Made by a program: the position numbers and the translations under genes
Assembly (NCBI GenBank): GCA_043788115.1
Contig: JAYVUH010000165.1
Coordinates: 1 to 30,170 of the forward strand
DNA length: 30,170 bases
Direction of reading: 5' to 3'
DNA from: Burkholderiales bacterium
GTDB lineage: Bacteria; Pseudomonadota; Gammaproteobacteria; Burkholderiales; Usitatibacteraceae
Notes under the pieces: generated by a model
Told to the model about the DNA's origin: nothing
Databases searched by the model: none
The model's input: the letters and a program-made list of their open reading frames with translations, nothing else
In this document: positions 1-30,170 of the stretch, in pieces
How the letters are laid out: each line of letters opens with the position of its first letter
How positions within the stretch are numbered: position 1 is the first letter of the stretch

Positions 1-861
1 AGTGCGAAATTCAAGGTATCGCCCGAACAACTGAATGTTCGGCAAGGCCGCGTCATGTGTGGCCGGTGTCGGCATGTGTTCAATGCGTTCGAAACGCTAA
101 AGCGTACTGAAGACAACGATGCCGGTGAACCGATTGACTACACGCTGCTTGACGCAACCCAAGAAACTGATTCCGCGCAGCAGATACCGCCGCTGGATAC
201 AGCGACCGCCGCGGAGTCGACCGACAAACCCGAGTTATCGCGGGATGTACACGGCGTCGCCGGATTGCCGCCGGACGCAGATCTCGCGATCACACCGGAC
301 ATTGATCCTGCTGCTGAGCCGGACGCACAGGGTCTTGCTACCACCAACCCACTGATTGGTGGACCGGTACCTGCAGATCCGGTCCAATCGCGCGTGTGGG
401 TGTGGCTTGGCACCTCGGCGGGTGTCGCGCTCGCCCTGCAAGCAGCCTTCTATTTTCGTAGTGAGATCGTGCAACAGTACCCACAACTCCGTCCGCAAAT
501 GGCGGCCATGTGCGAGGCGTTTGCATGTTCGATTTCGTGGGGTCGTGATACCGCGCTGATCAAAATTGAATCGTCTGACTTGATTGAGCCACCTGGCAGG
601 CCGGGCCGCATCCTGCTTACTGCAACGTTGGTCAATCGCGCGCCGACCAAACAGGATTTTCCGGCGTTGGAGGTCAAGCTCACGGACGCGAATAATGCCG
701 TGTTGTCGAGCCGTGTACTCATGCCGGCAGAGTACCTGGGACGCGTGCCTGCGGCAGGAGAGGGGCTCGCGCCCAACATCGAGCTATACGTGAATTTGAA
801 TATGGAACTGGTTGGCAAGCCGCAAGCGTCGGGCTATGGCCTGCGAGCGTTTTACCCCTGA
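1..861 (+). CDS. Zinc-ribbon (MJ0042-like) plus DUF3426 membrane protein, 5'-truncated by the window edge
   Basis: Frame 1 is open from base 1 (SAKFKVSPEQLNVRQGRVMCGRCRHVFNA), giving the second CxxC of an N-terminal zinc finger. An acidic low-complexity linker, one TM segment (VWVWLGTSAGVALALQAAFYF) and a C-terminal domain ending in YP follow. Confidence 0.8.
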   Translation, partial: SAKFKVSPEQLNVRQGRVMCGRCRHVFNAFETLKRTEDNDAGEPIDYTLLDATQETDSAQQIPPLDTATAAESTDKPELSRDVHGVAGLPPDADLAITPDIDPAAEPDAQGLATTNPLIGGPVPADPVQSRVWVWLGTSAGVALALQAAFYFRSEIVQQYPQLRPQMAAMCEAFACSISWGRDTALIKIESSDLIEPPGRPGRILLTATLVNRAPTKQDFPALEVKLTDANNAVLSSRVLMPAEYLGRVPAAGEGLAPNIELYVNLNMELVGKPQASGYGLRAFYP

Positions 862-879
862 CACGGCCCGCCAGCGGCG

Positions 880-1854
880 CTACTTCGTTTCCAGCGTATC
901 GCCCTTCATGAACATCCACGTACGGGTGATGTGGATCACGTCAGTATCGCGTTTGATGTTGTCCGGAAATTTGTCGTAGGGTGCCGCCAGTTGTACGATC
1001 CGCTTGGCTGCGTTGTCGAGCACGCGCTTGCCTGAGGACTGATTTATTTCGATTGACTCCACTTCCCCATTGGCCTTGATGGCGACGGTGAGGAGCAATT
1101 TTCCACGGATGCCACTCGTCTTGGCTTCTTCGGGGTAGTTGAGATTGCCGACGTACTCAATCTTGAGCCGCCAGTTGTCCACATATTGGGCGAATCGATA
1201 CTCGGCGGCGCGCGCGCCGATGAACGTTCGCTTTGGCCGCTGCTGGTAGGCGTCGTATTCCTTGGAGAGCTGCGCCTCGAGCTTCGCGATCTCTACTGAC
1301 TTCTGCATCAGGTCAGCTGCCGCCACCGGCTTGGGAGACCCCGCAGGGGGAACGATTTCGCCTTGAGCAATCTTGACGGACGCGCGCGCCTGGGTCATGA
1401 GTGATTTCATTTCGGCTTCGAGTTGCTTTACGCGATCTTGTGCAGCCTGCAACTCGTTACGCGCCGTCGACTGCTCCATGGCGGGAAGCGGTGTTTTTGC
1501 GCGCCGCTTTTCATCGGTGTTGCCACCGCCATCGAGGTTGGCCTGCGCTAGGGCGTCGGCCTTGGTCGGTTTTGACGCGCTCTTGGAATTGACCAGCACA
1601 ACGTCCATGATGTTGTGGGGCGGCGCGAAGCGCTTTGCATCGAAAACGGTGAAGCTGATGCCCAAGACGATAAACAAATGAACGGTGAGCGAAACAACCG
1701 TTGCCGATTGCATCGGGATGGAAACGGCCAGCGCGCGCTGAATGGAAATCGCAACCGGCGGAGGTGGGAGGGCTGCCACCGCATCGAGTCTTTCGTCGAT
1801 CCGGATATTGATGGCATGTGCGACTTGCCGGGGCCGCGAAAATAACGGGAGCAT
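880..1854 (-). CDS. TonB family protein (TM anchor, coiled-coil linker, TonB C-terminal domain)
   Basis: TM segment VSLTVHLFIVLGISF; C-terminal YPEEAK...GKLLLTVAIKANGEVESIEINQSSGKRVLDNAAKRIV is typical of TonB_C. Start codon uncertain. Confidence 0.8.
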   Translation of the reverse strand: MLPLFSRPRQVAHAINIRIDERLDAVAALPPPPVAISIQRALAVSIPMQSATVVSLTVHLFIVLGISFTVFDAKRFAPPHNIMDVVLVNSKSASKPTKADALAQANLDGGGNTDEKRRAKTPLPAMEQSTARNELQAAQDRVKQLEAEMKSLMTQARASVKIAQGEIVPPAGSPKPVAAADLMQKSVEIAKLEAQLSKEYDAYQQRPKRTFIGARAAEYRFAQYVDNWRLKIEYVGNLNYPEEAKTSGIRGKLLLTVAIKANGEVESIEINQSSGKRVLDNAAKRIVQLAAPYDKFPDNIKRDTDVIHITRTWMFMKGDTLETK

Positions 1855-1893
1855 CGCGCGTCGCTAGCGGGTGCGTATTTGCATAGGCTTATT

Positions 1894-3786
1894 TTATTCG
1901 GCTTTGGGGGCTTCTTGCGGCACGACGGGCAAAGAAAACACGCCGCCGATGGACCAATAGTCGATGGACTCGATATTTACAGTTACCGCTGTCTTGGGAT
2001 TGAGATTGGCGGTGGCCTTCAGTTTGACGATGATTGGTAACTCGCTGCCACGAACCAGCTCATCGCGGATGATGGTAGCCGGAAATGATGTTTTGCCTTC
2101 TTGTTCAAGATAGCGAAGGCACCAGAACCGTTCCATATTGCGCTGGAATTCCGCATAAGCGTCGTAAGTGAGGTCGAAGGTTCGCGCGATTTCACTGAGC
2201 ACCGGCGAACGTCTTGGAAACAGCGGTGTGCCGCCTTGTATCAACGCCACCAGCTGACGTTGATTCACCAGATCGACATAACGCCGCAACGGCGAGGAAG
2301 ACCAGGCGTAGTAGGCAACGCCGAGCCCCTCATGCGGCAGCGCGTCGGTGGTCATGCGGGTCTTCATGTTCTGCTGGGCGCGGTAGATTCCCGCGACGTT
2401 ATTTTCAGCGAGTAATTTCCCCCACTCACTATTGGCGAGGATCATCAGCTCGGCAACAATGGTGTCGACGGGACTGCCGCGTACCCGCTGCGAAATGTTT
2501 ACCGTTGCGCCGTCATTCATGATGTCAAAGTTGTAGTCGACGTAATCGGTGTTGTCCTTGGCACCACGCTTCTCCTTGAGCGCCAAGGCGATCGCGTGCA
2601 GGCTGATGAGTTGGTCGCCAAACGTGCCTTTGTCGGTGGTGCCCGCAGGGTTGGCAATGCATGCATCGGTGAGCCATGTCTCGATTTCATGCAGGCGCAG
2701 ATTTTTGCCGATATGTACGCGATCGACCGCTGACCGCGTCGAGACAAGCGCGTGGGTAGCGGGATCGAACTCGGCGTAGAGCGAGACCACCGGACAATCG
2801 CGTCCCTCCGCCAGCGTGGCGGCGGCGACAGCCGCGTCGGGCAACATCGTGATCTTGGTGCCCGGGTAGTACACCGTTGACATGCGCGATTTGGCGTAGG
2901 CATCGAGCGCACTGTCGGGGTCAAAATAGAGCGACGGGGCGGCGATGTGAATGCCGACTTCAACGCGCGAGTCATCCAGCACGCGATACGAAAACGCGTC
3001 GTCAATCTCAACCGTGGTCGCGTCATCAATGGAGTAGGCGGTACGACCGCTGTCGGCAACTTCGGTCGGCGCGGTGAGGACTGCATCAACCGGCGGGGCG
3101 ACGCCTTTCGGAAAATACTCAGAGACAAATTTGCCCAAATGATAGTCGTGCTGTGCCATGTAGGGCAGCGCGCTGCGGTGTGGCCATGCACCGGCTGCGA
3201 AAAATAGTTCCGGCAGGTTGAGCCTGGTTTCTTCGACCGCTTTCTCACACGCTTTGGCGATCAGCGTATTGCGATCGGGCCGGTAAAGCAATTGGTTGAC
3301 GTGCGGGCGCATCGCCTCGGGCATCACGCCGGACGTGAGCTCGTTTACCCAAATCTCCATCTCGGCCGCTTCACGCTTCTTGCGCTCGATCGAGGCGAGC
3401 GCCGCCTTCAGATTCTCTTCGGGCGCTTTTTGGTAGCGACCCTTGCCGCGTTTGTAGAAATACATCGGCGCGCCATGCAGCTTGCTCGCGCATGCGGCCG
3501 CTTCGGCTGCGGAGGGCTTGTGGCCGAAGTATTCGAGCGCCAACTCCTCGAACCCAAATTCGTTCGGGCCGCTCACTTCGTAAAGAAAATCAGGTTCAAT
3601 CGTCGCCGCCAGCACCTCTGCGCTAGGTAACAGTTCGCCGAGCGCCGAGTCGAACCGGAGCAACACAGCGTTAGCCTTGATCTTGCTGCGTTTGCCACTG
3701 ATGGCTTCGACCTGCATCGACGTGCCGATATCCTCCATCACGCGCGCGACCTTAAAGCCCCCGTCTTCTTCGAAAAACACATTCAT
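1894..3786 (-). CDS. rnb: RNB-domain exoribonuclease (RNase II/R family)
   Basis: Catalytic SIDDATTVEIDDAFS, AELMILAN and SSPLRRYVDLVNQRQL motifs. Start placed at MNVFFEEDG (ATG at 3786) rather than the ORF-track 3840. Confidence 0.88.
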   Translation of the reverse strand: MNVFFEEDGGFKVARVMEDIGTSMQVEAISGKRSKIKANAVLLRFDSALGELLPSAEVLAATIEPDFLYEVSGPNEFGFEELALEYFGHKPSAAEAAACASKLHGAPMYFYKRGKGRYQKAPEENLKAALASIERKKREAAEMEIWVNELTSGVMPEAMRPHVNQLLYRPDRNTLIAKACEKAVEETRLNLPELFFAAGAWPHRSALPYMAQHDYHLGKFVSEYFPKGVAPPVDAVLTAPTEVADSGRTAYSIDDATTVEIDDAFSYRVLDDSRVEVGIHIAAPSLYFDPDSALDAYAKSRMSTVYYPGTKITMLPDAAVAAATLAEGRDCPVVSLYAEFDPATHALVSTRSAVDRVHIGKNLRLHEIETWLTDACIANPAGTTDKGTFGDQLISLHAIALALKEKRGAKDNTDYVDYNFDIMNDGATVNISQRVRGSPVDTIVAELMILANSEWGKLLAENNVAGIYRAQQNMKTRMTTDALPHEGLGVAYYAWSSSPLRRYVDLVNQRQLVALIQGGTPLFPRRSPVLSEIARTFDLTYDAYAEFQRNMERFWCLRYLEQEGKTSFPATIIRDELVRGSELPIIVKLKATANLNPKTAVTVNIESIDYWSIGGVFSLPVVPQEAPKAE

Positions 3787-3895
3787 GGTTGGCGGGTTTC
3801 CGGTACTTGATGCGCAATTGGGGGCACATGTTTGACACAACGTGAGCGCGAATTATAGCGGCAGCATGCCGCCCGAGTCGTCCTGCTGGCCGAAT

Positions 3896-4480
3896 TCAGG
3901 CGACGCTGAGGCCTGCGTGCCGCAGTATCTTGGCGACGTGGGACGGAAAGGATAAAAGATCGTGATTGCCGCCGTCGACGACGATCTGTGGTGACGCGGC
4001 AAACTTCGATAGCGTCGCACGGTGATCTAGAAGTTCGTCGCCCATCTCAACGACGACCAGAAAATTTTCGGGTGAGGTGACGCCCGCGACGTCACGCGCG
4101 CGCAGTGCCGCTAGATGTTCGGCGGTGAACTCAAATGGCTCGTGGTCGCCATGAAACGCCGTCTGTGGACCAATACAGGAGGACAACGTTTCCCAAGGCG
4201 CGAGCGAAGGATTGAGTAGAACAGCTCGACAGCCCGTCTTCTCGGCACAAATTTCCGCATAGAAACCACCAAGAGACGATCCCACGATCGTTAAATCGTC
4301 CGCGCAACAACGCGCGACAATCGCCTCAATTTGCGTGAATGCCACGGCCGGGTCAAACGAGAGATCTGGAGTGATGTATTCCCAGTCGCTGCTTAACGTA
4401 TGCAGCGCCTCGCCCAGCATTCGCGCCTTGTGGGATTGGCTGCTACTTCGAAAACCGTGCAGGTAAATGAGTGTTTTCAT
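3896..4480 (-). CDS. yqiA: YqiA/YcfP family alpha/beta hydrolase (esterase)
   Basis: N-terminal LIYLHGFRSS, nucleophile elbow GSSLGG, AVLLNPS and C-terminal GGNH; 194 aa. Confidence 0.85.
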   Translation of the reverse strand: MKTLIYLHGFRSSSQSHKARMLGEALHTLSSDWEYITPDLSFDPAVAFTQIEAIVARCCADDLTIVGSSLGGFYAEICAEKTGCRAVLLNPSLAPWETLSSCIGPQTAFHGDHEPFEFTAEHLAALRARDVAGVTSPENFLVVVEMGDELLDHRATLSKFAASPQIVVDGGNHDLLSFPSHVAKILRHAGLSVA

Positions 4481-4495
4481 CGCAGTAAATTTTGA

Positions 4496-4526
4496 AAGTC
4501 GTTTATTGGCGGGCAGTTTCAGGCAC
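4496..4526 (+). repeat. Dispersed intergenic repeat, copy A (AAGTCGTTTATTGGCGGGC core)
   Basis: 4496-4514 matches the reverse complement of 16135-16153 at 19/19 nt; similarity continues with TTTCAG(G)CAC. Confidence 0.75.
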
Positions 4527-4565
4527 TTTTGGCCCGAAACGCGCGCCGTTATTGCACTTTTACAA

Positions 4566-5969
4566 TCAACTGTTCAATCCGGCGCTCGGCACTATCGCTT
4601 CGCCGGCCATTGCCTTCACCGCGAGCGCCTGAAGTAGCAGGTTGTGTACGCCGCCGAAGCCACCATTGCTCATCACCACGACATGGTCATTTGGCTTGGC
4701 CACCGCCGTGACCGCCTCAACCAGTGTCGCAAGATTGTCAAACACGCCGGTCTTGGTGCCGATCGGAGAAAATGTTTCGCCCGCATCCCAGCCAAGATTG
4801 TGGGCGTGAATGAACACCACGTCCGCCGCGGCTAACGAGGCGGGCAGCGCGTTGCGCATCGCGCCGAGCTTCATCGTATTCGAACGCGGCTCGAGAACGG
4901 CAATGATGCGATCGTTCTTCACATGACAGCGCAGGCCTGCCAGTGTGGTGGCAATTGCGGTCGGATGATGGGCGAAGTCGTCATAAACGGTAATGCCATT
5001 GACGATGCCGCGGACTTCCATGCGTCTCGCCACACCGCTGAATTGATTCAATGCCTCGATGGAAATCTTCACCGGCACGCCAGCGTGGCGCGCAGCGGCA
5101 ATCGCAGCAAGCGCATTCATCTTGTTATGCGCGCCGGTCAAATCCCACGTGATGGTGCCGCGATTTTTGTCGTCGCAGCGGACTTCAAATTGGTTTTCCT
5201 CGGCGCCACGCCGAAAGTCCCACAGCATGCCCGGCCCGAAGTGCTCGATCGGCGTCCAGCAGCCTTTGTCGAGCGCATTGGTCAGATGCGCCTCGCTGCC
5301 ATTGGCAACCACCAGTCCGTTGGCCGGAACGGTGCGCACCAGATGGTGAAACTGCGTCTCAATCGCCTCGATATTTGGAAAAATATCGGCGTGGTCGTAT
5401 TCCAGATTGTTGAGGATGACCGTGCGTGAATGGTAGTGAACAAACTTAGAACGCTTGTCGAAAAACGCGGTGTCGTACTCGTCAGCTTCGATGACGAAAA
5501 ACGGCGACTCCGCCTTGGGCATGCGCGCCGAGATGCCGAAGTTCTTGGCGATGCCACCGATCAGAAATCCCGGTGCCACCCCGGCGTAGTCGAGAATCCA
5601 CGCCAACATTGACGCTGTGGTGGTCTTGCCGTGCGTGCCTGCCACCGATAGCACCCAGCGGCCCTGCAATACGTTTTCACCGAGCCACTGCGGTCCCGAG
5701 ATATAGCGCATCCCCCGGTTGAGAATTTCTTCAATGATCGGTTTGCCACGTGTCATCGCATTGCCGACCACGTACACATCCGCCTGATATTTATCGAGCT
5801 GTTCGGCGTCAAAGCCCTCGTGCAAGCCGATGCCGAGCGCTTCGAGCTGGGTGGACATCGGCGGATAGACATTTGCGTCGCAGCCGGTCACCGTGTGGCC
5901 CATGTCTTTCGCCAGTGCGGCGAGACCACCCATGAACGTGCCGCAGATACCTAGAATATGCAGATGCAT
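4566..5969 (-). CDS. mpl: UDP-N-acetylmuramate:L-alanyl-gamma-D-glutamyl-meso-diaminopimelate ligase
   Basis: MHLHILGICGTFMGGLA start, P-loop AGTHGKTTT, FVIEADEYDTAFFDKRSKF, DDFAHHPTAI, EPRSNTMK. Confidence 0.95.
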   Translation of the reverse strand: MHLHILGICGTFMGGLAALAKDMGHTVTGCDANVYPPMSTQLEALGIGLHEGFDAEQLDKYQADVYVVGNAMTRGKPIIEEILNRGMRYISGPQWLGENVLQGRWVLSVAGTHGKTTTASMLAWILDYAGVAPGFLIGGIAKNFGISARMPKAESPFFVIEADEYDTAFFDKRSKFVHYHSRTVILNNLEYDHADIFPNIEAIETQFHHLVRTVPANGLVVANGSEAHLTNALDKGCWTPIEHFGPGMLWDFRRGAEENQFEVRCDDKNRGTITWDLTGAHNKMNALAAIAAARHAGVPVKISIEALNQFSGVARRMEVRGIVNGITVYDDFAHHPTAIATTLAGLRCHVKNDRIIAVLEPRSNTMKLGAMRNALPASLAAADVVFIHAHNLGWDAGETFSPIGTKTGVFDNLATLVEAVTAVAKPNDHVVVMSNGGFGGVHNLLLQALAVKAMAGEAIVPSAGLNS

Positions 5970-6100
5970 GGCGAAAGAAAATTGAGAGGAGTTGCCGGAT
6001 TCTCCCATGCAATTCAGGCGCTGCTAAAAACACGCTAACCGGCTGGAGACTAGGATTGACGGGAGTAAACTTGCCGTCCGGCATCGGGGTTGGGGTGGCG

Positions 6101-6128
6101 GTTGATTTCACGCTTTTTGGCCCCACTT
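6101..6128 (+). promoter_or_regulatory. Candidate sigma32 (RpoH)-type promoter for gshA-gshB
   Basis: GTTGAT (6101-6106), 14-nt spacer, CCCCAC(TT) (6121-6128), compared with the RpoH consensus CTTGAA-N13-15-CCCCAT; lies just upstream of the GAGAGG RBS and ATG 6163. Confidence 0.4.
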
Positions 6129-6162
6129 TGTTAGGCTGGGAAGCACATAGAGAGGTTGTTGC

Positions 6163-7515
6163 ATGGTTCCACATCTCACGACATCACTCACCGGCCCGGT
6201 ACTCGAACTCGAACAGAAAATTCTCGATTCGCGCCCGACCATCGAACGCTGGTTTCGCGCGCAATGGCAGACGCATACGCTGCCAATCTATTCGTCGGTC
6301 GATTTGCGTAATTCGGGATTCAAGCTCGCGCCGGTCGACACCAACCTATTTCCTGGCGGGTTTAACAATCTGAATCCAGACTTCCTGCCACTCTGTGTAC
6401 ACGCGATGATGTCTGCGGTGCAGAAAATCTGTCCGGATAAACAACGTTTTTTGTTGATCCCGGAGAATCACACCCGTAACCTGTTCTATCTCACCAACGT
6501 TGCCGCGATTCGAAAAATTCTCGAGGGTGCCGGACTAGATGTCCGCGTCGGCTCCATAAATCCGGAGATCACGACCGTCACGACGCTGGATCTACCGAAC
6601 GGCGACAAGCTCACGCTAGAGCCGGTGATCAGAATCGGCAACCGCGTTGGTGTCGCTGGGTTTGACCCCTGCGCGGTGTTGCTCAATAACGATTTGTCAG
6701 CCGGCGTGCCGCCGATTTTAGAAGGCATCGAGCAGCCGGTCGTCCCGCCGCTTTACTCTGGCTGGACCAATCGCCGCAAGACCATCCACTTCCACGCTTA
6801 TGACCGCGTTGCCGAGGAGTTCGCCAAGCTGATCAACATCGATCCGTGGATGATCAATCCCGAGTTCTCGCAGTGCGGGCGCGTGAATTTTTCAGCTAAA
6901 GAAGGCGAAGAATGTCTGGCCTCCAACGTTGAAGCGGTGTTGAAGGAAATTGAAATCAAATACAAAGAGTACGGTATCAAGGAAAAACCGTTTGTCATCG
7001 TCAAGGCCGATGCCGGCACCTACGGTATGGGTGTGCTGACGGCGCGTTCGCCGGACGACGTGCGCGACTTGAATCGTAAAGAGCGCAACAAGATGGCGGT
7101 CATCAAGGAAGGCCTTGAAGTCAACGAAGTCATCATTCAGGAAGGCGTCTATACGTTCGAGCGCGTCAACGATTTGGTCGCCGAGCCGGTCGTTTACATG
7201 ATCGATCAATTTGTGGTCGGCGGCTTTTATCGTGTCAATACCGACCGCGGGATTGACGAAAATCTCAATTCGCGCGGCATGAGCTTTGTCCCGCTCGCCT
7301 TTGAAACCGATTGCCACACGCCGGATTGCGCCGGTTTGCCCGACTCGCCAACCAACCGCTTCTACACCTACGGCGTGGTGGCGCGACTGGCCATGCTGGC
7401 GGCTGCCAAAGAGCTGGTGATTCTCGCGGAAATGCAGGCGGCGAGCAACGCGAAATCCGCCGCGCCGCTGGGACCGCCGACGCTGATCCGGCCAATCTCC
7501 GTCGCGGCCGAATGA
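6163..7515 (+). CDS. gshA: Glutamate--cysteine ligase, betaproteobacterial GshA type
   Basis: MVPHLTT start, YSSVDLRNSGFKLAPVDTNLFPGGFNNL, VKADAGTYGMG, EPVVYMID; GAGAGG RBS; translationally coupled to gshB. Confidence 0.93.
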   Translation: MVPHLTTSLTGPVLELEQKILDSRPTIERWFRAQWQTHTLPIYSSVDLRNSGFKLAPVDTNLFPGGFNNLNPDFLPLCVHAMMSAVQKICPDKQRFLLIPENHTRNLFYLTNVAAIRKILEGAGLDVRVGSINPEITTVTTLDLPNGDKLTLEPVIRIGNRVGVAGFDPCAVLLNNDLSAGVPPILEGIEQPVVPPLYSGWTNRRKTIHFHAYDRVAEEFAKLINIDPWMINPEFSQCGRVNFSAKEGEECLASNVEAVLKEIEIKYKEYGIKEKPFVIVKADAGTYGMGVLTARSPDDVRDLNRKERNKMAVIKEGLEVNEVIIQEGVYTFERVNDLVAEPVVYMIDQFVVGGFYRVNTDRGIDENLNSRGMSFVPLAFETDCHTPDCAGLPDSPTNRFYTYGVVARLAMLAAAKELVILAEMQAASNAKSAAPLGPPTLIRPISVAAE

Positions 7516-8441
7516 TGGATATCGCGTTCATCGTTGACCCGCTTGCCGGACTGAAGCCTTACAAGGATTCATCGGTGTTCATGATGCGCGAAGCATCAAA
7601 GCGCGGGCATGTCGTTTGGGCATTTGAAGCGTGCGAATTGCACGCTCGAGGGAACGCGGTTTCAGCGATGGCGTCACGTCTTACCGTCAGTGATGACAAC
7701 AGCCATTGGTGCAAGGTGGATCAATCGGTCGAGAAGCCGTTGAAGGATTTCGGCGCGGTGTTGATGCGTAAAGACCCGCCGTTTGATAAAGAGTATCTGT
7801 ATTCAACATTGCTATTGAGTCTTGCCGAGTCGCAGGGCGCGCGCATTATCAACCGGCCAGACAGCCTGCGCGATTACAACGAAAAGTTAGCCATCCTTAA
7901 GTTTCCGGAATTTACCGCGCCTACGCTGGTGACGGCTGAGATGGCGCAGGTGCATGCGTTTGTGGATGAACACACCGATGTCATTCTGAAGAAACTCGAC
8001 GGTATGGGTGGCACTTCCATCTTTCGTGTGACCGCCACTGACGCGAACCGCAATGCCATCGTCGAAGTGCAAACCGAGTACGGCGCATCGACCATCATGG
8101 CGCAGCGCTACATCCCCGAAATTGCGCAGGGTGACAAACGTGTATTGGTGATCGACGGCAAAGTGGCTGAACACACGCTTGCAAGAATTCCGAAAGCTGG
8201 TGAAACGCGCGGCAACTTGGCCGCTGGTGGCAAGGGTGTCGCGATGCCGATCACGCCACGCGAGCGTGAAATTGCCGAGGCGCTTGGCCCGACACTCAAG
8301 CGCGATGGACTTACCATCGTCGGACTCGACATCATCGGCGACTACTTAACCGAAGTGAATGTGACCTCACCAACCTGTATGGTCGAGATATTCGAGCAGA
8401 CGGGGGAGAACATTGCCGCTGCGGTACTTGACGCAATTTAG
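7512..8441 (+). CDS. gshB: Glutathione synthetase
   Basis: KDSS, LMRKDPPFD, NEKL, KKLDGMGGTSIF, RGNLAAGG, GLDIIGDYLTEVNVTSPTC. ATGA overlap with the gshA stop, so the true start is 7512 or 7515, not 7311. Confidence 0.95.
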   Translation: MMDIAFIVDPLAGLKPYKDSSVFMMREASKRGHVVWAFEACELHARGNAVSAMASRLTVSDDNSHWCKVDQSVEKPLKDFGAVLMRKDPPFDKEYLYSTLLLSLAESQGARIINRPDSLRDYNEKLAILKFPEFTAPTLVTAEMAQVHAFVDEHTDVILKKLDGMGGTSIFRVTATDANRNAIVEVQTEYGASTIMAQRYIPEIAQGDKRVLVIDGKVAEHTLARIPKAGETRGNLAAGGKGVAMPITPREREIAEALGPTLKRDGLTIVGLDIIGDYLTEVNVTSPTCMVEIFEQTGENIAAAVLDAI

Positions 8442-8488
8442 ATGAGCTACTGGCCGCGTGAGGCAGTGGCATATCTTATGTGGATGAG

Positions 8489-8546
8489 TGCCAGCCTGAC
8501 GCTTGCGGGCTAATTTGGTTTGACGGCGACCGGCCAGAAGCGGCTG
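8489..8546 (+). repeat. Left boundary of the putative insert: hairpin/direct-repeat half plus one short palindromic unit
   Basis: CCAGCCTG(8491-8498)...CGGGCTAAT(8506-8514) resembles CCAGCCTG(12690-12697)...CGGGCTTAAT(12711-12720). GACGGCGACCGGCCAGAAGCGG (8522-8543) resembles GACGGCTTCGGGTCAATAGCAG (12567-12588) at 15/22 positions. Confidence 0.45.
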
Positions 8547-8863
8547 TTTGAACCTGCTGTCCGATTTCATGCTCTGGCACACCGAATGGCGCGACAAACA
8601 CGTCAACTCCAACAACTGCGCGTTTTTCGGGTCGCGCACTTTGAACGGTCCACCTCGCCCAGTCATGCTTCCCCCATGCCGCACAAGTAAACTGGTGCGG
8701 ATGTTGTGGAAAAGATCATGGATTTCCCTCAGGGCCGTCAGTTTTGCGTGGGCAGCACTAGGGGTTAATATCTGTGCCATACCGCACAACAACAGCCTAA
8801 ACAATCGGCACGCTGCTCGCTAAAGCCGTCAGGCATCTAGAACGAAACTAAGGGGACACAATA

Positions 8864-11800
8864 ATGCAATTGCTCCGGACATTGCTGGTCGTTCTGCTCC
8901 TACATGTCGGTACACCTTTTGGGCAAACGATAACCCTGTTTAGTGACGGCCTGACGCCCGGAGTTGAGTGGGCGGATATACGAGCAATAGCGAGAGGTGC
9001 AGACGGTAATCTTTGGTTTACAGAGAGTGCAGGACGAATTGGCCGAATCACGACAGCCGGAGTCATAACAGAATTCTCCGCTGGGCTATCTTTCAGGCCA
9101 GGCAGCATCGCTCTTGGTCCAGATGGCAATATGTGGTTCACCGAGCGCGCAGGCGCCAAAGTCGGCAAGATTACACCAGCTGGCGTCATTACCGAGTTTT
9201 CGCAAGGGATATCAGCAGGCGCGCGAATATTTGGTATCACTTCGGGACCTGATGGCAACCTTTGGTACTCCGCTTGCGGCACACAAAAAATCGGGCGTAT
9301 CACGACGTCTGGTGTTGTCACAGAGTTTGCAGCAGGCATCCCTGCCGGAGCGTGCCCTTCTGGCATCACTCAGGGACCAGACGGCAATATTTGGTTTGCT
9401 GATCAACAGAAACGAATTGGCCGAATTACGACTGCTGGTGTCGTCACTATGTTTACCGCCGGTCTTCCAACCGATACGAACGGAGGTCCTGTCTTCATCA
9501 CCGCCGGGCCCGATGGCAACCTGTGGTTCACCATCACTAACGGCTCCCGCGTTGGCCGGATTACTCCTGCGGGAGTCATAACCGTATTCTCGGTTCCCGG
9601 GGGAGCTGATCCAAACCCTTGGCAAATCGTAACCGGTTCGGATGGAAACCTTTGGGTCACTAATTACTATGGTAGCCAAGGGCGCCTAGTATGGAAACTA
9701 ACGACCTCGGGAGTGGCAACAGCGTTCACAGTCGCCTCTTCAGCGATTGGCGGCGGATACCCCCAGGCAATTGCGTCCGGTCCTGACGGTAGTCTATGGA
9801 TTGGGCATGACATCAACTACAACTACATAACCCGAATGACCACTGAGGGGGCTCAAACCCATTTTTCTGAGGGAATCACTAAAACGGTGCCTTTTCCGCA
9901 ACCTTATAGCATCGTCAGCGGATCTGACGGAAATCTATGGGCACCTTTGCTTGGAAGCCGCCGATTTGCCAAAATTACGATGCAAGGAAAAATTACCGAA
10001 ATATCGCCAAACCCAGACTTAAGCATAGGCGCTAGTTTAGTATTTGCGCCGGACGGTAACGGATGGTTTGGTAGTTATAACAGCGTCGCGTATGTCACCC
10101 TTGCGGGTGAGACCAAGCAGTTCGGCTTAGGCGGATGTCAGAGTGGAACACCCAACAACTATCCTTATTCAGGTCTGCCTACGCTAGGGCCAGATGGAAA
10201 CGTTTGGGTTGTGGTGGGGCAATCTACGGCTTCTGGGCAATACCAACATTGCATAGCAAAAGTTACTCTTGCGGGCGTGGCGTCAAAAGTCGTAACCCTC
10301 TCAAGCGACCTCGCACCGGCGGCGATGGCCGCTGGGCCAGACGGAAATATGTGGTTTGTAGGTGGAGGGGGTAGCAGTCCTACCAGCACACCGAGCGTCG
10401 GGCGCATCTCGCCAACTGGCGAGGTTGCGACCTTCCCTACAGGTGTCGACTCTCGTTCGTTATTCACCTCAATTGTCGCAGGCCCAGACGGCAACATGTG
10501 GTTCACCGACCGCTTGGGGCAAATCGGGCGGATTACGATGACGGGCACGGTCACCTTTTTCAATCAGAGCACTGGGAACGCCCTTTTGTATTATCAGGCC
10601 ATCACCGCCGGGCCCGATGGAAGCCTTTGGTTTACTAGGGGAGGTAATGGGGTTGTTGGCAGCGCCATTGGTCGAATTACAACGTCCGGCGTAGTGACGA
10701 TATTCGGCGAAGGTATCCTCACCAACTCTTCCCGATGGGGAATCACCGCCGGCCCTGACGCGAATATTTGGTTCACCGAATATAGCGGCAACAAGATAGG
10801 TCGACTTACCACCGGGCTGGTGCCGAACAACATTGAGTTTCCAATCATACCCACCCAAAACTTGGCAAGCGCAACCTACACGCTGTCTGCCACTTCGACG
10901 TCTGGAGGTAATGTCGCTTTCACATCGGCGACACCAAGCGTGTGCGCCGTTAACGGCCGGACAGTTGCGTTCGTGCAAGCTGGCACTTGCACCATCGCTG
11001 CGAATCAAGCCGGAGGTTCTCAATATGCTCAAGCCCCGCAGGTCCTGCGGTCATTTCAAATAACTTCGCTTTTGGTACAAACGATAGCGTTCAACCCTGT
11101 TCCAAACAGGGCGTTGGGTAGCGCGCCCCTCACGCTCTCAGCTAGTGCTAGCTCGCTCCTTCCCGTTACCTTTAGTTCGCTGACGCCATCCGTATGCACG
11201 GTGAGTGGTCTTGTCGTCACAAACGTCGCGGTAGGTACCTGCACAATTGCTGGCAACCAAGGCGGGAACGCAACATTAGGCGCAGCTCAACAAGTGACAC
11301 AGTCTTTCCAAGTTACTGCCGGCAATCCGCCATCACCAGCAGTCCGAGGTGCAATCGATCTGGATGGAAACGGTAGGAATGCGTTTTTGTTACGCAGTGC
11401 CACTGCGCGGATGTTGGTAGGTAGATTTACGAACGGCGCATTTCTGTTTTCGGCTCTTACTGATCCCGGTTCCGCTTTTCGGCTTGTGGGTGTTGGCGAT
11501 TTCGATGGCAACGGAAAATCTGACCTTGCGTTTCAGAACATGACTCAGGGCGAATTGGGCGACATTAAGATTTGGAAGGACTTTTCTCCTTCAAATGAAA
11601 TCTACTGGCGGCAGGTTAAGCAGGTCTGGGACGTGCAGGCTACTGGTGATTTAGACGGAGACGGCTTCAGCGATATGGTTTGGCGCTATGTAGTGACTTC
11701 TTCGGCGGATACTGGCGTTTCTTATGTTTGGTTCACGAACGGTTCAAGCGTAACCCAGGTACGCAAGCGTGGAGGTGCTCCACTCGACTGGCAACTGCTC

Positions 11801-12364
11801 GGTGCTGCCGATTTGAATGGTGATCGCGCAGCGGACATGGTCTACATTAATCCTGCCGGTCAGGTGCGCGTACTGATGGCGACTCCCGGCAGAACCTGTG
11901 CAAATCTAACTGCTGGAAGCATACCGGCTGGGTATTCGGCGTTGAAACTGGCGGATTTCACTGGTAGCGGTCGAGCGGAGATTCTCATTAAAAATGCCGC
12001 TGGCCAAGCACAGCTTCTCGCACTGAATGGATCTGGGCTTACTCTCCCACCGTACATGGGCGCGCCAGATGACCAAAACGCGGCTTGCACATCAACCTCG
12101 CTAGCAGTTGGTACGAGCGTCTTGGCGTTGCCAAATATAGACCCAAGCTGGCAGTACTATGTGTCCGGAGACTTTAACGGCGACGGTATTGCCGATATCG
12201 TCTGGGTGCGACCAGATGGGACGTTGACCATGTGGCAAATGAACGCCGGTCTCTTAACCGGGAATAGTGCAGCACCAACTGTGTTGAACGACGTTGGTAG
12301 TGCTCCCCAAGGCTACTCGGTGTTCAATGGTGAAAAAAGCGGCACAAAGAGACTGCGGCAGTAG
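8864..12364 (+). CDS. Secreted multidomain protein: signal peptide, 14 Vgb-like (GPDGNxWF) propeller blades, 2 Ig-like repeats, FG-GAP/VCBS-like repeats
   Basis: Hydrophobic N-terminus; 14 G[PSA]DG-type motifs counted; two ~80-aa repeats each with PSVC...GTCTI; five clear DxDGDGxxD-type motifs plus one degenerate; AAGGGG RBS. Confidence 0.85.
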   Translation: MQLLRTLLVVLLLHVGTPFGQTITLFSDGLTPGVEWADIRAIARGADGNLWFTESAGRIGRITTAGVITEFSAGLSFRPGSIALGPDGNMWFTERAGAKVGKITPAGVITEFSQGISAGARIFGITSGPDGNLWYSACGTQKIGRITTSGVVTEFAAGIPAGACPSGITQGPDGNIWFADQQKRIGRITTAGVVTMFTAGLPTDTNGGPVFITAGPDGNLWFTITNGSRVGRITPAGVITVFSVPGGADPNPWQIVTGSDGNLWVTNYYGSQGRLVWKLTTSGVATAFTVASSAIGGGYPQAIASGPDGSLWIGHDINYNYITRMTTEGAQTHFSEGITKTVPFPQPYSIVSGSDGNLWAPLLGSRRFAKITMQGKITEISPNPDLSIGASLVFAPDGNGWFGSYNSVAYVTLAGETKQFGLGGCQSGTPNNYPYSGLPTLGPDGNVWVVVGQSTASGQYQHCIAKVTLAGVASKVVTLSSDLAPAAMAAGPDGNMWFVGGGGSSPTSTPSVGRISPTGEVATFPTGVDSRSLFTSIVAGPDGNMWFTDRLGQIGRITMTGTVTFFNQSTGNALLYYQAITAGPDGSLWFTRGGNGVVGSAIGRITTSGVVTIFGEGILTNSSRWGITAGPDANIWFTEYSGNKIGRLTTGLVPNNIEFPIIPTQNLASATYTLSATSTSGGNVAFTSATPSVCAVNGRTVAFVQAGTCTIAANQAGGSQYAQAPQVLRSFQITSLLVQTIAFNPVPNRALGSAPLTLSASASSLLPVTFSSLTPSVCTVSGLVVTNVAVGTCTIAGNQGGNATLGAAQQVTQSFQVTAGNPPSPAVRGAIDLDGNGRNAFLLRSATARMLVGRFTNGAFLFSALTDPGSAFRLVGVGDFDGNGKSDLAFQNMTQGELGDIKIWKDFSPSNEIYWRQVKQVWDVQATGDLDGDGFSDMVWRYVVTSSADTGVSYVWFTNGSSVTQVRKRGGAPLDWQLLGAADLNGDRAADMVYINPAGQVRVLMATPGRTCANLTAGSIPAGYSALKLADFTGSGRAEILIKNAAGQAQLLALNGSGLTLPPYMGAPDDQNAACTSTSLAVGTSVLALPNIDPSWQYYVSGDFNGDGIADIVWVRPDGTLTMWQMNAGLLTGNSAAPTVLNDVGSAPQGYSVFNGEKSGTKRLRQ

Positions 12365-12543
12365 GCCGGACCTTCTTGTTTGCAAAACACTGCCCCAGCC
12401 AACTCAACCAGCTTAGTTGCGGTGGCAATTCCCCGCTCACGCTGTGCACTAGCTAGTGCTGACATGCGCACGGTTCGACAATTATCGGCCCGTTCGATTG
12501 TGCCAATCGGTCGGATTCGTGCCGGCTTGTGCCGCAGTCGAAT

Positions 12544-12720
12544 GACGGCTTTCGGGAAAGTTAAAGGACGGCTTCGGGTCAATAGCAGACATGCACCTTT
12601 ACTATGCGCGCTGAATCCAACTGTTCAAGCGTGACCTTTCCCGCCTCCGCAAAGCAGACCTTTGGGCATCGCCACTGTACGAGGGCAGTCCAGCCTGCGG
12701 ACGAATTTGTCGGGCTTAAT
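12544..12720 (+). repeat. Right boundary of the putative insert: clustered imperfect palindromic units plus direct-repeat half
   Basis: GACGGCTTTCGGGAAAG (12544-12560), GACGGCTTCGGGTCAATAGCAGAC (12567-12590), a second AGCAGAC-ending unit (to 12659), then CCAGCCTG...CGGGCTTAAT (12690-12720). Confidence 0.5.
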
Positions 12721-14953
12721 GCCCCGATTTCGGATAAGCGGGCGTGTTGTCTGGGCTCACACCCAGTTTCACAATTGCGCCAAGCAGCGAGCCAAAACTT
12801 CCCTCACCACGCGTCCAGTCGTTCAACGCTTTGCCGACCGCGAGCTTACCAACCGTCGCTGTGGATCGTTTGTAAATACCCGCCGCGAATTTATTGGCTT
12901 CGCCCATGGTCGGGTAGGTGTGGATGGTACCGAGGATGCCTTCGAGCCCGAAGCCGTGTTTCATTGCCGCGACGAACTCAACCAGAATATCGCCCGCGTG
13001 TTCGCCAACAATGGTGGCACCTAGAATCTTGTCCGAGCCCCTCGGCGTGATGACTTTCACGAAGCCATGCGCTTCGCCGTCCGCGATGGCGCGATCGAGA
13101 TCGTCGATGCCATACACGTGCGTATCAAACGCGATGCCCTTTTCTTTGGCTTCTTGTTCGTTTAATCCAACGCGCGCAACTTCAGGGTCGGTGAAGGTCG
13201 CCCACGGCACAACGGAAAAATCGACTTTGAATTTCTTGAACTTGCCGAACAACGCGTTCACGGCGCAATACCACGCCATATGCGCCGCCGTGTGCGTGAA
13301 TTGATAGGGGCCCGCAACGTCGCCGCAGGCAAAGATGTTCGGGTAGATGGTCTCTAGGTATTCGTTGGTCTCGACCACCTTGGTGGCTGGGATGCCAAGC
13401 TCCTCTAAGCCAAAGCCCTTGAGGTTGGCCACGCGCCCGACCGCGCACAATAATTCGTCGAATCCAATTTTCTTATCTACGCCGTCATGTTCAACCACCA
13501 GATATTTCTCGCCATTCTCGACCACCACCTGCTTCGCCTTGTGGTTGACCAGCACCGTCACGCCTTCGGCTTCAAATTTTCTTTTCACAATCGCCGAGAC
13601 TTCCGGGTCTTCGCGAAGCATGATGCGTGGCGCCATTTCAACTTGCGTGACCTGCGAGCCGAAGCGCGCGAAACACTGCGTCAGCTCCGAACCGATCGGG
13701 CCGCCGCCGAGCACCACGAGGCGCTTTGGCAGTTTGCGAATATTCCAGATGTTGTCCGAGGTGAGCGGATTGATTTCTGCAAGCCCCGGAATCGGTGGCA
13801 CAAACGGTCGCGCGCCGGTCGCAATCACAATGTTCTTCGTCGTGAGCCGCTGCTTGCTGCCGTCGTCTTTGGTGACTTCAACTTCCCAAGGGCTGAGGAT
13901 GCGCGCCGACCCCTTGACGCAATCGACGCCCAAGCCGGTGTAGCGTGCAACTGAATCGTGCGGCTCAATTTCATCAACGACCTTGCTGACGCGTTCCATC
14001 ACCTCTGCGAAATCCCATGTCGCCGAGGCTGACGCAATACCAAATTCTTTGGCGCGTGAAATATGGTTTAACAGCTTTGCCGAACGGATCAGCGCTTTGG
14101 ACGGCACGCAGCCGGTGTTGAGGCAATCGCCACCCATCTTGTGTTTTTCCACCAGCGTGACTTTGGCTTTGACGGCCGCCGCGATGTAGCTGGTTACGAG
14201 CCCCGCCGAGCCTGCCCCAATGACCACAACGTTGCGGTCGAAGTGGCTGGGCTTTTTGTCAGTCCACGGCGCATAGATCTTGTTCGCCTTAACGCGCTCG
14301 ATAACTTTCTTGGCGATGATCGGGAAGATACCGAGCAGCACGAAGGCGCCAATCAAGCCGGGATTCAGAATGCCTTTCAACGACGTGATTTCTGCGAGTT
14401 GCATACCGGCGTTGACGAACACCACGGTGCCGAGAAACATTCCGACTTGGGAAACCCAGAAGAACGTCCACATACGCATCGGCGTGAGGCCCATCAACAC
14501 GTTGATCAGAAAGAACGGAAACGCCGGGACCAGACGCAGCGTGAACAGATAGAACGCGCCTTCTTTTTCGATACCGGCGTTGAACGACTTCAACTTATCG
14601 CCAAATTTCGCTTGAATGCTGTCGCGCAGAATAAAGCGTGCCGTGAGAAAGGCGAGCGTTGCACCCAAGGTCGACGCGAACGACACCAAAATCACGCCTT
14701 TGACCAAACCAAACAACGCGCCGGCCACTAGCGTCAAGATGGCTGCGCCGGGCAGTGATAGGCCGGTGGCGGCAACGTAGATCAGAAAGAAAATCAACGT
14801 GGTCTGCCAAGGGTTGGCTTGATAGTAGCCGGAGATCGTCGCTTGCTGCGCCTTGACATACTCGAGGCTGACAAATCGACCGAGGTCGAAGATAAAGAAT
14901 GCCGCGATTAGCGCACCAACGGCCAGCACCAACAACATCTTGCTCTTGTTCAT
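12716..14953 (-). CDS. TVP38/DedA (VTT) membrane domain fused to a pyridine nucleotide-disulfide oxidoreductase (lipoamide dehydrogenase/MerA-like fold)
   Basis: N-terminal SLPGAAILTL...GALFG...LRLVPAFPFFLIN (VTT); FAD-binding VIGAGSAG; redox disulfide GGDCLNTGCVPSK; NAD-binding LGGGPIG; C-terminal HTYPTMGE. GGGAG RBS favours ATG 14953. Confidence 0.88.
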   Translation of the reverse strand: MNKSKMLLVLAVGALIAAFFIFDLGRFVSLEYVKAQQATISGYYQANPWQTTLIFFLIYVAATGLSLPGAAILTLVAGALFGLVKGVILVSFASTLGATLAFLTARFILRDSIQAKFGDKLKSFNAGIEKEGAFYLFTLRLVPAFPFFLINVLMGLTPMRMWTFFWVSQVGMFLGTVVFVNAGMQLAEITSLKGILNPGLIGAFVLLGIFPIIAKKVIERVKANKIYAPWTDKKPSHFDRNVVVIGAGSAGLVTSYIAAAVKAKVTLVEKHKMGGDCLNTGCVPSKALIRSAKLLNHISRAKEFGIASASATWDFAEVMERVSKVVDEIEPHDSVARYTGLGVDCVKGSARILSPWEVEVTKDDGSKQRLTTKNIVIATGARPFVPPIPGLAEINPLTSDNIWNIRKLPKRLVVLGGGPIGSELTQCFARFGSQVTQVEMAPRIMLREDPEVSAIVKRKFEAEGVTVLVNHKAKQVVVENGEKYLVVEHDGVDKKIGFDELLCAVGRVANLKGFGLEELGIPATKVVETNEYLETIYPNIFACGDVAGPYQFTHTAAHMAWYCAVNALFGKFKKFKVDFSVVPWATFTDPEVARVGLNEQEAKEKGIAFDTHVYGIDDLDRAIADGEAHGFVKVITPRGSDKILGATIVGEHAGDILVEFVAAMKHGFGLEGILGTIHTYPTMGEANKFAAGIYKRSTATVGKLAVGKALNDWTRGEGSFGSLLGAIVKLGVSPDNTPAYPKSGH

Positions 14954-15028
14954 TACCACTCCCTGAAGAACGACACCCGTTGGTCGCGGTTGCCGTCCGA
15001 AAATTACGTTTTGATCATGCCGCCGATG

Positions 15029-15988
15029 CTACGCGCAAATAGACGGCGCCCGACCCAATCCCAGCGCGTGCGGCGCGGCGTACGCCGGGCCATCGACAAT
15101 ACGCTTGAAATACGAGCGGTGTGCCGGTGAGTCGGTCGGCCAGTCAGCGAGGAAGCGCGCCTTGAACGCCGCCTGATCGTAGTGCACCGGTATCGCATCA
15201 ACGAATGTTGGCCCGAACTGCCGCCCATATTGCGACCAGCCGTCGGGCGCGGGATGGCTCGACAGACGGGAAATCAGCCCGTAGTGCGTGCCGCCAAAAT
15301 TCGGCATTCCGGCCGCGCCGTTGTTGATCACGAACGCTGCTCGCCCGCCGTTTGCGAATTGGCGGAACGTTGGTAAGCAGGTATGGCTGGAGGCGAATCC
15401 CACTAGGTTTGCCGAGGCGCAGACATCCATCAGCCAAGCGACATTGTCTGCATCGTGCAGGCTGTCGTGGGCAAATCGCCAGCCTGCGAGCGATTCAGCG
15501 TCGCCGTGAACAATACCGATACGCTGCTCGCCGATTTGTGCGACGAGGTGCATCGGTAGTGCGGCCAACCTGGCAGCGTCCTCCGGAAACTGCGCGGCCG
15601 TCCGGCGCAGCGCGCGCATGATTTCATTCGAACGCTCAACGTCGGCGTCATCGACATAGTCCGGGTAGGCGCAGCCACATCCCGCGTCGTCCGCATCGGC
15701 GCGCAGTTCCGTCTCGACATTGCCGCGCAACGCAGTGTGCTTGAGCACCCCTGCATTGACCGCGGCGAAGGTGTGTGGGTCAGTGTCAAACCAGTGAAAA
15801 TCGCCGTTGAAGACGAGTGTCGGCGGCACGATTTCTTTGGCCGCCAGCGCAAGGATCGCGGTGAGCGCTGGCAGGTTGCCGTACAGCCCACCGATCACAT
15901 AGACCGTTTCGGCGACGACGTCCGCGTCGCGTGCGAACACACTCGGACTGTAGCGGTAATCGATTGGGCAGGAACGGCCGGGAGTCAT
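15029..15988 (-). CDS. Calcineurin-like metallophosphoesterase-fold protein with degenerate metal ligands and a CGC motif
   Basis: YVIGGLYGN, VFNGDFHWFD, LRGNVE, IVHGD and SSHTC align with phosphoesterase motifs I-V; also GRSCP and GCGCAYP. Confidence 0.65.
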   Translation of the reverse strand: MTPGRSCPIDYRYSPSVFARDADVVAETVYVIGGLYGNLPALTAILALAAKEIVPPTLVFNGDFHWFDTDPHTFAAVNAGVLKHTALRGNVETELRADADDAGCGCAYPDYVDDADVERSNEIMRALRRTAAQFPEDAARLAALPMHLVAQIGEQRIGIVHGDAESLAGWRFAHDSLHDADNVAWLMDVCASANLVGFASSHTCLPTFRQFANGGRAAFVINNGAAGMPNFGGTHYGLISRLSSHPAPDGWSQYGRQFGPTFVDAIPVHYDQAAFKARFLADWPTDSPAHRSYFKRIVDGPAYAAPHALGLGRAPSICA

Positions 15989-16123
15989 GGTGGTAGTCGG
16001 GATGGAGGCGCGGCGGAAGACACGGAGGAAACTACAGCAGCTGCGCGAACCGTGGCGGTTAACTGCTGCTCAAGGGCGTCAAGAAGCTAAACACAAGTAA
16101 ATACGGGCATCTCCAGACATTTT

Positions 16124-16153
16124 GTGCTGAAAACGCCCGCCAATAAACGACTT
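16124..16153 (-). repeat. Dispersed intergenic repeat, copy B
   Basis: Minus strand reads AAGTCGTTTATTGGCGGGCGTTTTCAGCAC; 19-nt core identical to 4496-4514. Confidence 0.75.
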
Positions 16154-16160
16154 CTGTCTT

Positions 16161-17162
16161 TTATTCTGCAGCCATCAAATCGTTGGCTGATTCGCTGTCC
16201 GCGTCGAGCGCACCGCCGCAACTCGACCCTTGTCCGGCGGTGCAGCCGTAGCAATGGTCTTTCACGACGATAGAATTGCCCAACAGATCCACGCCGATCA
16301 AATCGCGCAAATGTGTTTTCAGTTCTGTACCGTTTTGTATCGGCAGGCCCAGCATCTGATTGAAATCACAGTCGTAAACATAGCCCAGATAGTCAACCGA
16401 GATCAACGAGCGGCACATCACATTGTCGAGATTGTGCTGCTGAAAATTGGCCACCAGCAGATCCATGTAGCCTTCAAACTCGCCTTTGGAAATCAACGTT
16501 GAGCCAAAGCGCTGGATGGGCATATTGGTGATGGTAAACAGGTGATCGAAGACAATGCCGAAATTCTGTTTGAGCAAACGGTGGTAGTCGGCTTCCAACG
16601 CTTCTTGGGGCGGCGGCAACTTCGCACCCTGCGGGTTGTACACCAAGTTAAGCACCAGCCCGCTGCCGGGCACGCCATAGCCGAGTGCGTTGAGTTGCTT
16701 GAGGCCGGTGATGGACGCTTCAAACACGCCCTCGCCGCGCTGCTTGTCGACATTTGCCTGCGAGTAGCAGGGCAGTGATGCCGACACTTCGACGTAATGA
16801 CCGGCCAAAAACTGCGCCAGGTCCTCAAAGCCGGGCTCGCCCAGAATCGTTAGATTGCACCGATCAATCACCCGCACGTTCATCGAACGCGCCGCGACAA
16901 CCAGACGCCGGAAATTGTCATTCATCTCCGGCGCGCCGCCGGTCAGATCGAGCGTCGTGACGTTCGACGCCTGCATGAAGGCAATCACGTCGTCGATGGT
17001 GTCAGCGGACATCATCTCTTTGCGATCGGGGCTCGCATTGACGTGGCAATGAAAACACGACTGATTACATTTGTAGCCGAGATTGACTTGCAACGTATTG
17101 AGCGCATTGCGCCGAATATGCGGAAAACCGCGTGACTTCATCAAGTGCAAGGTTTGATGCAT
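16161..17162 (-). CDS. arsS: Radical SAM/Cys-rich domain protein, ArsS-like (arsenosugar biosynthesis family, DUF3641 C-terminus)
   Basis: TLQVNLGYKCNQSCFHC (CxxxCxxC), LDLTGGAPE, ASLPCY, MCRSLISVD...YDCDFNQML, HCYGCTAGQGSSCGG. The family call is firm; the arsenic-specific function is not. Confidence 0.82.
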   Translation of the reverse strand: MHQTLHLMKSRGFPHIRRNALNTLQVNLGYKCNQSCFHCHVNASPDRKEMMSADTIDDVIAFMQASNVTTLDLTGGAPEMNDNFRRLVVAARSMNVRVIDRCNLTILGEPGFEDLAQFLAGHYVEVSASLPCYSQANVDKQRGEGVFEASITGLKQLNALGYGVPGSGLVLNLVYNPQGAKLPPPQEALEADYHRLLKQNFGIVFDHLFTITNMPIQRFGSTLISKGEFEGYMDLLVANFQQHNLDNVMCRSLISVDYLGYVYDCDFNQMLGLPIQNGTELKTHLRDLIGVDLLGNSIVVKDHCYGCTAGQGSSCGGALDADSESANDLMAAE

Positions 17163-17266
17163 GGCAGGCTCGAATGGAATTGAAAGATGCTAACCGATCC
17201 TGTTAGCTACGTAGCGGCGAAGATCGTGGATGCAGTTTGGTCGATTTTTAATCCCGAACCTGACAG

Positions 17267-19261
17267 CTAAATCAGCGCCCGGACCGTCTGGACGACGTTC
17301 TCGGTGGTGATGCCAAAGTGTTTGTACAACACCCCCGCCGGGGCAGACTCGCCGAACGTGTCGATGCCGACCACACCGCCCTCGAGACCCACATACTTGC
17401 GCCAGTAGTTGGTGATGCCGGCTTCGATCGCCACGCGCGTCACGTCTTTGGGCAGCACGCTGTCACGATAGTCGGCAGCCTGACGGTCGAACTCATAGGC
17501 CGACGGCATCGAGACGACTCTGGCGTGAACGCCGTCCGACGCGAGTGTCTTTTGCGCTTCCATGGCGACGGCGACTTCAGTGCCGGTGGCAATGAGGATC
17601 ACCCGCAACGGACCGCGCTCCGGAGACAAGACATATCCACCACGTGCCACGTTGGCCAGTGTCGCTTCATCGCGTTTCTGGAAGGCGGAATTCTGACGCG
17701 AAAAAATCAAACACGTCGGGCCGTTGTGACGCGCCAATGCGTGGCACCACGCCGCCGCTGCTTCCACGGTATCGCAAGGGCGCCACAGATCCATGTTCGG
17801 GATCAGGCGTAGCGAGGCGACGTGTTCAACGGATTGGTGGGTCGGGCCGTCCTCACCCAAGCCGATCGAATCGTGGGTGAAGACCGAAATATTGCGAATC
17901 TTCATTAGGGCGGCCATGCGCAGCGCATTACGCGAGTAGTCGCTGAAGGTCAGGAACGTGCCGTGGTACGGAATAAAGCCACCGTGCAAGGTCATGCCGT
18001 TGGCGATGGCGGCCATGCCGAATTCACGCACGCCGAAGTTGATGTAATTGCCACCCGCCGTGGCGGAGAGCGCCTTGCTGCCGCTCCAGTTGGTGAAGAC
18101 CGAGCCGGTCAGATCTGCCGAACCGCCGATCATCTCTGGCAAGGTTTGCGCGAAGGCTTCAATGGCGAACTGCGAGGCTTTGCGCGTGGCAACGGTTTCC
18201 GCCTTCTCGACGGACTTCGCCAACAATGCCGCGGCGGTCGCGGCAAAACTTGCCGGCAACTCACCTGCCATGCGCCGTTTGAATTCAGCCGCCAGCGCGG
18301 GCTCGGCGTGCTCATACGCGGCGAAGGTCGCATTCCACTGTGCCTCGATCGCCATACCTTTGTGTTTGGCATCCCACGCGTCATAGATGTCTTGCGGAAT
18401 CTCGAACGGTGCGTGCTTCCAGCCGATTGCTTCGCGTGTGGCGGCGACTTCTTTTTCGCCCAACGCACTGCCGTGCACTTTGTCCGTGCCGGCCATGTTG
18501 GGCGAGCCCTTGCCGATCACCGTTTTGCAGCAGATCAACGTTGGCTTTTCTGATTGTTCCTTTGCTTCAGTGATAGCCGCATCGATTTGCGCCGGGTCGT
18601 GGCCATCGACGTTTGGAATGACGTTCCAGCCGTAGGCCGCAAAACGCATCGGCGTGTTGTCGCGAAACCAGCCTTCAACCTTGCCGTCGATGGAAATACC
18701 GTTGTCGTCGTAAAAGACGATCAGCTTGCCCAAGCCGAGCGTGCCGGCCAGCGAGCAAACCTCGTGAGAAATGCCTTCCATCATGCAGCCGTCGCCAGCG
18801 AACACGTAGGTGTAGTGATCGACCAGCTTGAGTCCGTCGCGGTTAAATGTGCGAGCCAGCTCTCGTTCGGCCAACGCCATCCCTACCGCATTCGCCAAGC
18901 CCTGACCGAGCGGACCGGTAGTGGTCTCCACGCCGGGGGTGATGCCGACTTCCGGGTGTCCCGGCGTTTTGGAATGCAGCTGACGGAAATCCTTGATGTC
19001 GTCCATCGACAGCGCGTAGCCGGTCAGATGCAGCAACGAGTACATCAACATTGAGCCGTGGCCGTTGGACAGCACGAAGCGATCACGATTTGCCCAGTGT
19101 GGATTGGTCGGGCTGTGCCGCAAATGATGTCGCCACAGCACCTCCGCAATCTCGGCCATGCCCATCGGCGCGCCAGGGTGTCCAGAGTTAGCTTTCTGGA
19201 CGGCGTCCATGGACAGGGCGCGGATGGCGTTGGTAATGTCGGTACGGGAGGCTTGGGTCAT
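17267..19261 (-). CDS. tkt: Transketolase
   Basis: [29 protein letters not shown], ThDP motif [22 protein letters not shown]. Confidence 0.97.
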
Positions 19262-19340
19262 GATGGTCGGTGTGGGGCGAGGGGCTTGGATAATTTGCGG
19301 GTTGATGCTAGGGACGAGCGCGGGGCTCCAATAGCCAGCA

Positions 19341-19348
19341 ATTATAAT
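19341..19348. promoter_or_regulatory. Palindromic ATTATAAT giving a TATAAT -10 box on both strands between divergent tkt and speD
   Basis: TATAAT on + at 19343-19348 and on - at 19341-19346. No properly spaced -35 was found. Confidence 0.3.
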
Positions 19349-19464
19349 TTAGGGGCTGTGTCATCGACCCTGATATTTTTCAGGCCCAGATTCAGTAGCC
19401 GCTGCCCGCTTGCTCGTGATGTTGGCGTGCCACGTCGTTTCGTCACCATTACCGGAGTGTCACC

Positions 19465-19878
19465 ATGCGCGGACTACACATCTTTGCCGATTTCTATAAC
19501 TGCCCCAAGGGAAAATACATGGTGTCAGCCAAAGCGCTACGCCATCTGTGTATCCGTGCCTCGGAAGCCGCCGGGCTGACCGTGCTGGGCGATCATTTCT
19601 ATCAATTCAACGGTTTTGACGCCACTCAGCTCGGCGGCGCCACCGGCGCGCTGGTGCTGGCCGAATCGCACCTTGCTGTTCACACCTGGCCAGAGCGACT
19701 GGGCGCAACGTTGGATATCTATGTTTGTAACGTGACCGGCGACAATAGCGGCAAAGCCGAGGCGCTCTACGCCGAGCTGGTCAGCGCGATTCGACCGGTC
19801 GACATCATGGTTGAGCGCGTTTGGCGCGGCAAGGACCTGCCGGTAGCAGGCGCCGCCGCGAAGCTGGCTGCCGCTTGA
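19465..19878 (+). CDS. speD: S-adenosylmethionine decarboxylase proenzyme (pyruvoyl, short SpeD/SpeH class)
   Basis: GLHIFADFYNC; self-cleavage motif LAESHLAVHTWPE; LDIYVC; CCGGAG RBS; adjacent to speE. Confidence 0.92.
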   Translation: MRGLHIFADFYNCPKGKYMVSAKALRHLCIRASEAAGLTVLGDHFYQFNGFDATQLGGATGALVLAESHLAVHTWPERLGATLDIYVCNVTGDNSGKAEALYAELVSAIRPVDIMVERVWRGKDLPVAGAAAKLAAA

Positions 19879-19888
19879 ACGCTGGCTG

Positions 19889-20752
19889 ATGACGGTCACC
19901 CGACTAAACGAAGCACTCACAGACTCGTCCGGCGTCTATTTCGACGCTGGCTCGCTGGTCGCCGCGCAGCAATCGGCGTTTCAAAAGATCGAAATTTTCG
20001 ACTGTCCCGACTTGGGGCGGCTGATGCGCATCGACGGCAGCAACATGACCTCGGAGCGCGATGAGTACTTTTATCACGAGGCGCTCATCCACCCCGCAGC
20101 GATCGCGCATCAGCATCCGCAACGCGTGCTGATTATCGGTGGCGGCGATGGCGGCGCGGCTGAAGAACTACTCAAGCACCCGATTGAGACCTGCCGCCTG
20201 TGTGAACTCGACCAGGCAGTGGTGGATATGTCACGGGCGCATCTGGGCAACATCCATGGCGGCGCGTTTGACGATGCACGGCTCACGCTCGACATTGGCG
20301 ACGGCATGGCGTTTGTGCGTACCTCGTTTGGTGGCGCCGCGAGCGAGTCATTCGATCTGATTTACCTTGATCTGACCGACCCGATCGGCGCGGCCGAGCC
20401 GCTCTACGCGCCGAGCTTCTTTCAAGACTGCAAACGGATACTCAACAACGGCGGTGCGTTGGTGATGCACATCGGCTCGCCGTTCTCCCATCCGGCAAGA
20501 GTCACGCAATCGCTCAAGGATCTACGCACCAAGTTCGCGATCGTCACGCCGTACTTTGTGCATATTCCGATCTACGGTGCGGTGTGGGGTTTTGCCGTCG
20601 CGTCTGACCTGCTCGATATTCGTCAAGTCAACGTCGGTGCCATCGACGCCACGTTGGCGACGCGACGTATCGAACAGCGACGGCTCTACAACGGTGACTT
20701 TCACCACGCCATGTTGGCGCTGCCGGAATACGTCAAAACATTGGTCGTCTGA
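19889..20752 (+). CDS. speE: Polyamine aminopropyltransferase (spermidine synthase family)
   Basis: SAFQKIEIF, LMRIDG, YHEALIHP, VLIIGGGDGG, ELDQAVV, DLIYLDLTDP. Confidence 0.92.
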   Translation: MTVTRLNEALTDSSGVYFDAGSLVAAQQSAFQKIEIFDCPDLGRLMRIDGSNMTSERDEYFYHEALIHPAAIAHQHPQRVLIIGGGDGGAAEELLKHPIETCRLCELDQAVVDMSRAHLGNIHGGAFDDARLTLDIGDGMAFVRTSFGGAASESFDLIYLDLTDPIGAAEPLYAPSFFQDCKRILNNGGALVMHIGSPFSHPARVTQSLKDLRTKFAIVTPYFVHIPIYGAVWGFAVASDLLDIRQVNVGAIDATLATRRIEQRRLYNGDFHHAMLALPEYVKTLVV

Positions 20753-20769
20753 CGCGGTATATTGTCGGC

Positions 20770-21132
20770 ATGAAAAAGTCTGATGTAGACAAGTTCGGCA
20801 AGCGCAGATCGAGCACAGCGGTGACGCTGGTGGTGATCGGTGCCGCGGCGATGACCACGTTGGGCGGGTGTGCCAAAGAAGATGTTCGTCGCGACGTCTA
20901 CGCTAACAAGGAAGACTGCCTTGCCGATTGGGGTAACAACCCTACCGACTGCGAGCCTGCCTACGATCATCCCGCTTCTCGCGGTGCGGGAACGGCTTAC
21001 TATGGGCGTCCGTATATCCATAACAGCGGGGCAGGTAGCGCATCGCGATCAAGCAAGTCGATCGGGTCGAGCTCAAGTGTTTCCCGGGGCGGATTTGGCT
21101 CAAGCGGCCACTCGTCTTCTAGCGGCGGATGA
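20770..21132 (+). CDS. DUF1190-like (YgiB/YjfM-like) lipoprotein with Gly/Ser-rich tail
   Basis: Basic N-region, hydrophobic stretch and lipobox LGGC; RRDVYANKEDC..DW...C; tail SRGGFGSSGHSSSSGG; located upstream of a Gsp-like ligase as in ygiBC. Confidence 0.75.
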   Translation: MKKSDVDKFGKRRSSTAVTLVVIGAAAMTTLGGCAKEDVRRDVYANKEDCLADWGNNPTDCEPAYDHPASRGAGTAYYGRPYIHNSGAGSASRSSKSIGSSSSVSRGGFGSSGHSSSSGG

Positions 21133-21641
21133 TCGTGGTCGAGCCGCTGGCGGCGCTTGAGGCGGCAGATCAGCAACAATTGGGAGTGCTGTTGCTGGAT
21201 TCAATCCAGCAGGGGGCATCGGTGGGCTGGACCAATCCCGCGTCTCTTGACAACATACAAGCGTACTGGAAGACCATCGCACAGGATCTTTTACGGGGCA
21301 GCCGCTCAGTGTTGGTCGTTCGTGAGGGCGGCGCCATCGTTGCTTCGCTCCAACTCGAATATGCTAGCAAGCCTAACAGCGTGCATCGCGCCGAGGTACA
21401 AAAAGTGTTGGTGCATTCCTCGCAGCGCCGCCGCGGGCTGGGTCGACTGTTGATGCAGCGGGCGGAGGAAATTGCGCGCAGCAGGGGCCGCAGCTTGCTG
21501 GTACTCGATACCGAATCGGCCAGCGCGGGGCAGTGGCTTTACGAATCGATGGGCTATGTGGCCGCAGGCGAAATTCCCAAATTCGCCATTGGCACCAATG
21601 GTGGCTGGACACCGACAACCTACATGTACAAGTTGCTCTGA
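21129..21641 (+). CDS. GNAT family N-acetyltransferase (Ttr-like)
   Basis: RAEVQKVLVHSSQRRRGLGRLLM (acetyl-CoA motif A), LLVLDT, LYESMGY; ATGA overlap with the lipoprotein stop. Confidence 0.88.
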   Translation: MIVVEPLAALEAADQQQLGVLLLDSIQQGASVGWTNPASLDNIQAYWKTIAQDLLRGSRSVLVVREGGAIVASLQLEYASKPNSVHRAEVQKVLVHSSQRRRGLGRLLMQRAEEIARSRGRSLLVLDTESASAGQWLYESMGYVAAGEIPKFAIGTNGGWTPTTYMYKLL

Positions 21642-21645
21642 GCAG

Positions 21646-21841
21646 ATGCAACGTGAACTCTTGATCCCCCGACCCGACTGGCCTCGAAAAATGGAGGGCA
21701 GGACGCTTTTAGTGTCGGCCGACCTGCCGGTCTTAACTTGGCTGCGCCAAGTTAGCCTTCACTGAAAGCAAAGCCCGCGACCACTTCCCATGCAACGTGA
21801 ACTCTTGATTCCCCGACCCGACTGGCCTCGAAAAATGGAGG
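21646..21841 (+). repeat. 52-bp direct repeat of the ligase gene 5' end (21646-21697 and 21790-21841) flanking a 92-nt structured insert
   Basis: 51/52 identical; the single difference (C21666/T21810) is synonymous (Ile); period 144 nt, in frame. Confidence 0.95.
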
Positions 21842-22929
21842 AGGTGGGCTTTGCTTTTCATTCCATTGATGGCATCTACTGGGATGAGCGCGCCTGCTAT
21901 CAACTGACGACGGGAGAGGTGGATATGCTCGAGTCAGTCACCAACGAGCTGCACGAGATGTGTATCGACGCCGCGGCGCGGGTGATTGAGCGCGAGATGT
22001 TTGAACAATTCGCCATCCCGCCGGAATTTGTGCCGCTGGTGGTGGCGTCTTGGAATGACGACGCGCCGACGCTGTTTGGTCGGTTTGATCTTTCGTGGGA
22101 TGGCAAAAGTCCGCCAAAGATGCTCGAGTACAACGCTGATACCCCTACCTCGCTGATCGAAGCTAGCGTCGCGCAATGGTACTGGCTGAAAGACGTCAAA
22201 CCGGATGCCGACCAATTCAACAGCCTTCATGAAAAATTGATTGCGCGCTGGCGCGAGGTGTCTTCTGAAATTGGCGCAACCACCATTCACTTTGCATGTG
22301 ACGGCACCAGCGAAGAAGACGTTGGCAATCTTGACTATATGTGCGATGTCGCAACCCAGGCCGGCCTGTCACCGCGCTTCATCGATATCGCCCATATCGG
22401 CTGGGATGCCGTTGGCAAACGATTCGTTGACGAACAAAACAACGATATCGCCGCGATGTTCAAGCTCTATCCGTGGGAGTGGATGGTGCGCGAGGCGTTC
22501 GGCCGGAATGTTCTGAGCGCAAACACGTGTTTCATCGAGCCGGCATGGAAGATGCTGCTCTCCAACAAGGCGATCCTGCCGGTCCTCTGGGAAATGTTTC
22601 CCGACCATCCCAATTTGCTGCCCGCCTATTTCACGCCGCAGAAATTCGCCAGCGACTTCGTTAAGAAACCGCTGCTGTCACGCGAGGGTGCCAATATCAA
22701 CATCCATACCGGCAGCGGTGAAGTGGCAACCAGTGGCGAGTACGGAGAGGAAGGGTTTATCTACCAAGCCTACCATCCATTGCCGAATTTTTCGGCCAAT
22801 GGTGAGGCAAACTACATGGTCGTCGGTAGCTGGATCATTGGTGATGTCGCAGCGGGCATCGGCATTCGTGAAGATGAGTCACCGATCACCAAAAATACCA
22901 GCCGTTTCCTGCCACATTACTTTGTTTGA
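21790..22929 (+). CDS. Glutathionylspermidine synthase-like ATP-grasp ligase (YgiC/YjfC type, no amidase domain)
   Basis: GRFDL, MLEYNADTPTSLIE, KLYPWEWM, EPAWKMLLSNK, KKPLLSREGANI, GSW, GIRED; 379 aa. Confidence 0.92.
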   Translation: MQRELLIPRPDWPRKMEEVGFAFHSIDGIYWDERACYQLTTGEVDMLESVTNELHEMCIDAAARVIEREMFEQFAIPPEFVPLVVASWNDDAPTLFGRFDLSWDGKSPPKMLEYNADTPTSLIEASVAQWYWLKDVKPDADQFNSLHEKLIARWREVSSEIGATTIHFACDGTSEEDVGNLDYMCDVATQAGLSPRFIDIAHIGWDAVGKRFVDEQNNDIAAMFKLYPWEWMVREAFGRNVLSANTCFIEPAWKMLLSNKAILPVLWEMFPDHPNLLPAYFTPQKFASDFVKKPLLSREGANINIHTGSGEVATSGEYGEEGFIYQAYHPLPNFSANGEANYMVVGSWIIGDVAAGIGIREDESPITKNTSRFLPHYFV

Positions 22930-22940
22930 GAGAGGTTGTT

Positions 22941-23357
22941 ATGGCGCGCTATCAATTGATGGAATCCTTCGCCGGATTCGATGACTTTCTGGTTTACCTC
23001 GGCATCGCCGCGGCGCTGCTGGCGATATTCGTTGCGATCTATGTACGCATCACGCCGTACCGCGAAATCGCCCTGATCCGGGATGGCAATATGGCCGCCG
23101 CGTTCAGCTTGTCGGGTACCATCATCGGCATGGTGCTGCCGTTGGCGTCCGCCGTGAGTAGCAGCGTCAATCTGATCGATCTTGGCGTGTGGTGCACGAT
23201 CGCGTTGCTGGTCCAGCTGCTTGTGTTTGTGGTTGCGCGCATGGCGCTACCGACCATCGCGCACGACATCCCGGCGGGCAAACAGGCGGCGGGAATTTTT
23301 TTGGGCGCGATCTCGGTGGCGGCGGGGTTGTTGAATGCGGCGGCGATGACCTACTAG
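22941..23357 (+). CDS. DUF350 (YjfL-like) inner membrane protein
   Basis: Four hydrophobic segments; ITPYREIALIRDGNMAAA, SSVNLIDL, LLNAAAM; GAGAGG RBS before ATG 22941. Confidence 0.88.
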   Translation: MARYQLMESFAGFDDFLVYLGIAAALLAIFVAIYVRITPYREIALIRDGNMAAAFSLSGTIIGMVLPLASAVSSSVNLIDLGVWCTIALLVQLLVFVVARMALPTIAHDIPAGKQAAGIFLGAISVAAGLLNAAAMTY

Positions 23358-23359
23358 CG

Positions 23360-24202
23360 CTAGTAGTGCATTCGCACCCAGCGTTTCCACTCGTCAAATA
23401 GTGCCGGGTGGCGCGCGGCGATCACCGATTGTTCCCACATCGCCTCGGCGTCGTCGGTGCGCCAGTAGTCGTCGTGCGTAAGGGTAGCGATGCGCCCGCC
23501 TGCCTCCTCCAGGATCAAGGCCCCCGCCGCATAGTCCCACGGTCGCTCACCGGCGTGCAAAAAAACGTCGATGCGCCCAGCGGCCAGATGACACCATTGC
23601 AATACCGACGCACCGATCTGCGAAAACTTGCGGCACGGCGGATGCGCCCGTAGGGCAGATTGCAGCCTTCCCAGACGCTTGAAACGGCCGATTTCTAGAT
23701 GCGCTTCTGAAAGACTCAATGCGGGGTGCAGCTTCAATCGGTGTGCCGCTTCGGACTTATCGAAGGCAGGTTTTTCCACCACGAACGCGCCGCGGCCCTG
23801 AGAGGCGTAGAAGAGTTCGTCGCGATTCGGGTCGTAGATCATGCCGAACACACTGCGCCGCCGGTGCATGAGTGCCACGGAGATACCAAAGCTGCGTTTG
23901 CCGGCGGCGAAGTTGGCCGTGCCGTCGAGCGGGTCTACACACCACAGCCATTCGGCGTGCTTCCAAATAGCGATTTGCTGCGCTGGCGGCATTTCCTCGC
24001 CCAACACCGGGCAATCTACAAGTGACGGCAACGCCTTGGCCAGCGCGGCTTCGACGGCGCGGTCGGCGTCGGTTACCACGGTGCCGTCGTGCTTTTTCTC
24101 AGCCGCAACGCGTCGGAAGCGCGGCATCAGCTCTTGCGCCGACACATCGCACATCAAGCGAGCCAAAGGCGGAACCAGTTCCGAGTAGGAAAACTCCAGC
24201 AT
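23360..24202 (-). CDS. Inositol monophosphatase family protein
   Basis: VTDAD, LGEE, WCVDPLDGTANF, PWDYAAGALILEEAGG. Start uncertain (24202 or 24277). Confidence 0.88.
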   Translation of the reverse strand: MLEFSYSELVPPLARLMCDVSAQELMPRFRRVAAEKKHDGTVVTDADRAVEAALAKALPSLVDCPVLGEEMPPAQQIAIWKHAEWLWCVDPLDGTANFAAGKRSFGISVALMHRRRSVFGMIYDPNRDELFYASQGRGAFVVEKPAFDKSEAAHRLKLHPALSLSEAHLEIGRFKRLGRLQSALRAHPPCRKFSQIGASVLQWCHLAAGRIDVFLHAGERPWDYAAGALILEEAGGRIATLTHDDYWRTDDAEAMWEQSVIAARHPALFDEWKRWVRMHY

Positions 24203-24336
24203 CGGCGCGCGTGTCGAAGGCTTTTCGGTCGGCGAGGGCGTCACAAGGTGAGTTTGGTTTGAATCGACAGACAGCATGGAGGCGCTATGATACGCGCCAC
24301 GCCGTACTTCCAAGTTGACGCACTCCCCACAATTCC

Positions 24337-25089
24337 ATGCCCCCCCGTTTTTTTTCAGCCACCCCGTTGCCCCGCCACGCGTTGCCTGCGCGCTTCACCT
24401 TGTCGGAGGATGCCGCGCAGCATGTTCGCGTGCTGCGTCTGGCGGTGGGGGATGTGATCACACTGTTTGACGGTGGCGCGGATGAGGGCGAGGCGACAGC
24501 AGGCATTGTCTCGCTTGGAAAAAAGACGGTGGAGGTCGAGGTCTCTGCGTGGGTCGCACGCTCGGTCGAGTCTGCGCTACACATCACCCTCATGCAGGCG
24601 CTGGCGGTTGGCGACAAGATGGATCTGATCGTGCAAAAGGCGGTCGAGCTGGGTGCCGGGCAAATTGTGCCGCTGCGCTCAACGCGCTCAACGCTCAAGC
24701 TCGACGGCGAACGCGCGGAAAAACGTGTCGCACACTGGAACGGCGTGGCGGTGGCCGCTTGTGAGCAATGTGGCCGCAACCGCGTCCCGAACGTCACGCA
24801 AGTCTGCGGGCTCGAACAGGCCATGAGCATGTCCTCGCCCGCCAATCTGGCCGCGGCGCTCCTGCACCCAGAAGGCGGCGTTCCGCTCGCCCGCTGGGCG
24901 GCGGCCCACAAAGGCGCCCCACTTGCCATCCTCGTCGGTCCGGAAGGCGGCTTTACCGAGCAAGAGATAGCCCAAGCCGTGGCGTTGGGCGCCACATTGG
25001 TTACTTTCGGTCCGCGCGTATTGCGCACCGAGACCGCCGGTCTGGCCGCGCTCGCTGCGCTGCAAGCCACACTCGGCGACCTCGGCTGA
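24337..25089 (+). CDS. rsmE: 16S rRNA (uracil-1498-N3)-methyltransferase
   Basis: HVRVLRL, KMDLIVQKAVELG, AACEQCGRNRVP, VGPEGGFT, GPRVLRTETAG. Confidence 0.95.
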   Translation: MPPRFFSATPLPRHALPARFTLSEDAAQHVRVLRLAVGDVITLFDGGADEGEATAGIVSLGKKTVEVEVSAWVARSVESALHITLMQALAVGDKMDLIVQKAVELGAGQIVPLRSTRSTLKLDGERAEKRVAHWNGVAVAACEQCGRNRVPNVTQVCGLEQAMSMSSPANLAAALLHPEGGVPLARWAAAHKGAPLAILVGPEGGFTEQEIAQAVALGATLVTFGPRVLRTETAGLAALAALQATLGDLG

Positions 25090-25130
25090 TAGAATCTTGC
25101 TTGTTTCCGAATTCAGGTTTTGCCATGCGA

Positions 25131-25160
25131 GAAAGTCGTGTGGCTTTGCCACCGACTTTC
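25131..25160. other. Intergenic stem-loop between rsmE and argA
   Basis: GAAAGTCG-T-GTGGC-TTT-GCCAC-CGACTTTC: 13 bp with one bulge; no U-tract on either strand. Confidence 0.5.
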
Positions 25161-25208
25161 ACAAATTAGACGGGCAAAAGTAGGTTTGCACTTTTGCCCG
25201 ACGCACCT

Positions 25209-26534
25209 ATGGCCCGTAGCGACACCAAAAAACTCGAAGCCTTCGTCAAGTGGTTCCGCTCGGCCACGCCGTTCATCCACGAGTTCGGTGAACGCACGAT
25301 CGTGATTGCCTTTGGCGGCGAAGTGCTAACCGACGGCGAGATGATGCAGCTCGCCCACGACATCAACGTGCTCGTGAGCTTGGAAATCCGTGTGGTGCTT
25401 GTACACGGCACGCGCCCGCAGATTGAGGATCAACTCAAGCAGCACGGTGTGACGTCGCAATATGCCGAGGGCCGCCGGGTGACCGATGCGGCGGGATTGA
25501 AGTGCGTGAAAGAAGCCAACGGCATCGCTCGCATGGAGATCGAAGCCACACTTTCGACCGAACTAGCGAATTCACCGATGGCCGGCGCCGATATTCGCGT
25601 CTCGTCGGGAAACTTCATCACGGCCAAGCCATTCGGCGTGCGCAATGGTGTCGATTTCATGCATACCGGCGAAGTGCGCAAGGTGGATGTTGAGGGCATT
25701 ACGCGGCGTCTGGATGACGATGAAGTCGTGTTGCTATCGCCGATCGGTTTCTCGCCTACCGGAGATATTTTTAATCTTGCTCTCGAAGACGTAGCGACTT
25801 CGGTCGCCATCGCCATGAAGGCCGAGAAGCTCATCTTCCTCACGGAGACGATGGGCGCGACCGATGCCAAAGGCAAACTGGCGGCCGAGATTACGGCGCT
25901 TGAGGCGCAGGAATTGTTGGGTAACACCAATCAGGCCGAGGACATTCGCTACTACCTGCCAGCCGCAATCCGCGCCGTGCGCGAAGGCGTGAAGCGCGCG
26001 CATCTGATCAGCCGCCACGTCGATGGGGCGCTCTTGATCGAACTGTTTACGCATCACGGTATCGGCACCATGGTGGTACTTGAGTCGCCCGACAAACTAC
26101 GCAACGCAACACTGGCGGATGTCGACGGCATCATGGCGCTGATCGATCCGCTGGCAGAGCGCGGCGTTCTGGTGGCGCGTTCGCGCGAATCGATTGAAAA
26201 GGAAATTGATCGCTTCATTGTGCTCGCGTACGAAGAGGAAGTGATCGGTTGCGCGGCCATGAATCCTTATCAGGGCGAGAAACTCGCCGAGCTTGCGTGC
26301 CTCGCGGTCAACCCGTTCTATCGCGACGGTGGTCGTGGGGAACGTATCTTGGCGCATATTGAAAAGCGCGCGAAAGACCGCAACTCCAAAACGTTGTTCG
26401 TGCTTTCCACACAGACCACACAGTGGTTTGTCGAGCGCGGATTTACCGAAGCGGACGTCAATGCTTTGCCGGCAGAGCGCCGCGAAAAATACAACACCGA
26501 GCGCAACTCCAAGGTCTATATTAAAGCTTTGTAG
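25209..26534 (+). CDS. argA: Amino-acid N-acetyltransferase (N-acetylglutamate synthase)
   Basis: FVKWFRSATPFIH, kinase-like domain (LVHGTRPQI, HTGEVRKVD, ELFTHHGIGTM) and C-terminal GNAT domain (ELACLAVNP, LSTQTTQWFVERGF, RNSK). Confidence 0.95.
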   Translation: MARSDTKKLEAFVKWFRSATPFIHEFGERTIVIAFGGEVLTDGEMMQLAHDINVLVSLEIRVVLVHGTRPQIEDQLKQHGVTSQYAEGRRVTDAAGLKCVKEANGIARMEIEATLSTELANSPMAGADIRVSSGNFITAKPFGVRNGVDFMHTGEVRKVDVEGITRRLDDDEVVLLSPIGFSPTGDIFNLALEDVATSVAIAMKAEKLIFLTETMGATDAKGKLAAEITALEAQELLGNTNQAEDIRYYLPAAIRAVREGVKRAHLISRHVDGALLIELFTHHGIGTMVVLESPDKLRNATLADVDGIMALIDPLAERGVLVARSRESIEKEIDRFIVLAYEEEVIGCAAMNPYQGEKLAELACLAVNPFYRDGGRGERILAHIEKRAKDRNSKTLFVLSTQTTQWFVERGFTEADVNALPAERREKYNTERNSKVYIKAL

Positions 26535-26573
26535 CCGCCTCTCGCCTCAATCACCCAGTATCGGAAAATCATC

Positions 26574-26849
26574 ATGGCTCGCACCGTTCAATGCGTCAAA
26601 CTAAAAACCGAAGCAGAAGGTCTCGACTACCCGCCGTATCCGGGTCCGATCGGCAAGCGCATTTTTGACGAAGTCTCAAAGGAAGCTTGGAAGGGCTGGC
26701 TGGAGGATCAGAAACGGCTGGTCAACGAGAATCGCCTGAACCTAGCCGATCAGAAGGCGCGCAAATATCTTGAGGAGCAGATGATGCGGCACTTTTTTGG
26801 CGAAGGTGCCGATCAGGCGTCTGGGTACGTGCCGCCGGCAGCCGGCTAG
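26574..26849 (+). CDS. yggX: Oxidative damage protection / Fe(II) trafficking protein
   Basis: [40 protein letters not shown]; 91 aa. Confidence 0.95.
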
Positions 26850-26863
26850 TCGCGAACCCGCTT

Positions 26864-26911
26864 TGCACCAAGTAAAAACGCCGCTAACGAGCGGCGTTTT
26901 TACTTGGTGCA
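26864..26911. terminator. Bidirectional intrinsic terminator between convergent yggX and phoU
   Basis: Perfect 22-bp inverted repeat TGCACCAAGTAAAAACGCCGCT-AACG-AGCGGCGTTTTTACTTGGTGCA, with T-runs following the GC core on both strands. Confidence 0.85.
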
Positions 26912-26922
26912 TTGCTGGTGAA

Positions 26923-27633
26923 TTATTCCGGCTCGGCCGCGACGCGTTCGAGTTCCTCGGGGGTGATGTGGCGCACGTCCTTGCCCTTCACCAGATACAC
27001 CACGTACTCGCTCATGTTCTTAGCGTGGTCGCCGATGCGCTCGATCGCTTTGGCGATAAACAAAATATCGATGGACGCCGATATGGTGCGCGGGTCTTCC
27101 ATCATAAAGGTCATCAATTGACGCAGGATGGCGCGAAACCGCTCGTCAACTTCTTCATCCTGCCGCACCACTTTGGCCGCGCCCGAGACGTCGAGACGGG
27201 CGAAGGAATCGAGCGAAGTTTTGAGCATGTCGAGCGTGATGTTGCAGGCATAACGCACGTCGGCGAGCTGATGATTCATGCGTGCGCCAGACTGATGAAG
27301 CTGCTTGGACATGCGGGCGATTTTTTGCGCCTCATCGCCGATGCGCTCAAGATCAGTGATGGTCTTGACGACCGCCATGACCATGCGTAGATCGGAGGCG
27401 GTCGGCTGGCGTTTGGCAATGATGTGGGTGCAATCGTCGTCGATACCGACTTCGAGCGCATTGACGCGATGGTCGTCGGCGATGACTTGATCGGCCAGAG
27501 CCAGATCGCCGTACGCCAGCACTTCCATGGCGCGCATGATCTGCTGTTCTACCAGGCCACCCATTTGCAAGACGCGTGAGCGGATTGCTTCGAGTTCGGC
27601 ATCAAATTTTTTCGAGATGTGTTCGTTAGCCAT
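26923..27633 (-). CDS. phoU: Phosphate signalling protein PhoU
   Basis: HISKKFDAEL, RQPTASDLR, TDLERIGDEA, MMEDPRTI, KAIERIGDHAKN. Confidence 0.95.
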   Translation of the reverse strand: MANEHISKKFDAELEAIRSRVLQMGGLVEQQIMRAMEVLAYGDLALADQVIADDHRVNALEVGIDDDCTHIIAKRQPTASDLRMVMAVVKTITDLERIGDEAQKIARMSKQLHQSGARMNHQLADVRYACNITLDMLKTSLDSFARLDVSGAAKVVRQDEEVDERFRAILRQLMTFMMEDPRTISASIDILFIAKAIERIGDHAKNMSEYVVYLVKGKDVRHITPEELERVAAEPE

Positions 27634-27692
27634 TACGATGTCTTTCAACGGGCAATCGAGGGAGTCATTGCCGCAATAAATGCAATTGTACG

Positions 27693-27726
27693 AGTCTAGG
27701 CCGCGATTGTGACGAAAACGTTACAT
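27693..27726 (-). promoter_or_regulatory. Candidate PHO box and -10 element upstream of phoU
   Basis: Minus strand ATGTAAC-GTTT-TCGTCAC (27726-27709) resembles the PhoB box of two CTGTCAT-like heptads with a 4-nt spacer; exactly 10 nt downstream is TAGACT (27698-27693). Confidence 0.6.
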
Positions 27727-27765
27727 TGGAAGAGTGGCGTTCTCCTGCTAATGCCACCAAGCCTA

Positions 27766-28461
27766 TCAGCGGGTTAGCGTCTGAACGCCACCTTCGGCTG
27801 CCAGCAACAACACGTCGGCGCCACGGCGGGCGAACAGCCCGTTGGTCACTACGCCGGGGATCTGGTTGATCTCGGTTTCCAGCAGAGGCGGGTTTTCAAT
27901 ACTGAAGCCGTGGACATCCAGAATCCAGTTGCCGTTATCAGTCACCACCGCCCGCCGTTGGCCACCCTCGTTTTTCATGCGCCAATCAGGGTGCCCCCCG
28001 AGCTTGACCAGCTCGCGTGCTACGTAGCTCCTGGCCATCGGGATGACCTCAACCGGCAGCGGGAATTTGCCCAGTACATCGACCAGCTTGGACTGATCGG
28101 CCACACAGATGAATTTTTCTGAGGCCGCCGCCACGATCTTTTCGCGCGTGAGTGCCGCACCGCCGCCCTTGATCATGGCCAGATGTCGGGTGACTTCGTC
28201 GGCACCATCGACGTACACGGCGAGTGGCCCGGCGTCGTTGAGCGCCCACACATCGATGCCGCCGGCCTTGAGTCTGGCCGTCGAGGCATCCGAGCTGGAG
28301 ACGGCCGCTTTGATACGGTGCTTTGCCTTGATCAGCTCGTCTATAAAAAAGTTGACCGTTGAGCCGGTGCCAACACCGACAATAACGTCGTCCGGAACAT
28401 AGGCCATGGCGGCCTTGGCCGCCGCCGCTTTCAGCGCATTTTGGTCAGGTTTTGTACTCAT
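27766..28461 (-). CDS. rpiA: Ribose-5-phosphate isomerase A
   Basis: [48 protein letters not shown]. Confidence 0.97.
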
Positions 28462-28541
28462 CTGAGAAGGATAGCGAATTTCTTGTTACATTGTGGCGTG
28501 CACCCATAAAAAAGAACGCTGCTATCAACGCCCCGCCCGCC

Positions 28542-30053
28542 ATGCCGACCGACTACCTCAAGAAAATCCTGCAAGCCCGCGTCTACGATGTTGCCATCGA
28601 GTCGCCACTCGACCGCTCGACCGGCATTTCGGAAGCGTTGCAGAACAGTGTGCTGCTCAAGCGCGAGGACTTGCAGCCGGTTTTTTCGTTCAAGTTACGG
28701 GGTGCCTATAACAAGATGGCGCACCTGTCACCGGCCGAACTCAAGCGCGGCGTCATTTGCGCGAGTGCCGGCAACCACGCACAGGGTGTTGCGCTGGCCG
28801 CGCAAAAGCTGGGCTGCAAGGCAACCATCGTCATGCCGACCACCACGCCGAACATCAAGATCGACGCCGTTTCGCGACGCGGCGCGACTGTGGTGTTGCA
28901 GGGGGACAGTTACCACGAGGCGGGGCAATACGCGAAAACGCTCGCCGCCAAACGCAAGCTGGTTTACGTGCATCCGTATGATGATCCGCTGGTCATCGCT
29001 GGGCAAGGCACCATCGGCATGGAGATATTGCGGCAGTACCAGCATCCGATTGATGCGGTATTCGTGCCGGTTGGCGGTGGCGGCCTGATCGCCGGTATCG
29101 CGGCATATATCAAGGCGCTCTCGCCTGCGACCAAGATCATTGGCGTGGAGCCGGTCGACTCAAACGCGATGGCGGCGTCGCTCGCCGCGGGCAAGCGCGT
29201 GACCTTGCCACACGTCAACCTGTTCGCCGACGGTGTCGCCGTCAAACAAGTTGGTGAGGAGACCTTCCGGCTGGCGCAGAAATTGGTCGATGAGATGGTG
29301 CTGGTCACGACCGACGAGATCTGTGCAGCGATCAAGGATATCTACCAAGACACGCGTTCGGTGATGGAGCCCTCCGGTGGTCTCGCGTTGGCTGGTATCA
29401 AGCGCTATGTTGAGAAGACCCGCGCTCGCAACAAGACCTTTGTGGCAATTTGCTGCGGCGCCAATATGAATTTTGATCGCCTGCGATTCGTCGCAGAGCG
29501 CGCATTAGTCGGTGAACACCACGAAGCGCTGCTCGCCATCACGGTGCCGGAAACACGCGGCAGCTTCAAACGCTTTTGCGAAGCGCTCGGCCCGCGCAAC
29601 ATCACCGAGTTTGCCTACCGTATCGCCGACTCACGCGAAGCGCACGTGTTTGTTGGTGTGGCGATCAAGGGGCGCGACGAGCCGCGTCAGTTGGTGGCTT
29701 ACTTCAAGAAACAGGGCTTTGCCGCCGTCGATATGTCCGACAACGAACTGGCCAAGCTGCACGTACGTCATCTCGTCGGCGGACACTCACCACTAGCGGC
29801 TGACGAGCAGATTTATCGTTTTGAGTTTCCGGATCGACCGGGAGCGTTGATGAATTTCTTGTCGTCGATGTCGCCCAGTTGGAACATCAGCTTGTTCCAC
29901 TATCGCAATCACGGCGCAGATGTGGGGCGCATTTTGGTCGGACTACAGATCCCCAAAAACGAACGCGTGGGGTTCGCCAAGTTCCTGAAGACGCTGGGCT
30001 ACGCCTACTGTGACGAGACCGATAACCCGGCGTATCGGATGTTCCTGAAGTAA
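28542..30053 (+). CDS. ilvA: Threonine ammonia-lyase, biosynthetic
   Basis: PLP lysine motif SFKLRGAYNK, SAGNHAQG, PVGGGGL, GANMNF and two C-terminal ACT-like domains; start placed at MPTDYL (28542). Confidence 0.96.
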   Translation: MPTDYLKKILQARVYDVAIESPLDRSTGISEALQNSVLLKREDLQPVFSFKLRGAYNKMAHLSPAELKRGVICASAGNHAQGVALAAQKLGCKATIVMPTTTPNIKIDAVSRRGATVVLQGDSYHEAGQYAKTLAAKRKLVYVHPYDDPLVIAGQGTIGMEILRQYQHPIDAVFVPVGGGGLIAGIAAYIKALSPATKIIGVEPVDSNAMAASLAAGKRVTLPHVNLFADGVAVKQVGEETFRLAQKLVDEMVLVTTDEICAAIKDIYQDTRSVMEPSGGLALAGIKRYVEKTRARNKTFVAICCGANMNFDRLRFVAERALVGEHHEALLAITVPETRGSFKRFCEALGPRNITEFAYRIADSREAHVFVGVAIKGRDEPRQLVAYFKKQGFAAVDMSDNELAKLHVRHLVGGHSPLAADEQIYRFEFPDRPGALMNFLSSMSPSWNISLFHYRNHGADVGRILVGLQIPKNERVGFAKFLKTLGYAYCDETDNPAYRMFLK

Positions 30054-30077
30054 TCGTAGTTGGGAACTTCTCAACCT

Positions 30078-30170
30078 CCCCGTTCGCCCTGAGCTCGTCG
30101 AAGGGTATTGATGTAACGCGTTGATTCCATTGAATCAGATTGTGGTTCGACAGGCTCACCACGAACGGGG
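30078..30170. repeat. REP/REPIN-like element: inverted pair of 28-nt imperfect palindromes
   Basis: CCCCGTTCGCCCTGAGCTCGTCGAAGGG (30078-30105) and TGGTTCGACAGGCTCACCACGAACGGGG (30143-30170; reverse complement CCCCGTTCGTGGTGAGCCTGTCGAACCA). The spacer holds a TGATTC/GAATCA hairpin. Confidence 0.8.

Follow-up and report, generated by a model that had tools for sequence, protein, structure and literature searches.

What would an enzyme of arsenosugar synthesis do in a bacterium in which no arsenic methylase can be found, and which of its neighbours would work with it? To our knowledge, arsenosugar synthesis has been worked out for its first steps only, and in no organism other than a cyanobacterium. 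In cyanobacteria, the radical SAM enzyme ArsS adenosylates DMAs(III) by transfer of a 5'-deoxyadenosyl group, and DMAs(III) is the sole substrate with which activity has been demonstrated for the ArsS family (PMC13598754); the ArsM-ArsS arsenosugar pathway is that of Synechocystis sp. PCC 6803 (Xue et al., 2019, as cited in PMC8552651). The window analysed here, the whole stretch of 30,170 nucleotides from a Burkholderiales bacterium, contains three co-oriented genes that a reading of the sequence alone (hereafter the sequence-only reading) had picked out for gaps of about 170 and 75 nt and for a cysteine motif in each product. All three reading frames and all motifs were located, and together with their flanking genes they are arranged as follows.

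17267..19261, minus strand: transketolase, context only, ending 104 nt upstream of the radical SAM gene
16161..17162, minus strand: predicted ArsS-family radical SAM gene, 333 aa, radical SAM core and C-terminal Cys-rich DUF3641 domain
15029..15988, minus strand: gene for a Cys-rich protein of predicted metallophosphoesterase fold, 319 aa, one metal site retained, the other lost
12716..14959, minus strand: DedA-flavoprotein disulfide reductase fusion gene, 747 aa
8864..12364, plus strand: gene for a 1166-aa repeat protein, boundary only, outside the pathway

Gene order in and around the trio

The product of the first gene scores 459.6 bits against TIGR04167, above the curated equivalog cut-off of 300, and also matches PF12345 (E=1.4e-55) and PF04055; judged by its sequence, it is a member of the ArsS family, as had been proposed. 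Its CX3CX2C motif reads CNQSCFHC (residues 32-39), its C-terminal cysteine motif, CYGCTAGQGSSC (residues 304-315, 16253..16218), is retained in essentially all of 64 class-wide homologues, and its identity to homologues from 60 class-wide genomes amounts to 55-68%. The family itself is common: of 400 genomes sampled from the class, 186 carry genes that pass the curated cut-off. Here and in the two other proteins, the cysteine motifs are hallmarks of the families and not peculiar to the genes of this genome. The radical SAM and phosphoesterase-like genes are separated by 172 nt, the phosphoesterase-like and DedA-reductase genes by 69 nt, or by 75 nt if the reductase starts at ATG 14953, which is probably the case since GGGAG lies 5 nt upstream of this codon. 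Several congeners keep transketolase as the upstream neighbour, and a Pfam scan of the window's other large reading frames returned housekeeping families only.

Searches for regulatory elements gave negative results throughout: Rfam had no match in positions 12000-19600, promoter and terminator scans yielded site numbers no higher than in shuffled sequence, with zero sites on the gene strand in the three intergenic gaps, and the region 3' of the reductase stop codon folds no better than shuffled sequence. As these scans define no operon and the first gap measures 172 nt, one might regard the three genes as chance neighbours without a common function. This reading, which we hold to be most improbable, is already contradicted by synteny and fusion data. 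Neighbours were counted over the best 80 loci of the phosphoesterase-like gene, restricted to those with sufficient flanking sequence; the radical SAM gene is the close upstream neighbour in 49/57 loci, the DedA-reductase lies downstream in 36/56, and TIGR04283/TIGR04282 genes downstream in 38/43. Gene order is kept within the genus and within the taxonomic order, over many species and several families, and to this are added gene fusions and strong co-occurrence, both described below. Since the same order recurs across dozens of species, the adjacency of the trio is far beyond chance, and the co-conservation anticipated by the sequence-only reading is borne out by the first two counts. In an even sample of the class the phosphoesterase-like gene had seemed to be rarely beside ArsS (0/60 loci), which the targeted scan identified as a sampling effect.

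The same reading had regarded the trio as a stand-alone pathway without glycosyltransferases, and had suggested searching the genome for TIGR04282 and TIGR04283. Within the window, the search indeed found no ArsM, no TIGR04282/TIGR04283 transferase and no SelD, as stated; both transferases are, however, encoded elsewhere in this genome. Contig C200 carries, at 5929..1533, genes for TIGR04283, TIGR04282, DUF547, DUF3047 and TIGR03169, and the two transferases pass their cut-offs with 265 bits (TIGR04283) and 202 bits (TIGR04282). In sister species the trio runs straight into DUF547, TIGR04283, TIGR04282, DUF3047 and TIGR03169. The three genes make up the promoter-proximal half of a biosynthetic cluster of the Burkholderiales ArsS type ("arsenosugar-type"); in this genome the cluster is broken after the reductase gene and has its second half on C200. 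The full order begins with the ArsS-family radical SAM protein, the Cys-rich phosphoesterase-fold protein, in some cases a patatin, and the DedA-flavoprotein reductase, and continues with DUF547, the TIGR04283 transferase, the TIGR04282/DUF2064 transferase, DUF3047 and the TIGR03169 flavoprotein. A self-contained three-gene pathway, independent of glycosyltransferase-linked clusters, is very unlikely. The trio does stand alone in the window, and a break after the reductase or DUF547 recurs in the congeners G005, G007, G021 and G024, so that the front half may be a separable transcription unit; against this stand the transferases on C200 and their position after the trio in the loci counted above. 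The slot held in relatives by DUF547, TIGR04283 and TIGR04282 is filled here by the repeat gene.

Measured against the NCBIfam arsenosugar set of TIGR04167, TIGR04283 and TIGR04282, all three members are above their cut-offs here and contiguous in relatives, but split over two contigs in this genome. The Burkholderiales form adds to this set the phosphoesterase-like protein, the DedA-reductase fusion, DUF547, DUF3047 and TIGR03169, and sometimes a patatin or an importer. The cluster type is widespread and barely studied; our literature search found no paper characterising TIGR04282, TIGR04283, partners of DUF3641 or the DedA-reductase fusion.

ArsM and the substrate of the pathway

Two points are unusual about this cluster, namely that no arsenic methylase was found and that a Cys-rich, rewired phosphoesterase-like protein is part of it. 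Regarding the first, the best NF008823 match in this genome (89% complete) reaches 50 bits where the cut-off is 263, tblastn of the same 89% complete genome gave negative results for both ArsM-like and canonical ArsM queries, and ArsM was not found in eight congeners. The lack of arsM claimed from the window, for which a genome search had been advised, thus extends to this genome at its 89% completeness and to these congeners. Likewise, none of the best 80 loci of the phosphoesterase-like gene has an ArsM-like gene within 10 kb (0/80). We rejected the idea that the phosphoesterase-like gene strictly replaces ArsM, because four of its eight class-level carriers, as well as G028, have an ArsM-like gene elsewhere in the genome. 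With the cyanobacterial ArsM-ArsS pathway the locus shares the TIGR04167 equivalog, the CX3CX2C motif and the Cys-rich DUF3641 tail; it differs in that ArsM is neither adjacent nor found elsewhere in the 89% complete genome, in that phosphoesterase-like and DedA-reductase genes belong to the cluster, and in its host, a Burkholderiales bacterium.

The failure to find ArsM in this genome and the eight congeners would also fit a pathway that does not handle arsenic, in which the ArsS-type enzyme of ArsM-less bacteria adenosylates a selenium or sulfur compound and the flavoproteins serve Se/S redox. In the same direction point the TIGR03169 protein of the genus cluster, whose flavoprotein family is named after its frequent fusion to SelD, a terminal SelD-like fragment of contig C328 that adjoins a PhnD-like binding protein, the TusA, TauE and gamma-glutamyltranspeptidase genes that adjoin the phosphoesterase-like gene in some loci, and the NCBIfam name for ArsS, which contains '(seleno)protein'. 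We nevertheless consider a non-arsenic substrate unlikely, given that an ArsM-like gene is present in 48 of the 60 ArsS-bearing genomes sampled class-wide, often adjoining ArsS, and that the demonstrated activity of the family is on DMAs(III). Nor do the ArsM-less radical SAM proteins form a clade of their own: a separate subfamily was rejected because ArsM-less copies are scattered across the family tree, on which the ArsM-less label changes 14 times, no fewer than shuffled labels do (on a quick tree only), and between the sister genomes G430 and G071 the methylase gene is the sole difference. Many Burkholderiales from soil and freshwater retain the ArsS pathway without an arsenic methylase. 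Either they use methylated arsenic from other organisms, a point of relevance to the arsenic cycle of soils and paddy fields, or the ArsS family has a second substrate.

The phosphoesterase-fold protein

The product of the second gene has no Pfam or NCBIfam match at E<0.01; tested against PF00149/PF12850, it reaches 16.4 bits with Metallophos (E=0.012), below the gathering threshold of 21.5. Its AlphaFold2 model (pLDDT 95.8) returned as top Foldseek matches the SapH Ap4A hydrolase (3qfn/3qfm), 1nnw, 2gju and 3rqz, followed by LpxH and Vps29, with E-values of 4e-11 to 1e-8 and a target TM of about 0.7 for 3qfn, 1nnw, 2gju and 3rqz. According to the model, the protein has the calcineurin-like alpha/beta sandwich fold, and its earlier description as a degenerate phosphoesterase agrees with this predicted metallophosphoesterase fold as well as with the metal ligands lost in the alignment. 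In place of the full set DxH, GD, GNH(D/E), H and GHxH, its motifs read GGLYGN, NGDF, GNVE, HGD and SHTC. D63, N90, H161 and H202, the ligands of one metal site, are invariant across 58 sequences, while the other site has lost three of its four ligands in every member, with G34, Y36 and C204 in their places; the protein lacks the full two-metal ligand set. Compared to the SapH/YfcE/LpxH metallophosphoesterases, with which it shares the fold, it retains the GD of motif II, the Asn of motif III, the His of motif IV and the first His of motif V, whereas DxH of motif I has become G-L-Y, the His of GNHE Val and the second His of GHxH Cys. It has also gained four conserved cysteines (C7, C104, C106 and C204) and scores under the Pfam threshold. 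The CGC motif spans residues 104-106 (15679..15671), and both of its cysteines are invariant in 58/58 sequences.

The gene is closely tied to ArsS: among relatives it is confined to ArsS-bearing genomes (26/26), and in the class sample eight of the nine genomes that have it also bear ArsS. Full-length fusions join the protein to ArsS (P0172, P0229), to DUF2064 (P0137, a cluster of seven members from the four sources NCBI, ENA, JGI and Logan) and to an ABC ATPase (P0128). An apparent DUF3641-phosphoesterase fusion (P0200) was discounted as a probable gene-calling artefact, as both the radical SAM motif and a portion of the phosphoesterase domain are missing from it. Importer genes, of the PhnD-type ABC or the sodium:solute type, lie directly upstream of the phosphoesterase-like gene in 16 of the best 80 loci and in five further loci.

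Such a position beside importers suggests a step ahead of the radical SAM reaction more than one that follows it. The matches to SapH and LpxH, both nucleotide pyrophosphatases, and the DUF2064 fusion fit a late step equally well, in which the protein would cleave a pyrophosphate or phosphodiester bond, either in the adenosyl adduct or in a nucleotide-activated intermediate that the TIGR04282/DUF2064 transferase produces. The invariant ligands of the one metal site speak for such a late cleavage, the substitutions in the other against it, as do the repeated placement right behind importer genes, the ABC ATPase fusion and the fusion to ArsS, the first enzyme of the pathway; we rate a late role as a rather unlikely alternative. 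It comes close to the adduct-processing hydrolase of the sequence-only reading. The TIGR04282/DUF2064 transferase is CofC-like.

Arsenate reductases have evolved from phosphatase folds, ArsC from the LMW-PTPase type and Acr2 from the CDC25 type. Like these, the phosphoesterase-like protein combines a phosphate-handling fold with essential cysteines and an arsenic-related gene context; the likeness is an analogy only, its fold is unrelated to theirs, and we do not claim membership.

The DedA-reductase and the proposed pathway

The third protein consists of a DedA/VTT membrane domain at about residues 1-225 (PF09335, E=6e-23 at residues 73-186) and a reductase part of the class I FAD/NAD(P)H type at about residues 240-700 (PF07992, E=5e-60; PF02852, E=6e-29). 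The redox pair CLNTGC lies at residues 279-284 (14125..14108), and C279/C284 as well as the C-terminal His-Glu pair H680/E687 are conserved in 20/20 DedA-reductase sequences. From its domains and motifs, the protein is a class I pyridine nucleotide-disulfide oxidoreductase. Mercuric reductase MerA (TIGR02053) was rejected at 380.4 bits against 454.45, and also for want of the C-terminal Cys pair, since the C-terminal tail is without Cys and the 20 sequences have no conserved Cys besides C279/C284. Dihydrolipoyl dehydrogenase (TIGR01350) was rejected at 396.3 bits against 408.8, the N-terminal membrane domain being foreign to that enzyme; the reductase is also under the cut-off of NF004991.

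Fusion of a COG0398-type DedA domain to a pyridine nucleotide-disulfide oxidoreductase is the commonest DedA fusion, with unknown function (PMC10127716). The protein described here has the same architecture of PF09335, PF07992 and PF02852. That work does not connect the fusion with a pathway; in the present analysis, adjacency and co-occurrence link it, or its separate halves, to ArsS clusters. DedA and reductase lie beside ArsS, fused or as separate genes, in 23/60 class-wide loci. ArsS is found in 106 of 124 reductase-positive and in 81 of 275 reductase-negative genomes, which corresponds to an odds ratio of 14 for co-occurrence with DedA-reductase orthologues (399 genomes of the class, uncorrected for phylogeny).

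The biochemical roles of the cluster proteins we infer from sequence, structure match and gene context. The radical SAM enzyme would transfer a 5'-deoxyadenosyl group onto a trivalent metalloid centre, by analogy to cyanobacterial ArsS with DMAs(III). As no ArsM was found, the substrate would probably be imported ready-made, for example as a methylated arsenical from other microbes, and not be methylated in the cell. The phosphoesterase-like protein would most likely bind or reduce the imported oxyanion-like substrate via its conserved cysteines and pass it to ArsS, an early role suggested by the frequent position of its gene beside importers and by the occasional fusion to ArsS. The membrane-anchored flavoprotein, driven by NAD(P)H, might keep relay thiols or the Cys-rich tail of ArsS reduced, where the sequence-only reading had it keep the substrate reduced; since the DedA-reductase is much commoner than the phosphoesterase-like protein, reduction of the latter cannot be its general role. 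The two transferases would then convert the adenosyl adduct into a sugar or lipid-linked product. As a whole, a cluster front half with these roles is the explanation that we consider best, and probable. It would provide two candidates for further arsenosugar steps, both widely conserved: the disulfide reductase with its membrane anchor and the rewired protein of phosphoesterase fold.

In a bolder version, the Cys-rich phosphoesterase-fold family would carry or reduce imported organoarsenicals (or a selenium analogue) by means of its thiols, as a new kind of protein that couples PhnD-type or sodium:solute importers to ArsS, with the DedA-flavoprotein supplying the electrons; we put this forward as speculative and doubtful. 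If it were true, many Burkholderiales would build arsenosugar-type products from scavenged methylated arsenic without an ArsM of their own, and the commonest DedA domain fusion would have its first functional context. Cultured carriers are Actimicrobium sp. CCI2.3 and Noviherbaspirillum sp. 1P10PC.

The trio and the second half of its cluster

The three genes proposed from sequence alone were found as minus-strand ORFs, and the cysteine motifs described for their products are present in all three proteins.

Genes of the trio (window coordinates)
17162..16161, minus strand: gene 1, ArsS-family radical SAM protein, 333 aa (TIGR04167, DUF3641, Radical_SAM)
15988..15029, minus strand: gene 2, phosphoesterase-like protein, 319 aa (sole profile match Metallophos, E=0.012)
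14959..12716, minus strand: gene 3, DedA/VTT membrane domain fused to a class I FAD-dependent pyridine nucleotide-disulfide oxidoreductase (DedA-reductase), 747 aa

Gene 1 scores 459.6 bits (cut-off 300) against the NCBIfam equivalog TIGR04167, named "arsenosugar biosynthesis radical SAM (seleno)protein ArsS", and its Pfam matches are DUF3641 and Radical_SAM. Gene 2 has no match at E<0.01 in Pfam or NCBIfam. The genes are separated by 172 nt (genes 1 and 2) and 69 nt (genes 2 and 3); the likelier start of gene 3 is the ATG at 14953, preceded by GGGAG 5 nt upstream, which widens the second gap to 75 nt. The remaining genes of the window are housekeeping genes (transketolase, speD/speE, gshA/gshB, a Mur ligase, an RNB nuclease and others), and the window contains no arsenite methyltransferase (ArsM), TIGR04282/TIGR04283 transferase or SelD, as had been read from the sequence.

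The trio makes up one half of a larger cluster, which in this genome (G000) is split over two contigs. Comparison of the window with 16 loci of its own genus and order yields a recurring gene order of radical SAM, phosphoesterase-like gene, (patatin) and DedA-reductase. According to family scans, five more genes directly follow the DedA-reductase gene in most species: DUF547, TIGR04283, TIGR04282/DUF2064, DUF3047 and TIGR03169. NCBIfam labels both TIGR04283 and TIGR04282 "arsenosugar biosynthesis glycosyltransferase", and TIGR03169 is a flavoprotein family named after its frequent fusion to SelD. In G000, these five genes lie on the minus strand of a second contig (C200:5929..1533, locus L117) with unrelated genes upstream (6037-11378), and the position after the reductase gene in the window is taken by an oppositely oriented gene of 1166 aa. 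Four congeners (G005, G007, G021 and G024) show the same break. The sequence-only reading had described a trio devoid of glycosyltransferases; since the second half sits on C200 and the break is shared by congeners, this arrangement is a local rearrangement and not a separate pathway. The G000 cluster is thus a member of the ArsS/TIGR04283/TIGR04282 cluster type defined by NCBIfam, of which the Burkholderiales form is, as far as literature searches show, undescribed in papers.

Convergent to the trio, and separated from it only by the gene for the 1166-aa repeat protein, lie the glutathione synthesis genes gshA and gshB (window 6163-8441). This neighbourhood was not seen in relatives and is therefore probably a by-product of rearrangement. 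In the complete genome of the congener G005 (locus L109), all that is left of the phosphoesterase-like gene is a remnant of 50 residues containing a stop codon (around 9000-9250), flanked by the genes for the radical SAM protein and the DedA-reductase, and a 44-residue duplicate of the DedA-reductase 3' end is found 2.4 kb further downstream (13924-14055).

The phosphoesterase-like protein and its neighbours

The AlphaFold2 model of the phosphoesterase-like protein is confident (pLDDT 95.8), and its nearest solved structures are the Ap4A hydrolase SapH and uncharacterised archaeal and bacterial metallophosphoesterases, followed by LpxH and Vps29. In an alignment of 58 sequences, the ligands of one metal site (D63, N90, H161 and H202) are invariant, and three ligands of the other are replaced in all members, which bears out the earlier description of a degenerate phosphoesterase. 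Motif I reads G-L-Y in place of DxH, the second histidine of GHxH is exchanged for C204, and the non-ligand histidine of motif III is also gone (GNVE for GNHE). C104 and C106 are invariant, with C7 present in 54 and C204 in 52 of the 58 sequences. Judged from this residue pattern, the active site looks remodelled rather than decayed. A late, hydrolytic role, to which the fold and its hydrolase relatives would point, appears rather unlikely to us for a protein with these replacements.

The family comprises 1058 representative clusters at E<=0.001, and its gene occurs at no fewer than 578 species-level loci. Full-length natural fusions join the protein to ArsS (clusters P0172 and P0229), to DUF2064 (P0137, in four data sources) and to an ABC ATPase (P0128), and the conserved residues are kept in all of them. 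For neighbourhood counts we used the best 80 of the at least 578 loci, counting only those with enough flank. The radical SAM gene lies directly upstream in 49/57, the DedA-reductase downstream in 36/56 and both transferases downstream in 38/43, and the complete trio is present in 28/50, so that the trio is co-conserved, as the sequence-only reading had supposed. Carriers among these best 80 loci include many Burkholderiales (Usitatibacteraceae as well as Actimicrobium and Noviherbaspirillum isolates), Pseudolabrys/Xanthobacteraceae and Competibacteraceae. Cultured carriers of the gene are Actimicrobium sp. CCI2.3 (locus L174) and Noviherbaspirillum sp. 1P10PC (locus L191). All 26 genomes of relatives that have the gene also carry ArsS, as do eight of the nine genomes with the gene in the class sample.

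Where the phosphoesterase-like gene is found away from ArsS, it is placed behind an importer gene. The importer is a sodium:solute symporter or belongs to the PhnD-type ABC importers, which are at times accompanied by a MetE-like/TusA protein; several full clusters also have importer genes inserted between those for ArsS and the phosphoesterase-like protein. Two congeners (L032:3855-5456 and L029:1075-2619) encode a 533-aa protein with a TusA-like part and a cobalamin-independent methionine synthase catalytic domain, its gene flanked by those of the PhnD-type importer and the phosphoesterase-like protein. This protein, not found in G000, could methylate thiols or metalloids. G000 itself encodes a PhnD-type binding protein and permease on contig C469 (locus L125, 3426-5641). 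The binding protein is 67% identical to one beside the phosphoesterase-like gene in genome G028; on C469 the pair is followed by short ORFs only, with no ATPase or phosphoesterase-like gene.

ArsS, the DedA-reductase and ArsM across the Gammaproteobacteria

TIGR04167 was detected above cut-off in 186 of 400 genomes drawn evenly across the class. In 60 loci taken from these ArsS-positive genomes, TIGR04282 and TIGR04283 are the commonest neighbours of ArsS, followed by a ~400-aa ArsM-like methyltransferase and by DedA and/or a flavoprotein reductase, which adjoin ArsS, fused or as two genes, at 23/60 loci. DedA-reductase orthologues (E<=1e-120) occur in 124/399 class genomes, and ArsS is present in 106/124 genomes with an orthologue vs 81/275 without (odds ratio 14, Fisher p 1.6e-26, statistics that ignore kinship). 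The class tallies take in the unpublished genomes G079, G181, G336 and G348, of which no locus was read; removing these four cannot alter the result. The DedA-reductase architecture is the commonest DedA fusion, reported with no function given (PMC10127716). Its flavoprotein part has a single conserved redox pair, retains a His-Glu pair as true disulfide reductases do, and lacks MerA-type C-terminal cysteines; its scores against mercuric reductase, lipoamide dehydrogenase and NF004991 stay under the curated cut-offs. At four loci (L043, L057, L059 and L078), a divergent hemB (delta-aminolevulinate dehydratase) gene adjoins the ArsS-type gene, with no transferases nearby.

ArsM-like genes are present in 48/60 of the class-wide ArsS-bearing genomes (canonical in 23), often adjoining ArsS. 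The commonest ArsS-adjacent methyltransferase, encoded at L041:9823-11025 and 18 further class-wide loci, is the ~400-aa ArsM-like protein, which matches ArsM models in two stretches and stays under every curated ArsM cut-off (NF040538, 320 vs 500; NF008823, 184 vs 263). Surveys relying on arsM models would overlook it. The search for ArsM was negative in eight congeners, five with genomes 96-100% complete, and at the best 80 phosphoesterase-like loci, where both ArsM-like and canonical ArsM queries were used. In a quick tree, the ArsM-less radical SAM proteins do not group as a clade of their own, and between G430 and G071, two close sister genomes, the methylase gene is the sole difference. 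At the genome level the phosphoesterase-like gene does not strictly replace ArsM, since some of the genomes that carry it possess an ArsM-like gene at another locus.

A probable route and its substrate

ArsS attaches a 5'-deoxyadenosyl group to DMAs(III) (PMC13598754), and Synechocystis ArsS is described as working together with ArsM (PMC8552651). In contrast to this pairing, the ArsS-family gene of G000 (89% complete) occurs in a genome with no ArsM match above or near cut-off. Alongside the observed gene families, cluster architecture, co-occurrence and fusions, we propose as the most likely route that in these ArsM-less Burkholderiales the substrate would be brought in from outside and not methylated in the cell. 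The cysteine-rich phosphoesterase-fold protein would bind or reduce it and hand it to ArsS, the membrane-tethered flavoprotein would supply reducing power for the thiols involved, and the two transferases would complete a sugar- or lipid-linked product. Arsenate reductases have arisen from phosphatase folds, which offers an analogy only for the phosphoesterase-like protein.

That the substrate is selenium or sulfur instead of arsenic is hinted at by TIGR03169, by the TusA/TauE neighbours and by a SelD-like fragment that has a PhnD-like gene as its neighbour in G000; we regard such a substrate as improbable. The contig in question (C328, locus L116; 224-946 and 2435-2824) carries a SelD-like C-terminal fragment running into the contig end and a distant PhnD-like binding protein gene. 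The fragment scores 106.6 bits against positions 215-310 of TIGR00476, matches AIRS_C and is either a true SelD or a SelD-related fusion; the PhnD-like gene lies ~1.5 kb from it.

Follow-up and report, generated by a model that had tools for sequence, protein, structure and literature searches.

A hairpin repeat of the Burkholderiales beside a duplicated ligase gene start: evidence for a small cassette that probably spreads between species

Small palindromic repeats are, to our knowledge, common in bacteria, with the means of movement unknown for most of them. Several described systems offer points of comparison. Islands and phages that integrate by att-type recombination in the ends of tRNA genes bring along their own copy of the gene end that they interrupt. 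IS200/IS605 elements and their derivatives, and the REP/REPIN sequences with RAYT, are hairpin-based and strand-specific, insert 3' of a fixed tetranucleotide and make no target duplication. Group II introns recognise their targets by EBS/IBS pairing. MIRUs, as summarised in PMC12548453, are small and apparently mobile and insert at operon gene junctions, with a short ORF through which translation is coupled to the gene downstream; that summary places their insertion at start codons with a -4 overlap, and describes for them no gene duplication of 20-90 nt and no target-complementary arm. Ssn-related motifs (SRMs; consensus HGTCWYN(0-2)YYVSBRH...RNCYNB) and the Neisseria NTS and dRS3 sequences (PMC11893778) are, like the repeat described below, abundant short hairpin repeats of Betaproteobacteria; they are acted on as single-stranded DNA.

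We analysed a stretch of 30,170 nucleotides, here called the window, from a Usitatibacteraceae genome of the Burkholderiales (G000). Positions 19889-23357 hold genes for a spermidine synthase, a DUF1190-like protein (20770-21132), a GNAT protein, a GSP-synthase-like ligase and a DUF350 protein, and on its predicted gene content this operon is a ygiBC/yjfMC-type cluster joined to polyamine genes. A repeat search of the window recovered a 52-nt direct repeat at the ligase gene (21646-21697 and 21790-21841; 51/52 identical, start-to-start spacing 144), the sole mismatch being ATC versus ATT, both Ile. This confirms as real the duplicated ligase start around an insert, with its synonymous difference, that a sequence-only reading had described. 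The 92 nt between the copies encode nothing except part of a uORF. The same reading had taken the first ATG, 4 nt behind the GNAT stop (TGA 21639-21641, ATG 21646), to be the ancestral start position, and the insert-free relative G007, which has the GNAT stop, 6 nt and then ATG, bears this out. The features of the locus are as follows.

21129-21641, + strand: GNAT acetyltransferase gene (Pfam PF00583, ORF list), with its stop TGA (21639-21641) 4 nt 5' of copy 1
21646-21697, + strand: copy 1, codons 1-17 of the former ligase gene start of the host, in its native position behind GNAT (51/52 against copy 2; junction as in the insert-free G007)
21646-21765, + strand: putative relay uORF of 39 codons plus TGA within CACTGAAA, which shares the frame of the ligase ORF and stops 24 nt short of the ligase ATG
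21698-21706, + strand: degenerate remainder of copy 1 (formerly ...GGGCTTTGC), intact in G360/G361/G359/U74
21707-21767, + strand: E repeat core (TTTTAG...GTTAGCCTTCACTGAAA), a three-way hairpin (48-copy alignment and pair counts; DNA fold z = -3.0)
21765-21776, + strand: arm X' (AAAGCAAAGCCC), the target bases that precede the TTTT junction in inverted form, and perfect complement of 21846-21857
21777-21789, + strand: spacer (GCGACCACTTCCC), common to all species with the insert and persisting in G387/G378 as a scar
21790-21858, + strand: copy 2, the functional ligase gene start through X (21846-21854, GGGCTTTGC) and TTTT (21855-21858)
21790-22929, + strand: glutathionylspermidine-synthase-like ATP-grasp ligase gene (YgiC/YjfC type), 379 codons (PF03738, E-value 1e-150)

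The insert is one copy of an undescribed, order-wide family of hairpin repeats, which we call E. E is a structured repeat of 41-70 nt with a 5' box, TTTTAG-YTNCGGC, and a 3' box, GTTAGCCTKCACTGAAA; window positions 21707-21767 fit both, with 0 mismatches in the 3' box. At no more than 1 mismatch, the E 17-mer box is present in 70 of the 301 genomes sampled from the order (GTDB Burkholderiales). A genome has up to 14 of them, some in tandem, and the reversed pattern, used as control, gave about 0. The 70 take in one unpublished genome (G050), which is used in no other claim. In a phylum-wide sample, multiple hits occurred only in genomes of this order; outside it, hits were single, carried one mismatch and stayed at control level. 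Rfam gave no match at an E-value of 10 or below across 21300-22200, and a literature search for repeats with gene-start duplications and for the exact motif strings found no description of E in searchable full text.

The fold of E rests on an alignment of 48 copies, in which 89.3% of cells were paired against 80.8% after shuffling (0/500), and double-sided changes numbered 91 versus 26 (slid controls, 24-60%); the alignment also excludes that the copies are unrelated. An outer stem TTTTAG/CTGAAA encloses GGC/GCC, an optional hairpin 1, and hairpin 2 on a TAAC/GTTA base, and the pairings backed by the 48 copies are TTTTAG/CTGAAA, GGC/GCC, GACC/GGTC and the 9-bp hairpin. The outer stem covaries, from TTTTAG/CTGAAA to TTTTGG/CCGAAA, and because it holds a T.G pair in 47/48 copies the fold is strand-specific. 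The window copy conforms to this description and folds alike as single-stranded DNA (z = -3.0). Dense folding of the insert had been noted from the letters alone; the 9-bp hairpin (21734-21742/21746-21754) is indeed perfect, and the palindrome GTCGGCCGAC and the GGCAGG/CCTGCC arms exist, but the GGCAGG/CCTGCC stem is absent from the fold that the 48 copies back.

By BLAST against its own genome the full insert is single-copy, and the 3' box alone recurs, on contigs C307 and C70. On C307 (about 1894-1910, - strand) this second box lies upstream of nuoD and is followed by TTCATCGT, the complement of the nuoD start (ACGATGAA-CTTT). In place of its 5' side stand REP-like GCGTAGCCCGGAAGG... repeats; since the contig ends there, these repeats probably break the assembly. 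Elsewhere in the order, many copies without flanking repeats (L078, L086, L087, L070, L042 and others) share a CTTCGTTTTC / CTGCGTTTTG tail behind E, and the shared sequence points to a preferred target or to a subfamily whose 3' end is longer. Inspected by eye, the orientation of E on two complete chromosomes (G081, G049) followed no obvious strand pattern.

Duplicated gene ends recur across the family. Among the 109 E copies with enough flank, 47 had a flanking direct repeat across E above the 99th percentile of cross-instance controls, and more than half had no detectable flanking repeat. The duplication in the window is thus not the one-off accident around a REP-type repeat that the sequence-only reading had named as the alternative. 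The flanking repeats measure 19-92 nt, and their upstream copy ends at a TTTT abutting E or at most 16 nt from TTTT. In most pairs the outer edge of the repeat is a gene boundary, namely the start codon if the gene is co-directional with E and the stop codon if it is opposed; by count, E is co-oriented with the affected gene in 11 cases and opposite to it in 16. Targets include nuoD, ruvC, NAD-epimerases, the end of ftsW beside murG, and the anticodon loops of tRNA-Phe, tRNA-Leu and tRNA-Ser, and an intact gene is always retained at these loci.

A second family-wide property is an arm complementary to the target. An inverted-repeat search of the window showed that the 12-nt arm at 21765-21776 pairs perfectly with 21846-21857, immediately beyond the 52-nt copy 2; X' in the strict sense is 21768-21776, the complement of X, GGGCTTTGC (21846-21854). 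In other copies X' likewise consists of the first bases behind CTGAAA and is complementary to the target bases that precede the TTTT of the intact copy: at least 9 of 12 positions are complementary in 15/29 repeat-bearing copies, against 1.8% in controls. Matches of X' to the leftover copy are fewer (8/29), as the final 7-14 nt of that copy are often scrambled.

Three kinds of locus illustrate the range of these arrangements. At L041 (G108:C1, about 1283190-1283790) four tandem 135-nt units lie between nuoC and nuoD, each made of E, X', a spacer and a copy of the nuoD start ending in AATTTT. At tRNA loci (L052, L048, L027 and L118, tRNA-Phe; L106 and L121, other tRNAs; L037, tRNA-Ser) E sits at the TTTT of the anticodon loop, between GGATTTT and CAGTCC on the E strand, within partial tRNA copies that adjoin an intact tRNA gene; the tRNA-Phe loci (e.g. 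L048, L052) have mirror geometry, with the intact gene on the opposite side of E compared with the protein-gene cases. At L028, L038 and L053, in genomes of two families (G027, G226, G052), E and a duplication are found at the 3' end of one gene (…KIDALFDL*, opposite strand).

Set against the described systems, E matches each in part. Like a MIRU, the ligase insert has a uORF that is kept in 12/12 genomes, and ATGA-type overlaps occur at some loci (L045/L046, G004); E is, however, unrelated in sequence and taxon and inserts at TTTT inside a gene end. We therefore reject E as a MIRU: a relay ORF is present, but sequence, host and insertion site differ. As in att-type integration, direct repeats flank the insert, the gene stays intact and the copies differ like two alleles. 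Among the ideas of the sequence-only reading this one fits best, given the long gene-end duplications at 47 of the 109 copies. No tyrosine or serine recombinase lies in or next to the insert, whose neighbours are operon genes. The cargo of E, unlike that of att-type elements, is about 90-200 nt of non-coding DNA without integrase, and the same core occurs with dozens of gene ends and with repeats of 19-92 nt.

Like IS200/IS605 elements, E sits directly 3' of TTTT and has hairpins, and its simple form, TTTT followed by the E hairpin and a further TTTT, resembles their left- and right-end hairpins (L052, L027, L037). In E, however, the right-hand 'hairpin' is built from target sequence, and the long duplications and missing TnpA linkage argue against this type. 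REP/REPIN mobilised by RAYT was rejected, E having no GTAG tag and no inverted doublets; nine Y1 transposase (PF01797) genes in four E-rich genomes had neither E boxes within about 1.5 kb nor E-like ends. A MITE is excluded by inverted ends of 6 nt only and by flanking repeats that are absent or 19-92 nt and variable in length, and a non-exhaustive search found no parent IS. As in the EBS/IBS pairing of group II introns, X' matches by complementarity the bases directly 5' of the insertion site, so that every copy would have a target of its own, but E, at about 60 nt, has no ribozyme domains or reverse transcriptase and occurs in either orientation relative to transcription. The E consensus does not fit the published SRM consensus (PMC11893778). 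By analogy, E would fit MIRUs in its relay ORF, att-type integration in target restoration, IS200/IS605 in its junction rule and EBS/IBS in its arm.

We compared the ligase locus across related species. The arrangement of partial gene start, structured insert and real gene start also occurs in G005 (one contig, 100% complete), G012, G009, G004, G361, G360, G374, G369, G359 and G375/U74, each with species-specific substitutions and in-frame indels. A scrambled patch homologous to 21698-21706 is present in G005, G012, G374, G009 and G004. Insertion had been placed after codon 17, where the two copies part in the window. The relatives move this junction to the TTTT at 21855-21858, after codon 23: since G360, G361, G359 and G375/U74 retain copy 1 through GFSF-TTTT, the original duplication was ~69 nt. 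Compensatory X'/X variants are found in G005/G009, and in G012 the X':X pairing is lost with the layout retained. At the ligase loci of G387 and G378 (L156, L157), sisters of insert-bearing species, copy 1 and E are deleted, leaving scars that retain the cassette spacer (CCCGCAACCACTACCC, or CGACCC) and a cassette-type copy 2 directly behind the GNAT stop. No local template for the 13-nt spacer was found within +/-2.5 kb on either strand.

The differences between copy 1 and copy 2 follow a codon pattern. Over 27 pairs with the frame anchored by the gene boundary, differences at codon positions 1/2/3 numbered 24/10/59 (chi-square p = 1e-9). There were 55 synonymous against 29 non-synonymous codon changes, a count that includes at least 1 mis-framed pair. 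C-terminal leftovers, which lie beyond a stop codon and E and are untranslatable, gave 5:0 (L128), 4:0 (L129), 3:0 (L099) and 9:0 (L137). A decaying leftover would be expected to change mostly non-synonymously, so the simplest reading of the third-position bias is that the two copies were functional gene ends until recently and come from different lineages. Selection on the uORF peptide was rejected as a general cause of synonymous-only differences, as the pattern is also present in the untranslatable leftovers; gene conversion was likewise rejected, as it would homogenise all codon positions equally.

Furthermore, copy 2 and the gene body behind it are discordant. Over the first 72 nt of the ligase gene, G374 and G005 are 93% identical, with gene bodies at 74% (p = 5e-5); the corresponding values are 93% and 75% for G000-G005 and 93% and 80% for G009-G004. 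Averaged over all pairs the 5' end exceeds the body by +7.7 points, compared with +1.9 and +2.5 in two control classes, and control pairs with an insert-free partner show no excess of 5'-end similarity. G374 matches the G005 group at 21/21 positions over nucleotides 54-75, with a fall in similarity right behind TTTT. In G012, copy 1 is host-type (MKREQL, like insert-free relatives) and copy 2 is of the G000/G005 type (MQRERL). On the gene-body tree the insert is patchy: it is present in most of one 7-species subclade (G387 and G378 with scars, G007 without insert), in G374 and G012, which are surrounded by insert-free species, and, in a second clade, in four species scattered over it. All carriers share a homologous spacer, X' and scrambled copy 1 patch. 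From these alignments we conclude that the ligase locus would have had one origin, followed by vertical descent, loss and between-species transfer of the unit. Part of the distribution is, by the scars in G387 and G378, clearly vertical with loss. In the two cases examined (G374 and G009/G004), donor-type similarity drops at or shortly after TTTT, and the left edge falls within copy 1; on that side the transferred unit does not simply begin at TTTT, because the scrambled copy 1 patch travels with E. Extra constraint on copy 2 from X':X pairing and translation start, rather than transfer, could account for part of its higher similarity.

We consider it probable that the insert is a small non-coding E sitting 3' of TTTT inside the ligase gene, within a cassette of E, arm, spacer and gene start that spreads horizontally. 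The unit would have arrived as, or become, a four-part cassette: E; the arm X', complementary to the target ahead of TTTT; the spacer; and a replacement for the first 23 codons that ends in the same TTTT. Since the cassette supplies a replacement gene start, the ligase gene remains intact, with copy 2 as the start from which it is read. Copy 1, the original start of the host, would have been left upstream, directly behind GNAT, where it opens the 39-codon uORF that ends at the TGA in CACTGAAA.

The same homologies could stem from a single ancient insertion in the genus ancestor with a long target duplication, followed by vertical descent and many losses and with no horizontal movement of a cassette. 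Selection on the relay uORF, gene conversion or both would then have kept copy 1 close to copy 2. The homology of spacer, arm and scrambled patch in both clades, the G387/G378 scars as vertical inheritance and loss, and a uORF conserved in 12/12 genomes all accord with this history. We nevertheless judge it unlikely: it requires about 8-10 independent losses, leaves unexplained a copy 2 that is 93% identical between clades with bodies at 74-80% (an excess not seen in insert-free relatives), and meets third-position-only differences in untranslatable C-terminal leftovers as well, a synonymous-only pattern that gene conversion does not produce.

The uORF and the pairing arm bear on expression. 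Judged by the sequence of the junction, the native ligase gene appears coupled to the GNAT stop; no clear Shine-Dalgarno sequence was found at the native or the new ligase junction, and a promoter and terminator scan gave no signal at or near the insert. The uORF runs from the copy 1 start codon into E in all 12 insert-bearing genomes, stopping 24-34 nt ahead of the real ATG or, in G004, overlapping it, and E holds stop codons in different frames (TTT-TAG, GT-TAG-CC, CAC-TGA-AA). By analogy with MIRUs, the uORF probably relays ribosomes from GNAT to the ligase gene. Elsewhere in the family, the leftover still forms the native stop/start junction to the gene that follows, e.g. at L059, where ATG...TAG abuts the murG ATG. 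In the RNA centroid the X':X helix spans 14 bp and competes with the outer stem of E for CUGAAA, so that a regulatory side effect of this helix is possible on the model.

We regard it as improbable, and more so than the ancient insertion, that the insert is primarily a cis-regulatory RNA. CUGAAA would pair with UUUUAG in one state, which leaves E folded, and in the other would join X' in pairing with positions +56 to +67 of the coding sequence; uORF translation would toggle between these two states and so control ligase synthesis, e.g. in response to polyamines. The 12-14 bp X':X helix that dominates the RNA centroid, the compensatory changes between species, the uORF stop just ahead of X' and the polyamine operon context are what such a device would predict. 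However, E adjoins unrelated genes (nuoD, ruvC, ftsW/murG, epimerases, tRNAs) in both orientations, forms tandem arrays (L041) and has no Rfam match; moreover, the helix leaves the start codon uncovered, and G012 keeps the same layout with no pairing.

Reversible removal and restoration of the insert through the repeats, toggling the operon ON and OFF, had also been suggested. The 52-nt direct repeats spaced 144 nt could recombine, and insert-free relatives exist. Nothing is switched off, however, as both states leave an intact ligase gene. The losses in G387 and G378 are imprecise deletions in which spacer and copy 2 are retained, and the collapsed allele that such recombination predicts was not seen in relatives: comparison of orthologous GNAT-ligase junctions did yield the ancestral junction, in G007, but G007 carries a different allele, without the cassette-type codons expected from a pop-out. 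The switch is not supported, and we give it very little credence. An assembly artefact (a strain chimera or repeat echo in a fragmented metagenome-assembled genome of 570 contigs, 89% complete and with 4.7% contamination) is refuted for the architecture, which, as the sequence-only reading held, is no echo, because the same layout recurs in independent assemblies from about 11 further species with their own substitutions and in-frame indels, a complete single-contig genome among them, although the single C/T difference between the copies could be strain noise.

Returning to a cassette that moves between species, several steps of its movement can be proposed. Insertion would occur on one strand, 3' of TTTT. 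A single-stranded DNA intermediate is consistent with the strand-specific fold and with E being found in both orientations relative to transcription (11 and 16). X' may be a fold-back copy of the target, made when the hairpin primes synthesis, or else a guide that selects the target; the gene-end copy, in turn, may derive from a template switch at the X' step or have been carried over from the previous host. The geometry would suit an origin through fold-back priming and template switching. Our searches found no transposase or other enzyme linked to E and no autonomous element between paired E copies, which enclose ordinary housekeeping genes; the pair on G283:C177 encloses a lytic transglycosylase-type gene and a tRNA synthetase gene, and on G107:C22 the search extended to a list of the ORFs. 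We saw no excised form and no empty-site pair from one population. Tentatively, and with more doubt than for the cassette itself, we suggest that E cassettes may be a new kind of non-autonomous homing element of roughly 100-200 nt, with a hairpin core, a programmable target-pairing arm that chooses the site and a built-in replacement gene end. Such a cassette could enter essential genes (nuoD, ruvC, ftsW, tRNAs) without damage and pass between the orthologues of different species.

The footprint of E is unusually informative, with a fixed TTTT junction, an arm matched to or copied from the target, and a gene-end duplication exactly long enough to rebuild the gene. In Burkholderiales genomes, E accounts for some contig breaks and, for annotation, for a class of 'duplicated gene starts', short leader ORFs and pseudo-tRNA fragments. 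If the cassette reading is true, a tiny non-coding element enters essential genes without harm and homes to the same gene in other species, and the target-pairing step that this implies might be reprogrammable.

Follow-up and report, generated by a model that had tools for sequence, protein, structure and literature searches.

IS608, of the IS200/IS605 family, is moved by an HUH transposase as a single-stranded DNA circle and is inserted 3' of a tetranucleotide chosen by DNA-DNA pairing (PMC5934647). The small element described here, which lies across the start of a ygiC gene, resembles this family in its precise insertion after a T-rich tetranucleotide without target-site duplication, in both ends closing with similar tetranucleotides, in the preference for C at +1, and in ends that appear to be set by DNA-DNA pairing next to a hairpin. 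It differs in having one three-way-junction scaffold, where IS608 has two end hairpins, and a variable, antiparallel arm of 12-18 nt, where the IS608 guide is a fixed 4 nt. In addition, it carries a replacement gene end and no conserved right-end hairpin, no tnpA/tnpB was found with it, and its folded strand appears to be the opposite one.

The REP, BIME and REPIN sequences associated with RAYT are likewise short, gene-less palindromic repeats that form tandem arrays (PMC8266576, PMC3116915), and they share with the element a G-N-A-G motif at the stem foot and GNA loops on one strand. However, REPs are extragenic and present in high copy, whereas the element occurs inside gene ends in 1-11 copies per genome. 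Its minus-strand motif, counted in the 3' internal loop of 145 copies, reads GCAG in 62, GAAG in 34, GGAG in 22 and GTAG in 20, unlike the invariant GTAG (or CGTC) of REPs; its junction is not at CT, and it has an arm and captures a gene end. No RAYT gene was found flanked by the scaffold, and the RAYT of the genome studied here is flanked by unrelated REPs. Two loci bring both kinds of repeat together: upstream of nuoD (L050, G000:C307 1675-2081), two half-scaffolds are parted by RAYT-type REP units, which looks like an element broken up by REP insertion, and at a dnaJ 3' end (L281:2008-2760, G056:C20) a RAYT gene with its own REPs is inserted into the element.

The BRE repeats come from the same clade, are ~90 nt long with T-run ends, occur as tandem copies and sometimes overlap gene ends (Hot et al. 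2011, PMC3110155). The motifs CTTAAC and GTTAG are absent from the List S1 sequences that were compared, and the sections of that paper considered here describe neither an arm nor gene-end replacement (PMC3110155); one BRE representative gave no nhmmer match to the profile of the element family. BRE is, by its sequence, a different family, possibly of a similar kind. In integrative elements such as tRNA/tmRNA islands and prophages, attP restores the interrupted gene end. Here too, the insert lies between an old and a new copy of a gene end and the gene is kept whole, but the element has neither integrase nor cargo, is as a rule no longer than 150 nt, uses one scaffold over dozens of unrelated targets and has a self-complementary arm.

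The MIRU of mycobacteria are small mobile repeats at start codons with a short ORF that keeps downstream coupling (PMC12548453), as the element does at ygiC; their sequence is unrelated, the relay ORF of the element is the stranded start of the host gene, and most of its copies lie at 3' ends. The bridge RNA of IS110 and the seekRNA of IS1111, as far as the portion of the source considered goes (PMC11208160), likewise combine a structured nucleic acid with a variable segment that matches the insertion site, while the element has no recombinase gene, a single guide segment, a DNA-type fold and gene-end capture. An R-like TAAC/GTTA stem recalls integron attC sites, but there is no L box, the junctions lie elsewhere (the attC crossover is G|TT, where | marks the junction), and integron integrases do not co-occur with the element (Fisher p 0.8). 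Group I and II introns differ from this 148-nt element with its RG...T ends, and Rfam returned nothing meaningful for it at E up to 10. A description of the family was not found in the open-access papers that were searched. The present family is a real and apparently undescribed form of small non-autonomous hairpin element; what is new is the arm test on held-out copies, the precise junctions, an insertion without duplication, a gene start that travels with the element, the bias between the strands and the distinction from BRE.

The window analysed, a stretch of 30,170 nucleotides from a Burkholderiales bacterium, contains the features compiled in Table 1. The operon order is speD-speE-DUF1190-like-GNAT-ygiC-DUF350 and is polyamine-related. 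The presence of the GNAT gene between the DUF1190-like gene and ygiC varies within the genus, and in G005 (L003) it is truncated upstream of the first ygiC copy. Elsewhere in the window, an ORF of 1166 aa (8864-12364) has internal repeats of ~129 nt in two blocks.

Table 1. Features of the ygiC locus and of the element, in window positions
Feature	Position	Strand	Basis or remark
GNAT acetyltransferase upstream of ygiC	21129-21641	+	PF00583; stop 4 nt before ATG 21646
First repeat, the stranded original ygiC start	21646-21697	+	4 nt after the GNAT stop; comparison with sister G007
By-product ORF, 39 codons	21646-21765	+	Begins with 17 codons of the old ygiC start and continues through the scaffold; probably relays ribosomes
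Remodelled left site	21698-21710	+	13 nt in place of 17 nt of gene copy
Whole element, 148 nt	21711-21858	.	Left junction TTTT|AG to right junction TTTT|CA; family-wide junction geometry
Conserved three-way-junction scaffold	21711-21764	- (likelier folded strand, as DNA)	Covariation, covariance model, strand bias
Scaffold motifs	CGGCCG 21716; CTTAAC 21732; GTTAGCCT 21751	+	
Variable arm, 12 nt	21765-21776	+	Pairs with the right end of the same element
Spacer before the new start codon	21777-21789	+	Related spacer left as a scar in element-free G068
Element-borne replacement ygiC start, codons 1-23	21790-21858	+	Second 52-nt repeat plus anti-arm 21846-21857
YgiC-type single-domain glutathionylspermidine-synthase-like ligase, 379 aa	21790-22929	+	Target gene; PF03738, E 9.7e-151

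A first-pass annotation of this DNA had described an insert that creates an in-frame leader ORF and an arm pairing with sequence just past the second repeat, and both hold. ATG 21646 opens a frame of 39 codons, without an NCBIfam match, that ends at TGA 21763-21765; ATG 21790 follows in the same frame after a gap of 24 nt. The segment 21765-21776 is the exact reverse complement (12/12) of 21846-21857. The two 52-nt repeats differ in one base (51/52 identical), and at the empty site of the sister genome G007 the same context precedes its single ATG. The reported absence of a Shine-Dalgarno sequence before ATG 21790 is real but not special, since most element-free orthologues also lack one. The further 6 bp that had been proposed to extend the helix (21783-21788 with 21840-21845) are pairable, with one G-U and a 6-nt bulge, but have a probability of ~0 in that register: in the RNA ensemble, the 12-bp helix has a probability of 0.93 and the 6-nt segment uses another register instead. 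In unitigs from four sediment runs of one study, two of them possibly from the source sample, the insert has about the depth of its flanks, so it is not an assembly artefact.

Perfect 12-mer inverted repeats 40-100 nt downstream occur in this genome at 7.6e-5 per position, so that such a match is expected by chance over the 92-nt insert in roughly 0.7% of cases. More decisively, the arm match exceeds chance because 10 of the 11 ygiC copies of the genus pair 12/12, with three separate compensatory double changes; the compensatory change C21769:G21853 is private to this genome. In G012 the helix is lost (5/12) and the ygiC frame is still open.

We placed the beginning of the element at 21711 because in four other carriers (L024, L026, L030 and L032) the full gene copy is kept up to the junction and reaches the TTTT directly before the scaffold. 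At our locus the remodelled left site has lost its complementarity to the arm, and its 4-nt loss sets the frame of the leader. Removal of 21711-21858 from junction to junction leaves ygiC 4 nt short, and this copy is therefore probably fixed. G21764 faces the last T of either junction. The covariation of the scaffold comprises 8 pairs with double changes, its score was reached in 0 of 500 shuffles, and this copy, a training sequence, scores 67.6 bits with the covariance model.

That model, with 66 positions and a three-way junction showing real covariation, was used for a genus-wide search and found copies in 30 of the 63 genomes; of the seven in this genome, two lie at xerC, two at argF and one each at ygiC, ivd and mraY. 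BLAST and nhmmer with the insert gave no full second copy in its own genome; only the covariance model recovered the others. Over 240 further loci belong to the family. An exact pattern has at least 120 matches in GTDB and at least 120 in metagenomes, and the named records among the matches listed are mainly Betaproteobacteria, while a sample of 150 other genomes from across the class yielded no copy. Cultured carriers include Azonexus caeni, Novimethylophilus kurashikiensis, Methylophilus methylotrophus and Hylemonella gracilis. The phage and plasmid collections gave no real match, and viral contigs gave one probable copy besides three chance matches; the scaffold antisense to the 3' end of a prophage helicase gene on an IMG/VR contig (L123:4524-4572) is a possible vehicle for horizontal spread.

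The elements occupy 5' ends, those of the sense genes ygiC, nuoD and galU and that of a formyltransferase gene, and the 3' ends of gapA, smpB, mraY, glmS, ivd, argF, dnaJ, nrdA and xerC, where most are antisense to the gene (gapA, smpB, mraY, glmS, ivd, dnaJ, nrdA); gene names come from reading the translations and from tblastn to the own genome. tRNA and 5S loci also carry members of the family. Tandem arrays are frequent, and the units within an array differ. At xerC the geometry is reversed and the gene is sense (G000:C255 2671-2803 = L247; L088, L095, L100, L105, L156), with the 3' end left of a minimal element and the displaced copy to its right, as if the left flank had been captured. 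Behind 5S rRNA genes, antisense elements stand in nested arrays with duplicated 5S ends and terminators (L036, L041, L042, L044, L045, L070, L081).

The layout of the elements is TT(T/G)T|RG, scaffold, G, arm, spacer, an optional gene-end copy, and TT(T/G)T|. The junctions are TTTT or TTGT in most copies, and the right one is followed by C in 76 of 91. Element lengths are mostly 72-165 nt, with a peak at 140-150 and a full range of 72-193; no distant right ends were found, the longest element having 193 nt. Right junctions cluster 85-104 nt from the scaffold, at nuoD too, although only 35 nt of gene are needed there, which suggests a length ceiling. A rule that element length is a multiple of three was considered and is not general.

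The arm pairs over at least 12 nt before the right end of its own element. In a set chosen for good pairing, this holds for over 90% of copies at each of positions 1-11 and drops after ~12. We scored the pairing over the 9 free arm positions with a threshold of at least 7: among the first 166 copies, 55% of the arms reach it with their own ends, against 2.9% of swapped pairs, and in a held-out test of 109 metagenome copies the values are 56% and 0.8%. When elements were removed in silico and the flanks joined, 63 of 73 testable cases regained a conserved reading frame with no gap close by. A minimal element of 78 nt (L222) splits an integron integrase gene at YDI|RTVQ; the insertion made no duplication, and the arm does not match the target. 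The pairing with the own end, the restored frames and L222 together indicate that the arm marks the end of its own element and that insertion, at T| followed mostly by C, makes no target-site duplication. Target-site duplication as the source of the second gene copy was rejected, as that copy is foreign in several carriers.

The first-pass annotation had also considered the complementarity as a possible mechanistic footprint, the element end being complementary to its target, and had asked whether other copies share the same arm. They do not: the 109 held-out copies have 101 distinct arms. The pairing itself stands, far above swapped pairs, but its partner is the element's own right end, which travels with the element, rather than outside target sequence. 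Pairing on the target side at insertion found no support, as the left sites of the held-out copies match the arm at 4.2 of 9 positions on average and the clean insertion L222 lacks a match.

This bears on the first alternative, in which insertion is programmable: the arm would select the target by pairing 12-18 nt before the cut and be rewritten for each target, like a natural long-guide IS608 or a DNA-level bridge. The diversity of the arms and the sharp 12-nt pairing window fit this idea, as do left sites that pair 12/12 with the arm in some copies (L024, L030, L032) and junctions at nuoD, gapA and glmS that are used repeatedly across families; IS608 itself can be engineered to 12/17-nt targets by extended pairing (PMC5934647). 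Against it stand, besides the low left-site average and L222, the copy of the target that the element carries, which accounts for most of the match, and the specific erosion of the left arm window, which is bimodal and not significant over 17 targets (p 0.12). We consider target selection by the arm unlikely, at perhaps one chance in four. In displaced old gene copies, changes at conserved codons often fall just within the window that pairs with the arm (gapA, alaC-like, glmS and mraY; L067, L091, L126, L180, L434), a trend that falls short of significance over the 17 targets.

The insert precedes ygiC in eleven species of the genus and is absent from most, including the nearest sister, G007; on a tree of the YgiC protein body with 38 rows (10 carriers and 28 without the element), the trait changes at least 7 times. 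In all carriers but G012, codons 1-23 are nearer to other carriers than to element-free sisters by 0.06-0.25 (0.14-0.16 in G050, 0.23-0.25 in G009/G004 and 0.10 in this genome), the smaller of these differences falling within the spread of other windows. The other windows of ygiC average about zero or below, and the likeness to carriers fades past the junction. The inserts of G050 and G005 have a similarity score of 0.94, yet their YgiC proteins belong to separate subclades. The sequences thus point to a spare ygiC start that moves between lineages together with the element, in few cases and among carriers that are kin. Part of the patchiness is due to loss, given that the carriers are kin and that their presence pattern differs only weakly from shuffled labels (47/500); the element-free alleles L297 (G068), L299 (G058) and L311 (G049), which keep the spacer or carrier-type first codons, are probable scars of such loss.

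A second alternative, that of a REP-like hairpin repeat spreading passively, would need no element-borne gene end: the duplications would be local or due to unequal crossover, and the arms would arise by template switching. Perfect arms could indeed persist through template-switch repair of quasi-palindromes rather than through selection, tandem arrays exist, the loops are GNA like those of REPs, and the two gene-start copies at our locus are nearly identical. However, the likeness between first and second copy is only 78-83% in G050, G004, G034 and G033, where the first is nearer to element-free relatives, and in G050 and G004 the second copy groups with other carriers. Plain local duplication is disfavoured because first copies resemble element-free alleles more than their own second copies, although such cases are few and the carriers are kin. 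With junctions fixed to one motif as well, passive spreading appears improbable, more so than the guide.

The composition of the scaffold indicates which strand folds. Read on the plus strand, most hairpin loops have the form c(TNC)g and the 3x3 internal loop has the form TNC/TNC; the stem mismatches are C.T (71), A.C (24) and G.T (12). On the minus strand, the same mismatches read as G.A or G.T pairs, the internal loop is GNA/GNA (137 and 138 of 145), and c(GNA)g triloops occur in 63 of 145 and 59 of 145 hairpins, against 1 of 145 on the plus strand. c(GNA)g triloops are very stable in DNA. We infer from these counts that the folding substrate is probably single-stranded DNA of the minus strand.

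This strand bias weakens a third alternative, an RNA-mediated element with a group I-like P1 helix and a U.G wobble at the splice site, moving as circular RNA or as a reverse-transcribed unit. Its appeal lies in the T.G at the junction on the plus strand (147 of 173 copies) and in an arm that resembles an internal guide sequence. There is, however, no catalytic core and no terminal G, C.T and A.C mismatches outnumber G.T on the strand concerned, the triloops are unusual for RNA, both gene orientations are occupied, and no reverse transcriptase was found in the own genome (89% complete). An RNA intermediate is accordingly rated as quite improbable.

The leader ORF is the stranded old start read on through the scaffold, and hence a by-product. 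In the ygiC carriers its stop lies 24-34 nt upstream of the new ATG or 8 nt beyond it; 9 of the 11 have it in frame, and it varies in length, tail and stop codon. In the nuoD (11) and galU (2) rows with a correctly called start, the ORF from the old start stops between -8 and +9 nt of the new start in 13 of 13, and selection by the host for coupling where the gene matters most seems evident from the sequences of these two target genes. In a model, the helix disappears when a ribosome stands at the leader stop, and opening the start region then costs 3.0 kcal/mol in place of 12.2. A relay from GNAT through the leader to ygiC is likely. According to a review (PMC12548453), one study saw no effect on translational coupling up to +25 nt, and other evidence points to losses when the increase is below 20 nt. 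Stop-codon read-through or bypassing is unnecessary as an explanation, and neither the TGA nor the frame is conserved. The first-pass suggestion of translational coupling is thus plausible, as a consequence of insertion. The weakest alternative, a dedicated leader that regulates the ligase as a translational attenuator or as a riboswitch, for example for polyamines, could appeal to alternative pairings of the arm, a leader that is in frame in most ygiC carriers, the polyamine-related operon and a helix conserved by compensatory changes, but is very improbable and, as to attenuation, unsupported, given dozens of unrelated target genes with this scaffold, most of them carrying it antisense at the 3' end, where there is no leader, 28 of 38 orthologues without the element, a second half, stop codon and frame that vary, a fold bias that favours the strand not transcribed, the mRNA here being the plus strand, and no Rfam match. 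DGR-type template and variable repeats were rejected, as the differences between the copies are not adenine-specific.

We therefore return to a non-autonomous mobile DNA element with an arm-defined end, a replacement gene end and strand-wise movement as DNA, the reading that we favour with a probability of roughly 0.6. Movement would take place as single-stranded DNA, probably of the minus strand: an enzyme supplied in trans would bind the scaffold, cut both junctions and release a small circle, a step to which we give slightly less than an even chance. The enzyme would most likely be an HUH/Y1-type transposase, as in the peel-and-paste of IS608, and otherwise another single-stranded DNA recombinase. 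The arm would tell it where the element ends, and an element whose arm pairs with a site 30-100 nt further on would capture a gene end. Homing of the circle to the same spot in related genomes, helped by 35-70 nt of carried homology and partial arm pairing and leaving the gene intact, seems to us evenly balanced. At the 5' ends of sense genes, the stranded start would become a relay ORF kept by host selection, which we hold for the more probable course; here, the terminating ribosome would melt the helix 24 nt upstream of the new start, which lacks a Shine-Dalgarno sequence. A stronger form, natural gene-less programmable homing in which a single-stranded DNA arm of 12-18 nt both sets the boundary and directs the circle into a matching site, delivering a gene end with a trans enzyme, is doubtful.

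The search for that enzyme covered ~290 loci, with no enzyme gene beside the elements; clustering of the neighbours gave target genes only, and a motif screen yielded xerC and intI alone, as targets. Y1 transposases occur in 52 of 63 genomes and are too common to discriminate; no scaffold lies beside 31 Y1 loci, and one weak scaffold match has a further Y1 gene nearby, which proved to be a RAYT that had gone into an element. The own genome gave no IS110 match, and no excised or circular form was seen among the contigs. A full-length integron integrase (TIGR02249) is present in the own genome (G000:C43 4601-5545, L453). The T-rich cut motif with C at +1 resembles the active top strand of IS608, and the analogy is imperfect because the fold bias points to the opposite strand.

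At this locus, the element explains the leader as a by-product and warns annotators of doubled gene starts. Because cultured carriers exist, the family is directly testable. Should the arm truly fix the boundary or the target, the enzyme would represent, in nature, a scar-free DNA integrase with a long guide, of a kind so far only engineered, from IS608. Across the family, tiny elements inside essential genes (nuoD, gapA, mraY, glmS and smpB) appear to swap the first or last 10-30 codons between species, which would be a route for the horizontal exchange of protein termini.
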